From assembly GCA_964057225.1 (NCBI GenBank), contig OZ059895.1, positions 8,556,001 to 8,620,000 on the forward strand: a stretch of 64,000 nucleotides of DNA. Direction: 5' to 3'. Both the position numbers and the translations under genes were made by a program. The stretch comes from Auanema rhodensis. Taxonomy: Eukaryota > Animalia > Nematoda. Below are positions 1 through 64,000 of the stretch, one piece after another. How positions within the stretch are numbered: the first letter of the stretch is position 1; the number at the start of each line of letters is the position of its first letter. Below the pieces are notes generated by a model. It was not told the DNA's origin, searched no databases, and worked only from the letters and a program-made list of their open reading frames with translations.

Positions 1-1786
1 AAACTGCAAATCCGGGTAAATGAGCACATCTGCTTCCTCCCAAAAAATTGTTTCGAAATTTGATATGACAATTTTTTTTTTGGAAGTTGGTTCTCTTATC
101 AGTACAATATCTTTATGTTTCTCGACTCAATATGTAAGTGAAAATCTAGTTGACGTCTCTGCCTGTCGATTTTGTCAATTTTGACAACCTTCAGAATGAC
201 CCCCGTAAATGGTCAAATAGGGTGAAGTAACACTAAACGAAAAGAAAAATGACGGAAATGCTAGAGATTTAGAGATAGGTGAGAAGACAGTTTTCATCTA
301 TTCTTCCACGTAAATTGTCTTTCTTCACCTTCTCCGGTAAACAGATGATTCAACTTCTCATCTACTACTACTAACCCTATCTTTGTTTTTTGATCTAATT
401 TAATTTTCAAAAGATATATGATATGAGAATATTTAAATATACTAATCAATATTTCTTAATTATATAATAATATAATTAAATATATTTTTTAAAATAAGGG
501 TTGTTGATATATACACAAGTGCACATACCTACTTAAGTCCATATTTCACAGTGAAATGCTCAGATTAAGGATATACAGTCCATCCTTTGGTAATTTATGA
601 AATATATCTTTACAAGAAGGATATTAATAAAAGCATCTCAGGTGTGTCATTACATCTTTTCTCTATGATTCTTCAGGTCCCTTGAGTCGAACCTTCATTC
701 GTTACCTCGACCTCTCTTTTCAGATGAACGTGCCGACAACGAGTTGCGCTCGTATTCGCTTCCTTTACCACGGAATGACCGTGAAAATGTCTTAAGAAGT
801 CGATGATGACAAGATTGAAAGACATCATCTTTGTTTTCAAAGAAAACTCAATTTTTAATTTTAAACAAAAACTTTAAAATTCAATAAGAGGTTATGTAAT
901 CATCTCTAGAATTCTTGAGTTAATTAAATAAAACAGATTTCATTTAATTATTTTCAAAATATTGAAGATTATTCAATAATCTGTACAATCAAATCTTTGT
1001 TCCTCTATCTATCTTCATCCTCCCTTTTATTACTCATTCTTCCCTTCAATTTTTCCAGTATCTATCCTCTTTTCTATTCAGAATTATATTTACTTGTGAC
1101 TAGTCTGACCACAAGTCACCCGTTTGTCAAAGATTGTTTGTATTTCTTGGTTTGCCGTTTAACTATTGAAAAAAGAGATTGACCTTTGCAAAAAAAAAAA
1201 AAAAGAACTGAAAGAATTGAAAGGAATGGATGAAGCGAAAAGAAAAAATATTTTAAAATGAAATCTTATAACCTCATATTGGTCTTATCCCGATTATTCG
1301 TATATAATCTCATCAGTTATAATCTGTTTAAATTTACTATGTATAACTAACTGATTTCGTTTTAATTTTTGATGAAAATTAACCAAAAAACAATTCATAT
1401 CAGGATATATATCTCTGCCAATCTAGTATTACAACCTGTTTTTTTGAAAAAAATAATTTTTTTTTTTAAAATTTAGTTATTTCTCTTATATGATGTTGAA
1501 TATTTTAAAGTTTTTGTTTCTTTGAAACATTCTAATTATAATAAATGATTGAAAAGGGGGCATATCGTAAAAATCGCCGGAAAGTTTGCCGGTTTTCGTA
1601 AAAATATGAAACTATCCGGCGAGACAGTCTTGTTTTTTCATCACGTGAAGGCAATATGTATATCTGGGTCGCAATTCTATTCAGAAGTAGCACGACGACA
1701 TCATAGATGTTGTGTTTCATCGCTATCCAATTCGAGGAAGGAAGAAGACGCAACAATCTAACAAAGAAAATTCTTTTTTAACTATT

Positions 1787-1788
<2 letters not shown>

Positions 1789-1838
<50 letters not shown>
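1789..1838. repeat. (CT)n microsatellite
   Basis: Read directly. Confidence 0.95.
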
Positions 1839-1841
<3 letters not shown>

Positions 1842-2554
1842 ATCAAGGTATGCATCTATTCATCTATGATGTACAGGAGCATTGCGACATTTAAAAATGC
1901 GTCAAAAACGAACAATATTAATAAAATTTCACCGAAATAGGGAAATAAACTGAATAAATAAAAGGTTTGCTTTCATTTTTATAAGGAAAACAGAGTATTC
2001 TCATAAGCTTCATAAGATGATTCTTTTAAACAATCCAAAATAGTTCGTATGATCATGTTGTAATCGGAATGCGAGTATGTCTATGTGTGTAATCTTTGAT
2101 GTTCAAATTCTTATATTTTTCTGTTGAAAGAACTATTCGAATATCTATTCAAACTTTTAGGTTCCAAAATAATTAATTTTGGATTATTAAAGTAAAAATT
2201 GAATTTTCGGGAAATACTCAACAGGTAGTGAACCTGTTATAAGACGTCTGACCTCGTCAAGCACTGGCCTTGCATACGCACATCTGAATCTTCAAAACAA
2301 GAGAAACAGCAAATACGAGACATCATAATGATGTGTCTTACATGAAAATCTTATAAGAATGTAGGACTTCAAGTATTATTCGAAACTATTAAACTTTATT
2401 ATAAATTTAATAAGTATACTATATGTATATAACTAATTATTTATAATAAACTATATATTCTTTCTTTCTTTCTTTCTATCTTTTTTTTCAGATAATGGAT
2501 AACTTTGAATCAATTAAACAAATCATCTTCAATTTGATTCTGAACTAGAATAAC

Positions 2555-2557
<3 letters not shown>

Positions 2558-2604
<47 letters not shown>

Positions 2605-2614
2605 GAGAGAGAGA
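2558..2614. repeat. (GA)n microsatellite
   Basis: Read directly; one interruption. Confidence 0.95.
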
Positions 2615-4775
2615 CAAGTTGTTCATTTTCTCAAATATTTCAGATCTTTATAATCAGCGAGACATACATACATATAGTAAAACGTATATCAGTTTAACTA
2701 ATTAAGGTCAACATCTTTAAAACGTTTAAAAGTCTATCAAAGCTTGTTCTGAGATAACTATTTCATATAGTTATTTATATAATTAATTTTATTTAAAACA
2801 TTTTCAACCTAAACAAACATTTATCTGAACTTTATCAAAGTGACTTGTCTAAATTGAGTATCATCATCTTTCTTCATTCATTCACATACCATAGCACAAG
2901 GCTTTATGTAGTTCAAATTCTCAAATTCTTTATTGGCTTTTTCTGCGCGCGGAAAAAAACTGTCTGCTGAAAACAGCATGACACAATTACTGATTGCCAA
3001 GAAAAAAAACTGTGAACCAAGTGCAGTGATGTAAGCGTGACAGCAATGAGCAAGAAGAAAGATGATGAGAAGGTAAGATGGAAAGAGAGAGAGATAGAGA
3101 GAGAGAGAGCGCGCTTTAGTGCCAAACAAACGGTTTGTCAAGCGGCTTGCTGACGATGGGAAAGCCAGCCTTCTTCACTCTTTCGCAGCAGTGGCGACGA
3201 TCCTGGCACAGTGTTGAACTTGGCACACAAGACCGGGTGAGAGTGGATGTGTGATCGAGCTACGAGGCAGAGCAGAAATATGTGGAGGGAAACAGGCCGA
3301 GAACGTGTACATGAACTTGCAGCCATTCTAAGCTTTTATCAACGACTTATTGAGAATACGTTGTTAGTTGAAAGTTGAAGAAAAAGCAAACAAATCCCAA
3401 ATTTTAAAATTTGATGAGAAACAGAATGTTATTTCGAAAACTTAAATAGAGAACTGATCAACGAAATGCTGAAGAAGCTGAAGGACATTATCGTTGAAAT
3501 GGCATTAACTGCTAGAAAAACTATGACAATGTCCTTACTGTTTATCAATTATAAATGAAAATTCTGATAACTATTGGCATAGTTAAGATAACATAATCTA
3601 TAGCTTAACTATAAGTTTTTCTTTAAACTATTGAACTGTTTAATACATATTTTTATGTATTCCGTAATGAAATACGAATCATAAACGTCAATCCAAAATA
3701 ATTTAGACAACCATTTAGCATATATCGCTCTTTTCCATCATTCTAGACATTATGACATTCAACGTTTACCAATCTTTGACCTGCTTTAGATGGTTCTTAT
3801 TGCATGAGTCTTCTTGTATTGATGACGTGGACCGTGTTTCACGCGGAACACTATTGTCGATTGCATAACAGAACACGTTGGCGCATAAAACGACGATAAG
3901 ATGCGGAAGAAACGACAACGAGAAAGACCTCAACTTGATGGAAGTTGAAATGAGAATTCAATATTTAGACGACATACAGGTATGTATGTCTTCATGTTCT
4001 TCCAGCAAGAGAATTTCATTCCCTCTCCTTTCAACCCACTGCTGTTCAGAAGGGGAAGGATTGGATTCATCTAGATCGCTAAAGCAATGAAATAATGCAA
4101 GCCAAGATCTAATAGTTCTAACCATTAAGATCAATCGATTTAGCATGTTATTGCAAATGATTTCAGGGTAATAAGATATAGAGAAGATGTGGAGAAATCC
4201 ATAGAACTGAGTAACTACTTCGATATACGGATTGCTGATGATGATGTTGATGAAGAGACAAATGGTAAGAGATATACATGTGTATGTGGAATGATGTAGT
4301 TAAAGAGGAAGCGAAACCGAAACAAACTAAAGGAAGAGATAGAGAGGAACGAAGGCGAGGACGGCCAACTATAGAAGGTCATTGGGGTCCAAGAAAAAAT
4401 TGGAAAAGAAAGAAATTAAGATGATATTGCCAAAAGACACATAACGAGAGAGAGAGAGAGAAGAAATAAATCATCTTAATAAATGGCTTATTCCAAAAAA
4501 AAAGAAAAAAAATATAAATTAGTGATTGATAAGTAAATATTGTTCCCAGATTTTGTATGTTTCAACTTAATAATAATAGAAATTGTTATTATGGGATGAA
4601 ACTAAAAAGCAAATGGAAGAATAATAGAAAGAAAAGAACAACAACAAAAGGAGTTTATAGAACTTATTCTATAGATATTGAAGATATCTTATACCAACTA
4701 CACCCTTTCAACAAAACTCCCTTTGTTTTTCTTATAATATAGTGTATATAATGTATATAAACATAATAACATATA

Positions 4776-7700
4776 CTAACCTGGAGATATATTTGATAGA
4801 CGAGTAATCATAGCTTGCGTTTCCTGTTCCATGTCATCTTCAAAATACTGATTTGGTGAGTTCTGATCATCAAATAGGGAGAGATCGACATAGCTCAGCC
4901 ATAGCTTAGAGACAGGAACTTGCTCACGAACAGCTAATGGAATAATATGTTGACGAATTGGTACTGGACCAGTGCACACGATCAAATCATCCTCCAGCAA
5001 TTGCTGTGGTTCCTGCTGCTGATGGAGTTGCTCCAACTGATCGCATAATGGACGGAAAGGCTCTAACGGACCATCAAACAAGCATGACGTATTCGTGTTG
5101 TTATCAAGTACAGTGAGCAATGCTCGAAGCGGGCTAGGCCGACAAACGAGCAGTAGCAGACGACGTCGCGGAATGGATGGACGACTCATCTATGTACGGA
5201 ATACGGGCCACGTCCTTCGGCACAAATGCAAACCAGCGGGGGCGTGGCGAACCGCCGACGACGATTGTTGACGCGTCACCGCGACCGACATCGTTCACGG
5301 TCGCATCTCTTGCGAGGCCATCAGCATCTCCTTCGTTGTGATTACCGTTCCGCAAGCTAGCTCTCGTTAGTTTTGTCAAACGCCCACCGACAAGCGAGTG
5401 AGTTTCGGGGAAACGTATACCAGCAGCCATGAGTCCCTTGATAGGTAATGCAGCACCGGGAAGCAAACTGAAAAGAAATAACTGAAAGTATTTTCTTAAG
5501 AAAATGTTTATATTCGTAAAGAGATTAGTTATTTTATTTGCTAAATAGTTAATATAATTTGATTTGAAAATGATATTCTTTCTTTCTCTTCGTACTTTCT
5601 TCTAAACTTAATCATTTTATTTAATATTAAACTGAAAATTGTGTGCATGGGAGATTTTCCTCTTCTTTTGTTTTTTGATCAAAAAAAAAAAGTTTTTACA
5701 TACTTTCTGGTTGCGGCTCCTTTAAAAGCCTTTAGCAAGGCCATTGCATCCAGTCCACGTCCCCAGGTATGGATTTTCTCGATACATGAAGAGCCCATCA
5801 CATCAACGGACAACGTCGTCAGAATCAATCCAACAAAAAGAAAAACTATAGAAGCGACCATATAGCCAACATCTCCTTGTGGATAGAGATCACCAAAGCC
5901 AACAGTCATCTGAAATCAACTTCATGATGATGATGATGATGATTTATAATAATATATATTTAATAATTTTCTCATAGATCTCATCTATGTATCTAAGTGA
6001 TGACTTTGTATCTAATATTCCATCATTAACCTTGATGTTCCAACTTTTTTTGAAAAAAAGAAAAAACAAAATTGACTTTGTATCCCATGAATCCAGAAGG
6101 ATATGTGATTTCAAGGCTTTTTACATAACTTTCTTACAAGTTTTTGCCTATTATTAGGTGAGGTATACCAACGATGAATGAGGTTGTATGTAAAATCATG
6201 ACGATAGTTTTACTAAAAAAAACTGAAGAGAAACGAACAATATGAATGCCCTGTGGGTCAAGCAAACTGGAAAATGGGGTTGCTCAATATGGGTTAAAAA
6301 GGTTGAAGAATTCACTTCTTCCAACGTTTCTTTCAGCATTAAGTTAAAACAAAAAATATGATTTTTGCTCCAGCACTTTGAAGGACACATGTATATGTGT
6401 GTAGATCCATTAGAAATTCTTACTATTTAATTATTTCTTATGAACTTACAACTTTACTTAGATTTTCCAGTTGTTTTTTTTTTCAAAATTTTCTACTTTC
6501 AATCTCATTAAGAGGTCCGAGGCTTATCTTTTTCAAGCTATCTTACATGACCTAATTTCAATGACAGAAAAGACAGCGTCATCAACCTTACGAACTGTAG
6601 CCAAAAGACAGAGGTGACAGACGTTGTGATTTAAGAGGAGAACAATGAAAGAAATTCAAAAAAATGAATTCAACGGCATTAGAATTACCAGTCATTTCAC
6701 GAATTTACTTTAAAAAGGTTGTCAAGATTGATACGGCAAAATGTTAGAAAAAGTGAAAAAGAAAGAGAGAAAATTACAAAGAATTCTAATTTGAACTATA
6801 AAAATAATTAAATTGAAATAAAATAATAAAAATATCTAATTATATGATATAATATAGATTATAAATATTAATATTTGACAAGCAAAAGGCTCAATAAAAA
6901 TGTTCTCATGGTTAATAAGATGTAGAGATTGCCTAAATCTGTTACAATCACCGCTGGGCAAGTGCTACCGTGTTCCTCTTCTTACTCTGATTTCATAGAT
7001 AACGACAGACAAGTGATCAGAAATCATCGTTTTGCCGTAACATGAGGCCAAGTGCCGAGCTTTCAACCTTTTTTCTTGATATAATCGATAGAATAATAAA
7101 ATTACTATATATAGTTAAGAGAATATATGGATATGTTTATGTTATAACTCTGAAAATATGGTTAAAGCTCTGAAAATATAAGTTTTTTTTCATCAATTTT
7201 TGTCTTTCCATCGACTATATATTATTTCTAAGTGAGTTTTAAGTTAGTATAATTTATAAAAAGAATTTTATAACTAACCAAGCTAATTAGACAAAAATAA
7301 AATGAATCCAGAAAATTCCATGTTTCATAATAAGTAAATATCCATGCTGATACAGCCATATAAGAGAATAATGTAAATAAAACAGTCATTTGTCGTTTTC
7401 CTGATACCTTAAATAGAAAAAATAAAAATAAATAATATTATAAATTATTATAATAAACCTCAGCTAATGGATCATCTCCTCGTCTTCCTAATAATTCAAC
7501 TATAAACTTAGCAACATCAGCAATTGTGATGAGTGTTAAAGGAATTCTGAAAAGAAAAACTTAAAAATTGTGAAAAAATTATTAAAAATGGATGAAAAAC
7601 AAAAATTGAAATTATTATATTTGCAAAATACGAACCCAAATATTGCATAGCACATGCAGAATATTTGCCCGAATGGAGATATTGGAATAAGATGTCCATA

Positions 7701-10009
7701 ACCTAAATGTTTCCAATATAATATATATTATATATATATATATATATAATATAGTTACCAATAGATGTTAAAACGGTTGTTGTATAAAATATTGATGATG
7801 CAAAATTCCATTTTGATAGAAAAGTATCATTATTAAGATCTAAAATAACTATTTCTAATGTTAATATATATTATGAATATTCATATTTAGTCTATTATTT
7901 TCTTCATATTAATCAATATTAAGAAATTTATATATATTATATAATTTATAAATGAGAAAGTTATTACAGATGACTTACCAAATGGCTTGATGCCAGCTTC
8001 AAAAGCTTGAAATGTGACAAATGTAAGTTGATCTATAAGCTGAAGAGCTGTCTCATTAGAAGGATCATTTTTGCCATTATAGTCGAATATTGCTTCCTGA
8101 AGAAACAAAATGTTTTAAATAAAAAAAAATAATTTTAAATATATTATATTGAAGATGCGATATAGTAAATAGAGATTAAGAGATGAAGCCTTTTTCAGTC
8201 GATATCCTTAATTCAATTTATGTTCTCAGAAAACCATTTGTCTTAGTAATCATTTTCATTGAAATACATGATGTAAAGCAAGATATGTTGTGTAATCTCA
8301 ACAGTTTGTTGTACTCTTTTTCCATCTTTATATATAACTATATGCAGTTAACCTAAGGTAGATGAAGCAAGTACTTTAGTTGAACGTGACACAAACTGGC
8401 TCTCATTGTTCCAGAACGACGGGAAGTCGTGCTCTTTCAAATTTTCCAACCTAATATTACTTCAATTGTACCCTACCTGTTTGAAATTATTTCAGTGAGA
8501 GTTTCAAAAAAATGTAAAGCAGTTTACAAGAGAAAATTGACAAATGACTAACTTCAGCTTTTTTAATTTCGCGCAGGTGGTAATTTCTATGTTGTAACTC
8601 ATATGGTTGTTCAATAGCAGCAAATACTAGAGCTTAAATTTGGTAGATAGATTCAACATATGCTATACTTGAAACATACCACCTAGACAGACATACGATA
8701 ATGTGGTTGTGATTAAAGCTATATGAGGAAGAGCCAAACGACACATCGTTTGAAATTTGCGACGACCTAAATATTTAATTATATATATATTTATAAATAT
8801 TATAAAGTATATATAATGATAATTAATAATAATCTACCGCTTCTTTTGCCAAATTCATCTGAATCTGTTGATTCGTTTAAACAGAATGCGAACGGAATAA
8901 AGACGCGAAACATTGAGATGAGCAATAATGAAAGACAAAATAAAGTAGAATGTTTTTAGCGTTTGCTGTTAGGCTCTGGAGGGAAAAGAAGAGATAGAGA
9001 GAGAGAGAGAGTTGGTACGAGTTCATTCATATAAGAAAAACAAAGTAATCCTCGGGCTTATACGGCTGACAGCACATGCTATTAAGGATTCGACGAATGA
9101 GCGCACATGGAATGAACCGGTACTACGAGTTTCGTCTTCCTCATATGGATAATGGAGCAGACATTCAAGGAACAATGAGAAAGAAGAGCCGGTGGATAAA
9201 GTTATTCATGACATCGTGTGAGTTAATCGGATGAAATAAAGCATGAACACGAGTAACATAGTGGATAGAATTCTGAACGCTGATGTGCAGAACTATAGAA
9301 GCATACCTTTCTCATTTCCGGCGTCATCTTCGGGAACTGTTGATCCACCTTCCACATGCGCTGACAAGTTCATCCCTTCGGCAATGGCAGTTCTTCGGGC
9401 GCCGCCCAATCCAGCAAACGCTACCTACATATAATGGTTTAAGTTCAAGTATGCAAAATGGTTAAATAGGGCTGAAGCCATTGACATAGCCTGAGGCTAA
9501 AAAGAAGATCAAGTTTAGCATTTAGATTTTATGAATCAAACTACTTATAAATTTCTTTAAACTTTTCTTAAATGTCAGTTAGTTAATCTTTAAAATCCTT
9601 TTAAACATAAATTGTCAAAAAATAGACAATGAAGAAGAATAAGAAACGTATATAAGTAGTCTAAAAATATAAAAAAATTATAAAAAAAAGTATAAAAGAA
9701 GTTTAAGAAGGCATTTTCAAAAATTATATTTCTCTTCGTTTTATGAAAATATTACGAAGTGTGGGTATGTTATACCTAAGAATCAACGTTTAATAGTGAT
9801 GATGAATACTCGAAGAAATGCAGATGAGTGGGAAAAAATTGATTTTTAATAAGAATGTTTACATTAGATATGTGGTTTTGAATTAAAGATGTGCAGATCT
9901 TCTTCCTGGGTAGTAAGCATATCCATTCGGCTATTACATTATATTTTTCAAAGTGAGACGAGAAAGCTCGTTGTGAATGAGTTGAATTTTGAAAATGATA
10001 TCAAGACAG

Positions 10010-10058
<49 letters not shown>

Positions 10059-10339
10059 GAGAGAGAAATGAATACCCAAATTCTTAGTAATAGTTTAAGA
10101 GATTCATGTATAAAATATATAATTGCAGTTGTGCTGACGAAATAAACGTGAAATCTTACCTGATTCATGGTTGCAGGGAGTGATGTAGAAGCTCGTAAAG
10201 CCCTTGTACTCAAATGTCCATCTTTTTCTTCAACGATAGCATCGAATGGAACAGAGACAGAATGTGGTAAGATAGGTACTGGTATGTACACAGACGCCAA
10301 CTGAGCCGCTAAAAATCGACTGCCTCCCAAGGGATTCAT
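4776..10339 (-). CDS. Two-pore-domain (TWK/KCNK) potassium channel, multi-exon; stop at 5134 (unspliced tail) or 4776 (spliced long tail)
   Basis: Spliced exons give M1 ([25 protein letters not shown]), pore 1 ([17 protein letters not shown]|GYG), M2/M3, pore 2 ([14 protein letters not shown]|MTVGFGD), M4 ([14 protein letters not shown]) and a tail with [15 protein letters not shown]. The twk paralog cannot be identified. Confidence 0.92.
10014..10066. repeat. (GA)n microsatellite in the TWK first intron
   Basis: Read directly. Confidence 0.95.
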
Positions 10340-11920
10340 TGTCTAAAAACGTCTTCAAGTGATTTCAGAATGGAAATTGTTGTCTAATGCGTCTCTTTCT
10401 GTCAACTTGTCATCCAGAAAGTCTGAAAAGTAACAAACTAACGCATTTTTTTTAGGCATATGTTAAAAAATGAGCAAAAAAATAATTAACGCTCTGTATG
10501 TTCTTTAATGTCTATTACTAATCAAATTTAAAAAAAAAAGATTTGCACCCTAAAGGGAAATATCGACAATGCTAGAAGAACAAGTCTTGCCATCAGAATG
10601 GACTGAATCTTCTTATGAAAATTGGATGTACCCCCAAGGAGCTTAAGGGAACGCCACAGGCACGAAAAAATTGTATAACATAGAGAACAAATCTTTAAAT
10701 TTATAAAGAAAATACTGCATTAGTTAGCATGAGGGAAGGACAATATTTGGGTCTTACCAGGGCAAAACATCAGCAATCTTGTCCGGCTCACCAATCTGCA
10801 CATATTTCTTTATACTCGTGAGACGCAGGAAAACCTTTGAAATAGCAAATGGTTCACGAGGACAATTGCTATATTTGTAATTGTATTCATAAAAGAAAAA
10901 AATATTTATTATTTGATAATACTAAAGAATATTTAACCGAAATACTCATATCCGTTCCAAAGTTTAAATATATCAAAATAAACTTAAAAGTAGCTTTCGG
11001 AAAATAAGCCAACTTCAGATCTTCCAAACAAATCAATTACTTTCCTTTTCCTTTTTTATTTGTAAATGTGACAAAATATTTCTCAGGTAGCAATTCTTTG
11101 TTAACATCCCAATCATCAGCAAAAACTTAATGAGGTTATAAGACAAATGTTTACCACGTTCAGAATGAATGGACTAAATTTGGTGACAGTTTCATCAAAA
11201 ATATCACAAACTTGAAAACCAAGTTTTTTAATTATTAAAAAACTAAATTCTTGTTTATTTCAAACCATTTATATTTATAAATTTACAATATATTAAGTTA
11301 AATATAAATCCAAAGTTAATCAATATCATATTATTAATTGAATACAACCGCTTGCAACAACCTTTCGCGCCAAATAAGGTTACATTTAAACTGATTTATT
11401 TTGTTTTTTTTTAAGAAATTGTCATTTCTTTTTAATTTCAAGTATATAATATAGTATTTACTTAATATTTTCTGTTTCAGATTTAACTTACTAAACAATA
11501 AACAACACTTATCAGAAGACTTAGAACAACTCGAAGGAAAAGCAACTATAAATAAGGTATGTCTTATAAATATTTCAAACAAATTAAAAAAATTGCAACT
11601 TTTAAAATGAGAAGTCAGATGTATATGAAACAGATTTTATGCTGCTTCATTACATTTGCCGATAGCGAGCAATTTGCTTTAATGTAAATCGGTGTTTCGG
11701 CCATATTGATCATTGGAGCATAAATTTTGCTAACTGTTTAAACCTACTTGAAATATCCAGATATCTATATTGATTTGAGAGTTTTTTCTGGATTGAATAT
11801 TAACTGTTTAGCAGTAGAATATTATGAGAAAAACATATGTTAATGTATTCTTTATTATAATTATTAGTCTTATTATCTTTATTAGTTATTAATATTAAGT
11901 TTTTGAATGGCTTGTGCTTG

Positions 11921-12948
11921 CTATCCAACAAGTGTTGGGTTTGCTCTATTAGAAACAAGTTGATCTACAACTTCATCTGTGTTGATTTGTGGAAGATTAA
12001 CATTCGGTAAAATGTGTGCAAAATTCATATCTATGTCATTGAATCGTTCATAGAAATGACTCTGAAAGAAAAAAAATGTTGAAACGGTGTGATTGAATTA
12101 TTGTTTTACCTTGAATGGCATGTGGGTATCAGTACCGGGAATCGGAAAAGAGAGTCTAGAATGGAAAATATCCACGGCTTCTTCATCGTGCTTACGTAAA
12201 ACTTCTGTTTGAAAGTCAAACATCTACGAAGATTTTGATTATCTTTTTGTTTGCTTTATCAATACTAACCTCATTTAATCCTGGTATAGGTATATCTAAA
12301 GCCACAGCTGAACTGTCGAATTTCGAACCATCTACTTCTGCTCCCACAATGAAAGAATTCTAAAACTCAGAGTCTTTTCTAATTAATAGTTTCAAGTAAA
12401 AACTTGAAAAGGCTGATGCTGTCCATCTGTGTATAAATGTGGCATTCGAGCATATTGTCTGTAGTGTCGTTTTAAGTCAAGCCCTATAATCTCACAGTGT
12501 ATATATTCAATTATCGTCATGAAATTACCCAAGAAGTTCACTCCTTGAATGGCATATCCGACTCCCCATGAATCACCATAATCATTATTAGAAGCTACTC
12601 CTACCATGTGTGTAAATGGATTTAGTTGAGCATGTCCAGAAAAATGTTTGTCTTGACCCGGCAGTGAAACATCAGGTATTGCTTGTGTCTACTTTAAGAC
12701 GGCTTTAATATACGTATAATATATAAGAATACCTTATGATATAGTTTATTTCCTGCTATATACAGATTATGTAAATATGGTCCAGAACGATGATCAGAAA
12801 CTCCAAAAGGTAATCGAATAAGACCGATTCCTCGTGGTCGAGCACAATAGAATGGAGCTAATTAAAGAGTTTCATTATGTTTTTAACTTAAAATCAACTT
12901 ACTAAGGAAAGACAGGAATACGAGGCTGGATAGCCTTGCAGAGGCCAT
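11921..12948 (-). CDS. Secreted protein of unknown function (signal peptide)
   Basis: Multi-exon frame MASARLSSLVFLSFLTPFYCARPRG...LNPFTHMVG...GDSWGVGYAIQGVNFLG...NRANPTLVG* with short GT-AG introns and a hydrophobic N-terminus. Confidence 0.75.
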
Positions 12949-13827
12949 TAAAGCATGTTATGGTCTAATACTTATCTGCAAACTGTAGATAGATGTACGA
13001 AACTCTACAAACTTTTTAGGAAGATTTCAATAAGAACGATTTTTAAAATAGACGGTTGAATGAAAGGGAAGAATTGAGGCCGAATGATGAAAGTGAATTT
13101 TATCATTGTTGGAGCTGGGTATCCCTTCGGACGAAAAAGAAAATGCGCACGTCCGCAACCGGGAAACTGATAATCACTGAATCATCATTTTCACAGACAA
13201 GCAGTTGAATATATGGCTGAATATGTTGTTGAACCCACGACCAATTTGTATGTGACCCACGGATACATCGTAAGAAATAGTCATTATGATCCAGAAAAAA
13301 GCAGGTCCTATGAACTAGTATGTGCGCTGTTGGATGTCAATTTTTTTTTTCGAAACAGAAAAAAAGTAAAGAAAGTTCAACAATCATTAATATTGAGTTC
13401 AAATTGTTCTATCATATTTTACTAGCCCCAAATCTGTTTGATGGAATAACTTTGTGACAGATATAAGATATATTGTATAAGAAAAGTGGTACAGGTAACC
13501 TTATGTTTATCCCTAATAAATCGCGTTGAAACAGAATCAGCCATCTAGGAGAGATGTTGATCATTTGTATTCAGTGATACATTGGACCGACGTTTGACTA
13601 TAATCTTGATTCGAATAAGAAATGATGTTCAAGTAAAATTAAGGTCGATAGACATCCTAGCTTCAGCGGAAATGAAACTGATGTCGATTGAATGTTTGAG
13701 ATTTTCCTCGAATCAATATTTAAAACGCGCGTTCGAATATAAGAGTTGTGGGAAATTTGAGGTTTAAACAAAACTAAATATCTAATTGTTTATATGTTAT
13801 AGGTAATATTATTCTATATAAGGAATA

Positions 13828-16800
13828 ATGATTAGAGTAAGTCAAGTTTCAATGTTACTCATGTTTGAATGCTTAATTTGTAGCAAACTGACGCTGCAAC
13901 ATCATCTATTAATACAGAGGATGGACATTTCGTTTGGAAAAAAAGACCGAAGTATGATATCCTCATATTTTTAAAGTTTTATCTCATTTAAATCTCAGAG
14001 GATTTGGTTTACGAAGAAATCTAAAAGTCAGCCGAGCTCATGCACCTAAGCCTGTAACAGAACAGCCTGAATCGGTATTTCAGGAACAATTCTTAGTTTT
14101 TTAATATTTTTTCCATATAGAAATCCCTATGTGTTATTCAAAAACCTGTTCGATCGACACCTCTTCAAGATAATGTAGGTTGTGTAATCTAATTGTCTCT
14201 AAAGAAATATAACTTCAAGATTTATGATGTACAAAGGAATTTCAAAGCGAGTGAGCTATATACTTACGAATTTATTGCTGTCATTAGTTCATGGAAAGGA
14301 GCCTTGTATAAAAAAAGATTTCAAATAGTTTTTGATCTTTTGCTGGATACACTACCGCAGCCAGAAGTTGTGCGTGATAGAATCAATTATAAGATTATAG
14401 CAACTCGTTGATTACAGGCAATGATGCTCTGTATTTTTGATTTAGCATCAAAGCAATATCAAGATCTTGGCTCTTTCTATATGTTCATGGGTTTTGAAAT
14501 TAGGCATTCAGATATAAAAGATCCAATATGTTTACCTTATAGGTATGTAATTAAAGAAAAAGAATTATAATTTATTGAATTTTAGGCCAATTGATAATGT
14601 TGATATTCACAGTTTATTAGAAGAAATTAAAGTCATGAAATCAAGCTTTTTAGGATTAAATGATATTACTCATAATGAAGTTCATTAAAAGTAAATGTAT
14701 GAGAAATAATTATATATTTTAGTTTACTATTGATATTTGTTTTGTAAAACAATTATTAGGAAGTGGAGTATCTGAAGTAGCTAAAGTTTCTCGGAAGAAA
14801 AAGGCAACTTCTAAGGATGTCATAGCGGAAAATAATGGTTTTCATGAAATTCATAACTTTATTCCATTATTTCCTTTCAGTAAAAAAGTTTTGTTTGGGA
14901 ACAGCAGTCCTGCAGGGAATGGCACTTGTTAAACATAATAATGATATTGATAACTATGAAATTGAGAAAGAATGGTACAGACTTTCAATTTTAAATGATA
15001 CATCTGCAGAATATAAGGTAATATATTATTCTTTCTTTTTCCTTTTTACATAAATAGATATAGTCAGATATTGCTGTTGCAAAACAATTATTGTTAGACT
15101 CTGGTATTAATAAAGAAGAAGATTTTACTATTAAAGATGTGTCAGCTGTTCAGGTTTGAAACTGAGATGCTTATTATTCATAAAAGTTACTAAAGGACTT
15201 CCTAAGTGGACAATATCAAATTGTTGTATTCAGTGAAGGTCATAACAAATCTCCGATTTATAAAGGACCTAGTTTAATGGAAAAAAATGTTATTGGTATT
15301 ATTTCTAAATGATTTCACGAATTTAAAAATTTAATATTACAGCACTTGTATGTCAAAATGGCCACTATGAACTAATTAAGAAACTGCCACAGTTCGTTGG
15401 AGCTGGATTTTACTGCGTTCACTGTAACGTCAAAAGCTCCTCATTATCAGATCATTATAGGTAAAACTTTAATTGAATAAGTTGTAATTAAGAATTGTTT
15501 CAGTTGTCCTTTACGTTGTCGATTATGTTCATCAATGAACTGTGTCCCTGAAGATAGCATTGAAATTACATGTGAAGAATGTAAACAAACTTTTTATAGT
15601 GAGCAATGTTTTAAAACTCATAAAATGAAAGGTATTATTGTTTATATTATTATTTAAATTCAAAACATATTGCTTTTCAGGTATTCTTGGAAAGAAATCA
15701 CGTTGTGAAAAAACAATTTTCTGTCCTAATTGTCAAAAATTATGCAAAGATATGAAGAGACACAAATGTCACAACTATTATTGTCAGCATTGTAAAGTAA
15801 TTTTTCTATTTTATCTTCCAAATATTATGTTTATGTTCTTAGGTTGTAAGGGAAAAGGGCCATCAATGCAGTTTACCTCCTAAGGAATATGGTGCTGCTT
15901 GGGGATATCCTCAAAAGCGAATATTTTTTCTTGTGAAAGTAAAGCTTTACAATAGACAATTTAAACAAAACATATACTATGTTTCAGTCTGAAAAAATTT
16001 TCAAACCTGACGGTACTTTTATCGAAAAGCCTATGCTGATTTTGGCTATTCGTTTTTGTCCTGAATGTAGGGCCTACTTACCTTCAAGAGTAGTTAAAGT
16101 AAAGGAAATATTGAAAATGATATTCATTGAAATTTTGATTAGGGTGCTCAAATGACTTGCAATAACTGTTCACCAGATGGCTGTCGAACATGGATTTTCG
16201 AGCGTGTATTTAAAGGAAATAGAAACAAGGATGTAGTTCTGGAATTTCTTCAATGGCTTATCAATAAAAATCATTATCGTTTTGCTGCCGTATCACATAA
16301 TTTAACTCAGTTATCTTAATTTGTATTTTTCTTTGTATATTTTCTATTCATTTAGGGGTGTCAGTGATTTAATCATGCAATATTTAACCCGTGAAGATGT
16401 ACCAAAAACGAAAGAATGCATTGTTGAGAATGGACGTTTAAAATATATTGTAATTGAGGGATCTCGGGTTAGTTCAAATTATGTTTTATTATTATCAATT
16501 GATGATTTTAAGCAAAAAATTTGCGATGCTGATCAATTCATCCCAGCAGATATTAGGAAGTTCTCAAGAGCTCTTGGACTATCTCTCAATGATCAAGGGT
16601 ATGTACAGACAAATTTTTGCTTTAACTTTAAATTTTTGTCCAGATATTTTCCTGAAAATTTTATTACCACAGCAAATGTGAGTTACATTGGACCTCATCC
16701 TGCACTTAAGGAATATATTACTGATGATATGTCGGAAGATGATGTGAAATATGTGAAGGAATTCCACGATTCAGAACTAAAAAAAGGAGAAATATTCAAC

Positions 16801-19502
16801 TTTCAAGATTCATTAATTAAGTATTCATCTTTATTTATAAGAAATTTGTTATCACATGAACTTCATTTTAGGCATTCTTACTTAGAACTTGTTCAAATGT
16901 CATTATGTTTCATGACTGTTGAATCTATTATTTATAATCAATTAGGTGTTCGACTGTTTGAGGAAAGTTCTAATATGTATAGAGCAGCTATTTGTGGATT
17001 CAGAAGGTACGTACGTCAATATTAGAAACTTGTAATTTTTTCAATTCAGAAAGTTTCATACTGATAATTCTCTTCCATTAGACAAAGGACAAGGTGCTGC
17101 TTTTCGTCAAACTTTCTCTATGACAGCTATGAAATATTTATCTTGGAGAGCTCATGTGGAACAAATACCAATTGACACAGCAGTAAATGTGGGAGAATAC
17201 AGAGTATGCTTACAACCAAACAGTTGGCATGTGCATTTCATTGAATATAGGTACCTGGTACTCCATTTCATCTTGACGGTTTCATACAGCCATGCGAGAA
17301 ATATCCGAGGGGCTTAGGAATTGATGTTAAGGTATCTAATCGAAAACTATTAAAGTTCATCAACTTTCCTAGGGTTGCTACTGGCATGCTCACGGTTGTA
17401 CCTATGTGCCTCAAATGGTAGCCAGGAGAGAGCTTAAAATTGATACAATTCGTGCCAACGATAAAAAACGTGATGATGAAATTAGGTTAATTCAAATTTT
17501 AAAAAATTTTATTTTGCTTTTTTTATTTTTAGACGTCATATTGACTTAGAAATAGTGTGGGAATGTCAAATTGCTTTACAACGTATGACAGATACAGATA
17601 TGGATAATTACATGAATAAATGCAATTTTGAAGTTTTTTTTAAGTGCATGAATTATTTATTTACAAATTTAATTTCAAGGGAAAAGCTGATATTAATAAT
17701 GCAATCATGCCATTATTTTGTGAAACATTTCATTTAAATTATAGAAAAACGTATGATTATGATAAAATCCATTGCCGAGACATCGTAGAGTAAGTTGGAA
17801 CATTAGGATACTTCTGAGCAACATTATCATATAGTGTACCAGCTATATGCATGAAACTTGATCCTTATCCTAAAGGACCTTTCCGACGAGTACATGGAGA
17901 GTTATTCCAAGTTCCAATTGAAAAACCTGATGATCTTCATCAAGCAACAGGCCTTCTATACTGTGTTGTTAGTTCATATTGAAAATAATGAATACATCTT
18001 GTGTAGGTACTTCCACCGAGTCATATGTTCATGCCATTACTTCAATATAAGCTAGATGATAATGCCATTCTTACTCTCTGCCGAAGTATGATGTTATACA
18101 ACTTAAAATCTAAAATTACTTTTTTGCTTTAAGCATGTACGGAACAGAAAAATTATTCTGAGTGCAAGCATACTGACGCTGAAAGAATGTTTTCGGGCAC
18201 ATGGTCCACGTTTGAACTTAAACTTGCTTTAGAACATGGATATAAGATCGTCAAAGTTATAGGAGTAATAACAATATTTCTTTATTTCATTCCCTTAATA
18301 TTTAATTTTTAGGCTATTCACTGGAACGAATGGACAAAATTTTCAATCGATTCTAATGGAAAACAAACTTCAGGAATTTTTTCTGATCTTGTTGATGCTG
18401 TACTCGGAAATAAGATTGTGATTCTAACCATCTTCCTCATCTTCTTTCAAACATTTTTCTAGGCTTCGGCTGGATATCCTGAGGGAATGAATTCGGATAT
18501 GGAACATGAAAAGTATATAACTGAGATGACAACAAGATATGCTATGCCAATCGGCAAAGATATAGTCAATAAAAATATTTATGCTCAAAAGATGGATGAT
18601 GCTCTCTTAAGAATTGTATTTGTTTATTTTTATTTATTAGTTTATTAATATTATAATATTTAGTGGAAAACTTTTTCTGAGAAAAGTGATGTACCTGTTT
18701 GTGAAATTGCTCGATCATCATCAGATTTATGGAAAATTTTAGAAGATCCAACGTTATTGGTGAAGGAAATTAAAGTATTCATTCTAATTTTTCCCTCTTA
18801 AACTTTAATTTCATAGGCTGTTAACGATGAATCTGCCTATTTTTGTTATGGCAAAAAGAAAGAAAATGCCATTCCTTTGTTTGAGACGGTGACATTGGTT
18901 GAAGCTTTGACTGCTTCACATTCAAGATGTAGAATTTTCCGATTCATTCAAAATTTGGAAAATTTAGAAAGAGATCTGTTTTACATTGGTTTGTTTTAAT
19001 TAAGTTTTAAACTATTTTCTACTATATTATAGATGAAAAACACATTATTTACCGTAGTAATGAAGATAATGACCCATTATTTGATTTGACTCCTGAATAT
19101 CCTAAATCTACACCTAAGGATGATATAATTGAATTCTTATCTCCAAGTGCTGGATGTTACCTCTTGTCTCGCTCATCCGAAAACAGCATTACAAATGCTT
19201 TACAGGTTATACTGATTCCTGACTTCTGAATTGTTTTTAATTTTCAGGTCGTCGGCTTCTCAAAGATTGAGGCGGCATGTGATATTCAAATTCAAGCCGT
19301 GCGAGATCAAGTCGCAATGTTATTAGAAAACCAATGTGACTCGGTAGATATTTCTTATGAACACATCGAACGAGATTCTTTCTATCTTCTCAAAAATGTG
19401 ATTAAGACTAAACGTCTTGAAAGCAGACTTGCATCCAGATATATAAAGATAGGTGAAGATGATTCTGTGCAAACATGGCCAATTGGTACAGCTTGTGCAT
19501 GA
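13828..19502 (+). CDS. Intron-rich Polinton/Maverick-derived protein-primed DNA polymerase B homolog (roughly 1350-1400 aa); polymerase and exonuclease motifs degenerate, VSR-like nuclease retained
   Basis: One open frame through about 34 short introns. Polinton pPolB landmarks appear in order: OTU-like FCL...GHYELIK, Cys/His zinc cluster, SHN, GYFPENF..N..YIGPHP, FNFQ, GEYRV...LDGF...GCYWH...WEC, YPKG, LCRTC...CKHTDAER..GTW...EL..AL..GYKI, K.AS.GYP, and C-terminal TWPIG. Confidence 0.9.
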
Positions 19503-19720
19503 TTTGTTGTTCATTCATATATATTCAAAAACGTTTATTTTATGTTTTTCAATTATTTTTAATTTTATGTACAAATTGTTCCAATAGTAGTAGCTAGCAA
19601 TCGATACGACTTACAAATTTACAGAAACTAACTGCAATTTGAAAATAATTCTTATTTTTTGTACATAATCGTATATACATAATGTAACCAATGAAAGTTA
19701 TTATTATTATTGATTACTCT

Positions 19721-21633
19721 TTAAATTTTACTAATTGGAACTTCTTCAGCTATCAATAATTCTCTATCCCAATCGGGCATTTGAGCGGGAGTTCCCAGGA
19801 ATTTCGCGAAAAATGCGATAGTTTTTACCCAAGTTAATTCTTGACTGCGGGCATGTAAAACTACTTCACCTCCATAACCACAGTAGAAACCTTAAACGAT
19901 TGTTGAAGAACTGTTACTGTAAAGATAGATTGATTACCTTGATATTTGGCATAAACTATATCATGATGAGGGAAATATGGTGGCTCCATGATATGTCCTC
20001 CGTTGACGATGTCAACTTCAAGGTTGTGGTGGCCCGTTTCTCTAAGCTGACGCATCTTTGCATGACTTGCGAAAATGGAATTGTTAACGAGATCATCTGC
20101 TGATGCTATGAATCGGTATGCTACATCCTTGGCTACACGGTCAAATGGAATTATAGTTTCGGGAGACGGCTTCAATGTCATCAATATACGATCAGTTACC
20201 AGTATTCCATTGATAAAATGAATTTTAGAATCATCTAATCTGTAGAAAAAATGTTATTCATAGTATAAGGTATGCTATCACTTACTCAGCTTCTTTAAGC
20301 GGAACACCGTTTTCGAGCAGTGTAATGTAACGGTTTTGAAGATAGGGTCCGTTGATTGATACTACAGCTTTAATCTGCAAGATAAATATGAAATAAGACT
20401 TTACGAATTAGAAAAGTACCTGTGGGCAACGTGTAGAAATAATATCTACAAGAGTGGCTCCAAAAGATACTCCTTGAATTCCTATGAAGTTGCCGGTATA
20501 AGGTCTACTAACCAACCATTCAATTGCTTTCTGAATTTCAATGCAATTAATTGAAGCATTGGAATGTGATATTTACTGTAAAATATTGGAGATCAACTTC
20601 CTCTAATTTGTTTGGGAGATCTTTGAATTGGAAAAATGCCAAACTAAACACAACAAAACCTTCAGATGCCAACATTGAACCTTTGTGTTCATGTAAACCA
20701 CCTCCAGTACCCGAAATATCTAAGACTGTTGGATAAGGTCCATCACCTAAAACATTGAATAATTTAAAAATAACTGTGTTTTGCATTGTTTTACCTTGAG
20801 GCTTAAACAAAGTTCCATGAACTCCATCGACACTTATTTCTTCTCTGATTAAAGATGGATGCATCCAATGTTTTTTGATCAATAGAGTGTCAAGAAGTCG
20901 ATCTCCAATATCGTAAAGTCTAAGATTATTCCAATCGGTTAATGCATATCAATGAATAATATTTCCTACTGAAGCTTATAGATAAAAGGAATTGGTGGAG
21001 TACAGCGTAGATAGCCACCAAAATCAAATTCCGGAGTTGGTCTTTGGCTCATGAAAAGACCCATTGCGTCAGCCTCTGGAATACCAAAAATGATTTTTAG
21101 ACTTCAGATTAATTTACAGAGTTGTAAATTTTTTTGTTGTTAAATATCATTTATACTATAGATCGTAAATGTTTTTGATTTTGCTGCACAGTCAAAGCAT
21201 ACCGTTATAAGTTCCTCGAATTGGAGTGTTGGTTGGAACATCAATTTCTCCTGCGGCGTCAGCTTTATATGAAGCATATGCAGCATGTCCTCCATATTTA
21301 TGTTTCAATCTAAATTTTGAAAATGTTTCTTTATACTGTTGAAATATTATGTTAAGCGTTAAGCGATATAGTAATAGATAAAATGTGCAGTTGATATAAT
21401 GTGACTTTGATTCATAAGGATTTTTCTTGTGATAAGAAGAAAATGAAGCAATATGCAAAGATTGCAAATCAAATGACATTATAACGAAGTAAGCTACATC
21501 AATGCGTGAGGTTAATTTACAACTAGGCTCACCTCATGACCATTTTGTACGGTTCAAATGGTTTCAAATTTTTAGCTTTGATGTGAACGCGCTCGCGTTG
21601 CATGGTATCGGGTTTGTCGATCCACAGCGACAT
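19721..21633 (-). CDS. Acyl-CoA thioesterase / BAAT-family alpha/beta hydrolase ending in SKI (PTS1-like)
   Basis: Family motifs ADAAGEID, DISGTGGGLHEHKGSMLASEGF, nucleophile GVSFG and catalytic-His region GGHIMEPPYFP. The last exon ends EEVPISKI*. Confidence 0.92.
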
Positions 21634-23793
21634 GCTTGAATAGTCTGCAAATTAATAGGTAATTAACAATACTTTATGATCAATATTATTATTTTATAAG
21701 ACATATGAAAAACTACTGTTATAAATTTAAAAATAAATAGAATTTTTGAGAAAAACAGTACAACAAGCTTCAGAACTGATCACCATAACCGATAACGCAA
21801 TGAGCAAACAAGCATGTACAACATAAAACCTCACTATAGATTACATAAGAAAAAGAAAAGAATTTAATTCAATTAGTATTTATAATTAAAATAATGTTAA
21901 TATGTGCATATTGTTTTTTTTAAATTACAATTATGAGGTGTTAATTGAAAATACATAAATCAGTTAATGAATATTTTGAAAGTAGAGAAGAAATTTATTT
22001 TTTGAAATGGCGTACATTCCGTCAAATTACTGAAAACTGATTAAATTTTAGGCTTATATACGGAAAGCTAGATACTTATCAGTACATAGATTGGAAGACA
22101 CATGACGTCTTCCCATCGTGTGAATTTGGAAAGGCGTAGTTACAGAGAGCTGAGCTATGATGTAGCGAGCACGATTCCGGGTGGGAGTTCCGCAAAGATA
22201 AGATTTAAACAGAAGTAAATTTCCTGTCTACAATTGAGCGATTGATGTTAGCAGGATGGTATTTCCAAATTATGTACTTTTATAGCTGCAGTTAAATAAT
22301 TACTCTCATTAATATCATTTTCTTCTTCTTTAATAGTAACTATCCTCTAATATTCTATAAACTAATATTTTATTATTATTTAAAATTTAATTTTCCATAT
22401 ACAAACATAATAATAATAATATATAAATATTAATTTATGTTTCAATCCACCCTCAAGCACGTTCAATAATTCCATCATATGCTAATTTCAAAATTGTGCG
22501 TGATTGTTTTTCATTTTTGTACAGTTGCACACATTGAATGGTTGCTAATATTCATACAATTCATTTTATTTTTAAAAAAATTATATTATTAACATATTTT
22601 ACATATAAATAAACAATAGTTTAGTATTAAAATTTTATAATTTTTAAAGATAATCTAATATTTAATACATTTATGTAAAATATCATTGGTTTTTATATAA
22701 AATATTTAAATATTATTATAATGCTATTTGTACGTACAATGGAGTCTGAATAATTAGGTGCAGACAAGATATCCAGTGCTTTGTTTCCAGATGTCTTATC
22801 AGGAAAGGTCAATTTCATTTAAGCGGTATCTGCTAACAGTAATTCAACCATTAATCTTTTTTATTCATAACTTCTACACATAAAAAGGAAAAATATAAAA
22901 ATTTTGAGAACTGATAATTTGCTGTAGTATCAATCCTTATCATAACAATACAAAAAAATACGGAAGAACTTTCGTAATTACATAAATTTTCAGAAGATTA
23001 TTTATGCTTTAAGTACATCTGTATATATGTGAATGTTCCGAATAAAAATGTTAAAATACATACATTTCTTTAATATTTTTATATTTTACTTCTGTATTAC
23101 CATATAAACTGTTTGTATATATTTTTATTTAGAGTTTTGTGATAGTTTCTATAATCAGACTACATTATGTTCAATGAATAATTTCCATGATTTATAGCAG
23201 ATTACAAGATGAAAACAAACTTGATATCACATTGTAGAAATGCAGCAGATTGTTTTTCTTATCTACTTGAAACTACATTACAGTGTCATTTGGGTACAAT
23301 ATATCTTCAATATATGGCTATATGATATGCTACAGCTATTATACCCGAGATATATATATATATATGTACAAAACTTAAACTCGATATATAAACTTGGTCA
23401 ATAATTGATTTAAGGTGTATTTATCCAGCTTGAGTGCAACTTAATAAAAGCGTAATGAACGTCTATTTTAAGCATTTTCTATTTTCTCTTTCACTTATCA
23501 TTCTCGATCATGTATTGTATCTTATTCTTGAAATACGCCGTGTCCAGAAAAGCAATGTGAACTTCTTGCCGCTGGATTAAAACGACAATCGCTTCAATTT
23601 TTTGATTATCTAGAAAGCCTGATTATCTAGATCATTTCAGTTATAGAAATTTGTTGATAAGATAAACAAAGAAATAGTGATTATTCAAATTAATTCAATT
23701 CTCAATATTTCTTCAAATGATTTTAAACAGACTGCACAGTATGATTTTTTGAACTATTATCAGTCTAGCATTTACATTGGAATATTTTACTGA

Positions 23794-24946
23794 TTAATCG
23801 TCTTCTTCTTGAGTTCGAATCGATCTGAGAGTACAAAGAAACCAAGTTATTTTTCTTTAATTTATTAAGCTAGACGTTCTTAACGACAATGACAATTATT
23901 ATTATTAATATTATTAGGATATGACATGACATCGCTTATGTACAGCAAACATTATTTTTTGTTTTTTGAAAAAAAAAACTATTTAGGTGGAGAAAACCTG
24001 ATATTAACATCTCCATCATTATTATTATCAAGAGCTGCTCCTACATATAAGGGATCATATCCAGGAACACCTACTACAACTCCCATGCCTGTTCCTTCTC
24101 TGTCTCGAATTTTTGTGTTTGACGATAAGTCTCCCTATGTAGATATGACAATGAAGAGATTCAATCAAAATGACTTACCAAACTGAGTAACTGGTCAGCT
24201 AATGTACCTTCTTCTGATCGAACACTAGCAGATTTAACACGGTAGTAATGCAATAAAGCCTTCTCACACATCAATTCATCTCCAGATAAACAAGTTCTTA
24301 AATGATACTATTGATAAAATATAATTTGAAGATGTGTTACTTTTTGGCTTTTGCTAGTGCACCACTTGCTGAATCCTCATATGCCGAAGTATCTAAACCT
24401 TTTTCATATTTCCTATAATATATAATTAGAAATAATTTATATTAACTATATGAACCTTTCAGTTATAAAATGTAAATTTATAGGATCCATATTGGGTATT
24501 GGTAGATACATTCCATTAATATCTCTTCTATTACTTCTTAACCCTGTTTTAGATTCTAAAAGCATATGACTATCAGGAAGGCCAAACTTTGCTTCAGCTC
24601 CTACAATAGTTACATGTTTTTTGAAATTTTTATATCAATACCTGTATCTCTTTCACTATAGTGATAGAATGCTTTTGGAACTGCTAGCTTACCACTTTTG
24701 CCGGGCCCAACTGGAATCTGTAAAGATATGAAGTTGAGACAATAAGACAAGACTCAATTTTCTAACCTCAAGGTAATTCCGTTGACCATAATAATCTCCA
24801 GCATTACCAAATGCGAACTTCATTCTGTCAGATCTAACTCGAAATTGAGGATTAATATTATCAATTCCTCCCGGTAGATCATCATAATCAGAATATGAGT
24901 ATACAGAATAAATTAGGAAAATTAGGAAGAACAGTACACGGCCCAT
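23794..24946 (-). CDS. Secreted protein of unknown function
   Basis: Signal peptide MGRVLFFLIFLIYSVYS. The multi-exon frame runs through GVVVGVPGYDPLYVGA to RSIRTQEEDD*. Confidence 0.7.
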
Positions 24947-25309
24947 GGATGAATATCAGAAAGTGAAAGACGATCGGTGAAAGTGCGACATAGTTTTTAT
25001 AAGTGACCTGATTAACTGATGGCTGATCGTTCCTTGTCGGAAACATGGAAGGTGTTCAAACCTAGTTTGATACATTATGACAACTTTTTCAACTCTGCAG
25101 GAAATCACTTTCAACTACCTCTTCATTGAAATATATTTCTTATGATCAATTTCAGCAGTTTCAGAAAAAATGTTAATACAAAAGAGATGATGAAATAAAT
25201 TTGAAACTAGATTCAGGAAATTTTACATAGAGTATCTATTCGTAGCCAATTTTATCAAAGTTTATTCAATTATTAAAAACAGTAAAACAAAACAAATTAG
25301 AAAATGTGA

Positions 25310-26352
25310 CTAGCTGCTATATGTGGTTTGTTGTAAAACCATATCGCGAATATCACCTTCCTGCTCTACTAGAGCGTACCCGTTAGCCGTATCAAAAGCT
25401 TTTATGATTTGAGCCATACTTTCCTTTTTCCTAACATCCAGAGGTAAAAATGACACTAGATCGAAATCGGAAATAATCTAAAAAAGCTCAAAAATATTTT
25501 TATCAATGAAAACGAATTTCAAACCTGACATATTGCTTGGTTTAAGGATTGGTGTCTCTCTAATCCAGGAACATCCTATAACGCAATAATAAAATTGCGA
25601 TATAAATAAATTACATACATTGAGAAGCTCAAGAAGTTTTTTAACATCGGGTAGTTGTAGAAAGTACTCCAAATTGAAAGACGCGTTTTCATCGAATAGA
25701 TCTATTTTTGACAAAACGTTCACCTGTGGCATTTCCAAGGAAACCATCGTGGCTGAATTGAACTAATTTCAAATTCTCAGATAAAATATGGACTTACACA
25801 AAGTAGACATCACAACAGATATAAATTTAGATGCATCTGAGCAATAAAGAGAATCAGCTAAATGTACAGCGCATAACCGTATTCCCGCGGCTTCCAAATG
25901 CCTAATAACCTAAACTATATTCAATTACTGAAATATCAAATTATTCAACTCACTCTCCAAAGTTCTCCTTCACTTTTATAAAGTTCTAGCTGTCCGGGAC
26001 AGTCTAATATAATGTATTTACCCTTATTTGCTAATATTTTATTCAAAAGCCATCCTGGATTTCTACACAAAGTTTCGATGCAGTATTTAAGAGAACCATT
26101 GGGACCAAGTCCGAGTCTATCCATAACTTCTTCAACAGTGATCAATTCCTATTATTGTTAATGTAATTTAGAAATAAGATTAATTAGCTAAACCTTAATA
26201 TCATAGTTAGCTTCGTACTCATTATTGTCATTTGCGGGGTCAAGATTAAAAATGCAAAACTCTCTATTCAGTTGGGAGAATATATCCGACAGACCAGTAC
26301 AAAAGGTTGATTTTCCTGCACCCGGAGCTCCAATAACAAGTATTCCATACAT
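25310..26352 (-). CDS. gpn2: GPN-loop GTPase 2
   Basis: P-loop GAPGAGKST, NLDPAN, signature LGPNG, DCPGQLE and NVLSKIDL. GPN2 is preferred over GPN3 on overall pattern. Confidence 0.88.
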
Positions 26353-26424
26353 GATTTTTTCACATTTAACGGAAGAGAATATGCAAAATTCATATTTTTC
26401 AAAATAACTCTAAGAAAAAGCAAA

Positions 26425-26500
26425 ATCGTGGCGGGACCATTTTCGCCTTCTAAATGTGCTCACGGGCCGTGGAATTTGCGTCTTCATCGTCACGTGCAAG
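26425..26500. promoter_or_regulatory. Probable bidirectional promoter core between GPN2 and ari-1
   Basis: GC-rich island in AT-rich DNA between divergent start codons. It contains E2F-like TGGCGGGA, TTTCGCC and an E-box CACGTG. Confidence 0.45.
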
Positions 26501-26830
26501 TTGTTTTTTTTAATATTTAAAGTTATAATCAAACCAATATATTAAAAATATTCTGCTCAAAAATTAGGATATCATTACTGTATTTTTTTAATGTCGTATT
26601 AAACTATCTGTTACTTTTTATATTTATCTATTTTCCGTATTTACGATGTAGTTACATAAAGTCATGCTTGTTTACGCAAAATAAAAAGCTAGTTTTCATT
26701 CTTTTCTCATTCCTATTTTAGGAGTTAACAGTTTATTATTTATTCTTGAAAGCTAATTGTTCACTTAATTAGATATTTGCGTATTATTCAAATTTTTTTA
26801 GCATACGTTTATGCATATTTTGCCTCTAGA

Positions 26831-28975
26831 ATGGCGGAAGAATATGATGAAGATTTCAATTATTCTGACTCAGGTAGTGAGAACAATGATAATCAGGTAA
26901 TTCATTTTTGTCATTATTTTTTTTTCACTATTCGACTCGGTCGGTCATGAATTGTTCTGTCAGTTCTGAGTTTGATTCTTTCCAGGTTTTCATATTAAAC
27001 CTAAATATATATATAATATTAAAAAATTATTTTTGAGGGATTGAGTGAAGATGATGGGATTGAGATGGAACAGGAAGATTGTTCTATAAATACTAAAGAT
27101 AGTGCCATTCTGGAGCGATCTGTATGCTACTTATACTTTTTTGATATTATTTTCAATGAATAGGTGATGACAAATGAGGATCTCATTCGTGATATGAATG
27201 ATTCTATTGCCGAAGTTGCCATGATATTACGGATCAACGCTGGAACCTGTAGAATTCTTTTAAATAAATTTAATTGGAACAAAGAAAGTTTATTGGAACG
27301 GTAGCTTTAATTACATAATTTGCTTTTAATTCCATATTTTATAGTTATTATGAAAATCCCGATACGGATGCTTTTCTCAAGTCATACAAAGTTTGTCTCA
27401 TTCATAAATTCTATCACTTTATTATTGCTCTTATAGGTCATACCAAGTATAGATTTCCCTAAACCCCCGAATAATGATGAATGCATAGTATGTTGTACAA
27501 ATTTACCTCTTAGTGGTCTTCAATGTAACCATTGGTGCTGTAGCCCTTGCTGGGAAACGTATCTCAACACAAAGGTATTTTGCCATATAATTTATCAAAT
27601 AATGCTTAAAAATAATAGATTATGAACGACAACACTGCTGATATACAATGCTTTGCATTTGACTGTCCTCTTCTTATAGAAGATGAAAAGGTTTTGCTAT
27701 TTTTATTTCCCAGTTAACGTTATTGTGTTTAGGTTTTGTCATATATAACTAGAGACGATGTTCGCTCAGCGTATCGTCGCCTAATGGTTAATAGTTTTGT
27801 CGAGTCGAACAGATTAGTAAAGTGGTGTCCTGGGCCCGATTGTGGAAAAGCCATAAAAGTGGATTGTTAGATATACTCTAGATTAATATTTTCCGTTATA
27901 GGTTGCTCAAGCTGAAGCGCGACCTGTTGTATGTTCTTGTAATACCTGTTTCTGTTTTGGATGTGCACATGAATGGCATGAACCAGTTAATTGCCGTCTT
28001 CTTAAACTCTGGCTAAAAAAATGCAATGATGATAGTGAAACTAGTAATTGGATTAATGCGAACACCAAAGAATGTCCAAAGTGTCAGGTATGCTTATGTG
28101 CTCGTATGCAAAACGGTAATTTTTCGTCAGGTTACCATTGAAAAAGATGGTGGTTGTAATCACATGACATGTAAAAATGCTGTCTGTAAGATGGAATTTT
28201 GCTGGATGTGCTTAGGACCTTGGGAGCCTCATGGAAGTGCTTGGTACAGTTGTAATAGGTAAGCCCGTATCTCAACTAAAAGTTTATTTGGTACCCTGTA
28301 GATATGATGATACCAATGCCAAAAAGGCAAGAGACGCACAAGAACGATCTCGAGCTGCATTGCAGCGGTATCTTCATTATTATAACCGATACATGAATCA
28401 TCAAGCAAGTTTGAAATTGGAAAATAAGGTATAGCTCTTTGCATATTCTGTTTTTAATTTGGGTTTTCCTTTAGCTTTATGCTACTGTCAAATCAAAGAT
28501 GGAACTGATGCAGCAACAGTCTATGTCTTGGATAGAGGTTATATTTGTTTGTTCTTGCTGATCAATTTATTTTAATTCAGGTTCAATTTCTTAGAAAAGC
28601 TGTTGATGTTCTATCGGAATGTAGGCGAACCCTTATGTATACATATGCTTTTGCTTATTATCTACAACATGACAATCAATCTATAATTTTTGAAGATAAT
28701 CAAAAGGTTTTTTTAAAACTAAGTATTTAATATTCATTGTTTACTTTCCAGGATCTCGAAATAGCTACTGAGCAACTTTCTGAATTTTTGGAAAGAGATT
28801 TACCTAACGAAAATTTAGTAACATTGAAGCAAAAGGTAATTTTAAAAAATATATATTTTATTTTCAAATTCTTCAGGTGCAAGATAAGTACAGGTATGTT
28901 GATAAGCGTCGACTGGTGTTATTGAAGCATTGTCAAGAAGGTGCTGAACGAGAATCTTGGAAATTCACAGAATAA
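26831..28975 (+). CDS. ari-1: Ariadne RBR E3 ubiquitin ligase (ARIH1-like)
   Basis: Acidic N-terminus, RING1, IBR (KWCPGPDC), RING2 ([24 protein letters not shown]...[13 protein letters not shown]) and Ariadne domain ([31 protein letters not shown]). Confidence 0.95.
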
Positions 28976-29484
28976 TAATTTGAAATATTAGTACCTTAAC
29001 CCATACCCTCTAATATATACAAATACAGCATAGTACACATAAGTGTGCAGATATAATAGTTATACTAAATACTCTATGAGTGTTGCAATTGTCACAAATT
29101 GAACAGGAATACTGGTCGTTGTATTTAAAATCCAAATGTAATTACTTTAATGTATATTCTTTTTTTACAGGTTTTACCCTCACAGTTATATTATATCATT
29201 TGTTTTATAATAGGGTATTACTTAACTTATTAGACCGAGTACCACGCATCTTGTCACTTAGAAATTTATGTTCTCATTATTTTAGAAACAAGACATGCTT
29301 CTCAAAGTTTTTAAGTTGGCGCTAAAGGTTCCTCAAGTCATAAAATGTCTATAAATGAATATTTTGTTTTTTTATATTAAAGTAAACAGGCAGTTAGAGC
29401 TCTGGTCAAGACTATTTAATATATTTCCTCAGCTTTTGTTAAAATCTTAAATATAGGTTACATTCAAGAAAACAATAACTAAAA

Positions 29485-31477
29485 ATGTCTTTGGCCGAAG
29501 AGTTAATGGCAGATTTTGATGATGATGAGGATGATGTTGAGGAAATGGATGCTGCAGATGATGTAATGAGGGAAACGAAGCGAATTTGACTAGTGTATGC
29601 TTTATAGGTGAAAAAGGAGGAAGAAATTGAAGAAGCTACTGAAATATCGATACCATTATATGCTACCGTGTTTGATGTTGCAAAATTGTCGGGAACAGAG
29701 AAGTAATTTTCTGAAAATTTACTGTTTTAAATCATTCAATTATAGTTATCGCGGTCTTGTCCTCTCTCTTCATCAAGAATTGGGTAGACCGGAAGATGTG
29801 CATGTTACTGCTCCTTTGGAAGCAGACCCTCAATATCAGCTCATCGTTAAACTATCACATGTATGACGGATTTATTTTGTATTTGATTATAATTTCAATT
29901 TTCAGTTGGCTGCTGACATTGACAACGAAATTCACGTAATCCACAAGTTTGTAAGAGACAAGTACGAAAAACGATTCCCTGAATTGGAAACCCTTGTTCC
30001 TAATCCTTTGGAGTATTTAGCTGCTGTTAAGTTATTAGGAAACGAAATCAATACTAAAGGACAGAATAAAGTTTTTTTTTCATAAATACATCTTAATTTT
30101 TTGTCCATTACAGGAATTGCTCGGACAAATTCTTGCTCCAGCCACTTGTATTGTAGTATCTGTTACTGCTTCTACTACCCAAGGAAAAGTTTTAGAGCAA
30201 GATGAACTTAGTGCTATCAATGAAGCCTGTGATTTAGCTGAGCGATTACATAATGTATGGTTCAATCATTAGAAATTTTGATCTGTATTATCTTCAGGAT
30301 CGTGTTGCTATGTACAGATTGATCGAATTACGGATGGCTTTAATTGCTCCGAACTTGGTGAACTTGTTAGGTGCCCATACTACTGCTTTATTGGTACAAA
30401 TCAAATTCAATTTTTTGAAAATCATATTCTTCTGACCTAGGTTTCTCAAGCAGGAGGATTAGCTCCATTATCAAGAATGCCTGCATGTAACATTCAAGTA
30501 TTAGGAAAACAAAAAAAAGCTTTGTCCGGTTTCTCCTCATCAATGGTTAACCAACACGTTGGATTCGTCTATTACCATCCGTTAGTTCAAAGCTTGCCGC
30601 CTGATTTGAAACAGTAAGCATATATGCATGTTTATAAATGTACTTAAAAAAATAATATAGGAAAGCCATGAAAGTTCTTGCTGCTAAAACTACACTAGCA
30701 GCACGCGTAGACTCCTTACATCAGTCTCCTGATGGTAGTATTGGCCGCGAGCTTCTTGAACAGGTTTTTTTCTACATTTTGTTGCATTTATTATCGCTAT
30801 TATGTTTAGGTTGAAAAGAAATATGAAAAAATGCAGGAGCCTCCACCAGTTAAATTCCAAAAAGCTTTACCTAAGCCATTAGATAAAGCTAGCAAGAAAA
30901 GAGGAGGTAACAACTCGTTTTCTTTCAATGTTACGTTTGCAATGAATGCTTTTCAGGACGAAGAGCACGTAAAATGAAAGAACGTCTTGGTCTGACTGAT
31001 TTACGCAAGAGTGCTAACAGAATGAACTTCGGAGAACTAGGAGAAGATGTGATGCAAGATCACATGGGCTTCGATCTTGGACAAGTGCTTTGCAAAATTG
31101 GAAAAATGTGCTTAATCTTTGCCATCTTAGGCCAAAACTGGAAACGTTACGGGTGGTCGGATTCGCACTGCTGCCGTTGATAACAAAACAAGAGTTCGTA
31201 TGTCGAACAAACTGCAGAAACAGATGGAGCGCCAGCGAGCACTGGGCGGAGTTTCCAGTATTAGGAATAAGGTTAGCTTTTCTGCAGATTTTAACGTTAT
31301 ATTCGAGAGTTTTAGGTTGCTGGTACAGCGTCGTCTGTTACATTTACTCCTATTCAAGGCTTGGAAATTGTTAATCCTACAGCTAAAGAAACATCTGGCA
31401 GTTCCACTTCTACTTATTTCTCTTCCTCTGCAACTTTCATGAAAGTTGAACCTAAAATGGAATTAGGAATGGAATAA
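29485..31477 (+). CDS. prp-31: U4/U6 snRNP splicing factor PRP31
   Basis: MSLAEELMADF, LEADPQYQLIV, KRFPELETLV, Nop domain (IAPNL, AGGLAPLSRMPACNIQVLG), KKRGGRRARKMKER, RKSANRMNFG and SSVTFTPIQGLEI. Confidence 0.96.
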
Positions 31478-32153
31478 TTAATTAAAAATTGTTAAATTGT
31501 TGTTATTGTATGACTTGGTCTCTTGGAACTATACGGCGTATAAACCTCTTCCTTTTTTATAATTTTTGTTGGTTAATAACATGAATCTTCATACACAACA
31601 CAGCTCTTAGTGGTCTTTATTCAATTATTGTCTTGAAGAGCAAAACTTGAAACATTCTTCATATCATATATCTTCAAGTTTTATAGTGCTATTCGTTTAG
31701 TACTTCTACCTAATGAGAAAACTCAAAGCCGATGCGCCAATTGAGTTACAATGACGAAGATTGAAGAGCAGGAAGTCCAATTCGAAATGGTGAATGAAGT
31801 CAGGAGAGAGAGAGATGTAGCTTGGCTTTGTCAATACTGATTAATTTTTTCTTTCTTCTCTTCTGATTCGTAATATTTTTTTATATTTTTCGTTTTTGTG
31901 CTTTACTTCATTAACTAGTTCTATATTCATTTTTTTTATTTTTAACGTTTTAACAAAATTTTCCAACTAAATATGTTAAGAATTCGTTATTATAACAATT
32001 TTACTTTCAAATTATTATTGAAGAGAAAATGCGTCAGCCTTCAGTTATGTTAGCTTAACATATCCGTTTCCGTTTCCGGTCCTGAATTTGACGCCTTGTG
32101 TCGTCGCATATGATGTTTCTCTGAAGGAGAAAAACAACTTTCAATTTGTATGG

Positions 32154-34123
32154 ATGGAAATTATTATGTTTTTTGGAGCATTCTTCAGTATATTTCGACT
32201 GATAGAAGGCTCGGATTGTGGAAATATTGAATCAGAAGCAATAGTAGAACGTTTGATGGCAAATTATAGCAGGTAAAACGCAATAAAACTTAAAGTAAAA
32301 TCACTTTCGGATTATCTAGATCTGAAATTCCTGAACCATGGCCCGTCCCAGTTCAAGTAGAAGTTACCGTACAAGATGTTATGGAGTTATCTGTTCTAAG
32401 TAATAGTTTCTCGGCAGATATATGGTTCAGGTTCAGATTTAATTCATTGAGAATATATAAGAACTGTTCGTCTTAAGCTCTATTTGGCATGATCCACGTT
32501 TAGCATTTTCTCATCTAGATAATTGTCGTAAAAATTTATCTTTTGATGATAAATTTGAAAATGTTAGTTTATAAGATATCTTATAGTTTTTTTATTTTTT
32601 AATATTCATCATATCTTTATATCAGGTATTATGGTCACCTAATGTTTGTATTGTTAATACAAAATCAACTGAAGTTCATATGTCACCTAAACCTAATGTG
32701 CTTTTAATGATTTTACCGAATGGGACTGTTTGGCTGAATTATAGAGTTAAAGTACAGTCACCATGTGCTATGAATCTAGCAAGATTTCCAATTGATCAAC
32801 AAGTATGTTCATTGGTTAGTTATTATTATTATTTATTATTTATTATAATATTTATTAAGGTGTTTGAAAGTTATTCATATAATACAGCAACAGTAAGAGT
32901 TGATTGGATGCCAAATCCTGTTACAGTTCTTAATGAGTTATCTCTTCCTGATTTTGATTTATTATCTTTACAAACATTTAAACACACAGAAGTATAATAT
33001 CATGTTCAACAGATTATTTCATGAGCACATCCGTTTCCAGGAATACAAAGCTGGTCAGTGGTATAGATTGACTGTAGAATTTCGTTTCAGAAGACGTTAC
33101 GGTTTCTATATCCTACAGGTTCATAAAGATCTTTTTTTATTGTTGAAAATGAACTTACACCTCTTTCAGATGTATTTTCCAACTTATATTTCAGTCTTCA
33201 TTTCGTGGATAGCCTTCTGTATCGATACTAAAGCTTTGCCAGCTCGGATTGTGCTTGGAGTTAATTCGTTGATGTCATTGACATTTCAGGTAAAATAAAA
33301 ATTAAAAACCAAATGCATTATTTCTCGTATAGTTTGGAAATATTATCCGTTCATTACCTCCAGTATCATATATTAAAGCTATTGATATATGGATGTTTAC
33401 TTGTGTAGCATTTATATTCGCTTCTTTAGTAGAACTGGCATATGTTGCTTATCAGGTTAGTCAATCAGCTTAAAAACTGTTTTCAACTGTGTTTCGACGA
33501 GTATCACTCTAATTTTTATTTTGAGCTAAAATGACAAACATTTAGTTGCGTGACATATTCAATGTTAGATAGCTTTGATAACTAATTTTCCTTGAAAATT
33601 TTCTAAATTCATTTCCAAGGTTAAAACATAATTACGTCATACTAGAATAAAACTATTTTAATTAATTTACCAATAGGATAAGAAACTCATTCTGCGAACA
33701 AGCAAGTGGAATCCAACTTTTAATGCTGTCTTACACTTTCTTAGAACATTTGATCCACTGGCTGAAACGGCTCATGTAGCTAATGAAGTACCTGAAGTAT
33801 TTATAATTGTTGTAACAAGTAATTGAAGTAAAGTTGTATAGGCTCCTCCACCAAGACAATCTTATTTCGAGGATGAAGAAGAAACTTACCTAGAAGATGA
33901 ATTAGCTCAACATCGTCAACGGATGTATCTTCGACGCAAAAATAGTCTTTTAGATTTTGGAAGCAGAGTTGATCGTATATCTTTTATAGCTTTTCCTTTA
34001 GTAAGTTCCAATAACTTTTAAATAAATATAGAATTTGTCATATTTCAGTGTTTCTTCGTTTTCAATGTAGTATACTGGAGTTACTTTCTTCAAGATGAAA
34101 CCCCTATTTCTACTACGTCATGA
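32154..34123 (+). CDS. Cys-loop ligand-gated anion channel subunit (ACC/LGC chloride channel type)
   Basis: Signal peptide, Cys loop [16 protein letters not shown]1 [23 protein letters not shown], anion-selective PAR before M2 ([21 protein letters not shown]), M3 YIKAIDIW and M4 [10 protein letters not shown]. Confidence 0.93.
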
Positions 34124-35314
34124 CATCTTCTTTGACCTATTGTACAGAAATAAATTATATTAAAACAACCCAAATAATTTGATTTAAACAAAAACTTTGA
34201 TTAGATACAAGGTATAGTATCATACTCTCTTCTAAACTAGACTGTTTTTATATTGTCGCATGTATAAAGTTTTTAAAATTGAATCAATATTTTGTAATAA
34301 TTTTTAAATAATATCATATAAAGATATTTGAAAAAGAATAATAAATGAAACCCTTACTATAAACATTTAGAAGAAGTTGTTTTGGTTCACATGACATTTT
34401 TTATCAGTGATATGGTTAAAAATGCTCGGATTGCATGGGAATAGGTTCTAAGTCGGGAGTTAGATATATATCAGTTAAAGTGAGCTGGAGAACAAAATCA
34501 GAGAAAAAAATGAAATAGTGTGAGAATAATAGCGAGAATGGGAAAGAAAGTTAAAAGAGACTGAGAGAGAAAAAACAAAAAAGAGACAAAGAGGGAGAAT
34601 TAGAGATAAAAGTCCGGCTTGATAAGGAAACTGTTATACATCATAGGACAGCCTAACAAATTGCGCAACGGTTCTAGAGTGAAAAGCATTGTTCTGGGTT
34701 CATATCACAAAGTCATGCAAACAGTGATCATCAGGTGAGTACAGCTGATAGTCCAGCTCTTCCTTTGTGCACTATTCTCTAGCTTCTGATTCGTTTCTTC
34801 TCTTGTTACTTAAGCTTTTTTTTATATTGTTTATGTATTACTAACACCAAAAAATAAAATAAAAAAAGCAATTGAATGCATGATGATTTGTGATTGATTG
34901 CAGAAATTTCTTTGTTATTATATTAGATGACATTATTCAAATATGACCATTATTAGAACAACATTTGTCTCAAAAGTTTATTGAAAACTATTTTCAAATC
35001 AAATATGTACATTCACATGTTTTAATGTATAAATCAAATTATCATTTATAGTTTTTTTTTCCTTTTTGCATTATACAAAGTTCAATCTATTAACGTTGAC
35101 TGACATACTTATGTATATTAATGTCTAAATATGTTCTTTATCTATTTTAGTTATTTCAGAACTAAGTCGTATTCGTAATTTTTCGAAATCATTTTCTTCA
35201 TCTGACAAGAGCTCAGCTACCATATTTTTCTATTCATCAATATAGTTTAAAGTGTTCAATATATAAACATCTGCATTCGAAGATTCTTAACTTAGACACG
35301 TTCATTCATGAATA

Positions 35315-37978
35315 ATGGCAACTCGAACCGCAACCAGTACTTCTGCTCCCCTTGTAACTGATTATCGTGAGTACAATTCAAACATATTACTTCAAATCTT
35401 ATCAGAGCTAAATCAAAGAAAAAGCGACTATAAACTTGTGTACACAGAAATAAATTCTTCTTCTTGTATACTATGTAAATTTGTCAATTTTACACCGATC
35501 TTCTTAGTGCTTCCTTATCAAATAAAATTGGTGGGCGCAAAATTGATATCTTCTGATTATTTTATGGCCATCATAGTTTTGAACTTTGAGATTCATATAG
35601 CTTCTGTTAAGTTTATAAAAAGAAAGAATCTATATTAACTATTGTTTTTCTTCTAATCATTATTTATATTTTATAATTTTAGCATTATGGTCTTTCAATT
35701 CAATACGATTCCAAATTTTGGTCCTCATAGCTTTGGCTATGGCTGTATTCGCTTTAATAAGAGGATCTCTGTCTATGGCACTTGTATGCATGATAGAATT
35801 GTAAGTTAATTCAAATATTCAATTTCTAATAATCTACTTTCTCAATAGACCATCAAACTCTTCTGATATCAGTGAACCTACTGTAAGTTGCCAACTGTAT
35901 TCCAACTATTGGATTGAATTTTATTTCAGTCACCCTATAGAGTAACATGGAGCGTAGAACATCAAGCCGAGGTTCACACAAGTTTTTATGTTGGAGCTTT
36001 GTTTTCAGTTTTTTTGGCTGGTCATTTAGTTAAAAAGTAGGAATATACATAGGTAAAAGATTTATATTATAATATTATATTATTATAGACATGGAGCTAA
36101 GAAAACAATGGCACTTGGCATCATATTGAATATTTTTGGATCTATTGTTATTCCTTTTTGTGTTATATTTCTGAAGTCTTACGTAGCTGTGATGATTCCA
36201 CGTTTTCTAACAGGTCTTGGAAGTGGTATTTCTTCAACTTTAACTTTTCCAACAGACAGTAAATTTCTTTGAGGTTTTGCAATTCCATGTGGTTCTGTTA
36301 TAATAACAAGATGGTTTCCTATTTCTGAGAAAAGCACAGCTATGGCTTTATTTACAACCGGTAGGGGTTTGAACATTGAATAAATTTGTTTATTCCAAAA
36401 ATAAACAAGTAAACAAAATCATTTCAAGGTAATCAAATTGGTATTGCTGCTGCAATGGTTTTAACCGCAAAGTTTTGCTTATTAGATTCTATTTTCGGTG
36501 GTTGGCCAATAGCTTTTATTTTGTACGGTAATACACATATACATTAATATTAATATTAAACTAAATTAATTTAATTTTTAGGAATTATTGGAGCTGTATT
36601 CTTACTAATTTGGTTTTTACGAACTACGGATAAGCCACGTAATTCTAAATACATTACTGCAGCAGAATTAGAATATATTGTTGGATCACGTGAGAATCGT
36701 AAACGCACTAATACAATAATGGTTCCAACTCCATATAAAATGGTTTGATTTACTTTAATTTTTAATTTTAAATTCTTGTTATAGATATTCAAATCATATT
36801 GTGTTTTTGCTATTTGTATTTGTTCATTTGCTCAATCTTTTGTCATCGTTGGATTAATTACATATCTACCCTCATACTATCAGTCTGTTTTGAAGCTGAG
36901 TATTGGCAACGTAAGAAAAATGGAATATTATATTCTAACATACTCAAAATGGTTTGGTTGAATATACCATCCGTTTATTGCACGAACAGTTGCATTCCTG
37001 ACATATGAGCTTTTTCTAGAATGGGATATGGTCATCTGTTCCATTTTTCGTTCAAATATTCACAAAAATACTTTTCGGAATTGTCGCCGACAATTTAAAG
37101 AAACGGCGTATTTCAGCTTGCTTAATTACAAAGGTATCTAATGCTATTGGTAAGATTTAATTTCTGAATCTTTTTCAAAATTTAAACTTCTAGCAAGCTT
37201 TGGAACTGCCATTTGTATACTATTGGTCTCCGTTCTTGGAGAGAATGATCAAATTTTGATTATGATACTGATGTGCATGTCCATGGGCTGCTTGTCAGGA
37301 TATGTAGCTGGTTACAATACTAGTATCGTTACTGTAGCCCCCCAGGTTTTTGATCTAACAATGATATAACTTTTACATTTAAACTTTTCAGTTCACAGCA
37401 TTTGTGTCTTCATATTCCCAAATATATTCACAAGCTGCGAGCACAATTGCTCCGTATCTCCTTGGCTCTATAACCAAACATGTATGATCAAACATCTGCA
37501 AAATATTTCTTTATTTTCTAATTCATTCAGAGCGAAGAGAGGGAATGGAAAATAGTCTTCTATCTCTTAGCTGGTATTCTTATCTCTTCCGGAATTGTCT
37601 TCCAATTCTTAGGCCATGGTATATACAGAAATCAAATGATCAATAAGTAATTTCATTTAGGTCGTAGCGAGTCATGGGGAGAAGTTGCATCACTCAATCC
37701 TTCTCTTCGTTTAAGCATGGCTTCGGTGAATATTGGCAATAGTACTCAATCAGAACAACTAAATGTTCACAAAACTAGCACTATTGATGACTTAAATGCG
37801 AAACTTCTCTCAGAATCAGAGCCTATACGAAAAAGAACACCAAGAGTTTCGTATAGTATAAGGTTCATTTAGATAAGAAAACCATAAAACAAATTATATT
37901 AGTTATAGCTGTCGAGAAGACGACACAACAGTATCGATGCCAATGGAAGACGTAGAAGATGATTGTATAGAAGAGTAG
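35315..37978 (+). CDS. SLC17/ACS-family MFS anion transporter
   Basis: RLIRGSLSMALVCM, ITRWFPISEKSTAMALFTTGNQIG, GGWPIAFILYG, YITAAELEYI, YLPSYYQSVL, GYNTSIVTVAPQ. The start exon is less certain. Confidence 0.88.
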
Positions 37979-38570
37979 TTTTTATAAGAACCTAAAATAA
38001 TAATTTATATCTAGTCATAAGAATATGTTAGATTTATTCAAAAAAACATATCGTAATCAACAACTCCAATCAATGTTCAAAGGAGTTAATCATTCAAATC
38101 TCATGTGATCTGTATTACTTGTTACACATTCCGTTGATTTTTTTTAATATTTCTATATTGCTATTTGAATAAACTTCAAATTATCTTCGTTATAATTTAA
38201 TTATTTCACAACATTGAAAACTTATAAACATTACCAGATTAGACAGTAATAAAACACGTTAAACCTCTGGTTGATTGTTAACTGAACTGATGAAATACGC
38301 GGGAATTTTAGGAGATTTGGGCAATATTATCGATTAATTAATTATGAATAAGAGTTAAGACTCTTTTCCCTATATATAATCGGAGCAATGTTTTTCGATT
38401 TTTTGAAGTTTTTTATGTGTGTAGATATGCAAATATATATTTTTTTCTCAAATTGAATCAAAATTTAATCTGAAATTACATTTTGAATAGTTCTGTATTT
38501 TGTTGCAGATTTATCAGAATATTCCTCAATTTTATTCTTTTGCAGGTATTTTATAATAAAATAAAATTCC

Positions 38571-41500
38571 ATGCAGCAAGATGCTTCATTGTCTGGGAAG
38601 ACGTGTTCTCTCGTCAGAGAATGTTTTTTACCTCCATCCCACTTAAATATAAACAATGGATTAGGCGATATAAAAGTGTTAAATATAAATTCTAGGTTAG
38701 ATCTCTATTTGGTTTATATGTACAATAATTTAATTTAGAACGGCTTTTTATTCTGAGCTCAGAAATGTTTCTACACAAGGAGCTACCTGCTTGAAAGAAT
38801 GTTGTAGGAAGTATTTAGTCTTGTAATCTTCATCTCTTCAAAGTATTTCTTTAGACAATCTTATGGCGATATGCAGTATTTAACAAGGGGAACTAGTTCT
38901 GTAAATTTTAACATATTAGAAACTTCATTAGCTGGATTTTTCTTAAGGTTAATTCATATGAGCGGCCTGAAATGGATTATCAAAATTCGATGGAATTTTT
39001 GCTAAACACTGAGAATATGAACCAGTTTTATGATTATCGGACTATCGAGATTAACCCGGTTACTGGAAGGAAAACTATCTATGAAGATAGCTATAATAGT
39101 TCTGGTGTACCAGTGCAATATTCTTATATCTCTTACGCACCTATTGTGGATCCAAATAATGACATAACGAAGAAAAATGAAAGTTCTTATGTTCAATCTC
39201 AAAAGAGTTCTGTTCCAAAATGTAGTACTGTTGTCGCTGCTCCTCTTCGTCTTGAACAGATTAAAACTCTTAGCAATAAGCAGACTGAGCCGAGCACCTC
39301 TACTCCTGTTCTTAAAGAATCTGAAACTGCTCCAGCTAGTGTCTCAGCTAGTGCTTCAGCTAATGTTCCAGCTAGTGTCTCAACTAGTGCTCCAACTAGT
39401 GCTCCAACTAGTGCTCCAACTAGTGCTCCAACTAGTGCTCCAACTAGTGCTCCAACTAGTGCTCTAGTTAGTGATCCAGTTAGTACCATTTCTGAGAGCG
39501 GTCATGCGCGTAGAAAATCTGGACGTGGACGTAGGAAATCTGGACGTGGTCGCCCTGCAAAGAAATATGAACCAGCTGTTTTGGCAGAAAGTACCTTAAT
39601 TGATCAGGCTGTTCAATCTCCTGCACCTATTGAAGAGAAAAATAATTCTGATATACATAACAAAACTCCTGGTAATAATTACTAGGTTTTAATTTACACA
39701 CATTTCTGTTTACAGAGGGTAATACATCTAGAATTCCTTCGAAATATTCCAAAATACTGGTATTATTTGATATACCTTTACAGTTAAATTTTTTTTATAG
39801 GGAACTGGAAACAATGATGCTAGACTTCTATTTCAGACTCCTATGTCTGCTGTAAGTTTTGTGTAACTTATAGTTGATGTGTTTATGTTTAGGTAAATTC
39901 CGATAATGAATGTTCAGATCTTGGGTTCACTAGAGGAACTTCAGTTCCTGCTTTGGTATATGAGTACTGCTGTGTCTTTTTTATAATCATTTTAGGATTT
40001 GGATACACCGAAAAATTTTTCAAATAGTTCTTCACGGATACCAGCTAAATACCGGAATGCGCTAATAGGGGTTGAAGAATTGTTTCATACAAATCATAAC
40101 AAAAATAATTTAGTCTTTTAAAGAAAAGTTTAACGACAGCATCGCATCAATCGAATCTGGAGGAACAAATGCACTAGAAGAGTCATGCAATGAAACCTGT
40201 AAAAGTGATAGTGTTTTTTTTTCCGATGAAAATTCTGAAGTTTGTTTTAATATTGAGAAAGAATAAGATCATTTCTCGTTTAGGATCGCAATGATGATAG
40301 CCGATTGGATTTGAGTAGCGTATATCAAACACCTGTTGTAGATTTTGTATGAATTTATAATTTTATTCTCCTAATTTCAGAAGCAGGATTTAACTTCTTT
40401 GGATGCCACATTCACTGACGGTACCATAGCAGCGGTTTGATAATATAATTAACTAAGTGTACTAAAGCTGCTTCTAGACACCTAATGAAGAATTCTTCAC
40501 TCCTTCTTGTGACGATATAATACAAACTGGCAGTCAACCAAGAAGCCGAAGAAGGCGACGAAGACCTCTGGTAATCAGAAAAAGTCGGAAGAAGTCATAT
40601 GCTCCGCCTGAATATCATTTACCTAAAGTTCGTTGTTATTTTATTTTTTATCGTTCATGTTTTCTTTAGACATTTATTCGAGAAGCGTATGATCTTCAAA
40701 TTCCCGCCGCAACTCTAATTGAATCTAGTGGTAACTTCTTAAGCGAAGAATCTATTCAGGATGATTTGATTGCCCGGGCTAAATATTTGGTATGATATTA
40801 TCAAATTAAGTAAAGTTATAATAAGAATAGGATACAACTGAAATAACAAAGTCTGGTGGAGTTGTGTGGATAAATCTTGGTTTACAGTTCAAAATGGAAG
40901 CTTTATATAGGTTTTTTCCTAATAAAGGAGGTTTTCCTTACTACTGTTTTATAGAGCACCTTATCCTCCTCGTTTTGCACTACTTAATGAGCTTTATGTT
41001 TGTCGGACATGTTTCAGCTATTACGCTACAGCCCAAGCTTTGACCAGTCATATGGTTTTTTTGGAAATGTTATTGTTTTAATTAAGCTTTTTTTAGGAGA
41101 GATGTGTTTTCCAAACAATGCCCCCAGGAACCGAAATTTATCGGGATACTGTCAATCATCTTTCAATATTTGAAGTCCGAGGAGATGATCAGCAAGTTAG
41201 TGTTATTGAATTTTAACTTATGACCATCGATTTTAAGTTGTATTGCTCAAATCTGTCGATGTTAACGATGCTTTGGCTACGAGACAAGGTAGTATACTTA
41301 GATGTTCAACCATTCTCTTACTTTGTTCTTGCGACTCCTAATGCAGATGGTCATTTTCTACCTCTAGGCTATTTTAGTAAAGTAGTTAAATTTTCTTCCA
41401 ACTGATTCAATTAATATTTTTTTCAAGCAAAGAGTAAATGGAGAGAATCATAACTTATGCTGTTTTTGCATTCTTCCATGTTTCCAAAAACGTGGATTTG

Positions 41501-42031
41501 GTCGTTTTCTCATAGATTTTAGTTTGTTTACGATAAACTTTTTTTTCCCTATTTTTTTTTCAGGTTATGCTATATCCAGATTGGAAAACAAGCCAGGGGG
41601 GCCTGAAAGACCTTTCTCTCCATTAGGTGAAATGGCTTATAAATCTTATTGGTTTGAAGTTCTTTCCATCGCATTAGCTGATATTCTAGATGGAAGAATG
41701 GATAATAGTTTAAAAGGTTATATTTTCTTTTCCAATTTAAGATAATAGATGGTTTTAGCCTTAGTCAAGCATACAGGCATGCAAGCAGACGATATTATTA
41801 ACACTTTAAACGATATGTTTTCCTGTTTCCGACGAGAAAAGTAAGTTCAAACTACATCATTGTTAATTGATATTTGCTTTCAGAAAAAAATCATTATTTA
41901 TTGCATTAAATAACCAAGAATCACTGATCCGTCAAGAAGCTCAAAAAATAATTAATAAACGAGCTCAACTTGAGATAAGAAATGAGTATTTTGAACCCAA
42001 TTACAGGTTTTCTCTTATACATTCGAATTGA
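38571..42031 (+). CDS. Divergent MYST-family lysine acetyltransferase with a long low-complexity N-terminus
   Basis: APYP, C2HC finger LYVCRTCF...HMERC, PPGTEIYRD, IFEVRG, LYCSNL, DKVVYLDVQPF, GYFSK, NLCCFCILPCFQKRGFGRFLIDFSY, GGPERPFSPLGEMAYKSYW. Upstream exons splice in frame from the ATG at 38571. Confidence 0.9.
39381..39464 (+). repeat. Coding minisatellite, 7 perfect copies of CAACTAGTGCTC (PTSA repeat)
   Basis: Read directly from the sequence; degenerate copies extend upstream to about 39332. Confidence 0.95.
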
Positions 42032-42553
42032 TTATCATAACCACATTTGGTGAACTCACTTGAACTTTGTAAGTTATTACTTGACACATGTAATCGTAGA
42101 TTGTCTTACATAGTTCATTCTTTTCTATTGCACATACTGTCGGCCTGCATGTAAATTGTGTTGCTTCTATATTGTTTTTATGTTATTAAATCAAAAAGGT
42201 TAAAAATCTATATGTCTGAATTATTCAGTTGATAGTGGTGTTTTATCCGTCTTAGTTACCGTTTACTTCATGTTATATTTTTGATACGTGTACGTAAACG
42301 TGGGGTGAATTTTGAATATCAGATTTGTCGTATGCCATCTTATTTCTAAAAATTTATTTAGCTTATTCCACCCAGGCAAATGACATCTTTTAATTTAACT
42401 TGTATTTCAGAATTTTATTGACCATCTGTTTATTTATTATTGGTTATTAGTTATTTATATTTATCATATATCATATATCGAAATTTTTTTTGATCTCGCA
42501 TGTCAAAACTTCTCGATTTTAGTTTTTCCAAATGTGATTTTTTTTAGTTCGAG

Positions 42554-43742
42554 ATGCCTAGAAGAAGGGACGAGAGAAGTAGTGAAGTTCCTACTTATGT
42601 TACGAGTAGAAACAGCGAAGCTATTAGAGAGGCAGAGGCGTTAATGCCGTCTTATTTCTCAGAATTAAAATGTATTTTTTTCTGTGTTTTTTTCATAATT
42701 CATATTTCATCAGATTTGCGTTATACGATTAGTGATGCTATGCCTACATGTCGCCATTTGTATTTAAAGCGTCACCCAGAAGATCGCAGTGCTATCATTC
42801 TTTCCAACTTTCCTGCCTACTTGCCCACTGTAAGCTTGCTCTTTTTTGCAGCTTATTAAACTTATTATATTAGGATGTCGTCAAGAACATGTTGACTAGC
42901 TTCGTAGAAACTCCTATTGTCGATTTATCAATTCAGAGAAGTAGTGCTGATCAAACAGTTCAGGATAATCTAAAAATTGTCAGTTTCTATTAATGTTCCA
43001 AAATATTTTCGAGATTCAGGGACAACTTACGATTCTTATTAAATTCGCTCATGCACAAGGGGCTGTGGATAGTTTAAACAAATGTCAGTTCGTCGGTCCT
43101 TTAAAAGCTAGTGACTTCACCCCAGAGGATCCAAGTTCTTTGATGAAACGTTGGGCGATTTTATTTATATATATCTATGAAAATATTTTTCAGATATGAT
43201 TGAAACTTACCGAAATAAGTTTTGTACCCCAGAACAAATTAGCCAATCCGTTGATGAGTATATGCAATCACAAGACGAACTTACGGCGCAGGTTTTTCCA
43301 GGAGTACAAAATGGGAATAAGGCAAATATTTAGGCCAAAAGAGATAAAAGAAAATTAGATGAAGATGAAAATGGTTGGACAACCATTAAATCTAAAAATG
43401 TAATTTTTGTTCTGTGCAATAATGAAGTTTATTATCTTGTTCTAGTCTGCTCCTGCTCTTAAAATTAAGAAGAAGGATGTACCATTGACAGGAGGGTTGC
43501 ATAAAAATAAAAAACAAGTGATTTCTAACATATATTCCTCGTTTATAAAAGCTTTTTAAGGCTGATCTCAATTTTTATGGAAATCATGCTAAACAGACTA
43601 AGCAGAACCGTGAGTATTGTGATTCTTTAAAATAATGATTTTTCGTTCAGAAGTTCGAGAACTCCAGGAGAAATTCGAAGAAGATAAAAAACGAATAGCC
43701 TATATGAAATCCAGAAGAAGGGAAGTTAATGCTGAAGCGTAA
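42554..43742 (+). CDS. rrp7: Ribosomal RNA processing protein 7 homolog
   Basis: RRM-like N-half (RHLYLKRH, IILSNFP) and C-terminal DEDENGWTTI...QFY...ELQEKFEEDKKRIAYMK, typical of RRP7. Confidence 0.8.
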
Positions 43743-43905
43743 ATGTTAACTGCTTTGTTATTCGTTGTTGTTGTTATGTTTTTAAATAGAATTAAAGTTT
43801 CATTATTTTAAATTTTGAAATATAACAATTAAAACAACAACAGTTCTAAGAAATCCTAGCTCTAAAATTTAACGTTTTATACATTTAAAAAAATAATGAC
43901 TGTTC

Positions 43906-46543
43906 CTATTCCGGTCTCAGTCTAACAAATCCATTGATGAGTCTACTCTGCTCGTCACTTAAGTTACATCTACAAGAAATAAATAATTCTGCTCATAACG
44001 AAACGGACAAACCTTTCAGTGATTCTACTTGCTAATATGCTTAATTTATTTTTAGCAGTACTTTGGCTCATAATTTCTAAGCAAATTGCAGCGCTGAAAT
44101 AAATTTATATTTGAATCAAATATTATATACTCGTACCGAACACCATCTCTCTGTTTCAAAGCTTCATCAAAAAGTTCGTTAATAACTGCTGGCTTTGGAT
44201 ATCCTAAAAAAACTTTTGTGGAAATTCTTAATATTATTTTTATTACCTGATGAGAATACTGTTGCATTTTCACCAGAAATGGAAGCTGGGTTGAGAAGTA
44301 GTTCCAAGAGCTCATAAGCTCTATCTGCCTCTCCAATTCTATTTAACAATAAGGCGCATTCACATATCTACATAATAATGTATAAATAGAAAAATCGGAA
44401 ACAGTTACTCACAGATCCTGGAGACATCTTCAATTGTAATCTTCTGTTCCTTTCTTCAGTGAAATTACTGAACTCAACCCAAATGTCTACTAGCCGTTTG
44501 ACCAGTGTAGTATAAGCATCACGTTCACTTACATTGAGACTCTGAATAAATTTTAAAAAATTTATATATTTTTTCTATATGTTTACATTGAAAGGTACAT
44601 CTAAGAGGCGCTCACGGAATTGGACACCTAATCTCACATCTGTCATTTGACGAGATGCGATTCCATCTTCAATGAAACGGAATAATAATGGCAGATATGG
44701 TGAACTCTATAAGTGACGATTAAGAAATATAAATTGTTGCTTTACTAACCTTCAGTTTCTCTGAAATACTAATAGTTAATTGTCTTCCTACTCCAACAAT
44801 TCTTGGAACCAAAGATATGTATTTCTTATATATATCTTCAATCGATGAAGTACTATTTATGTACAACATTAAGTAACGGTTGTAAAAGCTGGAAACACAG
44901 TATTTGGAAACGAATAAAATTCAAATATTACGAGGATTCGGATGTGAAAGCTGGCATTTTAACTTCATTACTCTTTGATTCATAGAGTTGAACAAGACGT
45001 TCTGCCAAATCGAGGTTACCAGCGCTGAAAACAATGAAGCACTTTTAAAATCGAAATGCCAACTTGCCTATTTGCAATTCCCATTGCATTGAAGAAGAAA
45101 AGATGATCTTTAGCAGATTGTAGTGTTATTTTAGAATTCTGCAGATTTTGAATTATGTCGGAAATCCAAGTGACAGCAAGTTTCTGAATAATATAAAAGA
45201 TTATTAGATGACTCTCGCAAAACCTACTAATTGAGCCTCTTGTGTACGACTATCTTTACTTGGGTTTTTAGGATCTTCAACTCCCAAGTCGACAATGTTA
45301 TTTATGATTATATTGAAAGTTTCGAGCGATGGCGTTTGGCCGAGGTGAATCATCTCACCAATGACTGATTTGAAACATTTTATTTTGGTTTCGTGTTCTT
45401 TAATCTGGAAGATTTAGTAAGTTAACAAGTTTTAAACTTTGACCTACGGTGCAAGCTGCATTTAAGATACTGTTCCAGGTGTTCAACCGTGGAGTTAACT
45501 TTTGTTCTTTCATCTTTGATAAAATATCTTGAGCAATTTTAAATTCCGAGACTGATATAATAGCGTCATAAGCATCCACAGTAACTTCTTTATAGTGTTT
45601 CTAATAAATAATCAATTTAGTATAATATAATATAATATTTACCTCAAATAACGAATTAGCTAGTTTTACACTTTGAGGAGTAGCATGTTTGCACAATCCA
45701 GATATATAGATACTGACTACATCTGGTTTCGGACTTAGTGATTCAAACAAAAGATCAGCTATGCAAGCCTAAAAGTAAAACTCTTAGTAATAATTTATTT
45801 TTATTGTTTACCGTTTTCCATTTTGACTGGTTAACTTCTCCAAATACTCTGAGACCGTGCCATTCAATGCATTCCGTAATTGGAGGGTTGGCACAGTTAT
45901 AATAACAAACTAGCTTGAAGAGTTCTAACTTGGCAGAATCTGCGATCTTTACGTTCCCAGATCTTATTCTTTCATACAATCTAATGGCATCTTCAACTTG
46001 TCGATTACCAATTAGTGTAAGTAGATTACTTTCAGTTGGTTCAACCTAGTAAAATGAATACAATACAAAAAAAACAATAATCTAACTTGAAGTGGATCAG
46101 GCTGGTGTTGTGGCCTAAACACCGGCAGTCTTGGCTGATCCCGATCAAATGCAAACAAGGTGGGCCATTCCTGAGCTAACTGACGAGCAGCTCGTTTACC
46201 CATTTCCTAGAAGAACCCTATCAGTAATTCTCATAATAAAAAAGTACCTTTGCAACATAATAAAATTGCTTGTTCTGGGCTGTACTTGGGATCATAGTTG
46301 GATCATCGATAAAAGCAAAGTGGGGAGCCGTCGTATCAACTCCGACGGTGTCAGATAATGCTTTTAATAGATCCGTGGGCCCCCTCTATAGAAAATATGG
46401 TTATTCAGTTTTTCTTATAACGAAACCTTTACGGCCGAAGGAATAGAAACGCGAGGTCTTTCATTTCCTATCTCTTGAACGGCTTCGGCTGAAAAATATC
46501 TTACGGCACAAGCTCTTGTAGAGCAAGCACGTAAGGAGATCAT
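43906..46543 (-). CDS. ptcd3: PTCD3 / mitoribosomal mS39 pentatricopeptide-repeat protein
   Basis: Arg/Ser-rich mitochondrial-type leader, GPTDLLKALSDTVGVDTTAPHFAFIDDP, GKRAARQLAQEWPTLF and PPR-like helical repeats. Confidence 0.88.
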
Positions 46544-46797
46544 ACCTAAAACTAGAGAATATTACATCGCAATTCAATAAATCTAATTATGCATGCAAGA
46601 TTTCTACTATAGTTGAATCATTGAATATAATAGAGCTTATTGTGTGAACAGAACTCAAAGGAAGTTCTAGAGCGCATTTTATCAATGTAGCATGTTTTCA
46701 AATTATTGCTTAAGTGAGGCATAGCAAATTGCGAGTTATAGATTGTTTTATTTTCTTAAAGTTTTATTTTCATGAATTCGAATACATTTCTAATTAC

Positions 46798-47411
46798 TCA
46801 TATGTTATTGAAAGAAGAATATAATAAAATAGTAATTATTCCAAGAGTGTTGTGTACTGAGTTGGGCATATAATATTTTCTGCCGTTCCAATCATTGCAA
46901 AGCGATGTTTTACAACATCTAGTACACTCTGTATAAAATAAGCCATATCCCTTTTCTACACATCCTAAAAATTGTATTTTTCTTTTCAAAATGTAGTTAT
47001 GTGATTCACCTTCAGAGCAATCAGAAGCGCAATCTCTGTCTATTAGTATGAAAAATCCATTCAAATTTGTGACTGTAGACTATACGACAAGTGTTATTAC
47101 ATATTTTTAAATTATTGTATACCACGCAAAATTGTTCACTACTTGTACATGTTCTTCTCATATCTTCCCGAGATTGGAATTTTGCTTTATTCATGCAGTC
47201 TGAGTTCTGATTCAAACCATCCATTATATCCTTTTTCTTGCGAGAATGAAGACAAAAGTTGCATTCTAATGATATTTTTTCATTTTCGTGCCCCTAAAAA
47301 AACATGCATGTGATTTTGAAACTAGAACTGTACCTTAGACTTGTTATGAAAGTGTGTGAGATCAACATCAATGATAAAGCATGAAACAAATAAGAAGACA
47401 TGTAGGTTCAT
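46798..47411 (-). CDS. Ly6/uPAR three-finger, probably GPI-anchored protein
   Basis: LECNFC at the start, spaced cysteines, terminal CCKTSLCN motif, and hydrophobic N- and C-termini. Confidence 0.8.
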
Positions 47412-48249
47412 AGTAGTAGCAGCTTTTCAAATATAATGTTGTTGTGCTTAGGACTATAGGTTGTAATCATTCTATGCTTAGTAAGGAGCATTAATGGATG
47501 TACGGAAAATGCTTTATTCATCCTTTGTTGAAGAAAGCATGCTATTGAGAGATGTTCAAATATGCGGAAAATAAATCCCACTGAACTTTCTGAAATTTAT
47601 TGGAAAAAAGTAACCGTTCTCTGTACATGTCATTTCCAGTATATCATTTAATAGTTGACGTGACGTGGATGTGACGTAAAAAAGTTTGAACATCGCTTAA
47701 TGGATAGCAAACAACTGTATTTGGAATGAATAAAGAAGTCGATTCATAAAATAAGATTTATTTTTCGAGTATTGTGTTATAAACATTGCCTAGCCCCAAC
47801 TATCTAATATCGTCATTTGATAGATTCTATGTTGTTGGCTCTGTCATATTCGACAAAATCATATGACTATCATTTTGATGATGATTATTCTCAATAAGCT
47901 GTTTATGTACTTTTAGCTCGATGTACTGAATATTCTGTATGATAAGGTCAGGCGTATTAATATCGAAAACAACCGTTAGCTTTGAAATTTGTTAGCCGAT
48001 TAAAGTAAACAGTGTGACTTATAAGCAATTGTGGGCATTCAATGTATTCGATTTCAACATGGTATGGAACGAAACTAGTGGACGAACGAAACGTTTGATT
48101 CTATACTGTAAACTTAAATAATATTCCCTAAGTAATTGCGTATTGATTTTAAATGTCACGGTTATACCACTTAATGCTCTTAATTGAATTCATTGATGTT
48201 TTTCATTGGATAATTATAGTTTGAAAATAAAATCTTATTATTTACAGCC

Positions 48250-50802
48250 ATGAAGCTTTTGCTACTGGTTCTTCTGCAGTTTTCACCAACGTTGGGTTTT
48301 GGGGCTGTTCAAAATTTTTGTAATGGTAACTTCACAGGGCAAACTCCATTGCCACTAGAACTAAAAAAAGCATTTGATGGCAGTTATAAGGTTGTTCTGT
48401 TGATTTTCCTCTTTTCATTGTTCTTTAAAACAGATTACCACAGTTTTAACTGATTGGGTTAATAATAGTACTCATGCTGTAGTAGAAATTGCTCATCAAA
48501 ATAGAAATTCCACTACCGGTACATACGATATAACCGTCGTTAAGTAAAAAAAGTTTTTAGTGAAAGATGGAAATGGGCTAGATGTTCATTATATAGCTGA
48601 TCAAGGTAGAATAGTGGTTGTGAATAATTCTGGTATTTTGATCAAGTTTAATTAGATATATATTTTTTTATAGCAAACACTTGCGTAGTTCAAAATGAGT
48701 ATAAACCATTCCAACTTAATTCTTCTATTTTACAAAAAATAGGAGCATCTGGCAGTTATATTTCTGAATTAGTAAATATGATTGTTGATAAGAAGTATAA
48801 TGGTTTTATGGTAATTATTCTGAAATAAAATATAATTTACAGTATATGTTTTAGCAAGGCAGTCAAATTGTTGCTGGAGTTGAGGCTATTAAATGGGTAA
48901 CATGTGTTAATGGCTCGGACGGCCAACCAAATTTGCAGGTACTTTTTCAATATTGTTACTAAAATTTTATTCCTGATATAGGTTGAAGCTGTTTACAGTG
49001 GTACTGGTTCTTTATCGCCTACTTCTGGTTCATTTAAAAATCCACTCATGTATTTCTTCCGACTATCTGAGTTTTCTCCACCAAGTAGTTTTAACTTTTT
49101 TACTTGTTTGTAATGCTTAGTCTTAGATTCTACTGATCCTGTGAACTCCTTTTCTTTCCAAATCGAGTCTTATAATGAAGTAGATGATAATTCTGTTTTC
49201 GATGTAGTTTGATTTTATAATGTTTTTGATAAATTTCTCCTTTGTAGATACCCCAAGCCAAGGTTTGCACTGGTTGGCCAACTTCAAAACTTTCCGTTGC
49301 TTTCCCTGAACCATTCAGTGGATTAGTTACATACAAAAATGGCGATTCAGTTTCTACAGCTAAGGTACCAAATAAGTTTTAACCAGGTAAATAAAACAAA
49401 TTTCCAGGTTTACTATTCATCTACCATGGATACTACTGCGGTCTGTCTTGATAGTTTAAAATCAGGAGATCAAATTCCTTTCTTTAACACTAAAGCACAA
49501 TCTGACGGTGTGATGTCTGTTATCCATGATTTCAAAACAGGTAAAAAGATATATTACAAACGATCTGATTAGTTTTGTGCAGGGTATGAATATTCTCTTG
49601 CGGCTAGCAGATGCGCTTATTTGGCTCCAATCCCCGATGATTCTGCCGATGTAATAAAAACTCCAGCTTTTACTATTCGTTCGTTAGCTGAACATTTTGT
49701 AAATGAATCACTTTCTTGGGGTCAATACGGAAATGTAACAACCTTTAAAAAATGTTCTATTTTAATTTAAGCTTTAGGTTAGTCATTTAAATGGTGATGC
49801 TCTAAGTATCTGGAGAACTATGGAAGGAGACAATGTTATTGAAGCTCATATTGGAAAGTCTCAATGGAGCTTTGCTAAATATAATAAAGTATGAAAGTAC
49901 ATCTTTAGTGCTCAATGTATAATATTTGTAGGATGGACTTGTTTCTTTTACTGAAGTAATAGTTGCACCTTTACCTCCCATTACTGTTGCCGTTGAACGT
50001 TCTCGCGAGTGTTTCGCTGAAAATTCTTCTGGAAATAATACTTTCACATTCAATATTAAAGGAAGTATGTCTATCTATAGTTGTTTTGTTAGTAATATTT
50101 CTGATATCTCAGAAAAAATGTCTGATGTTTTCTCTGTTGGCGAATCACAGATAGTTTCTTCATTAGCTAACGCATTAGCTAAAGTAGCTTTGATCAATCC
50201 TCTTCGTGTTTCTGCTCTTTTTGTAAGTTTTGCTATACAGATATGCTAATACGTTGATTTTCAGTCGGCATTGCCTAATGAAGATATTGGAGTTTTCCTT
50301 ACGGTTGCTGATAAAAATACTAAAGCTCCAGCAAATACCGGGAAATTCAATTATTCCGTATGCTTTTCATTCAATTGCAACTATTATAAATTATATTGTA
50401 TAGGCTGAAGTTAGTACTGAAGAATTATTCAATGCACTTAACAAGACTTTTGCTGCTGAAGACTGGCAGTTTGATGTTACCACACTTGATATGAAAACAG
50501 AGGTAACAGTTTTTTGCTTCATTTTCATATAATATCTATGATATTCAGATCTGGCTTGCACGCGTTGCCACTTTATCAAGATATCCATTACAACCTGCTC
50601 CTCAACCAGCTCCTTATCAAGGATATACTGGCGGATCAATGTTTGTTCTTGGAATCTTTTCACTTATTTTAGGTTGTGCTATTGGTCAGTTTTTTATCCT
50701 TTTTCGAGTTATTATAAATATTTTATTCAAGGCGCCGGGGGACTTTTCTTCATCACCAAGAAGCAAAGAATATCTACCCTTGCATACCAAGTTTTTGAAT
50801 AA
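48250..50802 (+). CDS. Single-pass type I membrane glycoprotein of unknown function
   Basis: Signal peptide MKLLLLVLLQF, large multi-exon ectodomain with NxS/T sites, TM (GGSMFVLGIFSLILGCAIGAGGLFFI) and a short tail ending AYQVFE* (YxxPhi). Confidence 0.8.
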
Positions 50803-51117
50803 TGTTTTTATTTTTTCTGATCATTCGAAGCTCACGAGTATAATTACGACCAGTTCAACGTGTTATTACATGTATTTAATTTTAAAAAGTCTTTACTAGA
50901 AAGTACGCATAATTTACCGTTGTCACTTTCATTGTGGTTTTGGTTTGGAGCTTATACATTCTATTCATTTATATTTTTAAGCCTGTTTCATTTTGTTCAT
51001 TTTGTAAACTGTATATTAAAGTATCAATCCATGTTTTGTTTACTATGTTTTATTGGTTTATCTTTCAACCAGAAATATTTGTTTTGTTTCTGATTCATCT
51101 GAACTTCTTGTTCTCAG

Positions 51118-52270
51118 ATGTCGAAAGCTGCCTCAGCTACTGAGAAAGCTTTACGTTTTGTCGAGAAGTCCTCTCGAATAAGACTACAAGATCTTAGGGA
51201 TAATGTTGGTGCTAGAACTACTGGTAGACAAGTTCGAAAAGGAACGAATCAAGTAATTCACCTTTTTTTTAATTTGAAAACCTGTTCACTTAGGCTGGAC
51301 ATACTCAAGGAGCTTTAGAGCGAGCAGCTAAGCCTCCATTGGGTTGGATTTGGGGAGATTTTTTCAGACCATGGCAACGTATGTTCCCAGGAGAAAAGCA
51401 TTTCAATGCTGATATAAAGTTTGATAGTTTCAAGTATTTATTATAATTGTAAAAAATTATAGTCTAAGAAGAGAATATCAACCGTTATCACTAGTCGAAC
51501 TTTCAAGATTAATAGATTTGGGATGGGTCGACGCCTCACGCCCAATTGATATTTCAGCTTTATGTGCTACTCGCAAATTCAATATTCAACCAAGGTTGCG
51601 ACAGTATGGATTTGATCTTACAGCTGAAGTTGATTCTATAGTCTTCCTCGATTTATTTATTTTTATACATAGGGAGCTGATGAGTTCACACATAAGATTG
51701 ACATAGAAGTGCAATATGCGTCCCAAGAAGTTATTGCTGCTATAGAAAAGGCAGGTGGACGGATTAGAACTGCATATTATGATGTACAATCATTAGAGGT
51801 TTTTTAAATTTTATGATATCGATTTATTGTTAGTGTTATAGGCTGCCGTTGATCCTAAGAATTGGTTCCTAAAGGGTCTTCCTATTCCTCAACGAAGAGC
51901 TCCCCCCGCTTCCTTATTAGAGTAAATCCCCATTTTATTCTTTTATTCCGTATTCAATTTTAGATATTACATGAATCCTTTAAATCGCGGATATCTTTCA
52001 AATTCCGAAGAAGTCAATGAATCAAGGAAGAAATTATCTATGTTGATGGGGTATGAGAGTACTGAGGAACCATTGGGAGAGACTAAGGCGCCTAATCAGG
52101 TATCATATTAATCTCAAGAGTTTGCTCATAATTTATTGCAGGTGTTCTATGGGCTTGAAGCTGGATCTGTTGTTTCTTTAGCTGATAAGAAGGTGTTTGG
52201 ACCAACACATCCTCTTCTCAAAAAATTTTATCAAAATGATTTCCGATCTGATAAAACCTATGATTGTTAA
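51118..52270 (+). CDS. mrpl-15: Mitochondrial ribosomal protein L15 (uL15m)
   Basis: [67 protein letters not shown]. Confidence 0.93.
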
Positions 52271-52934
52271 CTTTTGTTAAATTTGTTTGTTAGAGTTCAT
52301 GGTAAAACTTATTAATACTGATGTACAGAATTTCAATAGATAGTTTTAGGTAGTTACTATTGTTATTGTTAAAAATTGAAATTCATAAATAATGAATATA
52401 TTTAACTTTGTTTTTTTTTGGATTAATCATGAAACACTGCTATACATACGCGTATAAGATTTGCAAGATTTCTATCATTCAAGCGATTATTTTTTTTTGA
52501 AAACTAAATCTACTAATTTCTTTTGTTGCCTGTTTTGGTGATGATGCACAACAAATCTTAAAGGAATTTATAGGCTTAACTCTGACAACAGGGATCTCAA
52601 CTTCAGATACTAAGAAGAATCTCAGCTAATTTGTACGTACAAAACATTTAATCTTAAAAAAGTATTTTCTTTTAAAAAAATTACCAAAAAGAAGTTTTGT
52701 TAATTGGGAAGCTTTGAATTTGTTGTTGAATCTCGTCAACTTGTAATTAACATGAACGCTAATGTTATTGTTTCAAAAATTAAGAATAGTCAAAGGCCAA
52801 AAATCAAAATAAAACAGTACATAAGCTTGTCAAGCATTCGCTTTCTTTGATTTTGTTTGGTGTTTCAGTATATTATATCGTATTGTATTTAATATTTATT
52901 TAATAAATATTATTTATATAGTTTGAGATAAATA

Positions 52935-53257
52935 TTATCCACTATGAGGTGGAGAAACATATTTAGGTTGTGGTACCGGGGCTACATACGAATTTGGAGG
53001 AAGAGCATAGGTTGGAGCAGCAACATAACTGAAAGCAAAACTTGAGCTTTTAAATCCAGAAATGAAAAAGCTTACCTTCCTCCACCACAAGTAACAGTAG
53101 ATCCTGAACAGCCAGTAGATTCCTGACAGCAAGCAGATGGAACATTACCTCCAATGCATCCGAAGACAGAAGAACTTAGACACAAACCGAGCAGAACAAA
53201 CAGAAGCTGTATAAGATAATTGAAATAAATATTCAAACTTGATGAAAACCTCACCAT
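52935..53257 (-). CDS. Small secreted Cys/Gly- and Pro/Tyr-rich protein (cuticle/ECM-like)
   Basis: Three exons: M|LLFVLLGLCLSSSVFGCIGGNVPSACCQESTGCSGSTVTCGGG|SYVAAPTYALPP...SG*. The first coding exon is the ATG alone; a TATA-like sequence lies upstream. Confidence 0.75.
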
Positions 53258-53774
53258 AATATGACGATGTGTCAGCTTAACGACAATTCTTGGATTTATA
53301 AGATGAGCTTTATATATATGCAAAGTTCTCTGAGATTCCAGATTATAGTTCGTACAGATGTGATTTGAAAAAAGTCATCGTTATTCTTAAGAACTAGTTT
53401 AGCCGGAATCAGTGCTTGTATAATCCAATTAAATTAGATTTCATATGATATATATACATTAAGGTTATTTTATGCTCTGTTATATATTAAAAGAAAATAA
53501 ATACAAATAGTAATAATATTTAATATAAATTAAAAAATGAAATAAACATAATTAAAATAATTAATAATACTAAATATATATTACCCGTGTTAAAAAATTT
53601 AAGAGAAAATATGATATTTTCAACTAATAATATACATTATGAAAAAGAAAAACCGAATATAATATTGATATGTAATACTGTTTTGGTCAAGTTCTTTCTT
53701 TTTTTTTCGAAGAATTTCTACATACTATTGCATTCATTATGTTAGTTCCTAGTTTGATTTGTTGTAGTTTTTTT

Positions 53775-55620
53775 TTATAAAGTAACATCATTTAATGAAT
53801 TAATTTCACTACTTGTTTCATTTTCCTATAAATATTATTTTAACTATATCATATAATTTATATAATCTTACACATTCTTTATAGGACGAACTTTCTGCTA
53901 TTGTTGATAATCGTTTAACACGAGCACTCTCGGATGTTTCGTCAGAATTTCCCTATAATTGCTTTATTTAGATTTCTTAAATCAAAACTAGTTGTAGCTT
54001 TAATAACAGGATATATTGTTAAAAATTTTTTTTAAATTCAAAAATACTGAAATTACTAAAAAAATATTTTTACCAATTCTAGTTTATCATATGTTCGCGT
54101 ATCATCTTCCTCTTCAATACCATCTGTCACCCATGCCATTCCTTTCCATACCTAGTAATTATCAAAATTAAAAATCTATTAAGCTAAAGCTTATTAAGTT
54201 TATTTCAAAACTTTTTCTTTTTGAATATTTACCTGATGCATTATATGAACGGCTGGAGCTAACATTGCTACAGTTGCTCGTGATTCTTGCCTATAACATT
54301 GATCTTTTTTCCAAAAAAATTCATAAACACTTTGAAATACCTAAGAGGTGCTCGAACTTGGCCATCTTCTGATGTTGCAAAGCTCTGAGCATGTGCTTGC
54401 ATTCGAGCTCGCAAACCTGTCATTTTTGGTGATGAAGTACCATCTGGAGGAATAGGATACATCTCTTGAATATGCTCCTGAAATACATAAAAAGCTTTTA
54501 GAGCAAAAACGTTTTTGTTTCAAATTTTATGAAACGAATCCCCTATTTCAAGTTAGCATGTTGTTTAAGTCTTTTCAAACTATATTGGTATAGATCAGTT
54601 AACTAGCTAATTGTGCAACACGCTCTGCTAGCAATAGCCAAGCCGGACAGAGAAGAAGTCGTATCCGGACTCATCTTCTATCGATACCCATGGTTTCCTT
54701 GATGCACAATTCAAATGAATATACTAAAAGAATACAAGAAAACGAAAATTAAAAAATATTGGATAGGGGGGGGGGTGGTATTACATATAAACGAATTGGC
54801 TGGATAAAACATGTGCCGTTTTAATCTAAATCTCAACATAAAGTTTGAGCATGCTGCTATTATTTCTCATCAACTAGACTTTAGTCGGTTGCAATCGTCA
54901 TGAACTATTTAGTTTCATTGCCTCATTAATTGACTAGAGTAGATCTCAAAGTCGTGCCAATGAGGCGCGACAACAACGAAATGTTCAGCCTAATAGGCAT
55001 AAAGCAGCTCATGCTGCTGTACAAGTTGTCTTTCATTCAAACCGAGTTGTACCCTTTTCATAACTACAAACATAACCTACGTGAAGTAATATGCAGAAAC
55101 GAGTATACCAGCCTGGATTCGGACAAGCTCCCGGATTTGCTATACATAAGGCACATGCCAGCATTGTTCCTAGAAATATTAAAGATCACTTCATTATTTC
55201 AAGATATCATAGAAGATTGTTGTCACTACTCTAAAGCACTTTGTAATTTGACATTTGCAGATAGAAAAAAAAACTGAATAATGAAAAATATTATAAGTCT
55301 TAGACAGAAAACCCGACGGAAATTCAAAAATCGGAAGAAATCATACGATGATGTAGAAGCTTAAGAAGAAAAAAAATTTTCTCTATGCAATCTACACAAT
55401 GTCAATCATTCTAAAGTAATTTTGAGAATTTATGTCAAATAATTATTAAAAAAAATAATTTTTTAACGTATATACTAATTAAAAACTTCTTCTTACCAAC
55501 AATACATAACAATACTATGTATAGACCGAAATTATACATTTCTAGATCTATGATGGCCAATGTAACACAGGAGCACATAATGATAAATAAGAGCAAAATG
55601 GCCAAACAAGCATAAAACAT
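53775..55620 (-). CDS. Small two-TM membrane protein of unknown function; true start uncertain
   Basis: Phase-compatible exons: MFYACLAILLLFII...LLCIVG|TMLACALCIANPGACPNPGWYTRFCILLH|EHIQEMYPIPP...|QESRATV...|VWKGMAWVTDG...|...NDVTL*. Confidence 0.6.
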
Positions 55621-57948
55621 TCTGTAATAAAATAATAAATATAATAAAAAAATTTATATTTAAATTTAAAAAAATAATAATATTATATTGAAATGTATTA
55701 ATTAATATTATATAACAGATAGAAGGAATGAAAAGTATGTTTCAGTTTGAATTAGAAATCATTTGCAACGGTTTTTGGCTGCGGATTGACGGACATCCTT
55801 GAAGCCCGGAGAACAATTGATGAGCCAAAGAAGGATAATTTGAAAAAGAACAAGTGAGCAATAAGAACATGTAAGAGAATGAAAAAGAAAAAGAGTCATG
55901 TAAAGCTCAATACTTCACTTTGTTAGTTAGTTCAATGAGAAGCTCTATTTCATGATTGATGAAAGATTATCTAACCTTTTGAAGTGGATATGCTTGTATT
56001 GCTCTTCTTTTTTTTCAAAAATTGTAAACAGTAAACAATAATGTTGTCAGATGTCAGAACACCTAATGATTGACAATGTAGTCTTTTCCTTGGTATTCTA
56101 TTTGTAAAAAAAGTTTAAAAAATCGTAGAATTTTCTAATTTTAACTATTTTTACGAAAAATATTATCAGAAATTGCATTTAAATACAAAGAGAAATGGTG
56201 GATAACGCCCAATTTTCCTGTTTTCACATAAAAGCTAGCATTTTGACGAATTGAATAGTCAATAGGTAAGCTGAATAATTTTTGAACTTTACACCCTTAG
56301 ACATGAATGCCTGTCGAACATGTATGCTGTCCATTGTCAAGAAATCCATAAATTAAGAATTTTATAAGCAAAACTATATAAAATAGAATTTATTTTCTAT
56401 TTCTCAAGCTTATTTATCTCTGAAGCTGTTGATCGAAGACGAAACATGTGATAAAGCTTTATAAGAAGATGAGCTTATGAAGTCAGATATTGTTAAATTT
56501 GAAATATTCAATTAATACACAAATAATTATCTAATATAAAGCAACAGCTAAAGATTATTTGAAATTTAGAATAATAAAATAAAAAAAAAGTTGAATAGTT
56601 CAGGAACTACTTTGCTAATCTATATTTATTATTTTTTGGTTTAAAAATAGAAAAAATAAGAAAGAAATTGAAAGAAAAATTTTTTTGAATTAGAATTATT
56701 AATATGTTATGGAAAATTAAGAAAAATATATAGTTTATATATAGTTAATATATAAATAAATAAATTAAAAATGAATCTATTAAATAGATTTGAAGAATAT
56801 ATGATCTTTCTTTAATAGGTCAGAAGAATAATCGGTTAAAGATGTGAGAACTTTTCCTTTTTGGTTTTAGATCAGAATTATCCAGTAAACTGCCAAAGAA
56901 ATTGGATATGAAGAGAACTGAATGATGCAACCGCTTGGCATGTAGATCAACCAGAAAATTGAAAATGTTCTTTTCATAAAAGAATATATCATAGAAGTTA
57001 TCATCATACTATTTCATTTGAAAACAGCTTAAAAGATCAAAAAATTTCAAATTATTTGAATAATATATTCATGATTTAAACGAATACTTTCAAAACTTTA
57101 ATTAAGAGAAAATGAAAGAAGAAGAAGAAGAAGAATGTGAAAAATGGAAGGAAAACCTAAATTTTAGTTGGAATGAGCATGAGCTCTAACAAAGCGTTAG
57201 TTCTACGACTGGCAAGTGACTCATCTATACATAGTAATAAGAAGAACTCAAAGACAAAAATGGCTCTGAGAACCATCTAAACATAGCGTGATAGCAAAAG
57301 AAGCCTATTTTTCTTAATCGGAAAGAGAAAGAGAAGCTGAGTCTTGATGAAACATGTGTATCTCGTACAAAGAAGGGGTGGAGAAACAGAAAAGAGATCT
57401 AATGAAGTCTCAAGGATGTATTCAATATCTGAAATCTCTCTTCTTTCTTTTTTCCATTTTTTAAAACTAATTTTTATTTCTGTTTATGGTTTGTATGTTT
57501 GTCATTTTCATCTCTTTTTGTTTTGTTTTCTTTTATAATATTTTTCATTTAAATATATTTATATAAAATAGTAATAGGTATTAAAGTACGTGTGAAGTTG
57601 ATGATAAAGAATAAAGATGAAAAAGAAGATGAAGCATATGAAGATGAACGAACGTCTCTTTGTACCTCTAAATACGTTTTCCTTCTTCGACTTCAACTTC
57701 TTTGTATTTCAATTCTGCTTATGGCTTCTAGCTATGAGACAATAGAGTGGCCCATTAAGAGACAAATTGAGAGGTACCTAGAGAGAGGTAGAGCTCCAAG
57801 TGAAAGCTAAAGATGAAAAGAGAGGACTTATTATGTGCTTCTAAAAAGTATATGTTCAGCCATACTTATGTAATTCTTAGAATTTTTTTATTATATGACA
57901 TAAGTAACCATAGAAAGATAGAGAGAGAGGGAGAGGGGGAGAGTGAAG

Positions 57949-57967
57949 TATATATATATATATATAT

Positions 57968-58041
<74 letters not shown>
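57949..58041. repeat. Compound (TA)n-(GA)n microsatellite
   Basis: Read directly. Confidence 0.95.
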
Positions 58042-58864
58042 AGCCAAGTAATATAAGAGTACATTGTGAGGGAAATAATTATTATTTCTTTCACAATCTA
58101 CCTACATACATGCTTATATATATATTTAGAAACATACTAGAATACTATCAAATAGAAAGGATTTTTCAATATAAATTTATATATTCTTATTAAGATATAA
58201 TGAAGTTTTTAATCCAAAGAAGTAAAAAATATTAAAAAATTTCTTCAAAATTTGCCGATAATGAAGATGACTTGTTGAAGTTTGAGTTTGAATAATACAA
58301 GCTTCTTGTTCAAAAAAGAAGAAGAAGAAGAATTCAAAAGCTTTAGTAGAATAGAATAGGAACGAACGAACGAACACAAAGATTAGAACAAGTATATGAA
58401 TGAAAAGATAAAAAATTAAAAAAAAGTGAAAAAAACAACAAAAAAAGGGAATATAAGAGATAGAGAGGGAGTATAGAATGATGAGAGTGTAGACATGAAG
58501 ACGAAGACAGGAAGAGAGGCAGGAAAGGGAAACTAATTGAACGACTTTCATCATTTAAACGAGAAATTCATATAATCATCTTAACTTCTCAACAGAATTA
58601 CTGTTAACGGAAACGATATTTCTGATATTTTTCATTTTTCATGAAAAAAATTGATAAGATACAGATGTAGTTGTTCATTTCAGAAAGAAAAATATCAAAG
58701 AAAATGAAATTTTTGAATGACGAAGGCAAATTTTCCTAAAATACGAAACGTTTTCAGAAAATTGTAGTCGTTTGAAATATGATAAATGCTATATTTATCA
58801 GAAAAAAAATAATATTTAAGATATGAACGTGTTAAGAAAATGTTTCGAAAAGTCTATTTCTCCC

Positions 58865-58866
<2 letters not shown>

Positions 58867-58949
<83 letters not shown>
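58867..58949. repeat. (CT)n microsatellite
   Basis: Read directly. Confidence 0.95.
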
Positions 58950-58951
<2 letters not shown>

Positions 58952-60249
58952 TTCTTTCTTTCTCAATATTCCCATTAATTTCAATAAATTTATTTATCAA
59001 TTTGGAAAAAAATTTTCTTATTTTCAAGCTGAATATGCTGAAAATGAAGAAATTGGATATCATGAGAACTGATCTTAGTTGCAACTTTAGTACATTAATC
59101 TAGTTATCTGTGAATGAATTTGCTTGATTACATTTATAGTTTCATAACTATGCTTAACTATATATACATATAAGTATAATAAGATAATTAATATAATTAA
59201 CAAGACAAGTATGTTTTAAAGTATAAAAGACAGGTTTTCAATTTTATTTTATAAAAATTTAATAGAAATGTCCCCTGATGATTAAGAACATCTAGATATT
59301 CTCCGGAAAAATATTGTGGAGGACAAGCAGCGGTATTACTCAGTTTTAGTCGAGATTCAGAATAATGTGACAAATTTGTTAGAACACCCGATGAACGCCA
59401 TTTGGAAAAGTTCTTCCACTCTGTGAAAATAGAGGGAAACGCGATATTAGCACAGAATAACTAGTGAAAATAAGAATTAAACACTGGAAACATGGAGGAT
59501 AACGGGATGAGAATCAGGGAAAGAGAGGGAGAAAGAGGTGTGAGGAAAGAGAGAGAAGCATAGATTGAGAAGATGTTGGATGTGCGTGTGAGTAGATGGA
59601 AACAGGAGAGCATCCCGTGCCTTTGGGGCTAATTGGCTCAAGTTTACGATGGGTGTCATCCAATTCTGGATTATATGCATCCGTCTTGTTGGCTGTTACA
59701 GAGCAAAAAAATGCTGAGGATGAGCTTCCATACCTAAGAAGAACGATCTCAGGTAACAACTCAGCTGGCTATTCATTCAATGAACTTTGAGAAAAAATGT
59801 TTTCCACAAGCCCAGAAATTACTATAATGCAACTTGTTTTAAGATATTAGATAGGATTCACTAACTCATTAAAGTTTTTTTGCTTCTAAATATAGAAAAA
59901 AGAAGGAACTTGTTGAAGGAGAAACACATTTTTTTTTGGACTTTTTCGTAATGTTGAATCAAATGTCGACATAGGAGGCATGAGATCCACAAAAAAATTG
60001 AAAACGACACAAGTTCAATAGTGAAAAAAGAAAAAAAAGAAAGTGAATGAAGTAGATGTACGCATTAATTCACGTCTGAAGCCGACGTGTCCTTCCGTAG
60101 TTGCCTAGAGCATCAGTTTTTCCATGTCTTAACTATTCTTATTGAAGCTAGCTTGTCAACGACACCACCAACACAGATAGACATATACACATATAGATGT
60201 ATGTATATAACTATACTAACATTCTTATATAGGGAAAATTCTAAAAGAA

Positions 60250-60255
60250 AGAGAG

Positions 60256-60300
<45 letters not shown>
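60250..60300. repeat. Imperfect (GA)n microsatellite
   Basis: Read directly. Confidence 0.9.
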
Positions 60301-60301
<1 letters not shown>

Positions 60302-63300
60302 GGGAGGGGTAGTACCAATCTATAGAGAGAAAACGAACGATTCTATTATAATAATTAAATGGAAATATGGAAATATAGAATCGAAAATGAAAATAAAAGA
60401 TATTAGAAGCAGAGATGTCGTGGAAACAGAAGATGAAGAAATACCAGTGATGGTGTGACTACCGATAAAGCTTCTCGAATGAAAAATAAAACATGAAAAT
60501 TTCAAAAGAGTTGTGCCTTACATATATGGTTAATCCGTAACAATGAAATAAACAAAACAATAATAACAACAACAACAATAACAAACTTGAAGCATATACA
60601 TAGATAGATAGATATGTTTATATAGTTAAATTACTGTAATATATAATAATAAATAATCAATAAACAGTATAAAATATTGAAATGAGAAAAAAACATAAGG
60701 AAAACAAGCTATTTAGGGAAAAAAACATAAAAGTGAGGGAGATATATTGAAGATATAATTGAAGAAAAACGAAAAAGGATATGATTATTTGATCTGTGTA
60801 CATCTTCTTCTATCCTCAACCACTTTAACGTTCATGCCCTTTTCTAACCAACCATCAACATTAACTCAAAAAAGATGTAACATTAGCTAATAAATATAAA
60901 ATCATTATCTATCTATTTATCTAATCATCATAAATTTTTATTTTTTAAATTAAATAAACAATTATATTTTCTTTTTTTTTCATAAATATATACATATAGT
61001 TAAATTTCTAAATCTATTTAATTAAATAAATGATGTTAAAGATGATATTTATAAATACTTTTTATAATAGTTAAAGAAAACATATAGATAAATACATATA
61101 GTTAGATTTAATATATTTAAATAAAATAAGAAAAATAAAGAGATAAGACTGTTTTGAGTTGATGAAAAATACATCAAGAAGTAGAGAATCATATAACTTA
61201 TATGAAATTAACGATTGAAAATACCTAATTACAACATGAAATCTGATACTACTTAGGATATTCGTTTTCTATTCATTTTTCAAGTTTCTTCATCGTTTTT
61301 TTTTTATTTTTTTCTGTTGTAAATTGTATATTTAAATAATATTTTATTTAAAATATAATTTATATATTTATAATTAAGATAACTATGTATTTATATAGAA
61401 ATCATTAGTTAAATTAAATATTAGTTAAATTAAAATGCAATATATTTAAATATTTTTAAATTTATTTAATAAAAAAAATAAATAAATTTTAAATTATATG
61501 TTATAAATAAATTGTAATTTTTTTTTTAAATATAAAATATAATATAACAAAATAAAAAATTATAAATAATAAATATTATATTTAAATATTCGAGATAAAA
61601 GAAATATCTAATTATATTAATTATTTTAAATATAAATTTTCCATTTTATTAGTATTAATATATATTAAAATATTTTAAACTATATTTATAAAAAAATATT
61701 TGAATTTGTATGTATAAATGCTTCATTCCAGCATTCTTCTTCGGCGATTATGTTGCTCTATGATTCTTCATCCCCCTAATTTGCGTAATTATTCATCTCT
61801 GATTCAATGGAAGTTTCCAAAAATTGATTTATTCGTTTATATATAATATATATATATTTAGATAATAGTTGATCAAAAAAAGATTAAATTTAAGTTTAAA
61901 TTAAGTTAAAAGATCAGATAATTCAATATCATAATTGATTATACATATAAATATTTATTCAAATAAATATTATATTATTTATAATAAAAATAATTATATA
62001 AACAAAACAAATTTTTTATTATCTTTTGAAACATTTGTATTTTATTATTATTTTTATATATTAATCTATTATAATATTATTTATATAACTTCATTAACTA
62101 TTTTAAAATTTAAAAAAAATTGTGAATAAGTGAATTTTCCTTTAATTTTTTAAAACCAAGTTTCATTGCATGGAAATAGATAGAAGAAGAAGCTTCACCA
62201 ACAATATTAAGATGGTTTATGAGTTTTACAGCTGCTCATTAGAGCTTTTCATGGCAAATACTTGGACGTCACCAGCCAGATGTGAGAACAGAGCAGGAAA
62301 ATTTAAATTTCACTTTAGACATCTGCAGTTAACTTATTTTCATTTTTGTCAACTTTAACGTATTTATCGTCGTTTTTGCTTATTTTTGTTTAAAAAAAGA
62401 AAAATAAAATAATAAAAATTTGTTTATTTATTAGATCTTCTAATATACATTTCGTTTCATTACTAAATTTTTTGGGGCTAAGACCAAAGAAATACAATGA
62501 AATCTGTCATCGTATGTTCTCTGATACGAAAACAACTTCAAACTCTGAGAATTCACATCAAGTCAGCCACTACTATCTCAACCACCGGAATCATATGCGC
62601 CCCACGAGGCCAGATAACGTCAGATAATGTTATGAGCGGATATTTAGAGAGAAGCAGAGAAGAATGTGATCCATATAAAAGCTAAGAAGAAGTAGAAGAA
62701 GAGAGAGGGGGTGGTGGAAGTAAAATCGTAAATGCTTTTCATAACATGTGTACTGAATAGAAGAGAAAACAACAAAAAAAGATGTTTGTTGTACGAATAA
62801 AGAAGTTTTTAAATATTCTTTTAACCATATTATATCATTTATAAATTATTTTTTAAATAAAATATAAATTAATTATGTTTAATTGAGAATTTTTGCCTAA
62901 GACCTAAAATCAAAAAAATCTATTTGAATGTTTAACCAAATATTTCAATTCCTTTTAGTTATTTTTACATAAATTCTATTTATTATTATAATTGTTTATT
63001 GTTTATTTAATATTTCTTAAAATATAATTAACTATAATACTTTAAATACCCCCCCCCCCCCATTCTCCTTTCTTACAGCCCTGTTCTTTGCCACATTTGG
63101 ATAACAAGAGAAGTATATACAGTATTCTTAATATATTTTTATTATAATTATAATTTATTTATATATTAATATTAGATATACTATCAATCAAGTTTACGAA
63201 ATCTTTTTTTCTGTAACTCTTTTACTGAAAATGATTCTTTTCCCTGTCGTCGTATGTCTTTTCACTTGTAGAGAAAGAGGGTGGAAGAGTGGGAGGAAGG

Positions 63301-63357
63301 TCCCGAACCGACTAAACTGAGATGTTGACCTTCCCTTGGGAATTAGACCAGAGTTGC

Positions 63358-63369
63358 AGAGAGAGAGAA

Positions 63370-63442
<73 letters not shown>
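63358..63442. repeat. (GA)n microsatellite
   Basis: Read directly. Confidence 0.95.
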
Positions 63443-63446
<4 letters not shown>

Positions 63447-64000
63447 AATATGAAAAGAGAGCCTGCTTTAAGAGTAAGAAGAGAGAAAGGAATGGCACAG
63501 AAGTCTTTGAGATTGGCTAAAGCTCAGATACAAGTGTATATTGAGAGAATGAGAGAAACATGGAAATAGAGAGGAGGGCTTCAGAGAGTTTTAAGGATAT
63601 GGCACAAGACATATAATAAGGAAAAAAGCAACAGTAGGCTTCAATACACATACGTCGTATGACATGTATTTTCTTGTATTTGAATACATATTCCACAAAT
63701 GCCATGCTTCAGCTATTAGAACTTCATCCAATACAATGCTTTAGCTGCATCTTCTTCTTTCAAAGTCTGTTTGCAGTTGCCAATATTGAAGATGAAACAT
63801 TTCAATTTATCCATTCATCATCAATGCTACCTAACCATTTTTCAGGTTATAATCTTATTGTAGAATCAGCATAATTCTTAGTAATATAGTCTTAAAATAA
63901 CTATCTAATTTAAGTTAATTCATGTGTTTTCTTGAATGACTACATGATGACTGATACCAAATGTTATGGAGAAAAAGCCAGATGCCATTTCAATTTGAGA

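Follow-up and report, generated by a model that had tools for sequence, protein, structure and literature searches.

We describe a gene of the nematode Auanema rhodensis that descends from the protein-primed DNA polymerase (pPolB) of a Polinton/Maverick element, is expressed as spliced transcripts, and has an orthologue in a second Auanema species. Its exonuclease and polymerase motifs have been lost, its vOTU protease, zinc-binding, and Vsr-like nuclease residues are retained, and constraint is strongest on the Vsr-like insert. We think it probable that this transcribed, intron-rich sequence is a host gene whose product serves as a DNA-binding platform carrying a Vsr-like nuclease, which is predicted to be active. 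The features of the gene are listed in the table.

Table. Features of the gene, with coordinates in the analysed stretch of DNA
Feature	Position	Strand	Remarks
5' untranslated first exon	11500..11556	+	true start upstream of 11500
Whole coding sequence	13828..19502	+	ATG at 13828, stop at 19502; 1,377 aa; 34 coding introns of 39-51 nt each
N-terminal region, terminal-protein-like domain and GSG linker (14759-14767)	13828..14830	+	by alignment
vOTU-like cysteine protease domain	14831..15380	+	Cys235 (14892) and His347 (15363) retained
Cys/His-rich zinc-binding array	15381..15911	+	invariant C/H 20/20 kept; 110/131 identical to orthologue
3'-5' exonuclease domain	15912..17059	+	ExoI-III carboxylates replaced; invariants 13/28 kept
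Vsr-like endonuclease insert	17102..17617	+	invariants 8/8 kept; 117/127 identical to orthologue
Polymerase palm/fingers/TPR	17618..19124	+	motifs A, B, and C disrupted; invariants 27/50 kept
Thumb and C-terminus	19125..19502	+	GPK/KxKG lysines gone; invariants 3/9 kept; 61/110 identical to orthologue

The gene is present once in the window, the whole 64-kb stretch that we analysed. It has 35 introns in total. One of them, 2,246 nt long (11557-13802), follows the 5' untranslated exon, and its GT-AG joint (11554/13801) is seen in contigs X10, X11, and X12. An earlier note on this DNA had recognized the pseudo-polymerase, but the true start lies about 2.1 kb upstream of the one it gave. Junctions directly visible in spliced contigs number 22 of 35 (21 of the 34 among coding introns) and include those at ExoI-III, motif A, and motif C; the remaining 13 coding introns were placed by GT-AG sites, the orthologue, and the span of the assembled contigs. 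Within 15915-19260, contigs from RNA-like runs show GT-AG joints for 19 of 20 introns; these runs come from a single study and their RNA nature is a guess, though the contigs are spliced. The intron that splits motif B (18616-18663) is repeat-masked, and the offset between model and contig is constant at all seven check points across it. The junctions that split the motifs, whose confirmation the earlier note had called for, are thus visible directly for A and C and supported by the constant offset for B. That note had also allowed that other junctions might bring back SLYP, KxxxNSxWG, or DTDS. We tried 53 combinations of other GT/GC-AG sites lying up to 27 nt from the six motif junctions; none (0/53) restores a motif, and motif-restoring alternative splicing was rejected on this basis.

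The domain order is terminal-protein (TP)-like, vOTU, zinc array, exonuclease, Vsr-like insert, palm, and thumb, which matches the TP-vOTU-exonuclease-palm architecture of Polinton pPolB outlined in PMC11161782; here the vOTU, exonuclease, and palm are recognized by fold and the TP-like region by alignment. The orthologue, P0001 from Auanema sp. JU1783, is identical at 997 of 1,370 residues (73%). A predicted model of its residues 225-1381, a span that leaves the N-terminal region outside the folded model, scores pLDDT 81.3 and pTM 0.74 and overlays phi29 polymerase with Z 19.2 (511 aligned, rmsd 3.3), in the manner that the earlier note had suggested checking; this model leans towards the canonical pPolB fold because it was built on 57 mostly canonical pPolBs. 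In the N-terminal region, 170 of 226 residues are identical to the orthologue, and the relatives' QS motif has a Ser that, as judged by eye, the two Auanema species do not have in common.

We then compared the exonuclease and polymerase motifs with those of relatives. The nine motif readings of the earlier note were all found in the spliced frame at the positions it gave, and replacements fall in columns that are 95-100% invariant in 149 relatives. In ExoI, D and E are replaced by L490 and K492 (15930, 15936); in ExoII, D is replaced by V587 (16360), though H and N remain; and in ExoIII, Y and D have become H711 and E715 (16873, 16885). The GGR of GGRT is deleted at about 17719, motif B has D1136, R1140, and K for K, N, and G (with R/Q at the N position across the two Auanema species), and the lysines of GPK and KxKG are gone. 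Motifs A and C are lost only in part: motif A has lost S, L, and the steric-gate Y (the Tyr is deleted) but retains D938 (17779), and motif C has K1238 (19038) for its second D but retains the first as D1236 (18988). D938, D1236, and the ExoII H-N are kept in both Auanema species. P0001 also carries nearly all the same replacements, with an identical residue at the ExoI D/E, ExoII D, ExoIII Y/D, motif B K, and motif C second D positions. In the relatives, the second D of motif C is found in 132/135, the motif B K in 144/144, and the ExoI E in 139/139. Among the 134 of 149 relatives scored at four polymerase columns (the other 15 did not span all four), nine differ at one column and none at several. 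Retention of the polymerase-domain invariants in 138 relatives has a median of 0.98 and a minimum of 0.82, against 27/50 here. Erosion of the nine polymerase and exonuclease motifs is confirmed, with the retained residues just named as a qualification; the catalytic motifs of the vOTU and Vsr-like domains, which the earlier note missed, are not eroded. The idea of a pseudo-polymerase with its fold kept is supported by a phi29-like predicted fold with replaced motif residues.

The Cys-His dyad of the vOTU domain, described in PMC11161782, is intact (2/2); relatives have the Cys in 128/128 and the His in 132/134. The predicted model shows an OTU fold (Z 9.4 to 3von, 9.0 to 4boz) with the Cys on helix 1 and the His on strand 4, and the protease is predicted to be active.

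The residues of interest in the Vsr-like insert are E804, D815, D831, C835, H838, H840, C842, D863, and C882. D815 corresponds to Vsr Asp51, H838 to His69, and D863 to Asp97; D863 and C835/H840/C842/C882 were placed by pairwise alignment to Vsr, and the four latter residues correspond to the Vsr zinc ligands. Within the whole model the insert aligns with E. coli Vsr (1cw0) at Z 9.0 (109/155 aligned, rmsd 4.3), and a Vsr profile matches with E 3e-6. The insert resembles Vsr and Vsr-like homing endonucleases in this fold and in the Asp51/His69/Asp97 equivalents, and also shares their aromatic wedge pair and the acidic residue that the homing enzymes have at the Phe62 position (PMC2677866); the Vsr catalytic residues are named in PMC2677866 and PMC4081097. 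Unlike E. coli Vsr, the nuclease sits in a 1,377-aa dead polymerase and has Lys (K833, in both Auanema species) at the His64 position. Relatives have His there in 38/147, and since this column varies among them, His64 is not defining for the Polinton form. Both species also have Asp where Glu is usual in the family (E in 112/147 relatives, D in 6/147). Both substitutions speak against an active nuclease, though both columns are variable in relatives. With the insert alone as query, an Atlas search matched, at 0.92-0.94, unnamed clusters from molluscs and one linked to PF03175; this adds little.

In a comparison of two species by residue identity, the Vsr-like insert is the most conserved part of the protein (92% vs 73% overall; p 2.6e-8). 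It contains a perfect 76-residue run shared with the orthologue (17165-17480); the longest run in 20,000 uniform simulations was 54. Canonical Polintons show no such excess: in four of four Caenorhabditis pairs, conservation is 0.46-0.55 for the Vsr domain, 0.50-0.60 for the exonuclease, and 0.48-0.58 for the polymerase. Conservation as extreme as that of the insert is also compatible with a DNA-binding or a protein interface.

Nearest in sequence among the canonical relatives in the matches listed are Caenorhabditis Polinton pPolBs, the best phmmer matches being those of Caenorhabditis remanei (1e-123) and C. brenneri (4e-117). In a quick tree of 46 rows, built from the zinc-to-palm region and limited to relatives ranked within the first 45, the Auanema pair is sister to four Caenorhabditis pPolBs (SH-aLRT 99) on a long stem of 2.34. 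The Atlas search returned nematode PF03175 clusters at 0.98, and a direct Pfam scan of P0001 did not find PF03175. Besides P0001, no orthologue, and none from outside Auanema, appeared among the best 150 of 3,557 phmmer matches; P0001 was the sole match in word-index protein searches, and no related loci were found in a metagenome scan with P0001 or a viral-contig scan with P0002. Decayed copies occur among the relatives (P0006). The gene is like the nematode Polinton/Maverick pPolBs (C. remanei CRE_29165, that is P0002; C. brenneri P0003; PF03175) in domain order, in 26-29% identity, and as their sister group. It differs from them in that they keep the ExoI-III and Pol A-C motifs, and in its 35 introns, host-gene surroundings, and constraint peak on the nuclease insert. 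Its neighbours are host genes (BAAT thioesterase, GPN GTPase, IBR, Nop, and ion-channel). Pfam assigned 18 ORFs of the window to host families or to nothing, no inverted match was found between 1-13800 and 19501-45000, and tblastn of the window with the ATPase part of P0003 as the query gave no match. Within this coverage, the setting is not that of a Polinton/Maverick element, which would bring integrase, ATPase, capsid, and protease genes and terminal inverted repeats. An intact expressed frame, an orthologue in a second species, and a position outside an element are the marks of a domesticated mobile-element gene, and all were found here.

A DNA-cutting role is likely because the copying and proofreading sites were lost while the nuclease insert and the protease site were kept. 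In such a role, the dead exonuclease/palm/thumb ring and the zinc array would retain a hold on DNA ends or on junctions resembling a primer-template, which the Vsr-like insert may nick via D815, H838, and D863. The vOTU domain could release the TP-like domain at the N-terminus, a cleavage proposed for Polintons, or strip ubiquitin where the protein acts. Candidate host processes are the rearrangement or repair of the genome and defence against the elements from which the gene descends.

The earlier note favoured a purely DNA-binding or scaffold role. Our analysis does not support this, because the vOTU dyad and all eight Vsr invariants are kept and the Vsr-like insert is the most constrained part. 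We consider it unlikely, but worth weighing, that the protein is a fully non-catalytic scaffold whose insert was kept because it wedges DNA or binds a partner, and not as an enzyme. The 76-residue perfect run exceeds what an active site needs, and the E-to-D and H-to-K changes adjoin the metal site. There is also a precedent in Chordopoxvirus F12, an inactivated protein of the pPolB-type fold with replaced palm catalytic residues, exapted to a structural role in virion morphogenesis and transport (PMC4304020). F12 is viral, whereas the present gene belongs to the host, descends from a transposon-virus, and keeps two other predicted active sites. Against a scaffold, 8/8 Vsr and 2/2 vOTU invariants survived a stem of 2.3 substitutions per site, along which roughly half of the exonuclease and polymerase invariants disappeared.

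As a variant of the nuclease-platform reading in role only, the protein might restrict Polintons, which we regard as rather improbable. The dead polymerase would recognize TP-capped element ends or replication forks, block the active enzyme there, and cut the DNA. Domesticated viral genes often restrict their parent elements, but arms races usually drive fast change, and the insert is nearly frozen. Moreover, the gene is at most 24-30% identical to known Polinton polymerases, among the matches listed. In favour of restriction, the TP-like, vOTU, and DNA-binding parts are all retained, and Polintons are reported from Auanema rhodensis (bioRxiv 10.1101/2023.08.22.554363).

There is very little to recommend an atypical yet active polymerase or nucleotidyl transferase with D938 and D1236/E1237 as metal ligands: both aspartates and the adjacent Glu are common to the two species and the palm fold is predicted intact, but the steric-gate Tyr is deleted, the motif B Lys, Asn, and Gly are replaced, Lys stands for the second Asp of motif C, and the thumb lysines are gone. 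A neutrally decaying Polinton relic or gene-model artefact, to which the failed Pfam assignment of the orthologue and the decayed copy P0006 might point, is barely credible: the 1,377-aa frame stays open across 34 introns, the transcripts are spliced, the orthologue shares the replacements, and constraint differs by domain. The evidence supports a gene under selection, and on this point we agree with the earlier note, which had preferred a retained role to neutral decay.

Returning to a nuclease platform derived from a pPolB, one specific function deserves mention. A. rhodense discards almost two thirds of its genome, with a palindromic motif at the sites of loss, by an 'as-yet-unidentified' machinery (bioRxiv 10.64898/2026.08.27.747507), and a homing-endonuclease-like or zinc-finger factor has been speculated on in the field (PMC13060919). 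We suggest, as a long shot, that the protein makes the breaks when Auanema, and perhaps other rhabditids, carry out programmed DNA elimination. In this picture, recognition or holding of the 29-bp palindromic elimination motif would fall to the zinc array and the dead polymerase ring, cutting to two Vsr-like inserts, and delivery of the ends to telomerase to the end-binding fold. RNAi and CRISPR tools exist for Auanema.

In the openly licensed literature we found no account of any Polinton polymerase having been domesticated into a host gene. The nematode Polinton survey describes filters that demand an ORF length of 900 aa or more, and integrase-linked genes, and that would miss the present gene. 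The ciliate transposases domesticated to make the breaks of programmed DNA elimination (PMC13060919) are likewise mobile-element enzymes turned host genes in a chromosome-breaking lineage; they belong to a different enzyme family, and here the elimination role is a candidate one. If that role is true, animals would have their own equivalent of these domesticated transposases, drawn from another enzyme family. The gene offers one named, testable candidate for the elimination cutter. More broadly, it illustrates a pattern of exaptation in which the defining activity was dropped and an accessory nuclease insert is now the constrained core.

We modelled the gene from its transcripts. The window is AT-rich and eukaryotic in character, with GT-AG introns of 40-50 nt, and GT-AG joints were found over the whole locus in contigs of four RNA-like runs, all from one study; a single 4,356-nt contig of one run (X10) traverses the coding region. 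At least 22 of the 35 introns have listed joints, and the remaining 13 were positioned from contig coordinates together with GT-AG sites and the orthologue, with a one-residue ambiguity at one donor. The offset between model and X10 contig was constant at 7/7 check points, which fixes the position of the masked motif B intron. The earlier note had described a pseudo-polymerase with every exonuclease and polymerase motif eroded and the fold kept. None of the junctions seen restores a motif, nor does any of 53 combinations of alternative junctions near the motif introns, so this claim is not refuted. The internal coding exons are strikingly even in length (CV 0.26; minimum 0.52 in 10,000 random exon placements). 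Starting from an intronless donor, the gene would have gained 34 introns, regularly spaced.

Window positions of the gene and of features discussed in the text
Feature	Position	Strand	Details
Host-gene families	about 5000-9000 and 19700-31500		Pfam: ion channel, BAAT thioesterase, GPN-loop GTPase, IBR, Nop-domain
Transcript within 2.2-kb first intron	11867-13759	apparently -	Contigs in X10, X11, X12, X14 (RNA-like runs)
Open frame, ATG to TGA	13828-19502	+	1,377 aa
Internal coding exons	13884-19205	+	33 exons, mean 117 nt
Ambiguous donor	14367 or 14370	+	Inferred intron
Model-to-X10 check points	15988-19697
Perfect run in Vsr-like insert	17165-17480	+	76 residues, two species
Loose-end letters of DNA runs X13/X15	17275-17432
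Intron in Vsr-like insert	17332-17372	+
Apparent overlap with convergent thioesterase transcript	19502-19697		BAAT/acyl-CoA thioesterase

A full HMMER scan gave 3,557 matches at E<=0.001, of which the best 150 were listed; every residue replacement named earlier was borne out in an alignment with the best 149 relatives. Absent in both Auanema species are the ExoI Asp and Glu, ExoII Asp, ExoIII Tyr, GGR, the steric-gate Tyr, the Lys, Asn and Gly of motif B, and the second Asp of motif C. The replacement residue is mostly identical in the two, which argues that motif loss is older than the species split. The motif A Asp, the first motif C Asp and the ExoII His-Asn remain. Columns at least 90% invariant among relatives were kept in both species in 13/28 cases for the exonuclease, 27/50 for palm plus fingers and 3/9 for the thumb; relatives retain the same invariants at a median of 0.96-1.00 (palm minimum 0.82, n = 138). 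The fold does appear to be kept. An AlphaFold2 model of residues 225-1381 of the orthologue, built with 57 relatives and therefore guided by canonical sequences, reached pLDDT 81.3 and pTM 0.74. Its top predicted structural match was phi29 polymerase (Foldseek 1.8e-14; Z 19.2, 511/567 aligned, rmsd 3.3 on superposition) and, among viral models, adintovirus PolB.

Three features 5' of the interval covered by the earlier note had been overlooked: a TP-like region, a predicted OTU-fold domain (Z 9.4) and a zinc array with 20/20 ligands present. The OTU-fold domain carries the Cys and His that form the vOTU active site, according to excerpts of PMC11161782. Between exonuclease and palm sits a Vsr-like insert with 8/8 invariants kept, among them the equivalents of Asp51 and His69 (E. 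coli Vsr numbering), given as catalytic in excerpts of PMC2677866 and PMC4081097; pairwise alignment also places an Asp97 equivalent. Two substitutions speak against catalysis, Lys at the His64 position and Asp in place of the usual Glu, although relatives vary in both columns. The insert is identical at 117/127 positions between the two species, versus 997/1370 for the whole protein (Fisher p 2.6e-8), and in 20,000 trials of a uniform simulation the longest identical run never exceeded 54. In four Caenorhabditis pairs, by contrast, it is conserved no better than the polymerase, which argues that constraint here shifted from polymerase to nuclease insert.

Across the 149 relatives, with pPolB classes pooled, the insert is almost universal (His in 145/147), Caenorhabditis proteins included; this contrasts with the available text of PMC10748475, which places nematode VSR in marine pPolB2 only. 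The X13/X15 letters resemble a pair of diverged Vsr-exon relatives. The first has an acceptor at the tabulated intron position and is possibly an orthologue from a third species; the second is without this intron, has the usual Glu/His and is possibly a Polinton near the donor, 30-letter glimpses giving a weak hint of each. In a 1,086-aa Caenorhabditis brenneri protein (P0006) the aspartates of ExoI, ExoIII and motif A are altered and the C-terminal palm is missing, yet Asp, Glu, Cys and His of the Vsr insert are retained; it is either a copy in decay or a parallel instance.

Among the best 150 of 3,557 matches, the sole close protein relative is the 1,381-aa orthologue of Auanema sp. JU1783, and the closest canonical relatives are Polinton polymerases of Caenorhabditis, whose motifs are intact. 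In a quick ML tree (46 rows) the two dead proteins are sister to these (SH-aLRT 99), on a stem of 2.34 substitutions that calls for long-branch caution. The 64-kb window holds no second gene copy, and the flanks tested no packaging-ATPase match or terminal inverted repeat. Ordinary host genes flank the locus; among these neighbours, we take the ion channel to be two-pore-type, the IBR ligase Ariadne-like and the Nop-domain protein PRP31-like. Short ORFs of the first-intron transcript had no Pfam match. One X11 contig covers both the pseudo-polymerase and thioesterase genes.

We favour, with some reserve, a protein whose zinc array and dead polymerase would grip a DNA end or junction, the platform offering an active Vsr-like nickase to the bound DNA while the vOTU would process a precursor or remove ubiquitin. 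A scaffold without catalysis, with which the two substituted insert positions would agree and the kept catalytic equivalents would not, is rather unlikely, and an anti-Polinton factor unlikely. We give little credence to a break-making factor of Auanema programmed DNA elimination. Excerpts of two preprints (bioRxiv 10.64898/2026.08.27.747507; 10.1101/2025.08.21.671558) describe elimination in Auanema at a 29-bp palindrome common with Oscheius tipulae and call the machinery unidentified; the expected factor, in excerpts of PMC13060919 and PMC13370393, is a sequence-specific DNA-binding protein that either makes the cut itself or brings in a nuclease. With zinc fingers and a DNA-end-binding fold attached to a frozen domain of the homing-endonuclease family, the protein matches this, but elimination is widespread in Rhabditidae and its motif common with Oscheius, whereas the orthologue was seen in Auanema only (none elsewhere in the best 150 of 3,557 matches, from a library that may not cover those species). 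Because Vsr is a nickase, a double-strand break would also need two copies. Residual polymerase activity is highly improbable given the lost motifs, and neutral decay negligible beside the frozen insert.

Orthology, genomic context and constraint together argue for domestication: the gene is a real domesticated Polinton pseudo-polymerase, outside the active pPolB family and apparently previously undescribed, whose working part is likely the nuclease insert.

Follow-up and report, generated by a model that had tools for sequence, protein, structure and literature searches.

An intron-rich, single-copy gene of Auanema nematodes is very probably a domesticated, catalytically inactivated Polinton polymerase

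Among the Polinton-type protein-primed polymerases (pPolBs), a VSR-bearing pPolB2 subgroup has been described from molluscs and one marine nematode, and no pPolB2 from any further nematode was reported to carry the VSR insert (Jeong et al. 2023, PMC10748475). That survey required five element genes to lie within 20 kb, terminal repeats to be present, and matches to span 650 aa or more (PMC10748475), filters with which the gene presented here, from Auanema rhodensis, would be missed. The VSR-bearing relatives that we compared with it (P0014, P0099, P0154, and others) share its domain order, i.e., an OTU-like domain, a zinc cluster, an exonuclease, the VSR insert, a palm with a Cys-rich insert, and a thumb. 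Their genes, however, are uninterrupted ORFs in compact elements of several genes, and none of their catalytic columns is lost, whereas the Auanema gene is intron-rich, single-copy, and syntenic and has lost most of these columns.

Two other described systems come close in different ways. Polinton-like viruses and transpovirons encode fusions of a superfamily 1 helicase with inactivated pPolBs (PMC5499653; PMC11161782), which resemble the Auanema gene in being retained, as it appears to be, without polymerisation; these fusions nevertheless belong to mobile or viral genomes, have no exonuclease domain, and have gained a helicase, whereas the Auanema gene is cellular and keeps the whole pol-exo fold. 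The Mavericks of placental mammals (PMC9683012) are likewise old Maverick polymerase sequences with orthology and synteny, but in mammals these are decayed remnants in which several element genes still adjoin one another, in contrast to the one intact gene under purifying selection in Auanema. Our full-text literature search turned up no published case in which a host has retained the replicative polymerase of a Polinton/Maverick as one of its genes, nor any in which such a polymerase is catalytically dead. Transposases, integrases, capsids, and envelope proteins are the source of many host genes. Inactive family B modules also exist in cells, among them eukaryotic Pol epsilon's C-terminal half and the inactive archaeal PolB paralogues, where the PolB fold is kept as a structural or binding module, as we propose for the Auanema gene; their origin is, however, cellular and replicative rather than protein-primed and viral, and they carry neither OTU nor VSR modules.

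The gene occupies positions 13828-19502 of the + strand in the window, i.e., the whole stretch of 64,000 nucleotides that we analysed. Two ab initio approaches gave unusable models: a self-trained splice model over-spliced the locus (57 introns), and a minimum-intron model took an unrealistic 25-intron path. Both were replaced by a spliced alignment guided by a relative, the protein P0001 of Auanema sp. JU1783, and the resulting model was compared against the depositors' JU1783 gene model. This alignment to the window yielded 33 GT-AG introns, to which the first intron (47 nt, after a first exon of only 9 nt) adds a 34th, also GT-AG; the 35 exons form a CDS of 4125 nt that opens with the ATG at 13828, closes with the stop codon at 19500-19502, and codes for 1374 aa. 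The introns measure 39-57 nt (median 45.5) and are poorer in GC than the exons (22.5% vs. 34.7%); their density of about one per 120 nt is that of host genes, and the GC3 of the gene (0.237) is close to that of the adjoining genes (about 0.25). No stop occurs in the coding frame, against 75 and 168 in the other two sense frames and 80-88 in the antisense frames, and retention of 31 of the 34 introns, each taken singly, stops or shifts the frame. The open frame that the preliminary description had seen after removal of about 34 host-sized introns is thus confirmed, with neither stop nor frameshift in the gene copy of either species. Nine bases (18256-18264, + strand) separate two alternative GT donors and match the 3-aa difference between the JU1783 isoforms, and the JU1783 orthologue also contains an annotated intron of 29 nt. 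The window gene is predicted to be spliced and expressed, as suggested by the depositors' independent JU1783 model with its two predicted isoforms.

The genes adjoining the polymerase-derived gene are conserved host genes. On the downstream side, a convergent BAAT/acyl-CoA thioesterase (19721-21633, − strand; Pfam PF08840 and PF04775), whose orthologue has the same position in JU1783, has its stop codon (19721-19723) 218 bp away. On the upstream side lies a divergent host gene (11924-12948, − strand) with a hydrophobic N-terminus, the JU1783 orthologue of which has 235 aa and no Pfam family; its start at 12948 is 879 bp from the ATG, and the common intergenic region (12949-13827) includes two short blocks conserved in JU1783 (13076-13100 and 13167-13180). 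These distances agree with the 220 bp and 880 bp or so given earlier for two ordinary host neighbours. Hallmarks of a mobile unit had been described as lacking, and our searches gave the same picture: no terminal inverted repeats flank the gene, AT-rich chance matches excepted; none of the 15 companion ORFs taken from two contigs on which an active relative is encoded matches the window; and a check of copy number found a single copy within the 64 kb. The locus therefore does not qualify as a Polinton/Maverick mobile unit, which is recognised by terminal inverted repeats, an integrase, a packaging ATPase, a protease, a capsid gene, and several copies.

The preliminary description had also proposed looking for a syntenic orthologue beside the thioesterase and estimating dN/dS, and both checks favoured a host gene. 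An annotated orthologue (CAI4223160/61; 72.7% amino-acid identity) stands beside the thioesterase in Auanema sp. JU1783, at a locus that keeps the gene order over 25.8 kb, colinear with positions 4.8-30 kb of the window and outside any element. Thirty-three of the 34 introns fall at the identical alignment column and phase in the two species. Between the two orthologues, pN is 0.177 and pS 0.805, i.e., a pN/pS of 0.22, to be read as a two-species estimate with saturated dS and no fitted codon model. For comparison, the thioesterase has a pN/pS of 0.23 and four other neighbours 0.06-0.11, a few alignment segments holding a stop being skipped. Synonymous sites and intron interiors are saturated between the two species; indeed, intron interiors are no more alike in orthologous pairs (50% identity) than in non-orthologous ones (51%). 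The intact frame has thus been kept by purifying selection over a long divergence. Beyond JU1783, searches of billions of proteins with P0001 and a 239-aa stop-free stretch as queries found no further orthologue or fragment.

Family membership was established through relatives. For library searches, we used P0001 as a proxy, and the window protein was compared locally by BLAST and MAFFT. About 1,000-1,280 residues of the protein align colinearly with Polinton-type protein-primed polymerases that lack introns (BLASTP E-values of 3e-55 to 3e-93), across both the exonuclease and the polymerase regions: the window protein matched P0154, P0107, and P0099 over 1,100-1,280 residues (3e-93 to 2e-84), and P0001 matched the PF03175-positive relative P0014 (3e-55). 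The active relatives are single uninterrupted ORFs within compact multi-ORF contigs, and the named homologous polymerases come from bivalves, insects, and an echinoderm. Against PDB, the family profile matched the phi29 polymerase (E 2.5e-6) and Vsr (E 2e-5). Pfam itself misses the polymerase in the Auanema proteins: its polymerase model matched neither P0001 (E ≤ 0.1) nor any window exon (E ≤ 1), and the exon-by-exon search gave no polymerase, OTU, or VSR family; PF03175 and phrog_1907 match P0014 and not P0001, and the Pfam polymerase scores of the relatives P0014 and P0011 are 113 and 196 bits. The Pfam search for DNA_pol_B_2 suggested earlier was thus negative, on the exons as well as on the full-length JU1783 orthologue. 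The domain order given at the same time is real, with the reservation that the exonuclease and the palm can be recognised only via relatives.

To assess each domain, we used the 127 columns whose conservation among 73 active members reaches at least 95%; the two Auanema species agree at 107 of them, and the motif replacements are the same in both. The N-terminal region (aa 1-225; 13828-14821, bounds approximate; this and all following domains on the + strand) shows 75% identity to JU1783 and a pN/pS of 0.22. It has the location of the terminal protein in polinton pPolBs and may be the terminal-protein domain, an assignment drawn from the family architecture (PMC11161782); BLASTP colinearity with the relatives starts near aa 137-168. 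A cysteine-protease domain that is vOTU-like follows (aa 226-360; 14822-15404; pN/pS 0.13), and its Cys and His columns, 100% conserved in the 73 relatives, are kept in the window protein and in P0001. An OTU domain and fold are part of the polinton pPolB architecture (PMC11161782), and the family profile matches OTU1 (3BY4) weakly (E 0.19). In the Cys/His zinc cluster (aa 361-480; 15405-15902; pN/pS 0.11), all 20 conserved columns are kept in both species, and exons gave weak zinc-finger and zinc-ribbon Pfam matches.

The catalytic modules present a different picture. The 3'-5' exonuclease-derived module (aa 481-760; 15903-17065; pN/pS 0.23) keeps six or seven of its 25 conserved columns and is predicted to be inactive: none of the invariant acidic or aromatic columns is left in Exo I (0/2) or Exo III (0/4), and the Asp column of Exo II is not kept, an ambiguous case as an Asp is present two residues away. 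The palm/fingers-derived module with its Cys-rich insert (aa 901-1260; 17621-19115; pN/pS 0.27), also predicted to be inactive, keeps 29 of 58 columns, among them two of seven in motif A, two of seven in motif B, two of five in motif C, and one of three in the Lys-Tyr motif; the motif A Asp and the first motif C Asp are retained. Least constrained is the thumb/C-terminal region (aa 1261-1374; 19116-19499), with five to seven of ten conserved columns kept, 54% identity to JU1783, and a pN/pS of 0.44.

The VSR-like endonuclease insert (aa 761-900; 17066-17620), placed between these two catalytic modules, is by contrast the most conserved part of the protein (pN/pS 0.09), with one 50-aa stretch 100% identical to JU1783; together with the zinc cluster and the OTU-like domain, it is where constraint is strongest (0.09-0.13). 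P0001 matches the E. coli Vsr mismatch endonuclease (1VSR, 1CW0, and 1ODG) with an E-value of 0.02, the match including the Cys/His-rich core, and also the Vsr profiles TIGR00632 (NCBIfam; E 0.007), PHROG 13076 (E 4e-4), and PADLOC Vsr (E 0.002), although all these profile matches are far under curated cut-offs (16.7 bits for TIGR00632, vs. 97.85). Unlike E. coli Vsr, the Auanema domain is embedded in a 1374-aa protein. Eight of ten conserved VSR columns are kept in the window protein and two differ, and no tool aligned a counterpart of the catalytic Asp that lies upstream in E. coli Vsr; nuclease competence of the insert is thus a prediction from sequence.

Taken together, the syntenic orthologue, the common introns, the purifying selection, the single copy, and the absence of element hallmarks support the domestication proposed in the preliminary description, and we consider it very probable that the gene is a domesticated, catalytically inactivated Polinton polymerase, kept as a single-copy host gene in a lineage that includes Auanema sp. 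JU1783. After the capture of a Polinton polymerase, the gene took up about 34 host-type introns; by the time the two species split, most of the residues that never vary at the exonuclease and polymerase centres in the active relatives had gone; and purifying selection has acted since then along the whole length of the protein, which presumably no longer synthesises or proofreads DNA. As the active sites are largely gone, the host function should not be DNA synthesis, and since the protein has nevertheless been preserved whole by selection in at least two species, a host use other than copying DNA is to be expected. The likeliest mechanism, which we put forward tentatively from the domain content, is that the modules left intact (a nicking endonuclease of the VSR type with bound zinc, the Cys/His zinc cluster, and an OTU-like cysteine protease/deubiquitinase) act on DNA, which would be held by the inactive exonuclease-palm-thumb fold as a scaffold. 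Genome maintenance and the control of invading DNA would be natural candidate processes.

One has to ask whether the dead fold could itself be the useful part. A polymerase-dead copy, with its terminal-protein-like, OTU, and DNA-binding parts retained, might occupy the ends or partner proteins of incoming Polinton-type elements and block their protein-primed replication, as a decoy or dominant-negative defence; purifying selection on the whole fold, including the dead exonuclease and palm as well as the N-terminal region (pN/pS 0.22-0.27), and an architecture retained while catalysis was lost would suit this role, exapted viral genes that restrict their relatives are a known pattern (PMC9683012), and Polintons are present in nematodes (PMC10748475). 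We regard it as unlikely: constraint is even, at a housekeeping level equal to that of the thioesterase, rather than showing the rapid change typical of antiviral genes; constraint is strongest on the VSR, zinc, and OTU modules, yet a pure decoy would not need them; and no Polinton of the VSR type is known in the lineage, this type having been reported only from molluscs and the marine nematode. That the protein still works as a protein-primed polymerase, albeit an unusual one, is hardly credible; the two retained Asp residues and the colinearity across the fold would speak for it, but most columns invariant in the 73 active members are replaced (Exo I, Exo III, motifs A, B, and C, and Lys-Tyr), and polymerase profiles no longer match. 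The short exons and the unstable ab initio splice searches could still make one suspect that too permissive a gene model has lent an intact look to an endogenous viral fossil in decay, or to a piece of a still-mobile element; this explanation is close to refuted by a 1374-codon frame that stays open where the other sense frames hold 75-168 stops, by an independent JU1783 annotation with the same 33 introns, by a pN/pS of 0.22 while neutral sites are randomised, and by the lack of repeats, companion genes, or extra copies.

A more specific role would be in programmed DNA elimination, with a VSR-type nuclease on a DNA-binding scaffold joining in the developmentally programmed chromosome breakage known from Auanema and other Rhabditidae. 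Auanema species eliminate DNA with sequence motifs at the break sites, the literature searched names no nuclease, and the gene, which is restricted to the lineage and descends from a mobile element, has a nuclease domain; ciliates use a domesticated transposase in this role, as relayed by a preprint citing that work. Direct links of any kind are, however, lacking, and elimination is reported to be widespread in Rhabditidae, including Oscheius and Mesorhabditis, whereas a close relative of the gene was found, among billions of proteins, only in Auanema sp. JU1783. Furthermore, Vsr-type enzymes nick at mismatches and are not known for double-strand breaks. It is thus highly improbable that the gene supplies the DNA-cutting or end-processing activity, or an essential partner, for elimination of the Auanema type; if it did, it would be a metazoan counterpart of the domesticated ciliate transposases in genome rearrangement.

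Returning to the inactivated, domesticated polymerase, the gene exposes a blind spot in surveys that require long matches or complete elements. It also offers a clean record of intron gain, as its active relatives are uninterrupted and 33 of its introns were already in place when the two species, now saturated at neutral sites, diverged. The VSR-type pPolB lineage, previously reported only from molluscs and a marine nematode, would thereby be placed in the history of a rhabditid nematode, and Polintons would be able to give animal genomes a large multi-domain protein whose value to the host lies outside polymerisation.

At 31.5% GC the window is AT-rich, and the introns in this animal DNA are very short; the open stretches on the plus strand at 13828-19502 are short, number in the dozens and alternate between frames, and no single open piece of it matched the polymerase, OTU-like protease (OTU) or Vsr-like endonuclease (VSR) families of Pfam. 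The longest run free of stops, 16306-17022, spans four exons and three in-frame introns; used as query against 1.8 billion representative proteins, it retrieved one strong relative, P0001 of Auanema sp. JU1783 (CAI4223160.1; 1381 aa; E 1.6e-46), plus 37 weak matches. Eight of the nine weak matches inspected were polinton-type polymerases, whole or partial; the ninth, P0018, is a leucine-rich-repeat protein and was rejected as unrelated.

When P0001 was aligned to the window with splicing allowed, 33 GT-AG introns emerged; the first intron brings the count to 34. The resulting prediction is a plus-strand gene with 35 exons and a product of 1374 aa, whose start codon (ATG) lies at 13828 and whose stop codon lies at 19500-19502. 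Introns are 39-57 nt long (median 45.5) and contain 22.5% GC, versus 34.7% in exons; T-rich acceptors are found in this gene as in its neighbours, and its GC3 is host-like. The preliminary description, which had counted about 34 host-sized introns in a frame free of stops and frameshifts, agrees with this model: the gene has no breaks, the frame depends on the removal of 31 of the 34 introns, and internal stops number 0 in the coding frame versus 75-168 in the others. Two GT donors lie 9 nt apart at 18256-18265 and match the two isoforms annotated in JU1783 (P0001, 1381 aa, and P0158, CAI4223161.1, 1384 aa), which suggests that alternative splicing at this site is conserved between the species.

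In JU1783, locus L001 carries, in order, a potassium-channel/RRM gene, a 235-aa gene (−), the polymerase-like gene (+), a BAAT thioesterase (−), a 250-aa gene, a GPN-type ATP-binding gene, an Ariadne ligase and a Nop/Prp31 gene, all eight being colinear with the window at 4.8-30 kb (4800-30000 versus L001 1-25804). The depositors' model of the JU1783 gene was reproduced exactly (36 exons, 35 GT-AG introns). In this independently annotated orthologue, 33 of the 34 window introns occupy the identical alignment column and phase, the remaining one lying at most 6 columns from its counterpart; one additional JU1783 intron (L001 11111-11149) cuts a 137-nt exon into 68 + 69 nt. No terminal repeats were found flanking the gene, the 64-kb window holds no second copy, and none of 15 ORFs accompanying an active relative matched in it. 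The syntenic orthologue that had been sought beside the thioesterase in a related nematode is present, and the claim of a solo host gene, as opposed to an element, is supported.

Several other features of the locus were recorded. The eight-gene order is perfect across both species although synonymous divergence is saturated, and GC differs (31.5% in the window versus 37.4% in L001). Two JU1783 introns are outliers, one unusually long (178 nt, L001 13963-14140) and one unusually short (29 nt, L001 14279-14307); the latter comes with four residues that the window protein lacks and may reflect a compromise in the annotation.

Descent from a Polinton protein-primed polymerase (pPolB) is supported at several levels. 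P0001 aligns over about 1,000 residues (E 3e-55) with P0014, a protein of 1377 aa that is positive for the Pfam polymerase model PF03175, and the spliced window protein matches family members from firefly, oyster and sea cucumber at E 3e-93 to about 1e-80, with 23-25% identity across 1,100-1,280 residues. Against the PDB, the family profile retrieved phi29 DNA polymerase (E 2.5e-6), E. coli Vsr (E 2e-5) and, weakly, OTU1 (E 0.19). Polinton pPolBs are built of a terminal-protein domain, then a vOTU, then the polymerase (PMC11161782), and the VSR insert has been reported for a subgroup of mollusc and marine-nematode pPolBs (PMC10748475); given these profile matches and published architectures, together with the family homology, the domain order initially proposed appears correct. 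The active relative P0056 is a single uninterrupted 4,089-nt ORF amid small ORFs on a 17.8-kb metagenome contig; along 1-14877 of this contig (L002), ten small ORFs with nearly no Pfam annotation were noted, as in a polinton-like element.

The window protein and P0001 were then set against 73 full-length active family members in one alignment; 127 of its columns show at least 95% conservation among the active members. These columns are kept in the zinc cluster (20/20), the OTU (2/2) and mostly the VSR (8/10), and are retained at 6-7/25 in the exonuclease, 29/58 in the palm-fingers and 5-7/10 in the thumb. Motif by motif, 0/2 remain in Exo I, 0/4 in Exo III, 2/7 in each of motifs A and B, 2/5 in motif C and 1/3 in the Lys-Tyr motif; the Asp column of Exo II is changed too, but is an ambiguous case. 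Agreement between the two species extends to 107 of the 127 columns, which dates the replacements as old and shows them to have been conserved since. P0001 is unmatched by PF03175 and by the PHROG polymerase model, whereas P0014 is matched by both; Vsr models (NCBIfam, PHROGs, PADLOC, PDB) still match P0001, all weakly. Judging from these residues, the polymerase and exonuclease look enzymatically dead.

Degraded Maverick fossils are known in mammals (PMC9683012), as are virus-encoded, inactivated pPolB-helicase fusions (PMC5499653); the filters applied in a survey of Polintons in nematodes (PMC10748475) would exclude a solo gene split by introns. We found no report of a domesticated Polinton polymerase in the literature searched, whose coverage is incomplete, and this is absence of evidence only.

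Around the gene, two short blocks lie colinear in the promoter region that the divergent genes share (13076-13100 and 13167-13180; L001 9610-9635 and 9688-9701), the second with a GATA-like core; they are conserved between the species despite randomised intron interiors and may have a regulatory role for one or both of these genes. The 218 bp separating the convergent stops include a conserved 21-nt block (19599-19619; L001 15993-16013; 90% identity, E 5e-5), perhaps a 3' end signal used by both genes. Elsewhere, the window contains a Cys-loop ligand-gated ion channel exon (32900-33298, Pfam Neur_chan_memb), a 237-aa ORF (38972-39685) containing a 12/36-nt tandem repeat, in which the 12-nt unit recurs about 11 times and which codes for a PT-like repeat protein of low complexity, many scattered (AG)n/(CT)n microsatellites (1789-1839, 2558-2614, 10014-10066, 57971-58041, 58859-58964, 60246-60301, 63358-63446) and, at 60-62 kb, a region of just 21% GC.

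The window and JU1783 proteins share 72.7% identity. Gene-wide values are 0.177 for pN and 0.805 for pS; as this pS is beyond saturation, dN/dS can be at most the pN/pS of 0.22. The selective constraint expected of a domesticated gene is indeed seen, similar to that of the adjacent thioesterase (0.23), four other neighbours having values of 0.06-0.11. Intron interiors are 50% identical in orthologous pairs versus 51% in non-orthologous ones; with pS saturated and introns no more alike than that, neutral sequence has been randomised while the 4.1-kb frame stayed open. That the gene is a fossil or a gene-model artefact is, of all the readings weighed, the one we believe least. Between the two species, and with approximate domain bounds, pN/pS is 0.09 for the VSR, 0.11 for the zinc cluster, 0.13 for the OTU-like domain, 0.22 for the N-terminal part, 0.23 for the exonuclease, 0.27 for the palm-fingers and 0.44 for the C-terminus.

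The gene is captured, intronised, syntenic and constrained, and no longer bears the signatures of a polymerase or an exonuclease. A residual polymerase activity, to be set beside the motif losses, is very improbable, and scarcely more credit goes to a role in programmed DNA elimination, at least as a conserved one, as the gene's distribution is restricted among the proteins searched and elimination is widespread across Rhabditidae. An anti-Polinton decoy carries more weight but is unlikely, the even, housekeeping-level constraint speaking against an arms-race gene. Our own reading, a tentative one, is action on DNA: the VSR-type nuclease, zinc cluster and OTU-like protease would act on DNA, and the dead pol-exo fold would serve as their scaffold.

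Follow-up and report, generated by a model that had tools for sequence, protein, structure and literature searches.

The window, by which we mean the whole stretch of 64,000 nucleotides that was analysed, is AT-rich eukaryotic DNA with numerous short introns, and on its forward strand it carries the polymerase-derived gene that is our subject here (Table 1). When 102 open reading frames (ORFs), chosen out of the 274 of at least 55 aa in the window, were scanned against Pfam, the neighbours turned out to be an ion channel, an acyl-CoA thioesterase, an ATP_bind_1 protein (GPN-type), Ariadne and Prp31, together with a ligand-gated channel, an MFS transporter, a MYST acetyltransferase and mS39, and the same 102 ORFs gave no Pfam match to a Maverick integrase, capsid, packaging ATPase or protease. 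Nor were terminal inverted repeats found among the 25 longest inverted repeats listed, all of which are AG/CT microsatellites. Two further features of the stretch can be recorded in their own right: a 12/36-bp tandem repeat at 39328-39484, within a 257-aa ORF (PT-repeat match) upstream of the MYST acetyltransferase exons, and an extremely AT-rich kilobase at 61001-62000, where GC is 0.14 and short imperfect tandem repeats occur.

Table 1. The pPolB-derived gene and its domains, in window positions; P0001 is the protein of Auanema sp. JU1783.
Feature	Position	Strand	Basis
Transcript of pPolB-derived gene	11474..19697	+	RNA-like contigs; 5' start inferred from contig offsets
CDS, 35 exons, 1377 aa (ATG 13828, stop 19502)	13828..19502	+	alignment with P0001 and RNA contig offsets
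N-terminal ~75 aa, basic	13828..14230, end approximate	+	alignment; 67/75 identical to P0001
vOTU-like cysteine protease domain	14820..15398, approximate	+	conserved columns; 103/134 identical to P0001
Cys/His-rich zinc-binding region	15399..15890, approximate	+	98/117 identical to P0001
Exonuclease domain (Exo), Exo I and Exo III lost, Exo II altered	15893..17070, approximate	+	motif table, alignment; 196/285 identical to P0001
VSR-like endonuclease domain, aa 776-886, four exons	17111..17578	+	sequence matches; fold of ortholog P0157; 106/111 identical to P0001
Polymerase palm, fingers and thumb (Pol)	17618..19502	+	motif A Asp kept, motif B and second motif C Asp lost; 307/478 identical to P0001

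The gene begins with a 5' non-coding exon that ends at about 11554-11556 and is followed by a 2.2-kb intron and then by exons separated by short introns; the coding sequence holds 34 of these, all GT-AG and each of 39-51 nt. RNA mapping over 11500-21500 drew on four runs that come from a single study and are catalogued as probable RNA, and RNA-like contigs of 4356, 5759 and 4381 nt (one contig per run, X10-X12) cover the gene, with a joint 11554>13801 and, in X10, a transcript end at 19697. At least eight GT-AG joints of the gene are found in RNA contigs among the joints listed for this region, and between anchors the model gives spliced lengths of 1503 and 2403 nt, which agree to the base with the offsets in the contigs, so the gene is transcribed and spliced as modelled. 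Contig depth over the gene roughly equals that over the neighbour downstream in X10-X12 (ratio about 1) and drops to about 0.08 of it in X14, although contigs do not measure RNA level; this roughly tenfold lower gene depth in X14 (13800-21300), with the neighbour unaffected, may hint at stage- or sex-dependent expression. In the DNA runs, a single X7 contig spans 13800-19600 with zero differences to the window, X7 and X9 show no sequence differences at the gene, and no second, long divergent copy appears among the matches listed, which is a weak sign of a single copy.

Two other transcripts overlap the gene. Inside its 2.2-kb first intron the RNA contigs reveal a spliced antisense transcript on the reverse strand (11869-13759), and Pfam found nothing below E 0.09 in nine ORF pieces of it. 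At the other end, between 19502 and 19697, the 3' ends of the gene and of a convergent transcript on the reverse strand, that of the acyl-CoA thioesterase (about 19502/19670-21311), run into each other, and in X11 the two were assembled as one contig.

The product shows homology to the Maverick protein-primed polymerase (pPolB) and keeps its domain order of terminal protein, vOTU, Exo and Pol. Its N-terminal stretch of about 75 aa precedes the region that matches the terminal-protein domain (domain order as given in the available text of PMC11161782), and the following aa 76-205 are identical to the Auanema sp. JU1783 protein at 93/130 positions. That basic N-terminus aligns poorly to Caenorhabditis pPolBs and may have been acquired in the host for targeting or docking. 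A phmmer search with residues 1-1190 of the JU1783 protein returned 3,422 matches, the best 150 of which comprise that protein itself and pPolB-like proteins, with those of C. remanei and C. brenneri in the lead. Trees of the VSR domain (quick IQ-TREE; 62 rows, ids up to P0060, fragments <95 aa excluded) and of Exo plus Pol (FastTree; 46 rows, ids up to P0045, fragments <450 aa excluded) both place the gene as sister to the Caenorhabditis Maverick pPolBs, with support of 97 and 99, respectively. On these alignments and trees the gene is best read as a descendant of a rhabditid Maverick pPolB. The VSR insert inside Polinton pPolB has itself been described before (10.1101/2023.08.22.554363); the accessible part of that report places it in marine-nematode and mollusc pPolB2 only and not in pPolB1. 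We, by contrast, see clear VSR motifs in pPolBs of terrestrial Caenorhabditis (P0002-P0005 and P0008). In the ESM Atlas, eukaryotic clusters were retrieved at 0.90-0.93, in one of which 16% of members carry PF03175.

The polymerase itself has fared badly. Neither of the two Auanema-type proteins retains Exo I, Exo III or Pol motif B; in both, Exo II is altered and motif C, canonically DTD, reads DEK. The window protein keeps the Asp of Pol motif A, and its motif C has Lys in the column of the second Asp, where 128 of 151 relatives have D (22 gaps and one N make up the others). From what is known of the family it follows that polymerase and proofreading activity have probably been lost, in keeping with the ‘dead polymerase body’ proposed by a first-pass annotation of this DNA. 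Against profiles made without Caenorhabditis rows, the window protein scores 115 bits for Exo and 210 for Pol, whereas four motif-intact Caenorhabditis proteins score 204-215 and 370-408 bits. PF03175 does not match the JU1783 protein at E<=1 (the C. remanei protein P0004 matches at 1.5e-47), nor does any other Pfam family, and this escape may explain why the ortholog was left unannotated. The C. brenneri protein CAEBREN_29797 (P0006) is another pPolB whose Exo and Pol motifs are damaged and whose VSR residues are kept; it is nested on a long branch in the Caenorhabditis Maverick clade and looks like a case of independent decay.

Maverick core genes are described as being without introns (10.1101/2022.07.12.499685, in its available text). 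With its 34 introns, spliced RNA, ordinary host neighbours and no other Maverick genes detected, we regard this one as almost certainly a domesticated host gene, just as the first-pass annotation had supposed.

The best starting point for asking what such a gene might do is the VSR-like insert. The motifs that had been quoted for it at 17105..17570 are all present on the forward strand, spread over four exons (17050-17203, 17251-17331, 17373-17485 and 17533-17632) whose intervening GT-AG introns measure 41-47 nt. The codons of greatest interest are those for D815 of LDG (17275-17277), D831 of IDVK (17323-17325), H838 (17385-17387) and C882 of WEC (17564-17566), and the full set of residues present comprises E804, D815, D831, K833, C835, W837, H838, H840, C842, D867 and C882. 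D815, equivalent to Vsr Asp51, is D in 150 of 151 relatives and also in both orthologs described below, and Y836-W837-H838 align to Vsr F67-W68-H69. The counterparts of Vsr Asp51, Trp68 and His69 are thus kept, as are those of the four zinc ligands, which in the E. coli enzyme we take to be Cys66, His71, Cys73 and Cys117. The counterpart of Vsr Asp97 depends on the register: in one it is D867 (E in the ortholog P0157), phmmer puts it three residues later, and the column is variable in Mavericks. The acid before GCYWH had been described as D in place of the usual E, and indeed, among the 131 of 151 pPolB relatives that have GCx[WYFHI]H, it is E in 103 and D in 6. The D831-x-K833 pair is rare (D in 6 and K in 1 of the 131), and it coincides with the canonical (D/E)xK motif. 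For Vsr itself, Asp51, His69 and Asp97 are given as catalytic, with Phe67 and Trp68 intercalating, and in homing endonucleases of the Vsr-like kind there is, besides, an invariant acid where Vsr has Phe62 (PMC2677866, PMC4081097).

The assignment to the Vsr type is borne out by sequence and structure comparisons that are both led by E. coli Vsr. When the JU1783 protein was compared with PDB sequences, the top three matches were E. coli Vsr (E 0.02-0.03). The fold was tested on a model of the ortholog fragment P0157 (pLDDT 78) rather than on the window protein, and the best of 48,161 chains was 1cw0 (Z 9.1, rmsd 4.0, 112 residues), with 1vsr the best Foldseek match (E 0.086). Next came a Toxoplasma mitoribosomal protein (Z 8.2), the FAST-RAP region of FASTKD4 (7.2) and I-Bth0305I (6.8). 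Vsr-like folds such as those of the mitoribosomal protein and the RAP module of FASTKD4 are mostly RNA-binding. A homodimer prediction for the VSR domain scored 0.00, a result that weighs neither for nor against a dimer.

Between species the VSR domain is conserved to an unusually strong degree. The window protein is identical to that of JU1783, the sole full-length ortholog found, at 997 of 1388 alignment columns, and the VSR domain (Table 1) stands well above the remainder of the protein (891/1266; p=1.4e-10), above the zinc region (p=0.005) and above the vOTU domain (p=4e-5). Within it, aa 794-869 form a run of 76 residues identical in the two proteins, and only 4 of 5,000 block shuffles matched the best conserved window. 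Among 9,623 control pairs of other pPolBs, most of them more distant than the Auanema pair, mean identity is 0.31 for VSR vs 0.39 for Pol; VSR exceeds Pol in 747 of these pairs, by at most 0.136, while the excess in the Auanema pair is 0.30. The closest comparable control pair (P0002/P0005) has 0.74 for Pol and 0.68 for VSR, and the motif-damaged C. brenneri protein has no VSR excess either (0.51 vs 0.53).

The claim that this insert is the best-preserved catalytic module therefore stands as far as divergence between species is concerned, but it misses a second module. On sequence grounds the gene also has an apparently intact vOTU protease, which the first-pass annotation had overlooked: Cys235 (14892-14894) and His347 (15363-15365) are both retained, as they are in most of the 151 relatives (the Cys in 128, the His in 137), and Cys plus His is the invariant catalytic pair of the pPolB vOTU (PMC11161782, available text). 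Scored against profiles made without Caenorhabditis rows, the window protein reaches 67 bits for vOTU vs 24-43 for the Caenorhabditis proteins and 70 vs 43-62 for the zinc region, while for VSR it has 58 vs their 65-77, so that by fit to Maverick profiles the vOTU and zinc regions are preserved at least as well. With catalytic residues and profile fit retained in both, the VSR and vOTU modules look alive, and VSR looks the more constrained of the two between species.

The searches yielded no more than three ortholog proteins, of which one is a fragment. This fragment (P0157) is a 166-aa gene call on a 22-kb Logan contig; its identity is 53-54% with the two Auanema-type proteins and 32-39% with Caenorhabditis pPolBs, and in the VSR tree it clusters with the Auanema-type proteins with a support of 97. 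Its in-frame insertions sit exactly at the window introns 17204-17250 (phase 0) and 17486-17532 (phase 2), its end coincides with the start of intron 17633, the ends of the insertions translate as GT and CAG sites predict, and both insertions hold low-confidence stretches of the model; we infer that three intron positions are common to P0157 and the window gene. In addition, DNA runs X13 and X15 contain, among the matches listed, a divergent contig that matches 17370-17432 (11 differences over 63 nt in X15) and has a Thr-to-Ser change in common with P0157, and this is probably another species' copy of the exon. Judged by these comparisons, orthologs exist in at least two other nematodes, and the gene is thus older than the Auanema pair. 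The catalytic D, D/E and H, whose absence from orthologs would have spoken against a nuclease, are all present in the JU1783 protein and in P0157, the latter keeping D, the acid (as E), H and the zinc ligands. Neither word searches nor the best 150 of the 3,422 profile-library matches yielded an ortholog that could be assigned outside Auanema, which is weak evidence of absence because P0157 (150 bits) itself falls under the 157-bit floor of the matches listed. In JGI metagenomes an exact degenerate pattern gave 0 matches, and the 29 loci picked up in a scan with P0157 are weak throughout (E 9e-7 or worse) and include no ortholog.

What, then, might the protein do? We think it probable, judging from the retained residues and their conservation, that it is a DNA endonuclease that works on the worm's own chromosomes. 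The dead polymerase and the zinc regions would form a scaffold that holds DNA, the VSR domain would cut it using Asp815, Asp831 and His838, and the unchanged 76-residue surface would read a fixed target.

A rather unlikely alternative, although the one that survives best, is that the gene is domesticated and its VSR domain binds nucleic acid or protein without cutting, the working part being the vOTU domain as a protease or deubiquitinase, or in a structural role. The poxvirus protein F12 offers a precedent for the reuse of an inactivated DNA polymerase (PMC4304020, available text). The vOTU Cys and His are retained, the held-out Caenorhabditis Maverick proteins score lower than the window protein against the Maverick profiles of vOTU and the zinc region, and the Vsr-like fold is common to RAP-type proteins; moreover, catalysis needs less than invariance of a whole surface, and the near-invariance could equally reflect a binding surface. 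Set against this, about half of the domain has changed in P0157, yet D815, the acid at 831, H838 and every zinc ligand are still in place there, and the vOTU domain is the significantly less conserved of the two modules.

We consider it improbable that the gene serves in anti-Maverick defence, with the dead polymerase binding Maverick origins or terminal proteins and cutting or blocking the replicating element. Descent from a rhabditid Maverick lineage that persists in Caenorhabditis to this day, and the keeping of the entire domain order, speak for such a role. Defence genes, however, usually evolve fast, and this VSR domain is almost frozen. As for a decaying Maverick relic whose VSR conservation is due to chance or is intrinsic, degenerate pPolB copies do occur in relatives (P0006), but this reading is largely refuted, and in our view very nearly eliminated, by the 34 introns, the open 1377-aa frame, the spliced RNA contigs, the intron-sharing orthologs, a neighbourhood without any other element gene detected, and control pairs whose slow domain is not VSR.

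If the product is indeed an endonuclease of the worm's own chromosomes, the most likely target that can be named is the palindromic Sequence For Elimination (SFE) of the Auanema/Oscheius clade, which would be cut by a dimer. In A. rhodense and O. tipulae, programmed DNA elimination (PDE) makes breaks at related 29-bp palindromes, bound by ‘as-yet-unidentified’ machinery that is probably a dimer (2026 preprint; PMC13060919 for O. tipulae), and the O. tipulae motif, both necessary and sufficient, has been likened to homing-endonuclease sites and is likely to be read by a dimer (PMC13060919). In the clade around Oscheius, elimination was seen in 10 of 10 species tested, and in A. freiburgensis the telomeres of the germline are lost (10.1101/2025.08.21.671558). 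The Vsr-fold homodimer I-Bth0305I, for its part, cuts the centre of a pseudopalindrome (PMC3239194). The first-pass annotation knew of no identified break-forming nuclease for PDE, and this agrees with the 2026 preprints, whose available text describes the chromosome-breaking enzyme of nematode PDE as unidentified.

The link between the predicted VSR nuclease and cutting at the SFE is circumstantial, and we hold it only tentatively. PDE occurs widely in Rhabditidae and is the ancestral state in Caenorhabditis (2026 preprint; 10.1101/2025.08.21.671558), yet among the named records listed in these searches the ortholog was found within Auanema only, and this counts against a PDE role. So does the occurrence of PDE, with different motifs, in the Mesorhabditis clade and in basal Caenorhabditis, according to the same sources. 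The window shows no sign of a DNA-elimination break site, with three GGC-N3-GCC matches and zero tandem TTAGGC. Public proteomes exist for some of the PDE species in these two groups. The gene might also, at somewhat less than an even chance for all such roles taken jointly, process the genome in another way, for instance by acting on DNA ends, in repair or in the handling of germline chromosomes.

The full proposal, which we would put forward as a possibility worth pursuing and not as the expected outcome, is that the domesticated Maverick polymerase is the missing SFE endonuclease, whose Vsr domains would form a dimer at the 29-bp palindrome and cut somatic chromosomes there, the dead polymerase body meanwhile holding the new ends for telomere addition. 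If true, it would provide an animal counterpart of the ciliate PiggyMac, with a DNA-virus replicase as the source rather than a transposase. In any case, the gene is a concrete, lineage-specific PDE candidate in culturable genera, and CRISPR and END-seq have already been used in O. tipulae (PMC13060919). The domesticated gene is real and previously undescribed. Our search of the literature on Maverick/Polinton domestication, VSR, nematodes and DNA elimination, with subscription papers mostly outside it, found no paper on the gene or on such a link, nor any account of an animal in which a Maverick polymerase has become an intron-rich host gene, its Pol motifs lost and its nuclease and protease modules kept. 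The accessible text of 10.1101/2023.08.22.554363 likewise gives no tested activity for the VSR of a Maverick pPolB.

Among known systems, the closest are the Caenorhabditis Maverick pPolBs (C. remanei CRE_29165, which is P0004; C. brenneri P0002 and P0005; C. nigoni P0003), which have the same domain order, form the sister clade and include the best library matches, at 413 and 392 bits. They keep the Exo and Pol motifs and match PF03175; the window gene has lost those motifs and, unlike them, has 34 introns and host-gene neighbours, and its slowest domain is VSR. The E. coli enzyme Vsr (PF03852; 1cw0, 1vsr), the top match in both sequence and fold, has the same Asp51, Trp68, His69 and zinc-ligand counterparts, but is a stand-alone T:G mismatch nickase, whereas the window VSR sits inside a 1377-aa protein and has Asp at the Vsr Phe62 position and Lys at the His64 position (D-x-K). 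An acid at the Phe62 position is also found in I-Bth0305I (EDxHD family, 3r3p), which has the same Vsr-like fold (Z 6.8); this enzyme, however, is encoded in a phage intron, has NUMOD DNA-binding domains and is probably without zinc, while the window VSR keeps the zinc ligands. For the way in which the gene might work, the useful analogy is PiggyMac of ciliates, likewise a nuclease of a mobile element adopted by its host, with the difference that PiggyMac is a transposase of shown function and ours a predicted Vsr-fold nuclease inserted in a dead viral-type polymerase. RAG is another domesticated transposase at work in programmed rearrangement. Finally, chordopoxvirus F12 is likewise an inactivated DNA polymerase put to new use (PMC4304020, available text), but it is a viral morphogenesis protein, whereas the Auanema gene is cellular and its nuclease and protease modules are apparently intact.
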